A stretch of DNA of 64,000 nt, taken from assembly GCF_963676685.1 (NCBI RefSeq), contig NC_092344.1, positions 6,076,001-6,140,000 of the forward strand. The letters are read 5' to 3'. The translations under genes and the position numbers were made by a program. Under the pieces are notes generated by a model. That model was given only the letters and a program-made list of their open reading frames with translations, made no database searches and had not been told where the DNA came from. This DNA comes from Mytilus edulis. Lineage: Eukaryota. Shown in pieces: positions 1 to 64,000 of this stretch; the first letter of the stretch is position 1; the number at the start of each line of letters is the position of its first letter.

Positions 1-2299
1 CTTTTCCTTTCTTTGTAAGGGGTATTTACTAACAAGATAAACTTGTTTTAAAGTGTTGACCGGGACCCCCTGTATGTTATATATAAGCCATTGTAATAAT
101 GCCAACTTTAAAGTTCACTCCGTGAAGGTAGATATTTAAAGGACATATGCGCCAGCCAGGTGAGACACGGTAATACTTGTTTATAACCGTAATACTCAAT
201 GAAGTACCCGTAATAAAACAATGCATTCGATTAGCATTCTTTAAATTCCGCATTCCATATTTTACATTCCAGTATGTTACGAGAGGCATAAGTTACGTTT
301 CGGATACGTCTAATGCAAACAACCCATTCCTTTACATACGTCAGTTCTACACCAGTCTAGGTTACCCCGAAGGCTTTAGATAGATAACATTTAGGAAACA
401 CTCTTGAATTAAATACCTTAGAACCATATTTGACTGGGACCCTTTGACATCATCGTATTTCAACACTGTGCACACCCAATCTTGAAGTGTTATGTTTTGT
501 TGTATTTCCGAACTACGTCTACATTTGCTTGCATTATATAAAGAAGGTTTACAGCCTCTTTAATGAAAGCAAAACAAATAAAGACAAACGCTAAATTACA
601 TAAATGAATCAAATTGGTATTTATTTCGATAATTATGTGCAGAAATATTTTATTCAGTATGCATGTATCTGCATGTTAATAGGAAGATTCATTCCACTTA
701 AAATCTTTACGGAATGTTAGTTTGTACTGTGAGTTGTTTATCGTACCAACTAACCTCGTCCTAAGCATTGCAAAGTTGCAAAATATTTGTCTAGGTTCAC
801 AACAATAATATCGATTGGTTGATCATTAAACGACTTTTACATTTCATACTGATGAAGATGTTTTTGCTGAGTAACTTATCGATCTGTGACTATGTATGTC
901 ATATGAGTCAGTGTATTTTCTCACAGTAGTGATTCATTAATATAGCTGATTAGTATTAAATCGTAAGATGTACATACACATGCGTCCAGTGCTCTTTCGT
1001 ATGACACATACATTCTCTTATATACTGCCAAGGATAATTGCAGTCAATGAGAATGAAAGCTTTCCACAGTCGACAAGTGTAAAAACATTTATCCCCCCTT
1101 TATAAGTGATATATATATTTTTCTTCAACGATGATCGACACAAATAACTCTTTTTATTCAGTATCTCAACGGGAGGTTTGAGAAAGATGATAAACAAAAC
1201 TTGTTTCTCACTCCCCCGCGTCACGGTATGCTGGAAGTATGTAGTACAAAGTCGTCTGCTTGCATCAGTATTGTCGACAAGTATCATGTGATACTCTGAC
1301 CACTTCCGACAGGTATCCTTTCTCATGTTAGTCACTTAACAAAAGATCAAAGAAAAGTAACATGTATATAGGTCAGGTAACTATTTGAAGTGACTAACAA
1401 AGAATCGGGACGTCTTACTGTTTGTAAATTAAATACAAAAATGTTCAAACAAATATGAATAAAATGAAATTTATAGTACTAAGTACGTACCAATTGTATT
1501 TTATAACTGGTCTAACTACTTAATTTATTAATTATATTGTTCACCTTGAGCACTGACATGCAAATTAAAACTGAATGATAAAGAGATGAAGCCTTACTTA
1601 ATCTAATTCATTTACGATTTTTAAAACAATAATAATATTTCAGTATGAAACTTGCATCTGGTGCTAAGGTGCATATTATATTTATATTATTGGGAAAACC
1701 GTAGATGTACTCTGTGTTAGTGCACCAAGTGATCCCAGAGATAACAGGAAATGATTACCTGTAGGTATATATAGGTGTTTCGCAGCCTGTCGAAAGTACG
1801 AAGTTTTACCAAACAAACCAAAGTCCGTTATTCTGTTGCCAAAATAATTTGGTTTTATTTCTTTACCTGTACATGATATTATATAAACACGCAGATGAGA
1901 TTACAGAAAAAATGACTTTAAACAAATATCAACATTTGTAGTTAAGGGTGCAATATATATAGTTGTTAAAGTACATTCAAATGTTTATGATTGCCGACAC
2001 CAATTTGCATATACAGTAAGGACATACATAATGACTTCCTTGTTTGATTATCATTATGTTTCTTGTTCTAATACCTATATGACAATATGTCTGCTTATTT
2101 CGACAATCAATTAAAACACAAGGATGTCTGGGAAAAAGATGATTGATTAATTGTTGGCTGCTTAACGTCCAGAGACAAATATGTCATGCATGTTCAGGAC
2201 GAAATCAAGTTAACCTTGAATACAATTGGTAGGTCTTGTAAAAGAAGCCAATTTTTTTTTTATTTAAAAAGAAGTAGACTGCCATTTGAAAATAAGATA

Positions 2300-2741
2300 G
2301 AATGAAATTCAAAACAGTGTGGCTGTGGCCATTGATTGACACATTAAATTCATCCATTGACTGGGACAATTTAGGTGAACGTTTGTATGTAACGACCACT
2401 TCTCACTGTGTACTTTTTAAAGACACTTAAACTATGGGGTCACCAAAGGTTCTCAACACCTTAATAAAGTAATTCGAAAAATTAATGAGAAATAACACGA
2501 TGTTTTGATTTATATCAATTATATAAATCAAAACATAAAGGTTATTCCTGATTAATTTTTCGAATTATTTTATAATTAAAGGCGTTAAGAAACCTTTGGT
2601 GACCCCACAGTTTAAATGTCTATCGTAGGTACGTCGTGAACAGTGGTCGTTACAGACAAACGTTCACGTAAATGTCCCAGTCAATGGATGAATTTAATGT
2701 GTCAATCAATGGCCACAGCCACACTGTTTTGAATTTCATTC
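2300..2741. mobile_element. 442-bp foldback MITE, TA target duplication (Tc1/mariner-like)
   Basis: Whole element is an imperfect palindrome centred near 2520; TA at 2298-2299 and 2742-2743; splits a SINE-like repeat. Confidence 0.9.
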
Positions 2742-5700
2742 TATATTGGATAGGAACAGAAATTTTGCCTTTCAAACATACCCTCGTTTTTTTTTCAGTA
2801 GCAGTCTGAATTTTCTGTTTCGCGTTCTAGACGACCCCTATTTCAGAACTTGCATGACATGTTTGCCACTGGACGTAAAGCAACAACCAATCAAACAATT
2901 GATACTAAAAATTTGAATATGACATAATCCTCAATATATTGGTGTACTGCTGGATCAGCTGTCAATATTGCAACTAAATTACAAACGAAAATAAGCCATA
3001 AAAGAAGATGATCATGGAAAACGAGAGAAGTTAGGAATAATGTACTTATACTCCATACACTAAGTGTCATCCGATGACCCATTGCTTCATTTACTAGTAG
3101 ATGCAAAGATTTTAATAAATGCTTATTCAGCACGAACAAAAATCAATGATATATACAAAATAAATAGGTTTTGCAAAATAGATCGGTTGGTAATATTAAC
3201 CGATCTTTCAAAGTGGAAAGGGGCAAGTTGAATTGAAATTGTGTCTGAAAACAGACTACATATGAACCCTTTAAAGAGTTGATTCTTTGGTTTTGTAGAG
3301 GCATTATATTTGACGTCCCTATTCCGACCGGACGTGGCTACGTATTCATACATCTGCACAGACAAACGAACGACCACCTTTCACTTGCATAAATGTATTT
3401 CCTGGATGGGGACTGACCATGCATTTTTGTATATCACTGTTAGCTTTTTGGTTAGTAACACTCGTTACCGGAAAAGGTATGGCTAGAGTAACGACATAAG
3501 ATTATCTGGAGTTCATCCTAATTGGTGGAAGACTCATTTTGAAGTAACGTCTGGTCGGAATTTGAACGTTCAATCAATGCTCAAGTTTGAAGATTAGTGT
3601 GTTCTCTGTTCGTAATAGAACCATTGAAACTTTTCTATAGAGAGGATCGGAGGTGTCCTATTAAAATTCAAGTTCTGTCCATATTCGACATGTTTTCTTC
3701 TGCAGTCGTTACTTCCCACCTACAAACACGTTAGGAACACGACAAACAATTTATAGATACATTTATTTGCGTTAGGGGGCCCGGGGGGGGGGGGGAGTTC
3801 TTGCTTTTGTGTTTAAAACAGTGTAGGTATACAGATACTTTCCAGTTGAAAGTTCGACTTTCTGAAAGACCTTCATTTGTCATGCAAAAGGAATCTTGAA
3901 TTAAACTATATATCTACATATATGTACATATTGCAAAAAATAGCAAAAAATCAATACCACAAGCATGTTACTATACAATCGATGCAATATGTTGAATCAA
4001 CTTGCAAGTATGTGCTTTGTAACCCTATTTTTTATTACCTTATTTCTATATTAAGCATTTAGATCTTTATAACTCATGACTAAACGTACAACAGATTTTA
4101 AGTATAGTACTAAATTTAGAACTAAATAGGGATAAAATAGAATGAGATTTGTCAAATATCTTAATACTATAAAAGGAACCATAAATCGAGTATGAAATAA
4201 TCATTATTTTAAACTTTTTTCGCTTGATAGATCTGTACATTAATATAATGAATATTTCCTCCCTTAAAATATTTCTTGTCGGGTAAGTTCCAAAAACAGT
4301 AAAATATAAGTTTCCTAATAAGGTAAAAGACATAAGGGACGACAAGGATTACCTTCTCCAAATAAAAATAATGCATAAGTTTGCATAGGGTGTACATATA
4401 TGGCTAGAGTTAAATGGCGTGACTATATACGGTTGTTGATATATCTACCCCATTACACATAACACTCTATGATATACCTTTAAAGTTGTATACGTCCATA
4501 TACAGGTCAATGTTATAACCGATATTTTCCTTGTTTACATTTCAGTTTGTTTTTCTACATTGCAATTGTTGCTATATATATATGCGTTAAATATGCATAT
4601 AGTTCGATTGTATATTTTTTGGAGAGAAGAGGGGAAGGGGGTTTAGAATTACTTTAACTGTTGAATCTTTCATACAACATAATTTGATTTGTTCAAATAA
4701 CTTTAATCTTTCGAAAACTCTTTGCGATTATTTCATGCAACATTTATATTCAAGATAGACAGCAGCATACATGACATAATTACGCGATACTTGAGAATTG
4801 CGTATACTTATATACATATAAATGTATGTATGTCCTTGGTCTAAGCCATGAGGATATATATGTTGTCACAAAGGTCGATGTAAATATTTGTTCGACATCA
4901 AGGTCATTCAAGGTATGAAAATAAACGAAGTCGTGCCAAGTTTATTAGGCTCCAATTTTCACAGTCAGGATAAATGTTAAAAGGCTAATAACTTATATAA
5001 CAAATATTAACCAGAGAGAACTAGTTACAAAAAAGATACATCTTAATATCCAAATCATGTAAATTAATGAAATGATTTCACAGTTTGAGATTTATCTGGA
5101 AGCTTTTTCGTGGAATGCTTTTGACAAGTTTGAAGTGACCATATGTGTGCATCTTTGTAAATTGCATACTGATATTAACTTCCTAGCCTCTAGTATAGTA
5201 ATAACAATGCAGAATACATGCACCCAATAAAAGACTGTAGGTTACAGCAGTATTAATTGATGAATGCTTGATTAATTCTTATTCTGAAAATGACAATTTT
5301 ATATTTTCCTGCTGAATATTGAGATATTTTTTGGTTTTTAAGATTGCTTTGTTGTTCTTATAATGAATATACCAACGTGAAGACAACGCACTTTCATGAA
5401 ATTGCTTGAACAAAAATCGACTCGTCAACGTTACACATGTGCAGATGAAGGAAAACAAATAAATCCTAACCATTGAAAGGTTGAAATATCGACAGTGGCC
5501 AAAACAAATTAATTGAAAACAAGAAGACAACAGAAAAAAGTATATTGATGAACTAAACTAAATCTAGGTGATCAGAAAGGATATAAAAAGTTATTTACCA
5601 TGCATATATTGTACAACCACGATGGTAAGTGTATATTTTAGGAAGAAACAACAAACCTTTTACCTTGTTTCTGTTTAAAGAATTTCCATAAATGTACATA

Positions 5701-5905
5701 TTTTAAACTTTAACCAGATTCCTACCAATGCTTGTGTATACGCTTTACGTCAGCAAAGAAAATTTATGGATTTTTATATAATATCGTATAATGAGTTTTT
5801 TTTTAGTTTTTACTAGCTGATACTAGTTTCTGTCACATTAACAGTTGTTGTTCGACATAACCAGGCAAAATCGTCTACCATTTTAAAAGATAACACAGTT
5901 GTTCG

Positions 5906-6320
5906 ATATATATATATATATATGCAACTCGTCTAAACATGAACCCAACAATGTTAGATCTGTAAATTTGCTTTCGCAAATTTTTTCTTCCCTCGCCGGG
6001 ATTCGAACCCATGCTACTGAGATATCGTGACGCCAAATCGCCTGCACTATAACCGGTGCGCTAGACCACACGACCACCTGGGCTTCATAAAAATGAAGCT
6101 TTCGGTGGCCGGGTGTTACCTTTCAACGTCAGTTTTAATCTAGCGTCGTTCTACAGTACATGATATATAAGGCATGAAGATGTTCTTTTTACAGATCAGC
6201 TAAATTATCTAAAGTAAAGGATCCTACAAATTAATGTAAGATACAGTCACAAAAATAATATATACAACTCGTCTAAACATCAACCCAACAATGTTAGATC
6301 TGTAAATTTGCTTTCGCAAT
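5906..6320 (-). mobile_element. tRNA-derived (Leu/Ser-like) Pol III element with (TA)n tail, in partial tandem (340-bp period)
   Basis: Head from 6083: A box TGGTCGTGTGG, B box GGTTCGAATCC (5999-6009); 55-bp direct repeat at 5925-5979 and 6265-6319. Confidence 0.8.
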
Positions 6321-6689
6321 ATAAAATTATATATAGGTACAGTTACAAAACATAAAAGCTCATTAATTGGTTGTGTTAGCTTACCGTCCAGTAGAAAATA
6401 TTTCAGTAGTGTTCAGAACTAATGAAGCATAAATGAAAGACTTCTAAAAGAAATGCTCTGGCGTGAAATAAATATGAAAATAAAGGATAAAATCTACGTC
6501 TTAAATGTCTTTCAATTTCCACTGAAACAGGAAATGTTGGATAGGGAGATCCGTTGTCCTAAACACACCACCCTCCCACAAGTTGTTGCAAAGGTTTATA
6601 ACTTGCTGACAGCGTAACAATCTCAAATGAAGGTGCTGTAAAATAATATGCTCTGGCGTGAAATAAATGGAGATGAGGGAAATTGTCCT

Positions 6690-6925
6690 GCATTACCCGA
6701 AGGTCAACATAAAACATAGGTTTTGGGTAACTAAAAGGCAAAAAATAAATCATACAGGTTCAGCGCTATCCGGTGGCAAAATAAATCACAGATCCTGCAT
6801 TACCATGAGGTAAAAATAAAGCACAGGTCCTGCGCTTTCCATGGGTCAAAATAAAATAAAACACAGGTTCTGCGCTATACCCGGAGGTCAAAACAAAACA
6901 CAGATGCTGTCCAGGGATCAAATTA
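6690..6925. repeat. Degenerate 35-40-bp tandem repeat, about 6 units
   Basis: Recurring aaaataaa..cacaggt.ctgcgct motif. Confidence 0.7.
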
Positions 6926-9900
6926 AGTACCATTACATGTATTTTGTACAGTTATGCATTGTTACAGTCCAATCATTATTTAAACTATTGTGCCTCAATT
7001 CAGTCTGCTATTTTTTTATTGAAATATTTAAGTCATTTTACAATTCCTTTTTCTTATTTTCTTTCTAATTTACTTGTTAGTTCATTGTCCTCGTCTACTC
7101 ATATTAGCGCGTTGACAAACGTCATATGATAGAACGTATTGTTTTCTGTGCGTCTGACAAAAACAAATCAAATCGAATATGTTGCTTGTTACGATGTCAA
7201 TTAACTAGCTATCTCCAATGTTAGGTAATTACGTAATAGTTCAATGACATCAATGATATACACATAAAACTACTTGATAAACTGCAACCGATTTCACAAT
7301 TAATCGAGTCATTAGGTGGAATGCATTTTCTACAGGCTGACTTAAAAACTGCCTATCACAGACAATTAATGCCTTCTAACAAAGGCGGCTTTACCAGGAG
7401 GAAGTAGGGGACAGATACCCTAACCCCCTTGTGGAGCTTCATGTAAGATACATGCATAGACTTTCTATAAGAATAGCTTTGAATGATGGCTTGCTAGGGT
7501 CACCTTTTTAAACTCCTGCATTGATCTGCACATAACAAAACTTAGAACCAATACAAGCCCTTTTTGTATAAACATTTTTAAGGGATAACCGAAAAGAGTA
7601 AAGATTACAATATGCTTAGATGCTATTATATTTTACTACTGTGTTATCAGCGTATATATAGCTTTTGTATTACCATATACTTATATAAATGGAATGTTAA
7701 TACGATTTTCTTCCTTACATACAGTTAGTATAAGCAGCTCAGTTGGCTTGCACCTATGTTGTCTAATCTTATCTTCAAATCAACAGGTTTTTGTTGTGTA
7801 AAAATGGAATATAACGGAGATTTTCTATACCAAGAACTGTTTTATAAAACTTACATAAATTTTAAAAGGAAATATACGAAATGTACACATTTTGCTTGAA
7901 TCGCACGAATCGTTACTATTCTACCCTCTCCCCTTTCCCAGACAAACAAAAAAACCAAACTGTTTGTTGGAGATTTCATACAATTTGTTTTATTTCGGCG
8001 ATGAACAATAGATGCCGACCTGGTGCTTTCTTTTTTCGTACTTATGTAATTTGATTGTCCCCTCGGTTTCTTATCATAATAGCCTTTTTTACCGCCTCCT
8101 GGGTCTCCCACTCATTCTAGTCTACGTTGGCTTTCAATATTGCTTTCCTGTAGACACGTGGCCAATTTTTAGCATTGTGCTTTGATGCTAATCTATTTGA
8201 TGTAATATTGTCTGAAAGAGGGAATGCACCGAAGAAACTGACTTGCTTTTTCTGTCGGCTGCTACCTTGCACTTAAACACATTATTTACTATTTATAATG
8301 TTACTGAAATAATTCGTTTGAAGCTGTTTTTGTCATCAAACTGTAATTCCTTTGAATTTCCTGATGAAGCATGCATAACCTATTTAACACTCCTCCTCAC
8401 TATTGTAAGGTCCCATAGAGTTCAGCTTGTTTGTTCATGAATTGTTATTCATATGTATCTTATATAGATTGTGTTTATCAGTAGGTAACTGGACTTCATG
8501 CAGAGTCAATTTAATGGTTTATTTCAGAAACCCAAGGTAATCAATCATTGACTTAAATAGTCTGTTATTAAAGGATAATACACTCCTCCCAGACACAGAT
8601 AAGCCGCATAAAGTCTTTTTATCTCTATATTTCTATACAAGTACTAAATGCGTTATAAGGCAAAACATCCGGTACAAGTTACTTTTATCTCTTTTGCAAC
8701 AAACCGTTTAGAACTAGATATGAACCAAGGGACCTTTTACCTTAGGATATACTTACACAAAATTATGAACTACAAAAGTCGGTCTTAGCAATTGTATATA
8801 GTTCAACAACAATGAAGATGAATAATTGCCGACTTTTCCGCTAAATAGAAAATACTTTCATTTATGAAACTTGGGCTTCCTTGGAACTCTTGTTGAGCGT
8901 GGTCAGTTAAATGTGCAGGATATAAACAAAGGACGCATCTCTAGTCTCATTAGGGACATCATATGTCCTGTGTTACAGCAGCTCTTGAAGGGGATCCGCA
9001 GGCGACCCTTGTGGAGTCCATTTTTCATATCCGCTTACTAGTGGAAGTTCAAACTCGTTTTCCACCACCGTACGTGCATCCTAGTCGGTCGACTTTCGTT
9101 ACGCTTCCTGTAATTGATTAACTGTTATAAGTACTAGTCATTCGTCATTTATTGGCAATTTCGTCGTTTAACTACCAGACGGATGATAAAACAGACCGAA
9201 AAAAGAGAAAAAAAACTTTCAGTATATCAAAGAGAGGAAAATTGTATACATTACGGATAACAACAATATCAGAGGAAAAGTTGCTTTCCATGGCAACACA
9301 TTTTACCATTTAATAAAAAAAGGTCTTGGACAATTACTAATTGCATATCTAAAGTGCAAATGGATTACAAAATACATTGCGTGGGGCATCACTGGTGTCT
9401 TTTTGTAATTTTTATTATTTAGCGTCGGTGTGTTATATAGATAATATCTTAACCTTTAATTGGTTTCCTCCAATTGACATTTATTTGCAGTCTAGTTTAT
9501 ATTCCTTAAAACACATGTCGGGGTAGATGATATTCAATTGATGTTCTTGCCATTTTTGACATTTCAAAACCCGAAGATTATAAAGTTCAAGTTCTCTTGC
9601 TATTTATTTCAAGCTATAGATTACATTTTTCTCAATATAAAGTGATTTGATATTTTTATTCGATTTATGAAAATCCTGGCTTATATATTTTAAACTTTTA
9701 CGCATAAAACTATGTCAACCTACTATATATATACGTATCCTTTATCGATACTCTTTGTCAGCGATTTACAAACATTTTTTTCAATCATGTTATGCAGGAT
9801 CAATATAAAAACAACACGAATTGTGATAACATTCTAATCAATCTTTTTATCATAAAAGTATGTTGACTGTACATTTTTAGATGACAAGTCTGAATATAGT

Positions 9901-10040
9901 AACATTTTTCTATATATAGTCTGAACATGAATAAATGTTTCCTAATAGAAATCTAATCAAAGACATTTTTAAGTGATAAGTTTATTTTAAGAGGTCATAG
10001 ATTAGAAATTTATAATCATTATTTGACAATTCAGCTAAGT

Positions 10041-10245
10041 ATAAAAAAGAAGATGTGGTATGATTGCCAATGAGACAACTATCCACAAAAGACCAAAATG
10101 ACAGACATTAACAACTATAGGTCACCGTACGGCCTTCAACAATGAGCAAAGCCCATACCGCATAGTCAGCTATAATAGGCCCCGATAAGACAATGTAAAA
10201 CAATTCAAACGAGAAAACTAACGGCCTTATTTATGTAAAAAAACA
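10041..10245 (-). repeat. SINE-like family A 3' fragment (tail ...CAATCATACCACATCTTCTTTTTTAT)
   Basis: Recurs at 10834, 20620, 39880, 56262, 56415, 59572 and 60925. Confidence 0.85.
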
Positions 10246-10577
10246 AACAAATTATGTATTAATTCAATCTGTAAATGTATGCTTTAGTACTATTTAAAAT
10301 TGAGGTGGAAATTAAAAATCACAACATGCATTCATATATGTACAACAATATAAATATTTTGCAATGACGCAAACATTTTGATGGAACCCAGGTATAATCC
10401 GAGAAAACATGTATACCACAGTTTTTAATCTTTTTGTTTATTAATAAATTTAACCATATGATGATCAATTGAACATGTTAACATGGAATGAAAGCTTCTT
10501 ATTCTAGTACAGTAGTTATCATATTGTATGGATCAGAAGGTAAATGGTACCGTTTAATGTAATAAAAAAAGAAGGGA

Positions 10578-11150
10578 AATCACAAAACTTCTGAACTCCG
10601 TTGAATATTTAGAACTCAAAGTCCCTAATCAAATGTCAAAATAAAAAGTTCAAACACATCCAACGAATAAACAACAACTGTCATATTCCTGACTTGGTAC
10701 ACACATTTTCTTATGTAGTAAATGGCGAATTAAACCTGGTTTTGTAGCTAGCTAAACCACTCACTTGTATGAGAGTTGCATACAATTCCATTATATTGAC
10801 AATAATTTGTGAACAAAACAAACAGACATAATACATTGTCATATCGGGACCTTTATAGCTGACTATGAGGTGTGGGCTTTGCTCATTGTTGAAAGCCGTA
10901 CGGTGACCTATAGTTGTTAATGTCTGTGTCATTTTGGTCTCTTGTGGACAGTTATCTCATTGGCAATCATACCACATCTTCTTTTTTATATAATAGGTGA
11001 ACATGTCAAAAAAGGGGTACAGCAGTCAACATTGTGTTATAATCTTAATCACTTTAAAACAGACAAATATGTAACAAAGAAGCATAAAAAGGCAGATAAG
11101 CAAAAATGAAAGACAAGAATATAGGATTTCGCCATTGCATATAACATGAC
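10578..11150 (-). repeat. SINE-like family B
   Basis: Other copies at 15962-16090, 33725-33955, 34326-34620, 40635-40945 and 57925-58092. Confidence 0.85.
10834..10989 (+). repeat. Family A fragment inserted into family B with ATAATA TSD
   Basis: ATAATA at 10828-10833 and 10990-10995; the uninterrupted family B site is seen near 40690. Confidence 0.85.
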
Positions 11151-11231
11151 GAATTGCAAATATCGTTCTTTCAACATCGTTCTTGTTACATGTCTGTATA
11201 TAGTGTAGCAGTCCTATGAAATGTTACTCTT

Positions 11232-11395
11232 AATAGTTATCAAAGGTATCAAGCTTACAATTCGATATGCCAAACGCTGGTCTCTTCGAGACAAGACCAA
11301 CCAGTGACGCTCTTATCAAAAAAACCAATCAAGTATAAAGTTGAAGACCATTGTGCCAAATACGCCTAAGGTAATATATGCCTTGGATACGAAAC
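11232..11395 (-). mobile_element. Retrozyme family C fragment, ribozyme decayed
   Basis: Same AATAGTTATCAAAGGTA end and body as the other copies; core mutated. Confidence 0.7.
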
Positions 11396-12650
11396 TGTCC
11401 ATATCATCCAAACTGGTTCCCGATCGCAATGTTCAGTATGTTACACATATACCAATATAATAACGTAGTACCGGGAACCAGGATACATATCATCAAACTT
11501 ATAAAAGAAAGTTAGATTGTCTGAGGCAAATACAAACTGTCATAATTCATATGACAAATTCAGAGTAAAATACAGAAACGAAAACTTGGAGAACAAAATG
11601 TATCGACACAATTCTTGAACAATTTCAGTTCATTCATTAGCCCGACTACTAATATGTATCCCATGTGAGCGTATTTAATAAATCAACAAAACTGAAGTAG
11701 TGTACATAACCGATTTATTTACTTACATAACAACGCACCATATCACCTCGTACGATATTACCAATTATATTTAAAGTCACGAAGATCTGACGTCACAGAA
11801 TAGAATACGTAAACAGTAAATGTCGGCAAATAACTATTTGACAGTTCTTAGCGATTTTATAATAATTGGAATTATTTTCATTTTACAGCATTCCCCCGCG
11901 AGAGCATGAGCATGTGTTCTAAAGTCTACGGCATTGTGATGGCTTCTAATTATCTGTCACGAAAAAGGAGTAATTATAAGAGAAACAATACTTATTTAAT
12001 GGTCTTTTTCTTAATATCAACAAGGTTTTAAAATGTTTTGCAAAGAAAATCTGTTTCGCAATATCAAATCAGCGTTCTAATGCTATTTTTATTCACCAAA
12101 CAAGGGCCACAGAAGGGCATATAGAAAATAGACAATATCATTATAAACAATAACATATGCAATGCAATCTAGTTAATTGATATTTAGAAATAAAACACAC
12201 CAAAATAACAACAACATATTATATTTCAATGCATATGATGTTGACTCAAGAGCACAAAGTAAGTGTATTTTGATTATTAAAATAAACAGAAGACTCAAGT
12301 AGTGTGTGCCTTATAGAGATATATCTATAAAAGATATCTATTAAAATGAATTCAAGATTCATTTGAAACATATCTACACAACAAAAGGCATTTATTAGAG
12401 CCAATGTGCTCTTCAAAAGCGACCGACATATGCAAGTGCATCGGTACTATGTTAGACCTTGTATCAACAATGTTTTAAACCATGTAGTTATTGATATCAC
12501 GGATAGAGCAATCGATATGTTTGATAGCGTAATTAAAAGATGGCCTTGAAGAATCTCAATGCATTTTTTAATTACGTAATGATGACTGTAAACGGCGTTT
12601 GCGACAACAACTAATGGTGTAATCTTCGGATTTCAAATGTTTGGCTTTGA

Positions 12651-12692
12651 GCGTTCCTGATGAAGGTAAATCCAGAAAAGCGCTTCGGACGC
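12651..12692 (+). ncRNA. Type I hammerhead ribozyme (family D, 5' copy); predicted cleavage after C12686
   Basis: GCGTTC-CTGATGA-AGGTAAATCCA-GAAA-AGCGCT-TC-GGACGC; GCGUUC pairs with GGACGC (one G-U). Confidence 0.85.
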
Positions 12693-13005
12693 AATAAATT
12701 ATAAAACGTTTTGTTTTTCATTTTTTACATAACTGGGTCGATACCTCTGCTGGTGGACTATCAGTCCCCGAGGGTATCATCAGCTCAGTAGTCAGTGCTT
12801 CGGTACTGACATGATTTAACAAACTTTACTAAAATTGTCTGGTTCTAAATTTTGAAATTATTATATATGAAACTAAGGTTTCAACTCCCTCAGGCAAAGT
12901 TGGCTCTAGATGAATTTGGCTATTTATTTTAGGTATTTTTGACATAAAGCTCTTCAACGATTTTCGGTACTTATACATCTTCGGATTTCAAATGTTTGGC
13001 TTTGA

Positions 13006-13047
13006 GCGTTCCTGATGAAGGTAAATCCAGAAAAGCGCTTCGGACGC
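13006..13047 (+). ncRNA. Type I hammerhead ribozyme (family D, 3' copy); predicted cleavage after C13041
   Basis: Identical to 12651-12692, 355 nt downstream. Confidence 0.85.
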
Positions 13048-14061
13048 AATAAATTATAAAACGTGTTGTTTTCCATTTTTTACTACTGTACCAAACAAAA
13101 TAACAATTTATGAAATTACATATCTGTTTACAAGAACACAAATGGTATGGTACTAACATCGGAGACCCTTATAGAAGTATTCCTCATATAGTTGAGTTGT
13201 TTCTCTCGATTTTGGTTTGTAACCCGGATTTGATTCAGAAAAATCGATATATGACTATTTAACAGGGGTAATATACTACTGTTGCCTTTTACTATATATA
13301 ATTTTAAAATTTAATAAATTTTGGTAAACAATGACATTGCATCTTTCTGTACAGGTTGCTAGCAAACATAAATGATTTGTGTAGATCTTTGGACGCATTT
13401 AAATTAAAGTTTATACCAACAAGAAGTTATATTTTATAAATAGACCATATACCTTCTTTGTGATTAAAAATCCCTTACTACTGTTGCCAGTGATCTGTAT
13501 TCCAATATACACTGACTATGGTTTGATCAATGTATACTGTCAAAGGATCTCACACAAAGGATAATTTTGTGTTTCGTTAAGTTGATGTATATAATATTTT
13601 TGACCAGTTTATATCATTTACACTAAAGTGTGAATGACCAAGAGGTTATCAAGGAAGAATCAATACTAGAGCCGATAACCACTGGCTATCAAACTCGGTT
13701 AACAGCAAGCCACTGACTTTATATTTCCTACTGATCTTTATTTCGATATTTTCCTCTATCAATCTTGCTTTTATTCAGTTGCAGAATTAAATTTCAGTAG
13801 GAAAGAATAAACATCATCGCTAAATGTTTTAATATCGAAAATTTGTTGATCGTTACGTTTATTCAATCTATCCAATTCATACTATCCCTATCATGATTAT
13901 TCTCATTGATATTGCGACTTCTGTATTCATAAGCAGGAATACATACACATGTTTGTGTTACCTCCTTTACGATATAACTTTCCACGTCCATGTTTGACCA
14001 GTTTTCTTTATATAGCATGCACTTTCTCTTTGTGATTGGATATATCATATTATGCTATATA

Positions 14062-14240
14062 GTACCAGGATTGTAATTTAGTACGCCAGACACTCGTTTC
14101 GTCTACATAAGACTCATCAGTGACGCTCATATCAAAATATTTATAAAGCCAAACAAGTAAAAAGTTGAAGAGCATTGAGGATAAAAAATTCCAAAAAGTT
14201 GTGCCAAATACGGCTAAGGTAATCTATGCCTGGGATAAAG
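14062..14240 (-). mobile_element. Retrozyme family C fragment with hammerhead at 14083-14126 (stem III palindrome mutated)
   Basis: Near-identical to 62557-62735; core CTGATGA, GAAA and GTC retained. Confidence 0.82.
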
Positions 14241-15439
14241 TGCAATCATTTTTATAATAGATTTAGATGATTTTTACTGAATCAATGGATGAGGTCTAAA
14301 ATAATAACCCCCTTCGATTTGAAAATATTACTAACTTTTTGCTCCCACGATGATTTATATTCGTATATATCATTATACGTCCAGTGGGGGAAATGATCGA
14401 CGAAGCGGGTTTTAAAGACCCCCTAATGTGTATAGTATTGTTTGTTGTCATATCAAATCAACCATTTAATGCAGGTTATTGGGTGAAACAATTTACAAAA
14501 TAGCGTGTATGACAAAATTTAAAACAAATGATTCCTTTGTATTTGCAATGACGTTTTAAAACTTTCATTCTCTAGGCTAATTCATTGGGGGTGTTTTATA
14601 GCTACATATTTACTGACTATTCAAAGTAACGGGTTGACTATTTTCAGAAGATATGCGCAATATTTCTTACATACAATCTAGATATTTCTTAAATGACATA
14701 AGAAAAGGTACTTCTGGAACGATGGAAATCAATTAAACAGCAATCAATCTATCAATAGTTAGATTAGAAACATAACGTATTGGGATATTTACTTTGTTCT
14801 AGATCTACTATTTGCATTTTTCTTCCTTGTAGTTATACTTGTGTTTTCAATGTTCTGACACCTTCTTTTTATATAGATCATCTGCTTGTTGATGCATGCA
14901 TAGCAGAAGCTGATATGCATGTTAATATACATTATGGTTTTTATTTGCTCTGTTGTTTTCGTTGGATTATCGTCTAGACATTTACCTTTTTGAACCTTGC
15001 AGCTATACTATAATATGATCGCGAACAATTATATTGTTTTTTAATAATATTGTTACAACTTAATGGAATTAAGTATATCTGATTTGTTTCATTGACGTCT
15101 ATATTATCATTTGATATACGTACATTAAAAAGTTCGTGATGCTCTTCTTTTGAATTTAAACCTAGATAGCTTGTACAATTTTGAAATTCGTGACATCATC
15201 ATTTCATATATAGGTTATCTGTGTATTGGGTTACATTATCCGAAAACTCATTTTTCATAAACATACACTCAAAAATATTTTGAATAAAGTATGTAAAACT
15301 ATATGAAAAAAACAACCCACTTAGTTCTTAAGTTTTAACGTGCCTAACTAAATCGATACTATTGTTCTGCTCTGTGGTAATATTTCCAACATAACATGAT
15401 TTCAAATAAAAATAATACTGTATACATTCCATGCTTCTG

Positions 15440-15830
15440 CTTATCTGGATTCATCTGGATTTACATTCACCAGGAATGCTCAAACCCAAACCCAAATATT
15501 TTAAAGCCAGAGATGTGTATAAATAAGAATAGTAACATTCGTAGCTTTATGACTAAAATGGCCCTAAAATAATAACCAAATTCATGAAAGGTCAACCTCG
15601 CCTCTTATTAACATGGAATTTTAGATTTAGATGAATGTATTATGATTTATGTCAGTACCAAAGCACTGAACAGTGAGCTGATGATACTTGCGGGGGACTA
15701 ACAGTCCAACCAAGTGCTAACAAATGAAAATAATTAATAAAATATAACACCTTATAAATTTCGTGCATTCGAACCACTTTTCTGCATTCACCTTCACACG
15801 GAAAGCTTAAAGCTAAATATTTGACAGACA
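15440..15830 (-). mobile_element. Old, decayed family D retrozyme monomer with two dead hammerheads
   Basis: Ribozyme remnants near 15470 and 15797; internal match to the 12773-12815 segment at 15648-15690. Confidence 0.65.
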
Positions 15831-18800
15831 GGAATATGACATACATATTTGTTTTTGCTAAAAGTTCGCCTTAAAGAAGAAATCAGTAGCTTTAAATACT
15901 ATAAGATGGGTGATTTGTGTCTTTGGTCATTTTATTAATGGTTTATAAAAAATTTAATCATTAAAATACTGAACTCCGAGGAGAATTCATAAAGAAATTC
16001 CTTATCAAATGGCAAAATCAAAAGCTCAAACACGTCAAACGAAAGGATAACAACTGTCATATTTCGTACTTGGTACAAGCATTTTCTTATGTGCTTCTTT
16101 CCGAACAAACGGTTTGATTGTTTGTTGTGTTTTGTAACATTACTACCTAGGTTAGGTAAAATAGATAAATAAATCATATAATGTATGTGCCCCAGAACTT
16201 TCCTGGAACTATCTTTATCGGGAATGGAAAAACAATGTTTGCAAGCCAGGAATGTATAAATAACCGAGGATTATATAACCAAAAGGGCATACAAGAATAG
16301 CCAACGTTGAACTTTGACTAAGGTAGTTGGTACATTACTTTCTTTATAATCATGGTCATAATTCATTGCATAGTAAACTCATTTCAAAGAAAAGTCTTTG
16401 GATATTTTAGTTTTTTAAGAACCCGGATTTTGTTCAGAAAGTGAAGACGTGAAGAAAAGGTATCATTTAACAAAGTTGTTATTTGAATTTTGGAGTTGCT
16501 TGTTGAGACGGTATTGTCAACTTTGTTATCGGTTTGGCCATTCCGCGATTTTTTACTTATCATCTAATTATGTTCATCTTAACATAAAAAACACATTTGC
16601 AAAGTTTTAAATTTATAGTCCTTCTAATAACGGAGAAAATCAAGTATTTGTAACTTTTTTGGTTGAATTCTCGAGTGGGTCGTGACGTATTAGCCCGATT
16701 TATTGCATTCTGGGAAAAAATAAAATCTGTTTAACTCTTATAGCTTATCGACAATATACGTAATTAAAAGCGCACAGCTGACGAATGGTCGAAGTTATTA
16801 ACCACAATTTAAGAATGAACGAAAGTGAATATGCACATATATACCGTTTTGTATTGATTGAATTAAACTCCTATAAAATTATCTCTAGTAAATGTTTTTG
16901 AATAAATTTAATTAATTATTGTTGAGATTTTTTTCATAAAATATTTATTGAACATTTTTACTGATATTGAACTGAAAATATTTCAATTCTTTTTACCGTT
17001 ATTGTTTTGATAATCATTTCAATGCAACTAATGTGTGAGCAGAGTGTGTATATTATTTTGTAAAGGTCACTGTATATTTCTCGGCTTGAGGTCAATTCGT
17101 TTACCTTGTAGCTATTTAGCCGCAGGTGTGAGTTCAAGCGTACACAGGTATAAATGTTGTTATTTGGAAAGGATAAACAGAAAGAATTAGAAAGAGTATA
17201 TGCTGCCATGATGTTAATACACTAAGATTTAATACACGATGAGAATAAAGATACAATAATTAAATTGTGTAAATTAATTGAAAATAAAATTCTGATTCGT
17301 AATTCCGAAAGTGTATAAAAATAAAAGGAAACAATTTTTGATTACTTTCTTAGCGGCAATTGGCGTGAAGATTCAAATATGAAGCAAAAAATAGTAGTTT
17401 TAATCTTAAATAAAAACTAAATGCAATATTACCCAATTTGATATACCATTGTACATCTGTTTGATATCTTGTACAGATAAACGACAGAATTACCATACAA
17501 GCATTTATAGTCAACACAATCAGAAAGAGTTCCCATCGTTAGACGGGGAATATGAAGGCTTCCAAGAATGAACAAGTGACATGTCTAACTCTGAACAGTT
17601 AGAAAACAGACTATCGACATCGACCGCTTGTTCTTGATATTTGAAACTGTATGCATATATATACGTATACGTTTATGATATAGTGATGAGTTCTTGCGTC
17701 TGACAAAAACTAAATTCCTTCGTGGTTATATCTTGCCATACGTTTATATTGGTTTGTAAGGTGATTACTCAAAATCGTTATTTGAAAATCCTGTTTGTGA
17801 GATGTAGATTCATTTCAATACAGAAATTTCGTCTATATATTTCACAAGTGTATAACACGGAGAAGCTCTGAAGGTTCATTACTCCAATTTTGTTTGGGTG
17901 TGAACCATCGATGTTTACAGCAATATCAAAGAATAAGGTGAAGATGGTAGAAAGAACTATGGGCGTCATGTGGCAAATATTACATGCATATCGGACAATG
18001 AGTTGTCAATCTGTATGAAAAGATTTCCAATACAACTATATTATTGAGAAGGAATGTTTACATGCTATACTCTCGTACTAGTATTACAGGGTTCTTGTGG
18101 CGTTCACCTTAGACACACATCGTTTGAACGATGTTTAAAAAAAGACAGAACCAATTTAATGTCATATTTCCCTATTTTTTAAATATAACTAAATTCTTTT
18201 ATCTGACAAGAATACCCCTATTTAGCGAACAAGTAATTTATTCTTTTTTCTGTTATTGAATACCAAGAAAGAAAATAAATCCCGAAATTAATTTGAAACT
18301 TTGATACTCAAAAGTTTCCCAGCAAAATATTCACATCCCCTGGGGATAATTAGTGTTCGTCCAGTGGCATATATAACAATTGTGATGACGAACTCCTTCC
18401 TTTGTTTGAGAACATCTTATTGAAATATAAATCTGTGATTTTTCTAGGTCCACAGCTTCAATGAACCAAAGCAAAAGTTATACATCGACCTGTATTTAAA
18501 TCAAATTGGTTCTCTTCTTCTTTTGGTATACAAGTGTAGTCTATCGACATTCGATGATTACATAATGTTGGCATACGTGGACTAGTCTATTTTCAACACT
18601 TTTACCCCTATTTATTCAAAATATATGTTTTTTTCTTATGTTCAATGTATACACGTATATATTTTAAATTGCGCTATAGTTCCGTAACTTTCTATCCAGT
18701 CGTATAAACGAATCGTCGGCAAGTGCGTACATTTTTTTAAATCAATATTTCTGGTCTGTTCCAATCTGTCCTTCACTATTGACAATGACTATATATTACA

Positions 18801-19929
18801 TTTTCCCAAATTCACCCTTGGAAAAAATATTTAAATAGATTTTAATTTCATCAAATCTTATTTTTTGGGTATTATTTATATTTTTATGAATTATATTCTT
18901 TACACCAGAAATGTTATTTATAAACAAGCGTATGAGTTTAGTAATGACAAGTAAGACAGAGTTGTATATTATACATCTGATAGTTCAAAATGGAAAGTTA
19001 TAAGTTATCAGCCGTGTACACTGATCAATACCTGCAGAAGTGAAACGATGCATGAACTTGCAAGCCCGACAGGAAATCGCTGGAATACCTGGACGTGTCA
19101 CCTCACACCCCTCACAATACCTTTGGAAGTAATACCTTTAGCCATGCTGGTGATCAGATGAGGGAAGATCAAAATATATTTGAAAAAAGTTTATTACTTT
19201 AAAGAATTATGAACAAATTTGATTTTCGAAAACAATTTTCACGGAACACTTAATTATGATTTCAACTTTGACTTTTCACCTAATTCCAATATCAACAGTT
19301 TAAAAACAACAGACCATGGTATTTTAAAAAAAAGTAAGAATATTTTCCGTATCAAGTTAGTTAGTCGGATTAAACAACCGTACGATTGACAAGATATCGA
19401 CACGCAATTACGACTACATCGGTTACTGTAGTTTTGTTTCTTTGTGGTTTATAGACATATCGTTTTTATTCATCGGGAAAGAAGACAAGATGGCGGATCT
19501 CGGAGAATTGATACTCTAAATTTAAAATCGATGGTGATCGCTTATCTAGCGGAATAAAACTTTAATATCTATGAATTTGAGCATTTTTATACAGAATGAA
19601 CATAATATCAATTTTTGATTTTTTTGCGAAGTTTCCCTTTAACTGTTTTGATTCCAGCATCAGTTGTGAGTTTTCGAAAAAAGGGACGATTTTTTGTTTT
19701 CTATCGCTATTATCATGTATGGACGTTAATGTTTCTTTGCGTCTTACCTTGTTTACATATCCAAACTTGTTCGTTTTGCCAGAGTTCATGCAAGTTTATC
19801 GATCATTTGAATAACGTATTCTCATTTATTTTTAACTTTAAGCTGTTATTAGTCCTTTGGATATTGTTTTCATCAGGTTTGAATATTAATTTTCTTAAAA
19901 CATAACTAATTATTTCTTCAAACACAGTT

Positions 19930-20760
19930 GTTAATGCCTTCGATTCTACGTCCTGTCGATACTTATATTTTGGCATTGCACACGGTCATGATTTCCTAAT
20001 AATGTTTATAACTTCTTTACAGTCTGACCATTATATGTGTACTTATTAGGGTTTGTATTGGACACAAGCTGTTTTTTGTTGTTGTTATTGGTTTGAAATA
20101 ACGTTGTGTACTATGAGTGTTCTCAGATTGGTTATTTGCATGATATTTATTGTTTTTGTTAGTTTTTGGTTTTTCTTTGCATCGATCAGATGAGTCAAAC
20201 TCGATTCATTTTTTTTTTAAAGTTTTTTAATGTTGTCTTGTAACACTACTGTCCCTAGTAGAGAGAGAGGGTTTTGCACCTGTAAACTTGATTTACCCCG
20301 TATGTGCCTTCAAAGTGGGAACCCTGTACTTCAGTAGTTGCCATTTTGTAAATGTTTATCGTATAAAATTGAGAATGGAAATGGGGAATGTGTCAAAGAG
20401 ACAACTCCCGAAAAAGGGCAGGTAACAGCCGAAGGCCACCAATTTCAATGCACGACAAATCCCGCACCCGGAAGCGTGCTTCAAATGGCCCCCAAACAAA
20501 AATATATACTACTTCATTGGTAATGAACGTCATACTAAACGCCGAAATATATAAAAGTAACTAAAATTAAAAAGCATACAAAGGCCACTAATAGAGGCCA
20601 GTTTTTGTATTTTGTTAGTTTGATGTTTTGTACATAAATCAAGCCGTTGATTTACTCTTTTGAATTGGTGTACCGTTTGTTATACCACAGCTACCTTTGT
20701 GTTCGTTCATTGTACAAGGCCCAATATGATCTAAAGTCATACCACATATCCTTATTTCAT
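19930..20760 (+). repeat. Long, diverged family A copy interrupted at about 20360-20590 by another dispersed repeat
   Basis: 5' part matches 25140-25430; core and tail match 39880-40237. Confidence 0.6.
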
Positions 20761-21399
20761 ATGCTTTAATAAACTGAAGAAAAAATTTCATTTATTCACA
20801 ACTAGGCCTTAAAAAGTTATGAAAAGATAGCGAAGACGTAAGTTCATAGGAATAATAGGGATTGTGGTATACCCGACTTTGAGAAAGCGAACCAACGATA
20901 CTAAATAAATATACTGGCGTTAATGATTTAAATTTAAAAAAAAAATGAAAACAAACCGTTATAAGTTTCATGCCTCCGAAAGTTTTTTTTCTGGATTTAC
21001 CTTCACCAAGGTAACCAAGGATGTATAAGAAACGAAACATATCAAGATCTAATTGACCAAATGAGGACTTATATTAATTTCCTATTCAACTCAAGTTCAA
21101 CTTTGAGGGAGTTTAAACGTATCTTTGGTTATACTAAATTGATAAACTCATAAACAGATAATAAAAAACCCGATTGTTTTAAATCATGTCTGTAATGAGG
21201 AACTTTTCATTAGCAATTGTATCACCAAAACTTACATTTCGGTTTGTTATGTCTAAATACGTATAGGGATACATTTATTTTTTCAGGATTTGATTTGTCA
21301 TAAACAATTTCCCCCCTTTTTTTAATTTTTCATCAAATAACAGGATGGCTAGAGTTCCAGGAAAAAAATCACTATAATGGATTTGATTGGTTTTCAAAA

Positions 21400-23460
21400 A
21401 CTTTGATGCTCAATTAAACTTCTCTCTTGTATCATCAAAAACCCAAATATGACTGCTTGCCTACATCTTGTAATATTGCATTTTCCGAATTTTCTTTTGT
21501 CCATTCCTTATCCATTTCTTATCCATTGATATACAGATCCTGTTTATAAGACGATGATTCACCCTCATTGAATGGTGGGATACAAGTATTAACAACAAAC
21601 AATAGCTGAATTCATATTCTCATGACAAAAGATATAAGATTAGTTAGTCATAATGTAGTAGAACAAATATTCAAAATAATATAAATAAATGTTACATATA
21701 TATTAAAAGTTAATCGTATATCGTAAATTATTTTAATTTTTCATTTAATTACCAATTTTCATTAAACATTATTATTATCATTGCTGCTTTACGGTTTTGT
21801 CTTAAAAGATGAGTTCATCGTCATGCTGTATACTTTTCAGTATAAGACATCCTTTATTTATTTATGTAACTTGAAGGCTTTGTTATCATTATCCTGAGTA
21901 CAAAAAGAAGTATAACTTATTTAGGTCATTGCCATTGTTCTACTGAGCAAATTAGCTTGAGTGGTTTTATATTTACATGAACACAAACGTAGATTACAAA
22001 AAGTAAACGGTTTGGATGGAAATTAAATAAACATTTTTGTAAAACTGTAGTTTTTGTTCCTGTGAACACAAAGCATTTAACCTTTATATTAACATTTTCT
22101 TTGGAATCAATAAGGTGACAGTGTCAAAGACCAAAATGGAAACGTTAAATGCGAATCCTAATATAGAATTGGCAACTATGTATAGAAATATTAGTATATT
22201 TGCTTAATTGTCAAATGCTCTAAGAAAGCTGCATTTAGTTTTGCCGTTTGTATGTACTGGGTTTTGTACATTTATAAGTAAGGGATCATAATTTGGATAA
22301 TAATGGTACAGTACACGTCAACAGCTATAGATTGTGCAAATGGTTAAATTAATTACAAATAAATCCAAAAACAACAAAAATATTATTTTCTATTAATTAG
22401 ATACTAATGCATGCATTTGCTCACTCTCAATTTTAGATAAATGTTTTGGTATTTGGATAATTCGACCACAAAAAGTTCTTCTTCCTAGAATCAAATTAAA
22501 CCAAAACATGCCTGTTCGCCTACATCTAATATTACTTCTTATTCCTAATTTCGTTTTGTCCATTCTTTATTCATTAATGTACAGCTCCTGTTTCTGGGAC
22601 GATGATTCACCCTTCATTGAATGATCATATAAAAAATTGGATTAAAGTGCGACAAGCAATAAAAAAAATCACAAAAATACCGAACTCCGAAGAAAATTCA
22701 AAAAGAAAAAGTCGAATTCAAATTCTCATAAAAGAATAAGATAAGAAAAGTTTTGTCAGTATGCAGTACAAAAAAAATATAAAAAATTAAAAATAGCAAG
22801 AAACAAATATTCTTATTTTTTTTTTATTTTTTCCTTGTTTTATTAATCTTAATTAATAATGTTTACCAATACATCTTTAAGTTCGTGTCTTCCCTCTTTT
22901 GAAGGTGGAATTCACCCTTATGCCGCATTTTTTTCAGTAGGAATAGAGATATTCTTAATGTACATCTTTTTACTTGAAGCTTTGTTACTTGTTTCAATCC
23001 AAGGTTTTAGTACCTACAAAGTAACAAATTTCATTATCCTACATACACAAAGGAGTGAAGGGTCATTGCCATTATATTGAATGGCAAATGGCCTCGAGTG
23101 GTCTTTTATTTGTATGGACACAATCGATTACGGAGGGGAAATAATTTAAATAGAACATAAATAAACTTTAACATTTATTTAGACACCTTTTTGGTTTTTA
23201 TTCGTTTGGACTGGATGCATTTGACATTATCATGCTATTTTATTATCATTTTCTTTGGAATCAATAGAGTGATAGCAGTGTCAAAGACCGAAATGGACAT
23301 ACCAACTGCGATTCCGGTTATAGAACTGTCAGTTATATATAGAAATATCAGTATTTGATAAATGCATCTTTTAGTCCTGTCGTTTGTAAATACTGGTTTG
23401 TACTTTTATGATTATGATATTGATGCTGCAGTACACGTTACAACTATTATGTAAATAGTG
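21400..23460 (-). pseudogene. Old tandem duplication (about 1.1-kb unit), possibly a decayed gene pair
   Basis: 21445-21575 matches 22500-22625 and 21868-22340 matches 22972-23455; synonymous changes and a 3-nt indel in one minus-strand frame. The duplication is clear; coding origin is not. Confidence 0.35.
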
Positions 23461-26400
23461 AAATAAATAACAACAGAATGCAAAAATTTAGATTCAATAT
23501 ATCACGTATCAATTATTTGTGGCGAATTAAAATCTGTACATGTAGCACAATATGTTAACATTTAAACTTTTGTTCCTGTATAACCTTAAGGGTTAAACCG
23601 TTTTTCAGTTTTTTCGTGTATTGCATAATATCACCGGTACCGCATGCAGACTTAAGGAATGAATGTTTGTCTAGTTTCATATTGTGTGCATGGTGTGTAT
23701 ATAACATGAACATCCAGTATATGAATAAATCATAATTTCCTTTTTTCTGTTTTTAAAGAACATAAAAGCAAATGATATATCATTCGTTGAACTTGTGTAG
23801 ATATGTTTAACATATCATTCAAAATTTACATGTTAAAATAGTTCTAGTTTGTGTTTAACCCTTGTCGAAAGGTTAATGTAAACATGCATATGAATATCTT
23901 TAATTCTGGTAACCTTCCACACATTAGGTCTATAAGAAAATTACATGTCTGTCTTTATATTTTAGCATTTTTTAATTATTTTTTTTTCATCTCTAAATTC
24001 GATTTTTGATGAGACTATAAATAAAGAAATGATAGTTTTCAGTTTATTAGAAATATTGATATGATTTAAAAAATCAGAATTATAGTGGAATTTTTATGTA
24101 GTTAGCCAAATCATTATATTTTTTTTAAATCATGTATAATGTACCACCTCTGGGACCTGTCTCTTCTCCTTGAAATAGGATTAACATATCCTTTGTAAGG
24201 CAAACGTAGTTAATGACTGTGAAATGGACTGTATAACAAGGTCATACAGTAGATCATTTCATTCACTAAAACCATACAATGGTCATATCATTATGAAATC
24301 ACAGTTCAGTTCAGTGGTTGGTTCTTGTTGGAGTTTAAAGCTAATAGTATTTTACCACTGCAATGAAGTACTGATCGGTAAAGTACATGTTATTTATTGT
24401 GGTATTTCACAGCTGAACTCATTTGTATTACTTAGATAAGATACAATTATAAAGATTATAACTTTAAACTATTTTTTGCCTTTAAAGCAATTTATAAGCA
24501 TTTAGTAAGCGTAGATTGCTGTATGTTAATACCAACTAGTTCGTGATTAGATTACCTGTAAATTGTAAATTGTTATTTTTGATAATATATGGCTTTTTAA
24601 CATTTAGCTGCCAGAATTTCAAATTTCTTTGGACACTAAAATACATTTCTTTTTCAGTGCCTTAAGGCTTCGTGGGTGTTTAAAATTAATCTATTCGTGA
24701 CAGAATAAAAATCACTCATAACGAGCACTGCAATGCGGATACTTCAGTCGTATTTTTCATTGCACATAGGATTAAAAACAATTCCTTTTGTTAATCGTAA
24801 CTTCATATCTTTTTCTAGTATATACGCCTCCGAAAGCAAATACCAAACACTGAGAGTACCTGGTTTTGCCGTAGTAGCTTTCGTATCACACACTGATCAG
24901 TACTTACCTCAAGTATTTCATGATTTATCATTTACAATCAAAAGAAAATGTTGTGTATGGTTAATGTTGATTATGTTTTCTTTGGTCGATTTCTGCTTTT
25001 TTCGCGAAACTCCTTGTAGGTCTTTGGTCATAACAGAAACATTCATTGCAGAAGTCAAAAACCATATGCGTGTTTTGATGGTTTAGACACGCTGATCTAG
25101 ACATTAACATGACTAAATATGTATTGCAATACAGTTATGATCCTAAATTATGTCGATGCTGATAGTTTGGCATGGTACAAGGTCATGTTTTTTCGTCCTG
25201 TTTATGACTTATCCGTTTACTGGTCGATATTTTACATTGGGAAAAAAAGGTTGATATTTATGAGTTGAAATTGACCTTGATCTATTCTTTGGTCGGTAGT
25301 TTGTGACTTTTGTATTTTTGTTAGATATTTGTGTGCTTATTTCGGATCTCTCAAGCCTTTTGATATTTTATTTATTATTTTTGGGTCGTTTTTTGTTTGT
25401 TGCTGTTCTGTTTTATCACTGTCGCTGGTTAAGTTACAAACAACTAAATACTTCATATAAATAATATAAATTTAGTGAAAAAATTAACAAAATTTCAATC
25501 CTGGTATCTAAGATGAGTTAACAAATAACGCTCGAAGCATTATTCTGTATGCAGCTTAACTTTGAACGCAAAATACAAAATCTTTTGAAACCCAGCGATG
25601 AACTATTAAAGTTCATTAAAAGAAAGACCACAATCCCTCTAAACTAAGTCAGCTTTGGCTCAGTTTGTTGAAACCTAAGTTTGTAAAGAGTTTATCGGTT
25701 TATAAATGGGAAAAGGAAGACATGTTTGGTATGAATTATGTTAGTTGCGAAGCACTGACTACTGGGCTAATGATACATACCTTCGGGACTATTGTCCACC
25801 AACAACTAACTTAGTGCTTTAAAATTAAAAAAAAAAACACTTTAAAGATTTTGTGCGTTTAAAGGCATTTTCTGGGTCTACCTTCATCGAGAGCAGTAAA
25901 ACCCAAATATTTTGAAATCAAGATATGTATAAAAGCCTGAGGAGAAAGATGAATAAAAAGGAAATAAAAGAATACAGCCTAAACCATTTAAGGTTGACTT
26001 TACCTTTACTTTATTGCATCAGATGAGCATCTGACTACTAATGTCTCTTTAGTGATAAAGATAGAAAAACATACGGTTGATAAGAGTTGATTTAAACGAA
26101 AAGAAAAAAATGTAGCCAAACCTGGACAGTCAGTGCTTTGTAGGATGGAGATTGGTACTTCAATTCGAATGTTAAAAAATAGCAAATTAAAAAAGTATAT
26201 CTCTATATTACCCTATCAGTACTGATGTACTGATTTATCTAATGGTAGACAAGGTTAGTAACAATCTACCATCATAGATAGAGATATCATAACTAGTAAT
26301 AGTTGTTCTGTATTTCACAATTGATGTATTTTCAGTGATGCTCGAGGCGAAATCTTTTTCGAAACCTTAACGTAAAAATACAAAATTTATTTTTAAAGAA

Positions 26401-26561
26401 ACTAATATAAACTGTTTTATACTGCATTATGTGCTACGTATAATAAAACACTAAAATTAATTTACATACAATCGGTCTTTCTTTCTCTTTTTTCCAAAAG
26501 ATCTTAGTGAGCAAATGTCATATTTTTTTTCGAACACATTTGGATAGGTTAAATAGAATCA

Positions 26562-26758
26562 TTTAGGCATAGATTACCTTAGCTGTATTTGACATAACTT
26601 TTAGGAATTTTGGTCCTTAATGCTTTTCAACTTCGTACTTTATTTGGCCTTTTTAATTTTTTTTGGATTCGAGCGTCACTGATGAGTCTTTTTTAGACGA
26701 AACTCGCGTCTGTCGTATATACAAAATTTAGTCCTGGTATCTATGATGAGTTTATTTA
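26562..26758 (+). mobile_element. Retrozyme family C fragment with near-intact hammerhead at 26673-26716
   Basis: GCGTCA-CTGATGA-GTCT ttttt AGAC-GAAA-CTCGCG-TC-TGTCGT; flanks align with the 62545 copy. Confidence 0.8.
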
Positions 26759-26979
26759 TATAATATAATATATATATTTAGTTGTTCAATGTTGTCACGA
26801 TTACATCCAAGCTCCTTTGTTCTGACAGGGATGATCTAAGCCGGATCACCTCTACCAGATCACCCCAGTTTGAGTTTCTTTGTTATGCATGCTTTCCTTT
26901 GTTCTATAACATTTTGGCGGGAATGTCGAATCCACTATAAAACTTATAATTAGTTATACGGAATAGACTATCAAAATTA

Positions 26980-27072
26980 ACGTAGAAAAAATCCAGTGTA
27001 AATGCTGAGATTCGAACTCACGACCTTTAGTATATCAAGCCATGACACATAACACTACACCAGGACGACTGG
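26980..27072 (-). repeat. tRNA-like Pol III remnant inside a dispersed repeat
   Basis: A-box-like TGGTGTAGTGT, B-box-like AGTTCGAATCT, then a T6 terminator; no proper cloverleaf. Confidence 0.55.
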
Positions 27073-27407
27073 ATACGAACTAACAGTTATTTAACATACT
27101 TAAAGGAAGCAAGATCTTTTTTAATTGTTTTGATTGTTCAATTTGATTTTACACATTTTTAAAACTGCGGTGAGTCGGTAAACAAGAGTGGGGCGATTTT
27201 TTTTATAAAGTGGCGATATAGTATGGACCGATTGGCAAGTGGGGCGAGTTGACATTGTTTGATATCTACTCATCAAGTTCGGGGTTCATAAAGGGTATAC
27301 ATCATATAATAATATATAAAGTATATTATAATGGTTGTGTGGCTTTTTAAACTAGATTTTATGAATTGTAAATGGTTTTTCGTCTAATCTAAACCGCTGG
27401 GATGTAA

Positions 27408-27485
27408 AATAGTTATCCCACTCGGACTTGGTGTGTCAGTGTTAGATCTTACACTGACACACCGCGTCCTTGTGGGATAACTATT
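27408..27485. repeat. 78-bp near-perfect palindrome (mini-MITE or hairpin)
   Basis: AATAGTTATCCCAC...GGTGTGTCAGTGT loop ACACTGACACACC...GTGGGATAACTATT. Confidence 0.85.
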
Positions 27486-28229
27486 AATTATTCTTTCAAA
27501 ATAGAAACATTGTAATGAAAACATTTTTAGTTACAAAGCTCAGTTGGACTGTTAATGAAGATCTTTAATAAAAAATGTAGAGCACATTTATTTATAAGAA
27601 AGTTTTATATAAACATAGCATGCACCTAATGAGTTTCTGCACAATTAGCACTGAGGCATCATAATGCATAACACAATTTTAATAAAAGCAAACAAATAGT
27701 TACACATTGATTAAATCGTGCATGTGATCTGTATGTTTTCCCTAAAATAGGAGACGCACACAAAGAGCCATGAAAACGCAAGTTCTGTCTTAAACAAGTG
27801 GATGAATTTCTTATGCGAATGACATTTTCATTTAAACGAGGTAAAAGTTAGGCCGTGTTCACATTGACCTAAATTCGGTGTTGTGTTAGTGTAACTCACA
27901 CGTAAACTAAACACAATTGCGTTCCCATTGATAAAACTCAATGTTTACATGTAGTTTAAATCATGTTTTATCTACACACAGTCGATAGTCAATGTAGGCC
28001 TTGTGTAGGTTAAGTGTACACAAAACTAGGCATTTAGGACATTAGTTTTACCGTGTATATATTTAAGGAGGAAACTATTTTTGAGTAAAATTGATATTTT
28101 TGATAATTATTAGTATAGTTCTTTACAGAAATTGTTGTCTAAATTTTACAGATTTTTTTTGTTAAAAACAAATTCGCGTACTTTATTAACCCCTGATTAA
28201 GACTCAAAGCAGCATCATTGCCGAACCCA

Positions 28230-28569
28230 TAAGGCAGGAACCAATTGATTTTCGGGAAGGGGGGCTATTATAGTTGAGTATAAAACATAAAGGCATTGGG
28301 GTGGGGCTATTATAGTTGAGTATAAAACATAAAGGCAAGGGGGTGGGGGTGAGCTATGGATTTTGTTTTGGAAACAAAAAATGTTTCCAGTTTTTGGCCC
28401 TGAAAAAAAATTTGTTTGTTTCACCCTCAGCTGCCACTATATATATATAATGCTAAAATTGATTTCGACTTGTCACCAAAATTTGTCCTGGAAAAATCAA
28501 TAGCCCACGCCCCTCTACCCCCCCCCCTTTTTCCCTCCCTAAAAAATGAAGTAAATAGTTGCTGCCTAA
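28230..28569. mobile_element. Tourist-like MITE nested in the Harbinger-like element
   Basis: Imperfect TIRs taaggcaggaaccaattga ... taaatagttgctgcctaa with internal G-run and C-run; internal about 45-bp duplication. Confidence 0.6.
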
Positions 28570-28947
28570 TTCATTTGAAAAGGTCTTCCCGAATCGACTT
28601 GACGTACATAGAAATATTTGCCACTGGTCTTTACTCAAACAACGATTCACGCATAAATGCATGACTAAAAAAAGTGTGGGGTAAATGATATGTTTGTCTA
28701 GTATCTCAAATCCGTTAAATAACACTTAAAATAAATTAAAAAAAACGTGACCCTATTCTTTTACCAAATACTCCTTGGAGAAGAAATACCATTTGAAACA
28801 AACAGAAAAGATAAAAATTTAGAGATCCCTAATAACTCAATCCTTTTTTTCGGCTGTAAGCACGCTGCTGCAGCTAACGTTTTCTACTGCGTAATCGAGA
28901 CATCTCTAGTATATTCAAACTACTGCAAATTATAAAAATGGCTTTCA

Positions 28948-29228
28948 TAAAGTAGTAACCACTTAACTTAAAAAGGGGGAGGGTTATTTTTTTTTTATCT
29001 GAGTAAGATTTTTTTTTCGCGCGTACGTTTTTATTCCTTTTTTTTCGATGCTGGTGATCAAATACATTTTTTTTTCAATATTTAACACTATAATGTATGG
29101 GGAAACTCTTTGATTCAGAATATTTCTTTTATCATCTGTATGATCATTTTTTTTTTATCAAATTGGGGATCGGAATATTTCCATTCCCACCCCATCCACC
29201 CTTTTGAAGTCAAATGGTTGTTCCCTTA
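28948..29228. mobile_element. Second MITE of similar design nested in the Harbinger-like element
   Basis: aaccacttaacttaaaaagggg ... cccttttgaagtcaaatggttgttccctta inverted ends. Confidence 0.55.
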
Positions 29229-29991
29229 CCGCTAGAAAAATTGTTCCAAAATTTTGAATTCAGTTCTACGTAATGAACATTTAAATGACACATAGTTTAC
29301 AAGTGAGAACAAATCTTATGTACAGGTAGCTAAACAATGTGTATAGATGTGAACAAATGTAATGTGAAACCAGTGCACACTTCACTAAACTAATTGTAAA
29401 CATGTTTACTCTACACGGCGTTTGGTGTGAACACGGCCTTAGTCAAAGATACCAGGTGTACCTTTTGTTACGCCATACACGCATTTCGTCTATATTAGAT
29501 TCATCAGTAGAATTTGAATCTAAACAGTTGGTATGCAAAACAAAATACTTTGAAATATAATGTGAAACCATACCATGGTTATATTCAATCACAGTTCAGT
29601 TCATTGGTTCATACTTTGTCGAGTTTGCATTCGATCGAGTTTCAATATTGTTACAACTACAATGTAGACTGGCAACAAACATTTGTGAGTGTTATACGTC
29701 ATTTTCATTTTGAACCTATATGTATTACTGAAATTAAATAAAAATTTATAGTTTATAACTTTTTATTAATTTTCCTTTTTACTTGTATGTAAATATAAAA
29801 TTAAAAGATATGGTATGGTTGCTGATGAGACACCTCTCAACAAGAGAAAATACTACACAGAAAAATAAAACTCTAAACCTAATGGACACATATTTGTATA
29901 ATTTACGAATGTACATTTTTAATAAAACAATCATCAAAGATTCCAGGCCTATCATTTTGAATACCAGAAGCTATTCTACAAAAGACTTTAA

Positions 29992-30240
29992 AGGGACGAC
30001 ATCAAAATCAATGAAGGATAAAAAAAAACTTAATTCATATAGTATTTTCATTGACCCCCTACCCCCCCCCCCCCCCCTCCCCTCTCTCTCAATTTACTTT
30101 TGGAAAAATTGATTGACCAATAATGATATGTATAAGTCGATGTCAAATGAACAAAATTGCAGCAATTTTGACCAACCCCACCCCCAAAGTATTTGAATTA
30201 AGTTTTTTTGATCCTTAATTGATTTTTTTATGTCGTCTCT
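29992..30240. mobile_element. 249-bp MITE with about 45-bp TIRs and TAA TSD
   Basis: AGGGACGACATCAAAATCAAT... and ...ATTGATTTTTTTATGTCGTCTCT, TAA on both sides. Confidence 0.8.
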
Positions 30241-31446
30241 TAATGACGCCCGAATGAAGAGCGTAGTAGACTGAAAATTCCAAATGGCTTTTCCAAAACC
30301 ACATCAAGGATATTTTAAATAAATACATGGTGATAATATTGTCTGCAAATTATTCACTTTTTATGAGATATGACTCAAAACAGTGGACTTCTTAAAGTGA
30401 CTTTAGTTTCAAGATTCTTTTGAAATTCACCTGATTTTACTCTATTTCAGGGGTTTTACGCTTTACAGGCGTTAAAATGTATAATAATGTCCAAATATCG
30501 AGCATATCAATCCGGATTCTTGAGTCAGTGTCTTCTTAGAAGAGAAAATCGACACCGGTTATGTATTTTATATGTTTCCTTCATTATTATTTGTACAGGT
30601 ACGAGTGGTATAGTCTTATTTAAATATTGCAAAAATGTCGCCTACAAAATTTAAATGCTGATATTGCACAATAGCCTCAACAGGATTTAAATCATAACAT
30701 ATATGTATATAAAACTAGTGAATCAATGTTTGGTATGCCTTATTTGGTACGGGTATAACAAAGGCGGGTGATTAAACCAGATATTTCAACACCAAATATC
30801 AAGTTCATGGGACTTATTTAATTACGCAAATTATCAAGGAAATATGTTAAAAGAGAAGATATGATAAGACTACTTTTTGAGCCCTAAAACTCGAATATAG
30901 AAAGGTGAAGTTATAGATCCGTCAGATGCGTTTTCACATGACTAAAGGCTTGCGGATATTAATATTCATATTTTCAAATTGTGCAGGACAAAATTGCTTC
31001 TGGGATTCTAATTTCGACAATTTAATGCAATACTACATTGCCAAAATAGGTTCTTAAAAACTGTTCACTAGTAATTAAATATGAGACGCAGCCTGATAAA
31101 AAAAGTTCTTTGCTACAAGAAAAGATAAGTCCTCTACTGAAATGTTGGTTACATAAAATTAAATAATTGACAGGAAATATTATCCCCATCCAGTTTTTAA
31201 TATCGTTATTGAGTATTTTCGGAATTAGAGTCTTGAATGATTTTAAGCTTTGAACCTTATAACTATTTGTTTATTTAAACGTCACTGACCAGGATGAGTA
31301 TTTGGAAGATGAAGCGTGCATCTTGCGTACAAAATTATAGGACTTGCATTTTTAATGATTTTCTTTTATTGGTATCATACATATTTTAAAATACTCATAT
31401 ATTTCCCTGCTTACATAAAACTTCAAAGGATTAATATGATGTATAG

Positions 31447-31682
31447 TTATAATTCAATTTTGGATGTAACGCGTGTTCTGATTGGCTAACGTTGTTTTGT
31501 TTATCAGCTCATAGACATTATTTTGGTCAGGTGACCGTGACGTCATCAACGTTTTTTCATGGTTTACTCCGGTTTAAAATGGAATTTAGAATTAAATTAT
31601 ACGAAATAACTGTAATATTTTATCTGTCTATTCGAAATAACATAAAAAATGTGGTGCACACTGAATAACCCGCAAAGCAATT
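31447..31682. mobile_element. Truncated insertion, possibly of the same palindrome-type class
   Basis: Interrupts a duplicated module whose halves (31395-31446 and 31700-31785) are contiguous in the 29574-29727 copy; carries ctgattggct and TGACGTCA. Confidence 0.5.
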
Positions 31683-33094
31683 ATTCTTTGCCAATCCGTA
31701 AATTGCAGAATAAATACTACTGAAACTCGATCGGCGTGAAATCCACAAAGTATCAACCAATGAACTGAACTGCCTCTATGATATAATTAACTAAAAGTTC
31801 AACGTCGTATTTGATTTTGTCTACAACTAATAATTTGGGTACACATCTTGTTAAGATAAAGCCTTGAATCAGAACTGTTTCTGCTTTAAATTTACAATGC
31901 AACCTAAAAGCCCTTGCCATGTAATAAAGGTCAGTCCTTATTCCTTGTGCGGATTCGGGTGTAATTTGTCTATGTTTTGTTTGGTTTATATCAGCTCGTC
32001 AAAATTTGTGCAAGATTTTGAATTTTCAAATATGTTGGTCATACGCATCACTGAAGATACATTAGTTGTTTAAATGCGCACACATATGGTGCTATAAAAT
32101 TGTATGGCACCGTTAACATTATATTTTCAATATGTTGATGACTTTCTGTTTCCATCTTGGCATCTATGTTGATTTTAGTTATTCACATAAGTCTCTAGAC
32201 GATGTCATTCTATGTTTATTTATCAATAGAGCTAACATTATTTTATTAGGATTGAACAGTTTTTCTATTTTTGGAATTAATTTACAATAACATTGCTCTC
32301 ATACTTCCTACTTTGAATGAATTGAGAAATAAGACAGTTTAAATATAGACGATCTAATATATTTATAGTTTGATATGTAAATATAGAAATGTGGCAAGGA
32401 ACATATACAATCCGAAAGTGAATGACAATAAACAGCATAATTCCTAGACACATAAATTTGTGGTATCAATAGCACGTGATATGTAAATCACTTTTCGATC
32501 ACTGTCATCATATAAAACTACCTACAAGTGTTATAAATGACGAGACTTTAATTGAACATTAAATCTTAATCTTAATCTATACAAATGACTAGTATCTCAA
32601 ATTGAAATGTTTTAAACATCCGTAAAGTACCGTCGCCTTAATTAGGCTTTCCCAACAAAATACTGAATCGCTTTTTGTTTGTTTCATTTACTGAATCTAT
32701 TTCTGGCTAGCAAGTTGTCTGCATATGTCTGATTTAAGGTGAAATTTCCCTCAACCCGATATAAACTCACAAAACTAAAAATAAAGTTCAATTTTCAGTT
32801 TGAAAAAAAACTTCCTTTGATAAATTCACATGGTCTATTTTAAGTGACTATACATGAATCTAATTATATCTTTAGGAAATATTTAAAGTTCGACTTTGAT
32901 TTATATAATTATAGACATGATATAACATTTTTTTTAATTTTAGGCATATATTTTGAAGGGCTTATTAAAGCTGATCTGTTTGCCTGAATCATAAACAGGA
33001 AGTTGACTATGTTTGTCAGACTAAAGGAAAAAAATATTATTTAAATTCGTAAATTAACATCACTCAATGTTCACTTTTTTCGTTTTGTTCTATT

Positions 33095-33455
33095 GTTTAT
33101 TTGTTTCGCTGTCCTGTATGGTCTTCCATTCATTTGTATTGTAGTCCTGTCATGTAATGTTGTCATTTTAGTGTTATATTCAACATTGTCATTAAAGCGG
33201 AAGGTTTGGCTAGACACAAAACCAGGCCCAACCCACCATTTTTTTTCTTAAAATGTCCTGTACCAAGTCAGGAAAATAGCTATTGTTATCTTATAGGTTC
33301 TGTGTGTGTTGCATTTTAGTGTATTTGTTGTTTCGTTGTTCTATCCATTATATTTGATGTGTTTCCCTCAGTTTAAGTTTGTAACCCGGATTTGTTTTTT
33401 CTCAATTGATTTATGAATTTCGAACAGCGGTATACTCCTGTTCACTTTATTTACT
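33095..33455 (+). repeat. SINE-like family E (tail ...CAGCGGTATACTACTGTTGCCTTTATTT)
   Basis: Other copies at 13188-13292, 46065-46290, 49200-49395 and 56905-57290. Confidence 0.85.
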
Positions 33456-33724
33456 TATACATAATTTTCCATACATTTAGTGACATATGTCGAATACAAC
33501 TTGTGTCTTACATTATAGGGACTTGAAATTTATGTTTCTGCACTAAAAGTGTACAGCTGATTTTGGAATACAATTAGAATGTATCAAACTAATATTTCTA
33601 ATAATAAGTGTACTATTGATTTTTTGATATATTTAGAATTTACCAAACCGATGTTTCTGCACTTCAAGTATACTATATTGATTTTTTAATATATTTAGAA
33701 TTTACCGAACTTATATTTCTGCAT

Positions 33725-34620
33725 TTCGTTTACCTATGTCTGTTCACATTAATAACAAACATTAAGAAGTTACAGTTTCACATCGTTGTCAATAAAATGA
33801 AATGTTATATCATTGTCATACAAGTGAGAGGTTTAGCTCGATATAAAACCAGATTTAATCCACCAATTTCTTCATAAGAAAGTGCCTGTACCAAGTCAGG
33901 AATATGACAGTTGTTATAAATTTGTTTGATGTGTTTGACCTTTTAATTTTTTTTTCAAGTGTTTTACTGATTTTTGAATATATTTAGAATCAACTAAATT
34001 CATATGTCTGCAGTTTAAGTGTATTATTTATTTTTGAATATAATTAACAGTATTTTGAAAGTCTTTTCTCCATTTAAGAAGTCATAAAAAAGATTCCTTA
34101 AGTACCATCTTTTCCATTTGTACATAGTTGATATAATGGGGAATATATCACATTGGATGTATACCAGGGTAAATTACTCTTATTTCGATTGTTTAATTTG
34201 TCGCTAATTAATCTACTGGAATGACATCCGTGTGCCGGATTCGAGATTTGATACAAATAAACCGAAATTATTGAATGAAGTCCTTCAAGTGAGTGAAAAG
34301 AGGGAAACTATCATGTGTCACCTAAATCGTTTACCTATGTCTGTTCACATAAATAACAAACATTAAGAAGTTACATTTTCACATCGTTGTCAATATAATG
34401 AAATTTAATGCTATTGTCATACACGTGAGCGGTTTAGCTAGCTATAAAACCAGGTTGAATAATCAACCATTTTATTAGAAAATGTCTGTACTAAGTTAGG
34501 AATATGACAGTTGTTATCCATTCGTTTGGTGTGTTTGGGCTTTTGATTTTGTCATTTGAGTAGGGACTTTCCGATTTGAATTTTCCTCGTAGTTCGGTAT
34601 TTTTGTGATTGAATATTTTC
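33725..34620 (+). repeat. Two locally duplicated family B copies (33725-33955, 34326-34620) beside degenerate about 60-bp repeats
   Basis: Both begin tcgtttacctatgtctgttcacat..aataacaaacattaagaagttaca. Confidence 0.8.
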
Positions 34621-35602
34621 ATTGGTATACATTTTTTTCTTTTTGAATTTGATTCAAGTCATCTTTAGTTCTTCCCTCCTTCCCTTCCATTTTGTTTAAA
34701 GTAAATGAAGAAGTATAACCAAAAAGTACTATAAAATTTTTAATTGCATATAAACAAATGCTATATATACAGATTTGTATTATGAATAATGATTGTCAGT
34801 ATTGAAATGTTACAAATGTTACACAGTTTTCGAGAAACCGAATCAGCAATGCGAGATCGAATCAGCACTGCATACTCCTCCTCACGTTGGGTCTAAAGTA
34901 CAGATATCAATGATAAACATTGGTCGAGTTTTAATACAGCAACATGCTATCACCAGGTCATATTAACAGGTGCATAGGTCACAAGAACTCTATACTGATC
35001 GTATAAATAACGGATCTTTTATGACTTCTAAATATCCAGGTTTGGCTTCCTGCAAAAAAAATGAAGTTTTGTTTATTACTTGCACTCAATCATCATATTC
35101 ATGTTGAATGCAACATTTTGCATACCAAGAAATGCTTAAGATGTTCAAAAAAACGTTGGTTTGTCAGATATTAGCATTTATGTTTGTTTAGTTCTATTTT
35201 ACACAACTGCTTCAGTGCTTTCAACTTCTTTTATTGATGGAGAACTCCTTTAATACTGGTCTCATTTTGTGATCTTGATATCAATAAATACTACAAGATG
35301 TTTTATACAAAAAAGTACAATAAGCGTCTGTAAAATACTCAAAGGTCAAATATAACGAAGAACATCATGTTCATGACATCAAAGAGACATCTCAACATTT
35401 CTGCTTATTTTTTTTTTTTATATTATTCTAACTATAAAAAAACACCTATTTATAAATGCAAGAATTTTTACTTTTTTTGCATTTTTGAAGTGAAAATAGT
35501 GATTATGATATATGCTGTTAACAGTTTTTTAATCTTAAAACCAATTATGCACAACTTTTCTTGTTAGTACCTGGTGAAAGGTCATATGTAATGTAATCAT
35601 CA

Positions 35603-35773
35603 TCAATCAGGTAACCGGACAACTGTACACTGTGACATGGCGTAGTAATTGTTGATGAACTCTTCAATGCTGTCTGAATTATCATTATGTATCAAAACAC
35701 AGTCTATTTCTTCACTGCCATCTGCTTTATTTGTTGGTGAAAGCACGCTTTCAACAGTTTTCAAACAATCGAC
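35603..35773 (-). CDS. GADD45: GADD45 coding exon 4 (VDCLKTVES...DCVLIHND...VVRLPD-stop)
   Basis: Acceptor tttttgcattttag|; 171 nt; ends in TGA followed by two more in-frame TGA codons. Confidence 0.94.
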   Translation of the reverse strand, partial: VDCLKTVESVLSPTNKADGSEEIDCVLIHNDNSDSIEEFINNYYAMSQCTVVRLPD

Positions 35774-37527
35774 CTAAAATGCAAAAAATAAGGTAAGTAT
35801 TGCGTATGTCAGTTCAAACCTACGAATTAAACATTATAATCGTTAAGATTTTTATCCATTTTCTTTTGGCAACACAAAGTTTTCTATTATTTGTGATAAT
35901 AGAAGATAGCAGTTTGCTTTTTGAATTCAGAACTTTTTTAGCTTTCTCTGTAATATATTTCTCTGTATTTGATAACCATTAAGTTTCAAAATTATAACAT
36001 CAATTATAATTTTATAATTACCTTGATGACATCAATGTCGTTTTCCCAACAAAATGCTTCAACGAGTTTCTGATGAATTTGCATTGTAACATCTTCTGTT
36101 TTATTTTGCAGCAAGCAAAGCCCAACATTTTCTGGAGAGCTGAAAAAGAAAGTTATATATTAGTATTATCGTCATTACATTGACAGACGTAAAAATACAT
36201 TTTCTTAACCAATATACATGAACATATTAAATTTTTTATTAAACTTTCCTATCATGAAAGATTCTGGAAAATAATAATTTCGGGGATATTTTTCCCCGTA
36301 TAGTTATTTTGTTATTAGAGCAAGTTTATCTAAAGTCGTGTGAATTTTAATCAAATTGCGCATTAACATATAACAAATATTATTGTTTTACCGTTTCGTA
36401 TTCAGCGACCTTGATTTATTTACTATATATAAACTATTCACTCAAGGACTTTAATAAATTCGCTTTTTTGTAAAGTATACTTAATGTTTTCCAAACATTT
36501 TCTTTTTATCCATTGTTTACCAAATTCGACTTACTTCTGTAATATTTGGGCACATTCATAAACGCCAGCGACAACTCTGTTCTCTTTTTGACCTTTTTTT
36601 AAGACTTCCTTCAACGCAAATCCCAAATTGTTGACAACATTTCTGTAAAAAAAAATGTAAACAACATAAATGTAAATTCCCTATTTCTATTTATATCACA
36701 CATTCCACATCAGCTGATATGATCTGGCAGTACGGTTTGACGTCATACAACAGCAGACGTGTCTTGGGTTGATATGTACTGGGTTAAAACGAACAAGTTT
36801 AATCACGAGTTTTCGTATATAGACACCAGGAATCACGAGGACTTGGTATTATACAAATTAATCTTCTGTTCCATAATGTCCATGTCATTTTATTCCTAGG
36901 TGCACTTTTGAAATTTATAATCTTGAAATCAATGAGTTTGTGAGTTCTGTAAAGACACTATGACCATGTCCATAGTCTGATTCATTACCATATTTTTCAT
37001 TGCATATATCGTGAACTTCAATTCCAACTCAGAAGGTCGCATGAAGAAGAATATACCTAAAGGGGGAATCCTTCATAGGACACTATATTAGCCCTGAAAC
37101 AGGAACAGTTTTGTTAAGAAAATCCTCAGAGAAAATCAAATTCATTATAAGTATCCCAAAATGTTATGAAGACTCCGTTGGTGTTTAATGGATTTTTTTC
37201 TAAAAAAAAACGGATTCTAACATAAACTCAGGGTTGCACCTGCTCGGATCGATTTGTACACTCTTTACACGTTTTTTTAAAAAATAAATTACACATTTTG
37301 CAAAGCTTTTTTTAGCGCTTCTTCACATGCATGCCAAAAGAGTGTCCTCCTGTCCTAGTGTATATTTTTCCTTCGATGCGACCCTGTTTAGAATATATTG
37401 ACTTCAGTTTGCTAATTATTTTTTCCAAAATATGTATCAATTTTATTTAAAAAAAAAAAAAAGGTATAAATTAAATATCTTACCTGTTTGAATCCACGAC
37501 AACATCAAAATCTTCAGGAAAAGTCAT
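35603..37527 (-). CDS. GADD45: Growth arrest and DNA damage-inducible protein GADD45, 4 coding exons, 146 aa: MTFPEDFDVVVDSNRNVVNNLGFALKEVLKKGQKENRVVAGVYECAQILQNSPENVGLCLLQNKTEDVTMQIHQKLVEAFCWENDIDVIKVDCLKTVESVLSPTNKADGSEEIDCVLIHNDNSDSIEEFINNYYAMSQCTVVRLPD
   Basis: Manual splicing: 44+108+118+171 = 441 nt, open frame, all introns GT-AG with polypyrimidine tracts. Family motifs ALxEVL, GVYExA, PxNVxLCLL, QIHxxLxxAFCxENDI, CVLI and terminal VxLP (L7Ae/Gadd45 fold). Confidence 0.96.
36022..36139 (-). CDS. GADD45: GADD45 coding exon 3 (SPENVGLCLLQNKTEDVTMQIHQKLVEAFCWENDIDVIK)
   Basis: Acceptor ctttttcag|, donor AAG|gtaatt; 118 nt; QIH and AFCxENDI motifs. Confidence 0.97.
36535..36642 (-). CDS. 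GADD45: GADD45 coding exon 2 (NVVNNLGFALKEVLKKGQKENRVVAGVYECAQILQ-N)
   Basis: Acceptor ttttttttacag|, donor |gtaagt; 108 nt; GVYE motif. Confidence 0.96.
37484..37527 (-). CDS. GADD45: GADD45 coding exon 1 (MTFPEDFDVVVDSN-R)
   Basis: caaaATG start context; 44 nt; donor AG|gtaag; phase 2 joins exon 2 in frame. Confidence 0.88.
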
Positions 37528-37569
37528 TTTGTATTCACAGACGAATAAAGAATAAAATTTCGTAACGCA

Positions 37570-37770
37570 GTAATCCACGTGCTTTATGAAAACTGATAGA
37601 TATGTATTCTGAGTACCGTGTTAAATCACTTCTCATAAATACGTACAACAACAAAAAGAAGTCATACTGGATTTTGATTGGCCAATATTTATCAAAGTCG
37701 AAGGTATTTGTCCTTGACACATATACGTTTTTCATTTGAATTCTTTAATTGCATATCAAATAAACAATAC
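37570..37770 (-). promoter_or_regulatory. Probable GADD45 proximal promoter
   Basis: Inr-like TCAGTT near 37595, palindromic double CCAAT box ATTGGCCAAT 37677-37686, octamer-like ATGCAATT 37747-37754, forkhead-type TTGTTTATTT 37758-37767, E-box CACGTG 37576-37581. Motif matches only. Confidence 0.45.
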
Positions 37771-39879
37771 AATTTTCAAAAAAAGCGTAAAATATATATA
37801 TCTTCAACCGTGCAGTCATAAAATATTATAAATACTATAATTATGTACGTCTCAGTGAAAATATGTCAAATTCTCCCAACATAATAGAGTGCATTAACCC
37901 AATGAGAGTGCTCGGTTATATCAGACGTTCAGTGCACTGTTCTACATTTGATCGGTAGTACAAAGCATGTCTGTCTGTAGTCATTTATCTTAGTTTTTAA
38001 AGTTCAATTACACGCTACAATCAAGGAGATTAAATATAATGTAGAGTGAAGAGAAAGGTGTAGAAAAAATGGTACATGACTACATTTCGTATGATGTTTA
38101 ATACATGTTTATTGTAATCGATTATAAATTGTCATTTTTTTGTTGGTTTTTTTTTTTTTATTGTAAACTGATTTCATTTGAATATACAACTGTCTACATA
38201 AACAAAAGAAATTAAGGGAAAGGGTCTTGAAATATATCGTTACCCTGTATATTATGCTTATTTCGGTCAGGAATTCTCGCACCATTGTTTTTATATGCAG
38301 TCCAAAAACATATATACATATATGGAGAGCTTAAATAAACCCCCCATAAACAGTTCAAATAACACTCACAATCGACTCTGGCCAACCGAGAAAACCCTTT
38401 ATTTCTGTAAAATGTTAAAAATTTAACGAGCGCTATTTGCATTACGACAGATAATTATTGAAATGTTTTTCGGAGAAATTTCAATAATTCCACGTGTTTT
38501 CCCTGAAATATGAACTCTTTGGAAGGCTACGCATTTCCATTTAACAGTGCAACATGTTGTCAGTTCATCTTGTTTGGTGTGTTATCAATAATTCAATATT
38601 GCATGAGAACTCGGCCAAAATCCAACATCCTCAGGCGTAGATGATGTTATTCCATATAGCAGTTTGGTTTTGGTCTCGGTCAGTTCTCTACATACGCTAA
38701 GAGTATAGCCGGGGCCTTCCAAAATTTTGCAATGAAAGTCATTTTTGCGTTTATTTAGTGCGATACTTTGAGTTCAAAACAGGGAATTGCAATACGCAAT
38801 TGTGAACTCCAACTTAATATAGTCTATAAAAAAAATTAAAAAAGATAGACGCAAGTTAAATGATTTAACACTGTCAATGTGTCCAACAAAAAACCTTTCC
38901 TTTGCAAATTAATTGAAGGGATCTAGAAAATCTGAAAAAGTTGGAAAATGAGAAAAATAACTCATTATTGAAAACAGGGGACACATTTATTGTGTGTAAT
39001 GTGATGACCAAAAATAATCGACCCTCAATTTAGAAGACAATTAGCTAACAATAAAACATAAAAGATGTTTTTAAAGCTCACTTTATTTGCGTATTCATTT
39101 TAACAAACTTAGTTATGAGTCAATGTTTTACCAAAATTACATCTCTGAATAAGACATCTTGTAGCAAATTACCTTTTGATCAGGCTGTAAACTATCTGAC
39201 GAAATGTTTAAATGAGGCTATGTTTTAATGGGCAAAGTTAGAAGCTCTAACAAATACATATATATGCTAGACCCAATTTAAAAATATGACTTTTGATATC
39301 TGATAAATTTGTGTCCTGTGATAGTGCATCACAAAGAGGTTATTTAGTAGAATTATAATAACACATTTTGAAATTCGAATACAAGGGGCAAAAAGTAGTC
39401 ATAACTTTTCTTTTACATGTATCCATATTTCCTTGATAATTTAAGTGAACACATAAATAAGTTAAGATTTGGGGCTGAAATATCTTGTTTAATCACTCGC
39501 CATTAGAAATACCTGTTCCAATTAAGGAATAAAAATATTTATTCATTATTGTATACAAATATATATTAGGACATAATGATATAAATCCTCTTTGGGCTAA
39601 TGTACAATAATGTATGCAAACATTTAAATAAATTTGTAGGCGTCAATTTTTGTTATTATTTAAATTCGACTATATCACTCATACCTGTCTATACAAATAA
39701 CAGTTGTCGATTTTCTTTTTCTATGAATTTAATGACCCAAGCATCCGCATTGTAGTACTCGATATTAGGACTTTATAATGCAGTAAGTTTTATATAATCT
39801 TAAGCATTTAAACGCCTCTATCCGTCAAGTCCCAGGGTAAAAAAATCCTTGGAAATTATTAGTCACTAAAGGATGTCCA

Positions 39880-40237
39880 CTGCTAAAATGTTCCATGTTA
39901 GGGGGAGGGTTGGCGCCTCCAAACATGTTTAATTCAGTCAGAATTTATATGTGTTGTGCCAAGTCAGAAAAATGTAATTCAATGGTTGTCGTTTGTTGCT
40001 ATAAATTATATTTGTTTTTTGTTCATTGTATTTTACTTAAACCAGACCGTTAGTTTTTTTGTTTGAATTTTTTTATATATGTCATTCCGGGGTCTTTTAT
40101 AGTTGGAAATGATGTATTGTGTTTGCCCATTATTGAAGGCCGCATGGTGACCTTTATATTTCAACAGGTATGTCAATTGTTTTCTGATGGACAGTTATAT
40201 TATTTTCAATCATACCACATCTTCTAATTTTTATATT
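39880..40237 (+). repeat. SINE-like family A including the central core
   Basis: gggagggttggcgcc...ccaagtcag core followed by the family A tail. Confidence 0.8.
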
Positions 40238-40339
40238 AAACGTCTCGGTAAATAGCTTACACATAATAACAGTGAATAATCTACAGAAAATGTAGTCACT
40301 ACATAGTTATATATATCGTTGATGAGAATTTGGAAAGAT

Positions 40340-40485
40340 CTTTTCGTATGTTTTATCCTCAATCCTCTTCAACTTTGTTCTTTATTTTTCCTCTTATCTC
40401 TTTTTATTCGAGCGTCACTGCAGTCTTTTTTTTTAAGAAAAAGAATCGCGCGTCTGGCGTACGCAATGATAAGACTGTTATCTTT
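40340..40485 (+). mobile_element. Retrozyme family C fragment, ribozyme decayed
   Basis: cgagcgtcactg...cgcgcgtctggcgtac retained; core disrupted. Confidence 0.6.
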
Positions 40486-40634
40486 AACGTAGCACCTGTT
40501 TAGTGGGTTTCGTTTTGCTAAGTAATTGGTAATAATGTTTTGTAACGTTTACATTTTCTGGCATCAAACACGCGAAGTAATGAATGTGTTTTATAAATTT
40601 GATAAGATGCTTTTTTGTTAAATATTTGTTTGTT

Positions 40635-40945
40635 TTGAGATTGTGACACAGTGATGACTACTGTACCCATATTTTGACTATTTTACCTATTATGTTTGTT
40701 TTGTTCACACATCGTTGTAGAACTAACGGAATTTGTTGTGACTGTCATACAAGTGAGAGGTTTAGAGTTATAAAACCAAGTTCAATCCACCATTTTCTAC
40801 ATTTGAAAATGCCTGTACCAAGCCAGGAATATGACAGTTGTCCATTCGTTTGATGAGTTTGAATATTCGAGTTTGCCCTTTGATTAGGAACTTTCCGTTT
40901 TGAATTTTCCTCGGCGTTCAGTATTTTTGTGATTTGACTTTTTAT
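40635..40945 (+). repeat. SINE-like family B
   Basis: Aligns with 10578-11050; source of spurious ORF 40745..41035. Confidence 0.85.
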
Positions 40946-43629
40946 ATTTTTTGTGAAGTGTTTTGTGTTTTGTCTTTTCGTTGTATGTCTATTTTTTGCC
41001 GTTGCATTGCCATTTTTCTTTTGTCGAATATCCATCTGGTATCTATCGCCTCTCTTTTATATCCGAATTACTTCTTCGTGCCTTCTTTAGTTCAGACCTT
41101 TGATACTTTTTAACAAGGTCAACGGAAACTATCAGCCATCAACTGTTGATTATAAAAGCATAATTTGTTAGATATTACTAATGAAACATAACAATATGAC
41201 ATACGACCTTGATGAGCTTGTTGACTATAACGCAGTATATCTATTTTTGCGTTTTTGCATAACAAAACGGGATTCTATCCTATAAATACATGGCACATGT
41301 AAGTCTACTTATGGATCATGCCTGCAGATACGATAATTGTATTGTTGAATTAAATATACAATTATTACTTAACATAACTGAACTTATAACGCAAAAAGGG
41401 TTTAGACTAATGGTATGGTCGTGATGTTGCAGGGAAATCAATACAGAGGTTTTTTTTTTAAATTACATTATGTGAATAAAAGAAGATTTTTGAGAAATGT
41501 CAATGACAAAAAAACATACTTTGAGAGGGTAACATACGAACAATATGTTGAGCTGTAAATTCATTCCGTTGGTTGACATAGTCTTACGTTTGGTCTTGTC
41601 AAATTTTATGAACTACTTCCTTTTAAAGTTTACTTTGAATATCGTTAATTTTTTTTATTGTTTTGACGTATGCTTCACTGACAAGTTTTGATGATGAATC
41701 CATTACGTAAAAACATATATAAGATATTAACTCTGCTCGTCAAGTTTTCAAGAGTTGACTGGAACATAGAAATAATGCCATTATCCGACTTCTTCATACA
41801 AGCAGTACATTCAGTTGGCAGAGGGGGGGATTCAAATACGCAGTCAATTCTGGTCGGAGTGTGGGGACGTTAAAGCGAGATAGCTATTCCTATGCATATG
41901 AGGTTAAGATGGAAGGCTCTCTGCACACCAAAGAACCATTAAAAGAACTGCTTGAGGGTTCTGTAGTTTCTGTCCTCTATCACAGTCTACCACCTTATTG
42001 GATATACAAAAATATATTGCTAATTTGTGCTCGTTTTGATGCACTGGAATTAGACAAACGACAATCAATCATCATTTTGAAAATAGATTAAACGATTACT
42101 TTTTTGCTATACTTTACATTTTAAATGTTTAAAAGACACAATTAAAGAAGCGAAACGATAAAAGACACTCCTTTTCATGATGAACTATATAGGTTCCCTT
42201 TGGGTCATTTATTTACAATTACATCCCATACCCAGTAAGTCTCTTTATCTAGTTATCATAACGTATTTAAAGTTAATCGGATGGTTGCATTGTGACTTTA
42301 AAGTCGGTAATCCATCATTATTTGGAATAAGTATGATGAAATGTGACCTGACCGTCTGACCTTACACTGTCTGACCTTACACAGTGGTCAGTTTATTCAG
42401 TAAGTAAGATTATCTTAGTACACGCATATTATTGGATCATCATTGAAAATAGTTTAATTCAAATATTATTTAATAGATAACCGTTATTTTCCATAGAGAA
42501 CCCTTTGTAGTCCAACTCCGTACAATGATACAGACATACAGTATTTGTAATATTGATAATAATAATTAAACAAATACATACAAAAAAACGCATAGAATAA
42601 AATATATTATAAATTATAGTGATTAGTTAATAATATAATCATATGTATATTATTTTAATGCTCAATTTACTAGAAGCAGTCAGCATCATATCCATGAATT
42701 TTCCTGGGAGTTTGGTGTTTTTGTTATTTTACTTTATACATTCTTTTCTGATATTTTTCATTCGATTTTGAGGAGAAATTTTAAATCTACGATGTTTGGA
42801 TTCAATTAGGCGGCTTGTATTTGGGGCAAAAACAGCAGTGGACGTGTTCGGCGACCAAGGGGAAACAATTTAGAAGGCCGCAACGTAATAGGAATGTTAA
42901 GACGTATTAATCTGCATGCAACTCAGTATAATCAAATACAGGAAATGTGCATTGGAAGTTATAAATATATATGAACACTGTAAAGGTACGTGCCTTTCTG
43001 ACCATGATATTGCAAGTCGTCCAGTATAAAGAACAAAAACTAGTAGTGTGATTTACTATGAAAATTGTATTTTTATGTTCTTCTTAAAATATAGGCTTAA
43101 AAAAACTTTGATTCAAATTTTAACTTCCTATAACATTGGACAGTGACAGCAATAAAATGTCGAAATTAGTTGGAAAAGGGTTGAAAAAATCTTACCAGTA
43201 CCAAGAACAAAGAAATACAATAGATACAAAAATTTCGCACAAAAACAAAAAAGAAGAAAAATACACATTTTACATCTAAGAATTCCTTGTAGTCGAATTT
43301 ATCTTATCAAAGTATCAATGTGCACATACATAATACTCATTTTACAAATGGACAAGAAACAAAAGGCAAGATCAGGCGGGTGTAATTGAGTATGATATCA
43401 TAGTGATTCTCGTTTCTAGTTTTTTATATAAATTAGACCGTTGGTTTTCCTGTTCAAATGGTTTACACTAGTCATTATTTGGGGTAATTTGTAGCTTGTT
43501 CGGTGTGAGATCAGGCTCCGTTTTAAGACCGCTCTTTCACCTATAATGGTTATCCTACGCACAATACAAATACGATTGCAAGAACAACGTATATATAAAG
43601 TTGTTCTGTTCTATATGGTCACTTGATGA

Positions 43630-44000
43630 TGATTGTTATTCGTATTGGGTCCAGTGGCAAATATTTCCTGCATGATTATAAAGACAACTAATTATCAATT
43701 AAAACTATAGGTAAGTCTAGTTATATGGGGAAGACAGTAATGCAGTGAAGGAAATTTTGGATATGGACAGACATTTAGCCTTGTAACAGACTATATACAA
43801 ACTTCTCATAGAGTTGTTACAATGTCTCTTTTAACATGCAATTAAAATTTAATTCTCTCTTAACGAGGCACTGGATTTAACGTCCATATTTCAACCTGAC
43901 GCGACTGCGTATTTGTATATCCTGAACAACCAAACGGACGACCCACTATGGCAAGAGTTTCACTGCTTGTCGGAAGAAGACCAAAAGTTACCATATCTCT
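43630..44000 (-). repeat. SINE-like family H, whose copies carry a (CAAT)n-type tail and GGACGTTAAA domain (Deu/Nin-like, inferred)
   Basis: Related pieces at 2140-2900 (two inverted), 3170-3750 (two inverted), 6362-6620, 41800-42072 and 52578-52640. Confidence 0.65.
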
Positions 44001-44812
44001 ATACCGCAGTCACAAACTGTGTTCCCTTTGATAAAGTTTTTTTTTATCTACAAAGCAATGAGGCATTTCATTATTAAGCTTGTAATTAACATAGCATGTT
44101 TTAATCACCATTTAGGTCAAGATAAATGTTAAGTAGTCGAATGAAGGAAATATTTAATAGATGCTATCTGAAAAATACGTGCACTTCTTAACATGAAAAC
44201 TTAAAGTTAATAAAAAAATCTGGCATCAAGGGTCAGTCAAATGTTAAGTAGTTAAGAAATAGTAGAACTTTGCATCATAATAAATGTATATATATACCAA
44301 TTTATTATACTTTAGTCCAAATTCCCCACTTGTTATATAATTATTAGTTAATTGGTGACTACTTTAATGTTTGACTTTACTCAATTCAACTTTGATTTTT
44401 TCAAACTATCAAACTTGAGTATTGTGTAAACAAATAACACTTGTTTTATAATAATTAAAATGCTTATTACAATGCTTATTAAAACAGCGCCTGGTGATGT
44501 TTCATAGCTTGTATTTTTTCTATCAATCAGGGTCAAAGGAGATGAAATTTCTACTTTAAAATGGTTCTTAGAGTCGAATTAATATTTCAAACTTAATGAA
44601 TAGCCCAGAATATATTACTGTGCCACGTACGCATTACAGAGCCAAACATAAATTACATTACCAAGCCTTTACCTTGATAAAAATAATTTTATCGAAAAAT
44701 ATTCTCCAATTAACCTGTTGATTGACTATTGGATTCATACATGTATATGGTTTTATGGTAGAGGGAAGACAACTCTACTGTTAAAGTGGTGTATTGCATA
44801 TAGTATTATATA

Positions 44813-45686
44813 CTAGTCAACAAAAGAAACGATACACGACTTTGAAATAAAATTTATCAAAAAGTATTAAATATAAAACAAAATGAGATACACTATTTTA
44901 AAAAGCTTTCATTTGCAATGTATGCACATGTGATAATGAAAATCAAAACTTGTCGGAAAGTATCTGAATTCCGTGTAAACGATTATAGGGTGCAAATTAG
45001 TGTTGCGGAATGTTGAATAAAAAATCGACACGTAATTTTCTACGTACTAAATAAAATTTCAAATTTGTTTAAAAGTATTCAATATGCTAATCAAGTTATG
45101 TTTCATGTTGTAACTAATGGGTTGAAATATTGTTTTTTCAAATTTTTGGGAAAAAAAGTGGGTTTTTTAAATCTCAAAAAATGCAAATTTTTTTTTTTTA
45201 ATTTTTGTCTCAAATCAATGCTTTAGATATGAAAACAACACACAGTAAATTTGGAACCTTTCGGATAAGTTTTAAGATTGTTACCGCTTTTTGAATATCA
45301 CTTCACACATACTGTCTATGGTAAATCAGTTGATAATGTATACATTTTAACGATTTTTTTGTGGGGTCGAACTTTGCTTAACAAATAAACGAAGAAACTG
45401 TATGATTTTTAAAAACAAATTGATGGCAAACATTGTCTTTACCTTTAAATGAGAGGGTGGCATCATTTGTTGGAACTTCTGTTTTTCAAATTGTCGTTTT
45501 ATGTAAATTTTGTAAAAAAAAAAAAATCGCCAAAAAACGAGACGAAAGCCAAAAAAATATTGTTTTTAAACGGATTTATATTTCCATAATGATTAAGTAT
45601 TACCATCTTCAATATTGGTCCTATAAACGGAAAACTTTATCTTTAATTTGAAAAAAAAGTCTTGTATCGTTTCTTTTGTTGACTAG
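44813..45686. mobile_element. 874-bp non-autonomous TIR element, TA TSD (Tc1/mariner-like)
   Basis: TIR CTAGTCAACAAAAGAAACGATACA at both ends, flanked by TA. Confidence 0.88.
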
Positions 45687-45692
45687 TATATA

Positions 45693-46050
45693 CAATTACT
45701 GTCTTTTGATGAGGTAAATATGCGGTTTTATTGACTTTTGAAAAAAATATATTCACTGAGGCCGACGGCCGAAGTGAATATCAGTTTTTCAAAAGTCAAT
45801 TAAACCCCATATTTACCGAAACAAAAGACAGTAATTGTTTTATTCCATATTCCGAGCGAAAATCATGTATTAAAAATGTCAAACATATACCAAAACAAAT
45901 TGTACATGAAACATTTTACCATAACGTTGCAGGTAAAAGCGCGTGACGTTTATCGCGGTGAATAACACTTTCTTAGGTGAATATTCTTTTTTATTCAAAA
46001 TCAAATTCATATAGAGAAACCTACTAAAATAATACCAATATGAAATAATA
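45693..46050. mobile_element. Palindrome-headed non-autonomous element (Crypton-like design)
   Basis: About 145-bp inverted repeat 45693-45838 centred on gaggccgacggccgaa, followed by a unique arm. Class assignment is inference. Confidence 0.55.
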
Positions 46051-46064
46051 TTATATTATTCATT

Positions 46065-46290
46065 CAGCCAACAGCAGTATACCGCCGTTCAAAAGTCATA
46101 AATCGATTGAGAGAAAACAAATACGGGTTATAAAATAAAACCGAGGGAAACACATCAACTATAAGAGGAAAACAACAGAACAATAGAAACACTGAAGTGC
46201 AGCAAAAAAAAAACGACAATGCAACATACATAGAAACGATCAATAAGATAACAACTGCCATTTTCCTGACTTGTTACAGGGTTGTTTTTT
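46065..46290 (-). repeat. SINE-like family E fragment
   Basis: Aligns with 56905-57140. Confidence 0.85.
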
Positions 46291-48758
46291 TTAACATTTG
46301 TTTATTTAAAAATGTGCTCTTGATGACTTTTGCATTTAGATAACTAAACTGTGTTCATTAGTACCATCCACGAGGAGGATTTGAAACATTAAAGCTTATT
46401 TCGTAATGGATATGATGCTGCTTAGGTTGCATTGTAAACGAACACTGAACATTTGATTTATATGGTTGCATTGTTTTCTCTTATATTCTTTTTTAGCTGT
46501 TTTTTCTTCTTTTTCTTTATACTGATTTTTCCCATAATGTGTCCTCTATTAGAAATAAAATTTATCTTACCTTACCGTATTATACATTTTACTTGTGCAA
46601 TACAAGTATAATACGTAAATTAAGTCTACGTGTTCGTCATAGCAAGAATGACAGTGCGTTCACTTGAAAATGGATTCCATTGATTTACATAGATCCAACT
46701 TGGTCTTTCCCTCTACGTCAGGATTTAGTTTTGTCCAAGACGAAGAGATGGAAGAACATTAGGTTGTCACACTTCTGTCTGTTCACATTTCAGACCTAAA
46801 AGCCTTACAGCAAAGCCGTGATTTTCTTATTTATTGCGCTTTATTAACTTCTAATGATGTATGATTATCTATCATTGCTCAGTATTTTCATTCAGAATTA
46901 TCAATACTTAAAAGGAGCTATGACAAGGACATTATTTTGGCCACTTGCTTTGGAAAATGAAAAAAGATAAATCATTCAAAATCATAAAATCTGAGTCTCT
47001 CATAAACCGACACTTTTTTTGTTTATTTCTCTATTAAAGTGCTTTTAATTGTGTTTAAATAATAAATCAAAACATGCCAGAATAACCTTAATTTGAGGTC
47101 AGGCCATTAATACCTAGATATAACCCACAAGCACTACCTATATACCTTAAAATACTAACTTAAAGGTGCTTGTATAAGATTTTGTTTAGGTCAAATATGT
47201 AACTTTCGACATGTGCAAGACATCATCGTGATAGACGACATACCTTTTTGAACTGAACTGTTTGTATTATATCACACTATTTGTTTACCAATAAAATCAA
47301 ACATGCACATATTTTTAAAAGATTTAAAATGTTACTATTTCGTCAATTTTAATACGCAAAATGTTTACTCAATAGTTATTGAGTTAAAGGGCATCATCGT
47401 GCTAAAGTAAACGGTATGATGAAATTAGTATATTACATATTTATAACAGGTCTCTTATCTAAGTATGAAGACCTTTACAGTTGATAAACTGTTATATTAT
47501 ATAGGTCTTCTATTCAACATATATAGTTCGAAGTTGGTAAATTGTAAGGATATCCTGCATGTTAAAGTACTAAAGAAAACTTAATTAATATTGAGTCAAT
47601 TTTATGTTTCTTACTTATAACAGTTGATCAGTTTGTTTTTTGTTATCTTATTCACATGTATATCCACGTGTTTTTTTGTTTATTTATTTTGATAAACATT
47701 TATAATTGGTCTGCATTTGACCCCTAATTTGTGATAAATTTTGCATTTAAAGTCATATGAAACGAAATTTTGACGAAATTTTAATAACAAATGCATGCAT
47801 TTTTATTACTAAAGTCTTTCATGCAAGACAAATAAGTGAATCGAAAGAGCCATGCCATTTGTTTTTTTTTTATATATTTTCCATGCTTTCCCATATGTTA
47901 ATTAAACTTTAATAGTTCCTTAACAGTTGTTAATGATTTTTTGTATCAAATGTGCTCTTTTAGAATATGGCAAAGTGTTCACATTCTTTCATCACTTTCT
48001 TTCATTCCCCTCGCATTTGGTCTGTGCAGTGACCGAAGTTATAACTAGAGGTCTCGTAGTTAGATGTACTGTATATGTCAAGGAATTATCTATTTTTATG
48101 TTTTTCTATCACATTATTTGTGTATGTAAAACTATAGAGTTGAAATGGAGGGATTTACCAATATTATCCTTGTTTGGCAACAACAAAAATAAAACGCAAG
48201 ACAAGACAAGACAATACTTAAACAAAATGTCATATGAAAATAAGTGTAAGTCGTATTTCAGTATTTCAGTAAAATTCATGACTAATACTAGTATTAGAAG
48301 TATAGTTGATGGCTCAAACGACGTCCGTTATTCAAAATGGAGCGAACCATAATACGTCATTTTTAAGTAAACATATCATTATTTTTTTCCTTCATTTTGG
48401 ACGATAACATGCTAATTAAAAATAAATATGTAACGCTGAGTAACGATTTCGTAACGTTATAGTTCACAAGGTACATTCGTAGGAACTCTTATGGCCCACT
48501 CGTGTATCGAGCTCATGACCTGTTAGCTGCTTTCAAGGTTATAACACTGAATGGTTGTCAATTTAGTATTCATATGTTATAGTTGTTAAAAAAAGTGACA
48601 AGATCATAAACACAAACCGAGTAAAACATTGTAAACATAGTGCCAGCCAGGGGAAACGACAAAATAAAAGTAATCTGGATACAATCGGATTTTGTGTTCG
48701 AAAAAAGTAATGTCCAAATTATATGGTGAATCTTAATATTTTACTCGTATCAATGTTT

Positions 48759-48869
48759 TAAAGGAGTATGTTCGGTAAGGTCCTAAAATGGCCCCCATTT
48801 TTAGCGTCAATTTCAAATTCAGATTTATTGACCAATATCACAATATATTATAGCCGAACTTACTCCTTT
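48759..48869. mobile_element. Short TIR remnant (Kolobok-like TTAA-AGG end)
   Basis: aaaggagtatgttcgg ... ccgaacttactccttt. Confidence 0.45.
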
Positions 48870-49199
48870 GCTCTAGTTGTTGTTGTTGTTTTATCGGAAC
48901 GGAATGCTGTCTCTTAAGTCGTACTCAGAGTCAGGTTCGATATTATGAAACGTCATGTTTTAATGATTAAAGCTGAACAAAACAAAAACACAAAGATCAA
49001 TGCATGCATAAAAATAAATATTTCAAATGTTCTTGTGTCGAATAGTGTAGACTCCGATCGAACGTGACATGACATTGAAATATAACGTCTATTACATAGA
49101 GAATAACATTTTCGGATCTTGATTTTAGACGTTTTTTTCTCAGATTTCAAGAACCGCATTCGATTAGAGATTAGTCGTCGATCTGAGTCTTGCATATAA

Positions 49200-49395
49200 G
49201 AATATAGGAATATAGCAGTTGTTATCTAAAAGTTCGTTTCTATGTATGTTACATCGGGTTTTTTATGTTCTACTTCGGTGTTTCTTTTTCACTTATAGTT
49301 GATATGTTCCTCTCGGTTTTAGTTTGTAACCCGCATTTGTTTTCTCTTAATCGATTATGTCTTTTGAATAGCGGTATACTACTCTTGCCTTCATA
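49200..49395 (+). repeat. SINE-like family E fragment
   Basis: Aligns with 33265-33455. Confidence 0.8.
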
Positions 49396-51626
49396 TATAT
49401 TTCGATCTTGTTTTTTAAGCATAGTATCTAGAAATACCTTAAAACTATACATATAAGTCATACATTTGTAAATTAAGTTATAAAACAAAATTTAAAAAAA
49501 TGTTTTGAAAGAAAAAAATATCAAACAACGTTGTCTAATTATTACGCCGCTCTGTGTATGAACATAGAATCCATCTATCGATTACTTCCAGACAGTAGCA
49601 TGACAATGAATCAGATCTTAGTCAAAGTCATCTGATGCTTTAATCAGTATTCGAAGGTTAACGGTTTTATCGATGCCATTATTGATGATTAAGAAGCTTG
49701 AATACAGATTTTTAAAACCGGAGTTGCAAAATTTCCAAACCTTATTTCATCGTCAAATGATTTTATCGTTACTTGAGTGCATAAAAAAGACGTATGGTAA
49801 AATCCAGACCAACTAATTACTTACATGCATGTAATACTCAATTATAGAAGCGGACATTAAGTTTAATATCTGAGGTAAAGTGCTATAGATTTGAAGCAAT
49901 GGTAATCCTAAACAGTAAAGAATAATGAATCAAATGTTTTAACATATAATAGCTAAACAGATTAGGTGTCGATCGTAAATGATGAAGATTATTCCAGTTA
50001 TACGTGTAAATCATCCAGATATCGGTACCATGCATTTATATAACTATGACAGCTACCCACTTAACACATAACGTTCAAAGAACGTTGTGGATTGGTTCAT
50101 GTAAGGTTATTTCGGACCTTAACGTTACACGAACGTTGTGAGTACGTTAAAATGAAACGTTGCAATTCAACGTTCTAGGAACGTTTCGTTTTAACGTTGT
50201 CTGGAAGTTTCAGTTTGGTTATGTTACAAATGATACGTTGTAGAAACGTTTAATATTAGTTACTTGTTAACGTCACTTGACTAACATTCTTAAAACGTTC
50301 GAACTATGTTCCTCATTTTTTTAGAAAAAATAATCTTTCCCAAAAAAATAAAAAATTATTAAATTAAAAGCAAAAAATGCAAGTAAGATGTTTGCCATCT
50401 TGCATGTTAATCAAACCTTTATTTTGTTTAAGAAAGTCAATGCTGATAGTTTTTAAAACCGACACTGTATTAAGAAAAAAATTACTTTTTTTTACTTAAA
50501 CATATAGATTGCCCAATTAAAAGTTAAAATTCATTATTCTCATTATTTGTTATAACTTTTTTCATTCAACTTTAATTTGTGAAACATAATTAGCAATTAT
50601 ATACAGAATGATATTTGATACAGCCATTATGTTAATCAAGCATATTCTGATAAGGTTGACCTAAAGATGTTGACCAGATGTTAGACACATTTCAAAGATA
50701 GTTGCTATGGCAATTAAGGTTATAGGAAATCTAAGTGTAATGGGATAGTCACTTTTGAGACTATTTCCTGTCGTGTATTTGTAAGAAAGCAGTGATAACA
50801 AAGAAAACAAAAGAGAAAATCGCAGCATCTAAAGAGAAAGAAACATGTAAGTAAATTGTTACTTTAAAAATACTGATATACGTATATGATTATTAATGAC
50901 AAATAAAACATGTTTTTTAATCACAAATAAAACATATTTTATTTCTGAAATCTTTGTTAAATGTGAAGATTGCATTTATAACCATTATCAATGGAAAAGT
51001 GTATTTTAGAATTTTCCTTGTTACATACTGTTTCAGAATGTTGTTTAATTATTTTTAGTTTATACAAATTGGACAAAATGCGCAATAGATTACTTTAAGT
51101 TAGTAACATAATAACCATCCTTAATGCCACATCGGATTCGTAATTTGCAAATATATATGCATAATTAAAATGTTAAATATTATAATACCGATAATGTTGG
51201 TGTATTTAGATTCGACTTCGTATTTTTTTCACTATAATTATTCATTTATTTAGAAAATTATTTTACACGGTTCTGTTTCCTGTATCCATATCTACCCTCA
51301 ATTTTCCGGCTTAACTTAGCTAGCACAGTGAAGTCTAACAATCTAAATAGATGTTGGAAAATGTGGTATGAGTGCCTTATCCCTATGGCATCGCCTTGTA
51401 TAGTCTAGATTAGTTTTAAACAAGAGTCTTTTAGGATTTATTTTATTCGTAAGAAGTATACATTGAGTACTCATTTGTTCATTACTTTATTACAGGGGCA
51501 GTGACATAATTTTTATGAAGATTTGCTATACTGGATAAGAATTAAACATAAGACGGATTCAGAAATAGTGCCAAAAGAAAGTGTTGCAGAAAACAAAAGG
51601 AACACTTGTGAATACAAACCATGTTA

Positions 51627-52349
51627 GATTACAGAACTAGGAAATAACTGTATGAACCTGATGAAGTGAAATTACAGAACTAGGAAGTAATTGTATGAAC
51701 ATGATGAAATGAAATTACAGAACTAAGAAATAACTGTATGAACCTGATGAAGTGAATTACAGAACTAGAAAATAACTGTATGAACCTGATGAAGTGAATT
51801 ACAGAACTAGGAAGTAACTGTATGAACCTGATGAAGTGAATTACAGAACTAGGAAGTAATTGTATGAACCCGATGAAGTGAATTACAGAACTAGGAAATA
51901 ACTGTATGAACCTGATGAAGTGAATTACAGAACTAGGAAGTAATTGTATGAACCTGATGAAGTGAATTACAGAACTAGGAAATAACTGTATGAACCTGAT
52001 AAAGTGAATTACAGAACTAGGAAGTAATTGTATGAACCTGATGAAGTGAATTACAGAACTAGGAAATAACTGTATGAACCTGATGAAGTGAATTACAGAA
52101 CTAGGAAGTAATTGTATGAACCTGATGAAGTGAATTACAGAACTAGGAAATAACTGTATGAACCTGATGAAGTGAATTACAGAACTAGGAAGTAATTGTA
52201 TGAACCTGATGAAGTGAATTACAGAACTAGGAAATAACTGTATGAACCTGATGAAGTGAATTACAGAACTAGGAAATAACTGTATAAACCTGATGAAGTG
52301 AATTACAGAACTAGGAAATAACTGTATGAACATGATGAAGTGAATTACA
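51627..52349. repeat. 42-bp tandem repeat, about 17 copies (GAATTACAGAACTAGGAARTAAYTGTATGAACCTGATGAAGT)
   Basis: Directly visible; accounts for the 217-aa 14-residue-repeat ORF on the minus strand. Confidence 0.97.
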
Positions 52350-52720
52350 TTTACAGAAATGAAACATCATCAATATACTTTATAATTTTCATCCTAGATC
52401 TGATGTTGCAACGTGTAGACACATAAAATTAATCTTTTAACAATTTGCTCCTTGTCTAGCGAAAATAAATTATATATTGATGTTCATATCTTTGTATTTA
52501 TTATTTTAGAAAAATAGGTAACATGGATGTGTTGATTTAATTCATTCAAATATGGGTACAATTCCTGAAGAGAAAGATTAATTGATTGTTGGTTGCTAAA
52601 ACGTCCAGTGGCAAAATGTTCATGCATGTTCAGGAAGAAGCGACGTTGGGCCAATGAATGTAGATACGTTGGGCCATTGTTGTGCCAACATACAAATGTT
52701 GTTTGGGACTAGGTTAAATT

Positions 52721-52898
52721 TGGGGTCCAGATTGGTAGCACATGATTATATTTAGGTTCCAGATTGGTTACACAAGGTTCTATAAAGGTTCCTGATTGGT
52801 TACACAAGGTTCTATTAAGGTTCCAGATTGGTTACACAAGGTTCTAGCAAGGTTCCAGTTTGGTTACACAAGGTTCTATTTAGGTTCCAGGTTGGTTT
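52721..52898. repeat. 32-bp subterminal tandem repeat, about 5.5 copies (GGTTCCAGATTGGTTACACAAGGTTCTATTTA)
   Basis: Directly visible inside the right end of the 3-kb transposon. Confidence 0.9.
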
Positions 52899-53494
52899 AT
52901 CATAACGTTATATCATAACGTTCTTATAACGTAACTGGTAGTCCACACTTTTACGTTCCTACAATGTTAAATCACAACGTTCTCACAACGAAACAGAAAC
53001 GTTCCTGGAACATTTCCTGAACGTTTTTGTGTTTTGTGGGTAATTACGCGTTTCTGCGGGTAGATTGTCAGCCTATACGAATGGTTGCAACTTCATGATG
53101 TAAAGTTGATCTGTGTCGATGAAAGTACATGCTTTCTTAATTCTATTTTATCTTTTTAATTGTGTTTTATTAAAAAAAAATTAAATCAAATTCTTAATCT
53201 CGAGCAAAACTCCAGAAACAAGTTTGGTCTGCAAAGAATTATTATGCATTAGGATCTTTAAATGTTTTGAAAAATAAAGTGAACATACCAAAACAAAATG
53301 TGTTGAAAAAGTGTTGAGCTTTATATGGTACGAAGTATGCTTGCTATCTACTATGTACTGAGTAGGTGTGTTACATGCTGTTTAAGTAGTAAGTGTTGTA
53401 TCTGCTGTTTACAAAGTATATGTTGTCAATTGTCGTAGGTGTGTTACATGCTGTGTGCAGAATAGGTGTGTTCTTCAACTTTTTTTAGTTTCGA

Positions 53495-53538
53495 GTGTCA
53501 CTGATGAGTCTTTTGTAGATGAAACGCGCGTCTGGTGT
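53495..53538 (+). ncRNA. Type I hammerhead ribozyme (family C fragment 53470-53560)
   Basis: GTGTCA-CTGATGA-GTCT tttgt AGAT-GAAA-CGCGCG-TC-TGGTGT; core intact, extra G-U pairs. Confidence 0.8.
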
Positions 53539-56500
53539 AAATACAAACTTTAATCCTGAAAATGATTGTATTCACTTGTGTATTATTTTGATCTATCGTA
53601 TGCTATATTCCATGTAGGTTAAAGTAAATCAAAGCTCTTCTGTCCTTGGTAACTTAATATACTTTGTGTAATCCCATTGCGATATTCATTCTTAAACCAT
53701 AACCTTTTCAAAGCTTACATTATGTTACAAGGCATGCTGTGCACAAATTATTCAAAATTATAAAGTAAATACTAACCTGCAAAATTAAAAATAAGTCGCT
53801 ACACTATGTAATTAAACTTGTATAAAAAAAAAATAGCATTTCCGACGTTCAAACTAAATAAGACTAAATCATTAATTCAGCGTTTTGAAAGGCAAGTACC
53901 TTAGTAGGAGATGGGTTAGGCATGTACTAGGCGTGATCAGCAATGAAACGGAAAAGAATAGCAACATTAAAAGTAAAACAAGGATGAATCGTTTCCTTGG
54001 CATACTTTTTAAACAATTACATAAAATCAAAAAGACCTAAAAAAAATCCAATTACACATGTTTGCTATTTACTAAATGCAAATGCATGTTTATATCGGGT
54101 TAAATGGCCGCTGATAGTACTTGGAGGTCATTTCCAAAGTTATTTAAATGGCGTCTAGAATAAAGTACACTCGAAAGGATCACACATATCATCAATTCCA
54201 TGCTTTGTTAATTCAGTGTTTATTTGAGAGACTTTTTTGTAATTTGAATATATGTTTTAGTATGATAAAAATCGAATGTGAGACATTGAGTGAAATCGAT
54301 GAACATTAAAATAAATTTGACAGTTTATACCCATTAAAAAAAGTGTGTTTTTATAATTATAAATTATTTCATCGGCCTATTTTTAAAAATTAACTACAAA
54401 TTGAAATAGAAAATAAATATGGCATACAAAGAAATGATCAACGGGAGCATTTGGAAAGTATTTTTCATAAGTATTTTTTCCATTCGTGATAAACAATAGG
54501 TGAGCAAGTTTTAATCTAAACATCTGTTTTAAATACCTCTCAGATAGAGTTCAAATAACTGTCAAAAGAAACCCGTTTGGCCATTTATGATACAAAGATT
54601 TTAGAATGATTACTAGATAAATTGATTGATTGATCGAATAATTTGTGTTTATCCTAGAGATATTTGTGACAATGTCGGTGAGCACCGTCGACTTTCGAAA
54701 GGAAATGTACAATCCTGCTCAAACAAAATTACCACCATGTTTAAAATCTCATTTATCGATTGATAAGTGCACCTCAATTTTTACGGTAACAAACAGGTAG
54801 TCGCATGAACCTCGCCATTCTTTAGAACGGTTGTATATTTGCATGTATCAGAATTAAGAACTGTATCAGGACCAGATCACTACTTTACTGTAAGCATATC
54901 CTGTATTAAATGCATCATCGTCAAGACGAATCCAGAGAAATAAAACATAATATAATGTTTATAAGATGCAACATGATACAAATATATATGCATGGCCTAG
55001 TTCTTGATATATCATAAGCGTACATTTTGTTAGTTCACTGATTGATTTAAAAAGGCACAAGTCTAAACAAAACTAGGGTCAATTTATAAGTTATGTTAAG
55101 TGTTAGGCTTTTGTCATAGATTTGTTTTTTTCTTCCGAGGAATTAATTATACATTGCAACTCCCTGATGATAGCCTCTGTTATGTTTGTTCATAAATTTG
55201 GTCGATATTTATAACCTTGACATATATTATACAGTGTTATAGAAACTAGTCTTTTTTGAAGACAGTGTTTTGACCATAACAGTTTGCTTTCGACTTGTGA
55301 GTTAGAATATCCTTGTGGTATCTTTCGTGTCTCTTTTGACCATAAGATGTCATTTCTTGTTTTTTCTTTCTTTTTTTTTTCTTTTTTTTTATTGGTTGTT
55401 TATCATATATCGGTTTTTACTTTGACCTCTGAATTTAAGCAACACATTGCTTTACATGTGCTTTCATAGGTTTCACATGTTTTCAGTTATTAGCTTTTGA
55501 TAATGTTTGTTTTTTTACTTTCAGGTCCAAGCCCTATTTCTTGCTCTCAAAACAAAATATTTCAAAGTATGTTAAGATTCAGCTTGCAGCTGATGATGTC
55601 AAACGAGGAAACTTGAAATCAATATAGATTAAGTAATAAGAATATGAACTTCTAACAGTTTGCATTTATTATTACAAATTAACAGTATGATTTCACCTGC
55701 CTATTTGATCAATGAAATATATAATGTACAAAGACATGATCTACGGGAGCAAGTATCTTCAATGATTTTTATCAAACTAGTCTATTATAGAAACAATTGG
55801 TGAGAAATATTTTTTTTAATATAAGTCACGTTATGAACAAATAACTGTCAAAAGAAAAAAGTTTGATCTTTAATTTTATTTAAATTTTGAAAAAAATCTT
55901 TCTTCAAAAGTTTGTAACAAATTAACAAAACGACAAACGGATCTGTTTGTTCTTTCTTTTAAAATAGATCGCAATTGTTCAATACATTTATGCATAAATA
56001 TATAAAACAATAAATGTACAAGTTAACTATATACAGAAGGCAGCTTTTGAAAAATATACCAAAACCGTTTAAAACAATAGAATTATGCATATATATATAA
56101 AGATTACAGGAAAACTATTTACAAAATGGAGTTTTAAAAACATTAAGTAAACCGTTTCAAACAATAACAGTAAGCATAAGGGAGCAAGCATCTAATTTTT
56201 AAGGGAGGGGGTATGAAGTCAGAAAATTTAATATTTTTTCAAAGCTACCAATCAAACTAATTTGGACTCGGATGAGAGGGTTGTCTCATTGGCACTCATA
56301 CCACATCTTCTTACATTTATCGGCTACAATGTCAGTCCTGGTTTATAAAACCTAATTTTTTTTTATAAGATGCAAGTTGGGAATACATAAAGTCAACATT
56401 AATGTCACAAGTCTTAGTTGAAGGCCGTACGGTGACCTATAGTGTTAATGTCTGTGTCATTTTGGTCTTTTGTGGATAGTTGTCTCATTTGGCAATCATA

Positions 56501-56904
56501 CCACATCTTCTTTTTTATATTGAATCGATTGAAAGAAAGCAAATCTAGGTTAGTAGAATGTATCCCCCAAGTGTACTTTAGAGGTTGACCAAAAGGCAAT
56601 GTTAAGTACAGCTAAATTGTGAAGTAGGCTTAACACGTTGAAAAAATGTACAAATACCTCCCTTAAATGGTAGAGAATATACTATTTTTCACGACTCGCC
56701 GTTTTGTATAGTCAATCACAAATTCCAAATGATATTATGACATTTCTGTGTGCAATTCATAGTCTAACATTGTAATATATTGCCTCTAACAATAAGTACA
56801 TTATATCACAAATGTGTATTGCTATTAACTTCTTGTTTTTGTTTTCTTAATATGTTATTCATTATTGGCCCATTTGTTTGAATTAAAAGTTGTTGTTCAA
56901 AATA

Positions 56905-57290
56905 AAATAAACAGTAGCTATATATAGTATACCGCTATTTAAAAGTCATAAATCGATTGAGAGCAAACATATCCGGGTTACAAATTATAACTGAGGGAAA
57001 CACATCATGATCAAATATAAGAGGAAAACAACGAAACAGCAGAAATACTAAAGTGCAACAAAAAACAAACGACAATGCAACACACACAGACACGAACTAT
57101 AAGATAACAATTGCCATTTTCCTGACTTGGTATAGGACATTTTAAGAAACAAATAGTAGGTTGAACCTGGTTTTGTGGCTAGCTAAACCTCCTGCTTTCA
57201 TGGCATTGTTAAATATAACACTAAAATGACAACATCACATGACAAGACTACAATACAAATAAATGAAAAAAACTTTCAGGATAGAGAAAT
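56905..57290 (-). repeat. SINE-like family E
   Basis: Reverse complement of 33095-33455. Confidence 0.85.
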
Positions 57291-57328
57291 ACACAAATTT
57301 ACAATACAAACGAATATTACAACATGCT

Positions 57329-57495
57329 AATAGTTATCAAAGGTACCAGGCTTATAATTTAATACACCGGAAGCGTGGATCGTCTACATAAGACTCACCA
57401 GTGCACTCATGTCAAATAGGTAACGAAAGCCAAACAAAGATAAAGAGCATTGGTGACCAAAAATTCCCCAAAAGTGTGCCAAATACGGCTACAGT
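57329..57495 (-). mobile_element. Retrozyme family C fragment, ribozyme decayed
   Basis: Aligns with the 62545 copy; core reads CTGGTGA and GATC. Confidence 0.7.
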
Positions 57496-59074
57496 TCTTA
57501 TTTATAATATTGGAATTTTATATTTTTGTAATTTGGGTTTCATGTTTTTATTCTTTTACATGCTTACCATCAGTTGACAAATTACATGGTGTCATTGCAC
57601 TAAACGTTACTTTTTTATCCGAATTTTCAATGAAACAGAAAAGAGTAAAAAAATCATTGGGAATGAACGGGGATTTTTTTTTAACTTTTTGTTTAATTAG
57701 AATATATGTAAGTCAGATAAATTAATGTAATGTGTAAAGCGGAAGTGTCATGTATTAAAAAAGAAAAAAATAGTGTGCATACTTATTTGTACTTCTCAGT
57801 ACCAGTAGGTTGATATTTTTAACGTGTGAAGTATATCTTGGTTTATGATGCGATATTAAGTATTCAGCAGATTAAACTGGATTTTACAGAGTAATAATTT
57901 AAATATAAACACCTATCTCCAAATTCAATCCAAAAAGAGGAAGTCCATAAACACAAAAAAAAAATGTTATCAACCAGCAGAACGATTGAAAAATCACTGT
58001 ATTATTTCTGACTTGGCACAGGTATTTTCTGAAGAAAATGATGGGTTGATCCTGGTGGTAGTTGGCTAAACCTTCCACTTGTATGACAGTATATATAGTT
58101 TAAAGCCAAATCTGGTGACTTTCACAAGGTCGTCCAGACGCACAACGTACCTAGATAAAAATTCAAAAACTCTGAGAGCAACATTGCAAATAATTTATTT
58201 TGTCTTTGTAATAAATCCTGTATATAAAGTAAAGCATTTACTGATGTTTTCATAACTCAACACAATAATGTATGTATCAATGACTATATGCTTCACCCGC
58301 CAATTTTTATTGCTGATTTTTGTCATGTTTTTAAGATGAAAGTGTAGTTTTGATATGGATTTTGAGAAGAATATGTTTAATTTTGCTACATCTTGATATT
58401 TATTTGAAAGGAAGGAAAAGGGAATACGTACAAGCCTACAACTCAATACTTAAATCAATTTTGATTGCGATTGGTTCTTAACAATCATATATGTATGTAT
58501 CTACCAATGCTACTATATGACATTTAGAACATAGAATTATTAAAATGCTTTGACAAATTAAAGTTTATCCAGCGTTACAATGTACTTGAGTTGTCAACAA
58601 TCGCAAACATGGAAAACCGGTAAAAGTACCTGTCAGCCTGTAGGTGCACTGGTAAATGTTCAGTATAGATGAATTAGATAACACTCGAACAACACAGCAA
58701 AAATAAAAGACTAATGGTCAACACTCCGTCTTCAATTATATACGTTGGTTTCTATAAAATATCAACAATCAACCCCTAATTTAGACAATTTATGTAACAT
58801 ATAACAGAGACTATTAAAGAGTTAAAATCAATCTTTGGTTTCTCAGAAGACAAAACCAAATATAAGATATTTTTGAATTGACACCGGTACTTGTTAGATA
58901 TTAAACTTCCGCCTTTTCTCTCAATCAGAAGACTAATAAAAGCGAATACTTGGAAACATGAAAAAACTGTTAAAGCACAAGTAAAGATATTTGCTTCTTA
59001 AATGAAGTATTACATTAAAACTGCACCATCAAGGTCACACTGCAAAAATATGAATTATTCTAAATACTAAGGAA

Positions 59075-59260
59075 TTCCTTATCCCAGTCAGATAACCTTA
59101 GCCGTATTTGGCACACTTTTGGGGAATTTTTGTATCATCAATGTTCTTCATCTTTGTTTGGCTTTCGTTACTTTTTTTACATGAGTGCAATGGTGAGTCT
59201 ATGTAGACGAAACACGCCTCTTGCGTGTTTAATTATAAACCTGGTACCTTTGATAACTAT
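59075..59260 (+). mobile_element. Retrozyme family C fragment, ribozyme decayed; inverted duplicate of 57329-57495
   Basis: Shares private variants with the 57329 copy. Confidence 0.7.
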
Positions 59261-61662
59261 ATCTAAGTTAATAGCAATACAAATTTGTGATATAATTTAC
59301 TTATCGTAAGAGGCAATATATTACGATGTTAGACTATAAATTGTACACAGAATTGCCATAAATTCATCTTTAAATTATGTTGAAACGGACGTTTTAGTGT
59401 TTATTAAGGATTTTCTAGACTACGAACTATTTAGCTTTACTTCAAACCTTTTTAACGGGCTATACACTCTACGACATGGTTTGGTCTGCAGACAGTTTGA
59501 ACTTAGTTTCAAAAGACAATATGTGATCGACTTAGTATCGAAGAAGAAAGCATAATCCTTATTTTATTTATTAAAATAAGATGTGGTATGGCCAAAGCAA
59601 CTCACCACAAGAGACAAAATGACATAAGAGTATATTTGTATACCTATGTTAACATTTACATTGTCTATTGACCAATCTCTAAAGATATCTATACTACGTT
59701 AGTACGTACACAGCATACGACGATTCATTACCTGTTTGATGTGAACCTGGAGTTATCTTCCTTTGTTTACCGTATGGACTGAAGTTGCAATGGTTAAACT
59801 AAAATGTTTAATAATCATCTTTACCATGAAATAGATGATACATATTACACATTGGTTGATAACTTTTGAACACCAGTATACTACTGCCTTTGAACAATCT
59901 CTCATGCTTCTGTCAGTTGAAAACTTTAAAACACATTGGTTTTAAAGTTGCCAAAAATGTTTGGCTTAATGGTCAACCAACAAATATCTTTATCTTTTAA
60001 TTTTAGTTAGATTTCTCTGAATCCGATATTGCTCCCATTAACTTGAGTCCAGCTGTTTTTTAAATGGACAGCCAACAATATTTGTTTTAATTGTTGCCAA
60101 AGCCTTCTTTAAAAAATGTTTTTCAGACATCTGTTATTCAGTTATTGGCCTGGTTTGTTTAAAGTGTCTGATACCTCTAACCAAGTCGGTCATTTTCAAT
60201 AATTACAAATAAACAGTATGATTTCACCTGCTTTATTTGATAGAAACTTATTCACCTCTCTCAAACAAATCCAATTCACGTGTCTTTGATGACATTTTGT
60301 ATAAGACGTGCTAGATATACAATGAGTGTTATTGTCTTAATAAAATCATTAAACGTCTTTATTGATAACGTATAAATAACTGTCATAAATATCAAAATTG
60401 CGATTTTGATTGTTTGCTATTTTGATTGTTTATCAACAAAACGGAAAACAGAAAAAAATGTATGTTTCGTTTGCATACTTGTCAATTTATAGTTCGATAT
60501 AAGTTTAATCTTAGATTTAATCGAATGTGTTAAGATACAATAGTAGATATCAAACGATTAATATTTTTTTGGCAGACAGGGGGCAAAACAATTAGGGATC
60601 GGTACAATACTGTTTATCTATAATCGTTTAAATGCAAATGCTGGGCGTTACCGGTAGTCAAGTGTATACTCAAACTGGATCTTCTCCACAACATTTTACA
60701 AATGATATGATACCGGTATATTGAAGTTCGATTCAAATTAAAGATACGGGAAAATACAATATAATTATGATCATTACTATATATGACAAATAATAACTAC
60801 TCAACAATTAAAAAAGAAAGAGTCAGTCCAAACGAAGAAGGATAACTCCATGTCCACAGCAAATACCAAGAGGGCTTGGTCGATTGACAATGAACATGTT
60901 ACAAAAAATATATACAAATAAACCTCTATTTCATTTTGTCTCCTGTGGAGAGTTGTCTCATCGGCTATCATGCCACAACTTCTTTTGATAAATAAAATAA
61001 GGATGATACCTTCTTCTTCTATAATGATCAAAGTAAAGTGTTTTAATCGAAGTCAATCTCAAATTTTCTTCTGAAACTAAGTGAATTAGCTGTATACAAA
61101 CCAAATCATGTCGTGCAGGGTATACCGGTTAAAAAAAGTTTGCGAGACACATGCTATATTAGTAGTCAAGAAAAACACTAAAACGTCCGTTTTAACATAA
61201 TTAAAAAACGATCCTATTACTGGTTAATACGACATTCTCTAAACAGGCCTACATCGAAAACAAATATATTTCTCTCTGAATGTATTCTTACACATTGTAT
61301 TTTACTACAAACAATACATCCATTTCAGTATGATAGACGCAACATATTTCAATTTGATATACCACTTTTCTTGAATCACTGGTTCATTTTAGTTCCTAGG
61401 ACGTACCACTAGTAGTTCATGCATTTACACCTGCCATGGTTTATAACACATTCGTAATTGAAGACATTTTGCAACTTTTACAAAGAATGTCTTTTCTGTT
61501 AAAACTTACCAGATATGGTGTTGATTTGTGATTAAGACTCTAAATTTAAATATTTCTGTAAAAATGACTTTTAAAGACTAAGTTTACTCGAGATAAGTCC
61601 GCAAACAACCTTACATCTAAAGATGTGCAAACTGGCATTTCGTTGATATATGTAAGGAATAG

Positions 61663-62501
61663 TAGAGGACTTAAACTGGCTCTTGTGAAACTCCAAATAG
61701 AACATCTAAAGGGTAGATAGAGGACTTAAACTGGCTCTTGTGAAACTCCAAATAGAACATCTAAAGGGGTAGATAGAGGACTTAAACTGGCTCTTGTGAA
61801 ACTCCAAATAGAACATCTAAAGGGGTAGATAGAGGACTTAAACTGGCTCTTGTGAAACTCCAAATAGAACATCTAAAGGGGTAGATAGAGGACTTAAACT
61901 GGCTCTTGTGAAACTCCAAATAGAATATCTAAAGGGTAGATAGAGGACTTAAACTGGCTCTTGTGAAACTCTAAATAGAACATCTAAAGGGTAGATATAG
62001 AGGACTTAAACTGGCTCTTGTGAAACTCCAAATAGAACATCTAAAGGGGTAGATAGAGGACTTAAACTGGCTCTTGTGAAACTCCAAATAGAACATCTAA
62101 AGGGGTAGATAGAGGACTTAAACTGGCTCTTGTGAAACTCCAAATAGAACATCTAAAGGGGTAGATAGAGGACTTAAACTGGCTCTTGTGAAACTCCAAA
62201 TAGAACATCTAAAGGGGTAGATAGAGGACTTAAACTGGCTCTTGTGAAACTCCAAATAGAACATCTAAAGGGTAGATAGAGGACTTAAACTGGCTCTTGT
62301 GAAACTCCAAATAGAACATCTAAAGGGGTAGATAGAGGACTTAAACTGGCTCTTGTGAAACTCCAAATAGAACATCTAAAGGGTAGATATAGAGGACTTA
62401 ACCTGGCTCTTGTGAAACTCCAAATAGAACATCTAAAAGGGTAGATAGAGGACTTAAACGGGCTCTTGTGAAACTCTAAATAGAATATCTAAAGGGTAGA
62501 T
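61663..62501. repeat. 55-57-bp tandem repeat, 15 copies (GATAGAGGACTTAAACTGGCTCTTGTGAAACTCCAAATAGAACATCTAAAGGGGTA)
   Basis: Head-to-tail near-identical units, no unique spacers. Confidence 0.97.
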
Positions 62502-62544
62502 GTATGTCCTACTAGGACTGATTGGGTTCTGCTGCTCATCAATA

Positions 62545-62850
62545 TAGGTATCAAAGGTACCAGGATTATACTTTAGTACGCCAGACGCGCGTTTCGTCTA
62601 CATAAGACTCATCAGTGACGCTCATATCAAAATATTTATAAAGCCAAACAAGTACAAAGTTGAAGAGCATTGAGGATCCAAAATTCCAAAAAGTTGTGCC
62701 AAATAATGCTAAGTTAATCTATGTCTGGGATAAGAAAATCCTTAGTTTTTCCAAAAATTCAAAGTTTTGTAAACAGGAAATTTATAAAAATGACCACATT
62801 ATTGATATTCATGTCAACACCGAAGTGTTGACTACTGGGCTGGTGATACA
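62545..62850 (-). mobile_element. Hammerhead retrozyme family C, 5'-truncated copy with an intact ribozyme
   Basis: Longest copy of a repeat seen at least 9 times in the window; ribozyme at 62578-62621 and UUCG hairpin at 62813-62832. Confidence 0.85.
62578..62621 (-). ncRNA. Type I hammerhead ribozyme (family C), canonical GUC site
   Basis: Minus strand GCGTCA-CTGATGA-GTCT tatgt AGAC-GAAA-CGCGCG-TC-TGGCGT; all three stems form; stem III palindrome ACGCGCGT. Confidence 0.9.
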
Positions 62851-62958
62851 TACATATTATGAAGTCCTTTATAATGTTGTTTCTTTCACTCTATAATGTG
62901 CCATTTTAAACAAATTTTAAAAATAGGTTGTGTTTTTCTTTAAGGTGTTGATTTATGA

Positions 62959-63487
62959 TGACAATGTCGGTTCAAAACATAACATTATGACAAAAGAGAT
63001 GATTTCAGCTTCTGAATTGTGAACTTTCCATTTTTATGTAGCAACATTCCAGCAGAGCCTGCATACGGAGTATATATCTCCAAATTGATACATATTCCCG
63101 GGCTTGTATTTCCTACCATAATTTCCTTGATAGTGGGTTGCTTATCACAAGGAATCTATCAAACTAAGAGTTCCAAATGGCGAAGTTGAAATCTTCCAAT
63201 GGTAAATTTTACGAACGCCATCACGAGTTGGTTATTGAATAACCGTTTCACATAAGCTATTGGATATGTTCCTTATATCGTAATAACAATCCCCTTCTCT
63301 TTTCACGGATGTGACCTACCGAAGTATTACTGTTCCGGAGCACTTGAGATCACTGGGGTTCGTGTTGCGTAGTCTTTAGTTTTCTATGTTGTTTATGTGT
63401 ACTATTATTTGTCTGTTTGCCTTTTTCTTTTTTAACCATGACTTTTTATTTTCGATTGTCCCTCTGGTATCGTTCGCCCCTCTTTTT
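62959..63487 (+). mobile_element. Decayed Penelope-like retroelement: RT C-terminal/thumb region plus 3' non-coding tail
   Basis: Translation YDKRDDFSF*IVNFPFLCSNIPAEPAYGVYISKLI /frameshift/ YSRACISYHNFLDSGLLITRNLSN*EFQMAKLKSSNGKFYERHHELV. The tail motif recurs near 41020-41058 and 55280-55340. Confidence 0.75.
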
Positions 63488-63499
63488 TTACACTTTTTT

Positions 63500-64000
63500 G
63501 CATAAATAATGTTGGGCTTTTGTTTTTTTTGTTGGTGAGGTTTTTGTAAGCCGTGTGAAACTTTATCACGGTCACTGTTTCCAAGAGGTGATATAGTTTA
63601 CATCTATTGAGTTGTAAACAGCTCATCTAAGGTGTTGTCCCCCTGGTTGGTTTATCTACCATCTGATGTATGTAAAGAACGCGTAATGAATATCTCGTCA
63701 TGTTTTTTGAGTACCCTGTGTTGTGTAATTTTTCCAGTCAATATCTTGTTAGTTGAAATCTCTACCAACGATGAAAATTCTACTTTTTTGCGTAGATCAG
63801 TAATGTACGGTATTGTGGTGTTTGCAGTTTGTTGATCGAGCCTATTTGGTGGTCTATATTAGCAGGTTATTATGGTTTTCTTTTTCTGGTTTATGTTGAC
63901 GCTCCTAGATAAAAGTTCAGTGTTTCCCCGACTAAAAATGGGTAATGTCTTGTTGCTTAACCAAGTTTCTGTCCCTAAGATGATGAGTATGCGTGCGGAC
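63500..64000 (-). mobile_element. Decayed non-LTR (CR1/L2/Jockey-type LINE) apurinic-like endonuclease domain, runs off the window
   Basis: Ordered EEP motifs across stops and frameshifts: IILGTETWL, YRPPN, VGRDFN*QDIDW, QMVDKPTRG, NTLDELFT, PLGNSDR. Confidence 0.85.

What the first reader, a model, noticed from the sequence alone, without database searches (positions are those of the whole stretch)
12622..13083. Complete two-ribozyme retrozyme predicted to release a 355-nt circularisable RNA
Seen: two identical type I hammerhead folds (12651-12692, 13006-13047) exactly 355 nt apart inside terminal direct repeats, with a hairpin-rich non-coding interior. Established: small non-autonomous hammerhead retroelements in metazoans, mussels included, are transcribed as multimers, self-cleave and accumulate as circular RNAs. 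Inference: read-through transcription here would excise 12687-13041 as a unit, and identical ribozymes suggest a young, possibly active copy. The class is known; this locus is invisible to ORF-based annotation.
Basis: partly seen in the sequence, partly recalled or inferred. Interest (0 to 1): 0.85.

Follow-up and report, generated by a model that had tools for sequence, protein, structure and literature searches.

The report
Old truncated mussel hammerhead retrozyme copy
This is one ordinary and rather old copy of a published, very abundant mussel repeat that carries self-cutting hammerhead RNA motifs; the motif in this sub-family is unusual enough that standard ribozyme searches miss it.

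Summary
Two identical hammerhead cores (12657-12686, 13012-13041) lie 355 nt apart inside 107-nt repeated ends that are 98% alike.

The element is 1.3 head-to-tail units of a ~351-nt non-coding repeat. It is homologous over its whole length to the published Mytilus retrozyme Mg353 (Cervera & de la Pena 2020). This genome holds 2,881 copies of this hammerhead and 28,463 of the Mg353 type.

Nearly all of about 48 insertions examined end at one fixed 3' site (...CCATTTTTT[A], here 13081-13083). They begin at arbitrary points in the unit. The "terminal repeats" are therefore tandem overlap in a 5'-truncated retro-insertion, not LTR-like ends.

Many arrays consist of identical units (21, 8 and 4), against 2.35% divergence between arrays. 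That fits more-than-unit reverse transcription of one monomer template.

The hammerhead is atypical: A.A at 10.1/11.1 and a 2-bp helix II. Rfam gives no hit. Helices I and III show compensatory changes across three sub-families.

The copy is not young. It has six private substitutions and a 4-nt insertion, and it is the most divergent of the 40 copies compared. No RNA read carries its alleles and its flanks are silent.

The scan had already noted hammerhead arrays on two other pieces of this genome. Verdict: a known class, with a probably undescribed sub-family.

The parts
12622..13083 (+). Whole insertion: 1.3 head-to-tail units (462 bp) of the retrozyme sub-family, 36% G+C, non-coding
12622..12728 (+). 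First copy of the 107-nt overlap (5'-truncated upstream unit); carries two derived changes at 12710 and 12718
12977..13083 (+). Second copy of the 107-nt overlap; runs to the family's fixed 3' terminus
12651..12692 (+). Hammerhead 1 (type I). Helix I 12651-12656 / 12687-12692; CUGAUGA 12657-12663; helix II A-GG-UAAAU-CC-A 12664-12674; GAAA 12675-12678; helix III palindrome 12678-12685; predicted cleavage after C12686
13006..13047 (+). Hammerhead 2, identical to hammerhead 1; predicted cleavage after C13041
12687..13041 (+). Unit that the two ribozymes would release (355 nt; most other copies 351-352 nt)
12729..12815 (+). Best-conserved block shared by three sub-families, including the UUCG-capped hairpin 12791-12810; forms the stable part of the predicted fold
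13073..13083 (+). Fixed 3' terminus of the family (CCATTTTTTAC; T-run 13076-13081). Insertions end here, with 1-4 nt of ambiguity (microhomology)
   Evidence: (loose ends at 13080-13082)
12862..12865 (+). Private 4-nt insertion (approximate place, inside a TA-rich run). It makes this unit 355 nt instead of 351
   Evidence: (table 4)

Best explanation
Window 12622-13083 is one dispersed insertion of a mussel non-LTR hammerhead retrozyme. It is a non-coding, non-autonomous retroelement homologous to the published Mytilus galloprovincialis Mg353 family, and it belongs to a sub-family with about 2,900 hammerhead copies in this genome.

Shown: it consists of 1.3 head-to-tail units. Its 3' end lies at the family's fixed terminus, about 40 nt (13081-13083) past the hammerhead cleavage site (after C13041). 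Its 5' end lies at an arbitrary point in the unit. The copy is comparatively old and is not detectably transcribed in the runs examined.

Inferred life cycle of the family: multimeric transcripts fold two neighbouring hammerheads into a double hammerhead through the 8-nt palindromic helix III. They cut after C17 and release unit-length RNA with 5'-OH and 2',3'-cyclic phosphate ends. A host tRNA-type ligase circularises this RNA. A reverse transcriptase supplied in trans, most likely from a Penelope-like element, starts at the U-run site on a nicked target and copies the circle for more than one turn. It stops at random, which gives arrays of identical units with a fixed 3' end and a variable 5' end.

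If this locus were read through it would yield the 355-nt unit 12687-13041. There is no evidence that this happens.
For: Homology: the unit aligns end to end with Mg353-type units taken from this genome, with the hammerhead at the same place (A1, A2). The Mg353 construct is printed in the supplement of PMC7229834.

Abundance: there are 2,881 window-type cores and 28,463 Mg353-type cores, on all large contigs.

Insertion anatomy: 40 of 40 insertions end at phase 105-113, with 5' phases scattered from 1 to 347 and 1.27 to 22 units. Truncated copies seen mostly end at the same phase 104-108. Mg353-type copies end at the homologous site. RNA reads break into unrelated sequence at 13080-13082. There is no target duplication of 9 bp or more, only a small excess of short junction matches: 5.26 against 4.78 +/- 0.16.

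Template: within-array divergence has median 0, with 21, 8 and 4 identical units, against 2.35% between arrays.

Ribozyme: all core nucleotides are present. Compensatory pairs between sub-families are 2.1-1.1 C-G vs A-U; 2.4-1.4 G-C vs A-U; 15.2-16.2 A-U / C-G / U-A. Helix III is always an 8-nt palindrome. The predicted dimer forms the 8-bp intermolecular helix III. The hammerhead fold is no less stable than that of the Mg353-type motif, whose published clone self-cleaves: -2.0 against +0.8 kcal/mol. The core is better kept than its surroundings in diverged copies: 41/42 against 87% in L082b, and 2,881 against 1,271 hits for the adjoining 30-mer.

Literature: mussel retrozyme circRNAs and self-cleavage (PMC7229834); dimeric type I hammerheads and more-than-unit copying of circles (PMC4209133); retrozymes as PLE derivatives (10.64898/2026.07.22.740005); PLE 5' truncation and head-to-tail non-autonomous insertions (PMC8557442).
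Against: Rfam finds no hammerhead here even at E<=10, although it scores the Mg353-type motif at 28.9-33.8 bits. Position 10.1/11.1 is A.A instead of G-C, and helix II has only two G-C pairs, so catalysis is unproven.

The RNA reads show no pile-up of ends at 12686/12687 or 13041/13042. Between 40% and 61% of them continue into unrelated sequence, so much of the signal is passive co-transcription of other copies. The only circle-like evidence is one 381-nt contig (351 + 30) from a fish-gut metatranscriptome, which a tandem array would also give.

Identical units could also arise by recent unequal crossing-over, or be inherited from a homogeneous source array.

The Penelope-like partner was not tested.
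Confidence: 0.85

Rival explanations
1. One reading: a complete, young and possibly active two-ribozyme retrozyme locus that is transcribed and sheds a 355-nt circular RNA.
For: Both hammerhead cores are intact and identical. The geometry allows release of 12687-13041. The family as a whole is expressed as abundant circRNA in mussels (PMC7229834).
Against: The copy has six private substitutions plus a 4-nt insertion, and it is the most divergent of the 40 sampled. Its two ends already differ. Read depth is zero in both flanks, and 0 of 128 reads at 12906, 0 of 46 at 12731 and 0 of 23 at 12842/12845 carry the window's letters. No promoter is known. Most copies in the sample carry the same core, so identity of the two cores says nothing about age.
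Confidence: 0.08
2. The sub-family's hammerhead is catalytically dead. The repeat spreads as a SINE-like parasite of a Penelope-like reverse transcriptase, copied from linear read-through multimers. The motif is only a relic, or a recognition element for the reverse transcriptase.
For: There is no Rfam hit even at E<=10. Position 10.1/11.1 is A.A and helix II has 2 bp. No read ends pile up at the predicted site, and many reads are chimeric with host sequence. Hammerheads of Penelope-like elements cleave poorly in vitro (PMC4209133).
Against: Compensatory changes keep helices I and III and the helix III palindrome across three sub-families. The core is better conserved than its flanks in diverged copies. 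[quoted passage not shown] Arrays of up to 21 identical units with no 3' transduction in 40 of 40 loci are easier to explain from a unit-length circle.
Confidence: 0.25
3. An ordinary satellite or minisatellite that grew by replication slippage and unequal crossing-over, with no retrotransposition.
For: The head-to-tail structure. Within-array homogeneity could reflect concerted evolution.
Against: There are thousands of dispersed loci on all chromosomes. Every insertion in the main sample has the same 3' boundary and a random 5' boundary, including copies shorter than one unit. One array sits inside loop 2 of another retrozyme's hammerhead, with at most 2 bp duplicated (L039).
Confidence: 0.03

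Closest known systems
Mytilus galloprovincialis non-LTR retrozymes (clone Mg353; HHR A and HHR B), Cervera & de la Pena, NAR 2020 (PMC7229834)
   Same: Same host group. The unit is about 350 nt, A+T-rich, non-coding and tandem. A type I hammerhead with a 2-bp helix III and GCGC loop sits at the same place. The whole unit aligns, with a strongly conserved block at 12729-12815. Both types share the homologous fixed 3' terminus.
   Different: Identity is only about 61-75% of alignment columns. Helix II is remodelled: A-GG/CC-A with a 5-nt loop instead of GUC(U)/(A)GAC with a 7-nt loop. The 2.1-1.1 and 15.2-16.2 pairs are swapped. This type is about ten times less abundant (2,881 against 28,463). 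It is missed by Rfam, whereas the Mg353 type scores 29-34 bits. The motif string was not found in the paper's supplement or in the paper library.
Newt satellite 2 and axolotl retrozymes (dimeric type I hammerheads)
   Same: Tandem repeats of about 330 bp. The short helix III makes two neighbouring motifs act as a double hammerhead (PMC6155905; PMC7229834). Here the 8-nt palindrome AAGCGCUU pairs between two copies in the predicted dimer.
   Different: No sequence relationship was tested. Those are vertebrate families with canonical helix II.
Penelope-like elements and their non-autonomous derivatives (PMC4209133, PMC8557442, preprint 10.64898/2026.07.22.740005)
   Same: [quoted passage not shown] All of these are seen here.
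   Different: There is no ORF. Sharing of the 3' end with an autonomous element in this genome was not tested. The preprint examined vertebrates and did not test invertebrate retrozymes.
Plant LTR retrozymes (type III hammerheads, Cervera et al. 2016, PMC4918200)
   Same: Non-autonomous elements with two ribozymes that release a circularisable RNA.
   Different: Plant elements have true LTRs of about 350 bp, a PBS and PPT, 4-bp target duplications, high G+C and type III ribozymes (PMC7229834). None of these applies here.

Membership tests
Metazoan non-LTR retrozyme (Cervera & de la Pena 2020) | Head-to-tail repeats of about 150-450 bp, from dimers to long multimers, dispersed in the genome | tested here: met
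   355-nt spacing here. Period is 351-352 nt in arrays of 1.3 to 22 units on all large contigs.
Metazoan non-LTR retrozyme (Cervera & de la Pena 2020) | A type I hammerhead in every unit | tested here: met
   Core C3-A9, G12-A14, A15.1-U16.1 and C17, with an open helix I. Helix II is non-canonical.
Metazoan non-LTR retrozyme (Cervera & de la Pena 2020) | Low G+C (<45-50%), no ORF, no LTR/PBS/PPT | tested here: met
   36% G+C. No ORF of 90 aa or more nearby. The repeated ends are tandem overlap. PBS and PPT were not searched for formally.
Metazoan non-LTR retrozyme (Cervera & de la Pena 2020) | Sequence homology to the cloned mussel retrozyme | tested here: met
   Alignments A1 and A2 with Mg353-type units of this genome. 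The Mg353 sequence was read in the supplement.
Metazoan non-LTR retrozyme (Cervera & de la Pena 2020) | Accumulates as unit-length circular RNA | tested here: inconclusive
   Family-level RNA reads exist, but many are chimeric with host sequence and none piles up at the cleavage site. One 351+30-nt cyclic contig fits either a circle or a tandem array.
Metazoan non-LTR retrozyme (Cervera & de la Pena 2020) | Self-cleavage at the predicted site | not testable with these tools
   Needs in vitro transcription and mapping of the cleavage site.
Hammerhead ribozyme type I (Rfam RF00163) | Score at or above the family's gathering score | tested here: not met
   No hit at gathering scores or at E<=10. 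Control: the Mg353-type motif scores 28.9 and 33.8 bits against a cut-off of 34.
Hammerhead ribozyme type I (Rfam RF00163) | Helix II closed by a 10.1-11.1 Watson-Crick pair (usually G-C) and at least 3 bp | tested here: not met
   A.A at 10.1/11.1, two G-C pairs, then U.U. The two sister sub-families have G-C plus 3 more pairs.
Hammerhead ribozyme type I (Rfam RF00163) | Helices I and III supported by compensatory change | tested here: met
   Pair 2.1-1.1 is C-G or A-U; 2.4-1.4 is G-C or A-U; 15.2-16.2 is A-U, C-G or U-A. These come from only three lineages, so the statistics are weak.
Non-autonomous derivative of a Penelope-like element | Fixed 3' end, variable 5' truncation, partial or multicopy tandems | tested here: met
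Non-autonomous derivative of a Penelope-like element | 3' terminal sequence shared with an autonomous RT/GIY-YIG element of the same genome | not tested
   The genome has 858 GIY-YIG candidates, but no more genome DNA could be cut out. No such ORF occurs in the sequences held.

The most novel reading that the evidence does not exclude
The sub-family's hammerhead (A.A at 10.1/11.1, 2-bp helix II, 8-nt palindromic helix III) is a naturally active variant that works as a double hammerhead. Rfam and, presumably, descriptor-based searches miss it, so censuses of animal hammerheads would be undercounts. On this reading, the arrays of identical units with a fixed 3' start and a random 5' stop are direct genomic footprints of rolling-circle reverse transcription of its circular RNA by a Penelope-like enzyme.
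Probability: 0.45. Interest if true: 0.45.

Novelty: new member of a known kind. Interest (0 to 1): 0.25.

Why it matters
The locus itself matters little. It is one of thousands of copies of a repeat class described in mussels in 2020.

Two side results could interest specialists. First, a roughly 2,900-copy sub-family keeps a hammerhead whose helix II breaks the usual rules and escapes the standard model. If it is active, the tolerated sequence space of natural hammerheads is wider than thought and present counts are too low. Second, the insertion anatomy gives sequence-level support, in an invertebrate, for the proposed more-than-unit (rolling-circle) reverse transcription of retrozyme circles and for their dependence on Penelope-like elements. 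That anatomy is one fixed 3' start about 40 nt past the cleavage site, random 5' ends, arrays born as identical units, and almost no target duplication. The 2026 preprint left this idea untested outside vertebrates.

Tried and rejected
- Rfam at gathering scores and at E<=10 gave no ribozyme here.
- ARAGORN found no tRNA-like gene in 12500-13200.
- A hammerhead on the minus strand was rejected. A CUGAUGA reads on the minus strand at 12777-12783, but no GAAA follows a helix II.
- Target duplications of 9 bp or more: none. The two apparent cases, L031 and L055, are insertions into local tandem repeats.
- A k-mer copy-number profile along the unit was meant to look for a step of 5' ends at the cleavage site. 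It was abandoned after one count because sub-lineages differ in the tail, which confounds the counts. Among about 48 insertions only one (L052, phase 67) starts at the cleavage site, so there is no enrichment.
ORFs in the held sequences gave only a B-box zinc finger.
- The 30-mer scan found nothing in viral contigs. It found two marine metagenome contigs, one of which holds a truncated copy ending at the same 3' terminus.
- The motif string was not found in the supplement of PMC7229834 or in the paper library.
Full report
**Observation.** A 107-nt segment (12622-12728) recurs at 12977-13083 with 98% identity and a spacing of 355 nt. The only differences are at 12710/13065 and 12718/13073. The 30-nt string from CUGAUGA to the predicted cleavage C occurs exactly twice in the 64-kb window, at 12657-12686 and 13012-13041. 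None is expected by chance.

Read as a type I hammerhead, each motif has these parts:
- helix I GCGUUC/GGACGC;
- the CUGAUGA box;
- a helix II segment A-GG-UAAAU-CC-A;
- GAAA;
- a 2-bp helix III (A-U, A-U) capped by GCGC, which together form the 8-nt palindrome AAGCGCUU;
- C17 at 12686 or 13041.

Cleavage at both sites would release 12687-13041, 355 nt. The interior has no ORF. It folds only moderately better than shuffled sequence (z = -1.75). Its stable part is 12729-12815.

**What the standard test says.** Rfam finds no ribozyme in the window at gathering scores. It finds none in 12300-13400 even at E<=10. As a control, the same search on a locus of this genome that carries the published mussel motif gives Hammerhead_1 (RF00163) at 33.8 and 28.9 bits. 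That is just under the cut-off of 34. The model can therefore see mussel type I hammerheads with a short helix III, and the motif here is much further from the consensus.

**What it is.** Cervera and de la Pena (NAR 2020, PMC7229834) described about 5,000 type I hammerheads in the draft M. galloprovincialis genome. These sit within 350-390-bp tandem repeats, self-cleave in vitro at about 0.1 per min, and accumulate as circular RNA, up to 1 (unit lost in the held text, presumably per cent) of total RNA, in gonad and mantle. Their supplement prints a cloned genomic copy, Mg353.

The 32-nt Mg353 hammerhead occurs 28,463 times, allowing up to 2 mismatches, in the window's 1.37-Gb genome. This identifies the host as a Mytilus-type mussel. 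Units carrying it align with the window's unit over the whole length, with the hammerhead at the same position and a strongly conserved block at 12729-12815 (A1, A2). The window's own hammerhead core occurs 2,881 times. A third, intermediate sub-family turned up in locus L082.

The element is thus a member of the known mussel retrozyme family. It belongs to a sub-family that I could not find in that paper's supplement or in the paper library. The two published variants, HHR A and HHR B, are said to differ only in loops 1 and 2 and in the upper helix I. That matches the two loop-2 variants I see within the Mg353 type. It does not match the window type.

**Anatomy of insertions.** I cut out 39 further loci and mapped each on the unit. 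All 40 insertions, the window's included, end at the same place...GTGTTGTTTTCCATTTTTT, followed by one to a few ambiguous letters. This corresponds to 13081-13083. Their 5' ends fall anywhere in the unit (phases 1 to 347), and they hold 1.27 to 22 units.

Other evidence agrees:
- Copies with a single hammerhead are simply shorter. They measure 124 to 615 bp, and most end at the same terminus.
- One of the two marine metagenome contigs that carry the core holds a truncated copy ending at that terminus.
- Mg353-type insertions end at the homologous position.
- In the RNA runs, reads break away into unrelated sequences at 13080-13082. These are the 3' junctions of other copies.

There is no target duplication of 9 bp or more, only a small excess of short matches at the junctions (5.26 against 4.78 +/- 0.16). 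One array lies inside loop 2 of an Mg353-type hammerhead. There the interrupted sequence can be read across the insertion, with at most 2 bp duplicated (L039).

A fixed 3' end with random 5' truncation and head-to-tail multicopy insertions is the signature described for Penelope-like elements and their non-autonomous derivatives (PMC8557442).

**How arrays arise.** Within arrays the median divergence between units is 0. There are 21 identical units in L037, 8 in L032 and 4 in L036. Units from different arrays differ by 2.35% on average. Each array therefore looks as if it was copied from one monomer.

This fits the idea that a unit-length circle is reverse-transcribed for more than one turn. 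That idea was proposed for Penelope-like elements in 2014 (PMC4209133), and the 2026 preprint calls it likely for retrozymes (10.64898/2026.07.22.740005). It fits less well the preprint's alternative of local amplification after insertion. It remains an inference. Very recent unequal crossing-over, or copying of a homogeneous source array, would give the same picture.

**Is the ribozyme real?**

For:
- Every invariant core nucleotide is present.
- Compared with the two sister sub-families, helix I and helix III carry compensatory changes. Pair 2.1-1.1 is C-G against A-U, pair 2.4-1.4 is G-C against A-U, and pair 15.2-16.2 is A-U, C-G or U-A.
- Helix III is an 8-nt palindrome in all three.
- The predicted homodimer uses that palindrome as an 8-bp intermolecular helix. 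This is the double-hammerhead arrangement known for newt, viroid and Penelope-like-element motifs (PMC6155905; PMC4209133).
- The nearest-neighbour energy of the hammerhead fold (-2.0 kcal/mol) is no worse than that of the Mg353-type motif (+0.8 kcal/mol), whose published clone self-cleaves.
- Diverged copies keep the core better than the rest: 41/42 against 87% in L082b, and 2,881 hits against 1,271 for the adjoining 30-mer.

Against:
- Position 10.1/11.1 is A.A rather than G-C.
- Helix II has only two G-C pairs.
- Rfam gives nothing.
- The reads show no pile-up of ends at the predicted site.

I put catalytic competence, probably as a dimer, at about 0.6.

**This particular copy.** Against all 39 other arrays it has six private substitutions (12710, 12718, 12731, 12842, 12845, 12906) and a 4-nt insertion near 12862. 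The insertion makes the unit 355 instead of 351 nt. It is the most divergent copy of the sample, at 4.3% against 2.7%. None of these changes touches the hammerheads.

In three raw-read RNA runs, depth is zero in both flanks. No read carries the window's letters at 12731 (0 of 46), 12842/12845 (0 of 23) or 12906 (0 of 128). Between 40% and 61% of the reads run on into unrelated sequence. Coverage is highest over the last 200 nt before the terminus, as expected if most signal comes from truncated copies carried inside host transcripts.

Caveat: the raw-read runs are labelled organism A, while the best DNA holder of the stretch is organism B. The individual, and perhaps the species, therefore differs from the assembly. 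The libraries may also be poly(A)-selected.

A 381-nt contig from a fish-gut metatranscriptome closes on itself (351 + 30 letters). That fits a circle or a tandem array equally well.

**Comparison and verdict.** The class, its occurrence in mussels, its circular RNA and its likely link to Penelope-like elements are all published. The locus is an ordinary and rather old member. The window alone holds at least ten more retrozyme fragments. The scan has noted hammerhead arrays on two other pieces of this genome.

What seems new is modest. One point is a roughly 2,900-copy sub-family whose hammerhead has a non-canonical helix II and escapes Rfam. The other is the boundary and array-identity analysis, which supports more-than-unit reverse transcription from a fixed start site.

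Noticed in passing
L039 (G000:C10:42141200-42143600), junctions at about 675 and 1764: A 3.1-unit array of the window's sub-family sits inside loop 2 of an Mg353-type hammerhead. The interrupted motif can be read across the insertion with at most 2 bp duplicated, which gives a rare view of the target site. L074/L075 show another Mg353-type hammerhead broken at the same loop.
   Followed up: partly
window 14059-14232(-), 15454-15824(-), 20940-21008(-), 25724-25932(-), 26565-26758(+), 40328-40461(+), 53474-53558(+), 57336-57505(-), 59045-59265(+), 62550-62849(-): At least ten further retrozyme fragments of both sub-families lie in the same 64 kb. Several carry Mg353-type hammerheads that Rfam leaves just under its cut-off, and two end at the Mg353-type fixed 3' phase.
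   Followed up: partly
window 12729-12815: This block is better conserved between the three sub-families than the hammerhead itself. It holds the UUCG hairpin with a compensatory U-A/C-G change, and it forms the stable core of the predicted fold. It contains strings that recall tRNA-gene A and B boxes (from memory), but in the wrong order, and ARAGORN finds no tRNA. Its role is unknown; candidates are reverse transcriptase or ligase recognition, or a promoter.
   Followed up: partly
L082 (G000:C1:10268000-10272500) 93-136 and 444-487: A third retrozyme sub-family, roughly 75-88% identical to the window type depending on the measure. Its hammerhead has A at position 7, a canonical 4-bp helix II (GACA/UGUC) and helix III palindrome AUGCGCAU.
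   Followed up: partly
run X6 (fish gut metatranscriptome), contig of 381 nt laid on 12719-13073: The contig closes on itself (351-nt unit plus 30 letters of overlap). Mussel retrozyme sequence therefore turns up in a fish-gut RNA library as a cyclic or tandem assembly.
   Followed up: no
L077 (G000:C1:3945500-3954500) 1250-1470 and 7679-7899: The same 221-bp truncated copy occurs twice, 6.4 kb apart, with identical boundaries. This is probably a segmental duplication that carried the insertion along.
   Followed up: no
window 51628-52349 and 61663-62501: Two unrelated tandem arrays: 42 bp x 17 units and 56 bp x 15 units. The 42-bp unit contains a CTGATGA string, but no hammerhead can be drawn around it.
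   Followed up: no

Follow-up and report, generated by a model that had tools for sequence, protein, structure and literature searches.

Non-LTR retrozymes of the mussel Mytilus galloprovincialis were described by Cervera and de la Pena in 2020 (PMC7229834), who found that a cloned mussel repeat underwent co-transcriptional cleavage, with a rate of about 0.1 per min, and that the RNA of a mussel retrozyme was mostly circular, while the need for a dimer was placed in amphibians. According to the same source the mussel hammerheads do not have most of the letters of the loop 1-loop 2 contact, and large target-site duplications are mentioned for retrozymes 'when present', that is, as optional; no helper is named for the mussel retrozymes in the accessible part of the paper. 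Retrozyme repeats are presented in the accessible text of a 2020 review (PMC7761336) as having no conserved motif that points to a helper, and in the supplement of a 2016 paper the M. galloprovincialis retrozyme appears as a label only (375 nt). The use of Penelope machinery by retrozymes was proposed in 2020 and has been argued for frogs in a 2026 preprint (bioRxiv 10.64898/2026.07.22.740005). A dimeric design of the type I hammerhead with a short palindromic stem III has also been described (PMC4209133).

The stretch of DNA analysed here (the window) comprises 64,000 nucleotides of a Mytilus edulis contig (C1, 6076001-6140000), and its features are listed in Table 1. The focal element is a 5'-truncated solo copy of a mussel non-LTR retrozyme, a known kind of repeat to which it was matched by the description in PMC7229834 rather than by alignment. 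On the basis of sequence, predicted fold and position, we consider it likely that the 355-bp non-autonomous unit from which this copy derives is copied by the reverse transcriptase of Naiad elements docking on a 67-nt stem-loop common to both. The repeat itself is thus of a known kind, and the link to the Naiad fold and the common end point are the new part; a literature search, with some supplements and subscription literature outside its range, found no statement of a link between the Naiad fold and retrozymes.

Table 1. Coordinates of the retrozyme copies and associated features in the window
Feature	Position	Strand	Details
Focal copy	62544..62849	-	5'-truncated solo retrozyme, unit 50-355 of 355, subfamily 2a; 97.7% to 2a consensus; HMM E 5e-111
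Focal type I hammerhead	62578..62621	-	stem I 6 bp, stem II 4 bp, stem III 2 bp; RF00163 33 bits, E 2.4e-4; pair check
Focal hammerhead sites	C3 at 62615; predicted cut after C17 at 62584	-	pair check
Palindromic stem III and loop, ACGCGCGU	62585..62592	-	8-bp duplex possible between two hammerheads; predicted duplex -13.3 kcal/mol
Focal tail	62544..62577	-	from hammerhead to fixed insertion 3' end (unit position 355)
Remnant of Naiad-type 5' stem-loop	62832..62849	-	3' strands only; remainder gone through 5' truncation
8-bp hairpin with cUUCGg tetraloop, sense strand	62813..62832	-	sequence and fold
2a copy	14062..14238	-	unit 166-342; core intact; stem III palindrome broken; predicted cut 14089; 96.6% to 2a consensus
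2b copy	26565..26750	+	unit 174-end; core intact; one stem I mismatch; palindrome broken; predicted cut 26710; 96% to 2b consensus
Short 2b copy	53481..53558	+	core letters and palindrome intact; G-U-weakened helices; predicted cut 53532; 90% to 2b consensus
Old copy (11270)	11233..11396	-	fixed 3' end present; five core changes
Old fragment (29470)	29443..29543	-	C17 changed; stem I broken
Eleventh copy (29950)	29931..30006	-	core destroyed, six changes; HMM E 9e-4
Old fragment (31280)	31217..31348	+	A15.1 changed and 5-nt insertion within core
Old fragment (40408)	40325..40485	+	three core changes
Dead retrozyme piece (57365)	57330..57495	-	within 3' UTR of old Naiad-B-type element; three core changes
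Naiad-B-type 3' end continuing the 57365 piece	56925..57264	-	77-80% to Naiad B 4078-4543
Inverted local duplicate of the 57365 piece (59180)	59041..59260	+	about 100 nt of unique flank in common; without Naiad 3' end; 88-89% identity over piece and flank; two core changes
Sister subfamily 1 array	12622..13083	+	1.3 tandem units; two intact hammerheads 355 nt apart; cuts 12686, 13041
Complete Naiad-type 5' stem-loop, sole one in window	12725..12791	+	directly after upstream unit's end; 83% to Naiad C start, E 9e-12; alignment

A profile HMM of the full unit was compared with the window and recovered all ten places at which a preliminary description of this DNA had seen hammerhead copies, said to number at least nine, together with an eleventh (29931-30006, minus strand); E values ranged from 5e-111 to 9e-4, the best match in the reversed window used as control having an E of 2.5. 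Screening with the Rfam model Hammerhead_1 (RF00163) gave scores of 33 bits at 62578-62621 (minus strand), 23.8 at 53495-53538 (plus strand) and 23.2 at 26673-26716 (plus strand), so that the best copy in the window lies one bit below the gathering score of 34 bits. The window copies are real type I hammerheads. All 12 core letters were retained at 62578, 53495, 26673 and 14083 and were altered in the other seven copies, among them the six previously described as decayed (11270, 29470, 31280, 40408, 57365 and 59180). The intact cores reported at 62578 and 53495 were confirmed, the latter being weakened by G-U pairs, four of them in stem I and one at 10.1-11.1; it is predicted to be the least foldable of the four intact-core copies. 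At 26673 and 14083, previously termed near-intact, the core proved to be complete and it was the palindrome of stem III, present as ACGCGCGU at 62578 and 53495, that was found to be broken. The idea of a single family in all stages of decay was not borne out, as the copies are split over several subfamilies and those at 57365 and 59180 represent a piece from a Naiad 3' UTR. Nor is this a 'second' family distinct from a 'first' one at 12622-13083: homology extends over the whole unit (E 3e-40), and the latter is subfamily 1 of the same element. The motif noted earlier is real, and it represents the tail end of a mobile unit, 355 bp in length, which had been overlooked.

Thousands of places in the genome were found to match this unit, many of them head-to-tail arrays with a tandem period of 355, and the top matches were spread over most large contigs. 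Each unit carries a type I hammerhead and has a GC content of 39%; the tandem unit of 150-450 bp with a GC content below 50% that characterises retrozymes is seen at the level of the family, the focal copy being a truncated solo. Four subfamilies (1, 2a, 2b and 3) could be aligned over the whole unit, the length of which differs among them through indels; the copies at 62578 and 14083 are young members of 2a, and those at 26673 and 53495 belong to the sister subfamily 2b. The exact 37-letter core occurs 7,135 times in the 1.37-Gb genome and a looser intact-core pattern (core and palindrome) 21,977 times, with no occurrence of either in the reversed controls. Older fragments of subfamilies 1 and 3 were also seen in the window at 15454-15824 (minus), 20940-21008 (minus), 25617-25932 (minus) and 31980-32122 (plus). 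The retrozyme profile gave 15 matches in the 64-kb window compared with seven in 200 kb of random stretches, and the window thus looks several-fold enriched.

All 12 core letters are invariant over the four subfamily consensuses, compared with 77 of 190 positions mid-unit. Among young copies genome-wide, differences per site amounted to 2.4% in the core and to 4.7% in the tail beside it (the latter figure taking in variants inherited from source copies), and 7,703 of 10,274 copies were intact over the 12 core sites, against 4,258 of 7,629 over 12 tail sites. Better conservation of the core than of its flanks, which the preliminary description had named in its refuting condition, was thus observed both between consensuses and in young copies; this points to selection on the source elements, a quarter of the copies having already decayed. 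Copy-level core rates of 1.1% versus 3.4% obtained from sampled loci were dropped in favour of the genome counts, as those loci had been selected by their cores.

Stem III contains an 8-nt palindrome in four different forms across the subfamilies, and of the 181 cores with one of the 20 commonest forms listed (a sample enriched for exact cores) 155 were palindromic, five such forms being represented. The predicted energy of the stem III duplex is -13.3 kcal/mol, as opposed to +2.4 kcal/mol for the 2-bp hairpin. Cleavage of these hammerheads as dimers, as previously suggested, is plausible from this modelling without being absolute: the palindromic, unstable stem III, the duplex energy and the design described in PMC4209133 all fit, but activity of the monomer type has been published (PMC7229834). 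The active monomer fold was calculated to lie 5-9 kcal/mol above the ensemble (secondary structure only, without tertiary contacts), and the consensus circle is predicted to hide the hammerhead.

The ends of the insertions were examined in 40 arrays, which were the first listed on the contig of the window (C1) outside the window and were chosen only by exact core (two pairs of rows are duplicates). It was observed that 37 of the 40 terminate at unit position 353-355, while their 5' starts are scattered from unit position 1 to 281 and 25 of them fall below one unit length. Among the best 30 BLAST loci, 29 terminate at 354-355 and the remaining one has the same end after an internal deletion. 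As this fixed 3' end lies 40 nt past the cut site, it is not made by the hammerhead. Target-site duplications of at least 6 letters were present in 4 of the 40 arrays as compared to 3.0 in shuffles, which is not above chance, and there was no poly(A) tail. At another locus (L082, 92-118, minus strand) a 27-nt retrozyme 3' end was seen downstream of a Naiad A frame, an extreme 5' truncation with the usual end.

The retrozyme unit was found to open with a covarying 67-nt RNA stem-loop common to the starts of three Naiad (Penelope-like) families which have no hammerhead. The unit start is closest to family C (86% identity over 71 nt, E 2e-18). In the Naiad families the motif directly follows the end of the upstream repeat, and it is present in 39 of 50 loci from the Naiad search and absent from the other 11, a count in which truncated loci are not set apart. 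RNAalifold, applied to nine sequences (six retrozyme and three Naiad), predicted a bulged stem-loop, to which it assigned a covariation term of -2.55. In this alignment 98% of cells pair and 8 of 22 pairs show two-sided changes; none of 500 shuffles was as good, and slid controls reached 33-54%. As the fold was derived from the same nine related sequences that were used for the pair counts, and the two-sided changes come mostly from one or two Naiad rows, these counts support an RNA structure and do not prove it. Across the four subfamily consensuses 51 of the 67 positions of the fold are invariant, compared with the 77 of 190 mid-unit.

Terminal ends were located 4-8 nt before the first stem in 27 of 46 cases for Naiad A, 40 of 53 for B and 29 of 38 for C, and in the retrozyme in 79 of 118 for subfamily 2a, 32 of 42 for 2b, six of six for subfamily 3 and two of four for subfamily 1, so that the distance from end to fold is constant in seven families despite different upstream sequence. 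The retrozyme shares with Naiad both the putative recognition sequence and the insertion end, as expected of a non-autonomous partner. The motif also opens 12 published Naiad consensus sequences in the supplement of PMC8557442, where the 10-letter core was found 12 times, 11 of them at Naiad 5' ends, the twelfth Naiad having the core across a line break; the Naiad sheet of this source has at least 54 rows, and the exact motif is therefore not universal. In Naiad A (L141, 1952-2045) an extra hairpin was seen inside the shared fold, and Naiad-1_Skow has an insert at the same place in the published supplement. A pseudoknot in the fold was considered and not counted, its 5' strand being invariant and its pairing failing in some Naiads; an apparent antisense hammerhead in the first 60 nt of the unit was rejected as the reverse strand of the stem-loop, which has no A6 in 2a and no GAAA in subfamily 1. 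The labels Skow and Pfla among the published Naiads presumably stand for hemichordates.

Many Penelope-like elements were identified in a GIY-YIG search of the genome. When the retrozyme profile was applied to 20 of these loci, a match was found at the 5' end of the only element whose endonuclease is N-terminal, and this element is a Naiad by domain order and by its CxC and DKA motifs. A protein search then distinguished three Naiad families (A, B and C), in which long open frames are numerous. A Pfam GIY-YIG domain lies at 179-269 of 1053 in A and at 138-226 of 1007 in B (0.1 bit under the cut-off), and in C an RVT_1 match at 645-854 of 1000 (under the cut-off) accompanies a GIY motif visible N-terminally; CxC and DKA motifs were seen in the translations of A and C. 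Family A is nearly letter for letter the Naiad_Mgal of the PMC8557442 supplement. No sense hammerhead core was found in one copy each of Naiad A, B and C, with B carrying a dead retrozyme piece. A Naiad C 3' fragment (83%, 73%) occupies 62959-63486 (plus strand), at a distance of 110 nt from the 5' end of the focal copy and oriented away from it; being more diverged than the retrozyme copy, it is probably an older, separate insertion. At least ten further Naiad A, B or C 3' ends were noted in the window, at 10568-11094, 15947-16092, 33073-33450, 33781-33936, 34382-34610, 40635-40943, 46066-46281, 49292-49394, 55280-55337 and 57981-58090.

The piece carried by Naiad B accounts for two of the copies in the window. 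Relatives of the copy at 59180 continue into a common 3' sequence which ends like Naiad family B, and 24 of 26 of them match the Naiad B 3' region past the retrozyme piece. The piece was present in all seven Naiad B loci sampled, about 73% identical and about 500 nt before the 3' end. The copy at 57365 is such a passenger in a Naiad 3' UTR and that at 59180 is its inverted local duplicate; a separate, solo-jumping 'A6G dead-ribozyme subfamily' was accordingly discarded, those copies being passengers. As the passenger ends at the normal retrozyme end and does not have the unit start, it is read as an old insertion into Naiad and would not mark the origin of the retrozyme. In all seven young Naiad B copies the core of the passenger is dead, two lineages having each a set of five changes of its own, and it is changed in 18 of 23 older copies, one of which keeps the palindrome (seven rows, namely four plain 2a, two without a Naiad end and one duplicate, were left out).

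Taken in order, the steps of the proposed mechanism would be as follows. The family is transcribed, mostly from one strand, and reads cross the head-to-tail joint, as was observed at the level of the family. Hammerheads in the tandem transcript would then cut, likely as dimers through the palindromic stem III, and a host ligase would close the monomers into circles. The shared fold and shared end point suggest priming by Naiad just upstream of the stem-loop: the Naiad protein would likely attach to the stem-loop, make a nick in A/T-rich DNA and begin its copy 4-8 nt upstream. The reverse transcriptase would go round or along its template and drop off at random, giving the observed pattern of fixed 3' ends, scattered 5' ends and non-integer arrays. 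Solo copies such as the focal one, in which the stem-loop is incomplete and no second hammerhead is at hand, are likely to be dead ends and to decay.

Expression was assessed in two RNA runs of one study, chosen by species label, which may represent another individual or species than the genome. The family accounted for 6,010 reads among the 8.7 million records of one run and for 6,882 among the 8.3 million of the other; 361 and 399 reads, respectively, spanned the main head-to-tail joint, and the cut site was also crossed, although tandem transcripts and circles give the same reads. First mates favoured the plus strand 2- to 6-fold, which is the sense strand of the element if the library is of the usual stranded type. 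Depth on the focal copy was about 1,200-3,200 (reads at family level) and zero on its unique flanks in both runs. The preliminary description had proposed that intact solo copies cut any sense transcript that crosses them, and had suggested looking for coverage breaks at GUC; no strand-specific drop was found, the fall in depth across GUC being equal on the two strands (0.72 vs 0.72 and 0.73 vs 0.68), and read ends did not pile up on the focal copy in either run.

Cutting of host transcripts by dispersed solo hammerheads at a level relevant to the host is accordingly unsupported and appears unlikely, even though about 22,000 copies retain core and palindrome, the mussel clone of PMC7229834 cleaved co-transcriptionally, Xenopus retrozymes are reported to be depleted in genes (bioRxiv 10.64898/2026.07.22.740005) and 59 read starts formed a weak pile 2 nt from the predicted cut at a tandem locus in one run. 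Against these stand the uphill fold of the monomer, the silent flanks of the focal copy and the core changes in a quarter of the young copies. The loss of the sense core from the passenger in Naiad mRNA looks as if an active copy harmed its carrier, but it may still be neutral, since the rate of 5 of 12 in Naiad UTRs is not clearly above the 21-25% seen elsewhere. In the search for host genes 80 of the 111 stop-free frames of the window were scanned, giving two weak matches below the cut-off, neither of them credible, and no host gene was detected; an 84-codon stop-free frame at 62642-62896 was outside the scan.

It is similarly unlikely that the stem-loop is a promoter or translation element from the Naiad 5' end which the retrozyme needs for its expression, with the fixed end set in some other way. 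The stem-loop does immediately precede the start codon of Naiad, the letters at its centre do not vary, and retrozymes have been described as highly expressed without known promoters (PMC7761336). However, two-sided changes in two stems indicate RNA structure rather than a DNA promoter, the retrozyme has no evident coding role, and the distance between end and fold is constant in seven families with unrelated upstream sequence.

We regard it as improbable that the 67-nt fold is itself a previously undescribed self-cleaving ribozyme which cuts a few bases upstream of the first stem. The central letters of the fold are invariant in the 12 published Naiads, an Rfam search of the fold in four loci gave no match at E values up to 5 (for which reason an HDV-like or twister identity was rejected), and ends occur at a fixed distance; all three are compatible with a ribozyme. 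Hundreds of reads nevertheless cross the unit joint in the two RNA runs and ends do not pile up there, which counts against it. Were the fold a ribozyme, it would be the Naiad counterpart of the Penelope hammerheads, would explain Naiads without hammerheads and would make a fixed RNA start for copying, and the mussel circle would carry two different ribozymes.

The 2020 and 2026 papers suggest in general terms that retrozymes are mobilised by a LINE or by Penelope elements which carry hammerheads and a C-terminal endonuclease; for the present repeat this has very little probability. Such Penelope elements with long open frames and hammerheads of their own are present in the genome, and Xenopus retrozymes match the pLTRs of elements of this type (bioRxiv 10.64898/2026.07.22.740005). 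In 19 loci, however, no match to the retrozyme 5' fold was seen at an element start and the HMM matches looked like separate retrozyme copies, the hammerheads of these elements are of different sequence, and the retrozyme insertions have neither a poly(A) tail nor target-site duplications above chance. Growth as a satellite by unequal exchange at the DNA level, without an RNA intermediate, is hardly credible and already largely refuted by the end pattern, for although arrays of at least five units exist and this route is discussed for arrays in the 2026 preprint, most of the arrays examined (25 of 40) are under one unit, with a common 3' end and scattered 5' ends, and the top matches lie on most large contigs.

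Several other repeats were recorded. C-terminal-endonuclease Penelope-like loci (L081, L085, L086, L090, L092, L095, L096, L099 and L100) comprise several families with long open frames, and most have a minimal hammerhead shortly past the frame. A different hammerhead-like tandem repeat of unrelated sequence, with a period of about 440 bp, was present at L075 (99 and 541), L098 (97 and 537), L091 and L097. The window also contains two young minisatellites, one at 61663-62501 (56 bp x 15), which ends 42 nt from the 3' end of the focal copy, and one at 51628-52349 (42 bp x 17), in which most units have CTGATGA without the rest of a hammerhead, as well as long inverted repeats of 86-87% (2294-2747, 27408-27485 and 45692-45838), possibly foldback elements.

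The question addressed by these results is which enzyme spreads animal retrozymes. From the covarying fold a candidate helper clade emerges, namely Naiad, in which family C is the closest match and long open frames are plentiful; the fold also places the presumed start of copying within a few bases. If correct, this would be the first defined cis signal for Naiads, which dominate bivalve genomes, and a compact natural case of a small RNA circle serving as template for a telomerase-related reverse transcriptase. In addition, the dead piece in the Naiad B 3' UTR provides a natural test of a sense hammerhead inside a transcript under selection.

Compared with known systems, the family closely resembles the M. 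galloprovincialis non-LTR retrozymes (PMC7229834) in its type I hammerhead, tandem repeats (350-390 bp in that species), low GC and high expression; a 353-nt monomer construct, related hammerhead families within one genome and a consensus circle predicted to hide the hammerhead are further points of likeness. It differs in number, with about 5,000 copies reported for that species and 21,977 intact cores in at least four subfamilies here. The core, the 6-bp stem I, the 4-bp stem II and the short stem III with palindromic loop are those of the dimeric metazoan type I hammerheads (RF00163, PMC4209133). With Naiads (Craig et al. 2021, PMC8557442) the retrozyme shares 5' truncation, partial tandems and the 5' motif, whereas Naiads encode an enzyme and have no hammerhead; the 5' stem-loop and a non-autonomous partner are absent from the description in the accessible part of that paper. 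The Poseidon element of the green anole was found in vitro to start reverse transcription internally at a stem-loop and to cleave an A/T-rich target (Frangieh et al. 2024, PMC11167929); hammerhead cleavage was not required, and no read ends were found at the cut site, as here. Poseidon belongs to another clade (C-terminal endonuclease) and has its binding motif inside the ORF, and the likeness drawn here is one of described behaviour. Finally, Xenopus retrozymes (Li et al. 2026, bioRxiv 10.64898/2026.07.22.740005) resemble the mussel case in the use of Penelope machinery and in having terminal sequence in common with it; there the link is to the pLTRs of annotated frog elements, with no molluscs sampled in the available text, whereas in the mussel the putative helper is without a hammerhead, and what it has in common with the retrozyme is a separate fold located at the predicted priming point.
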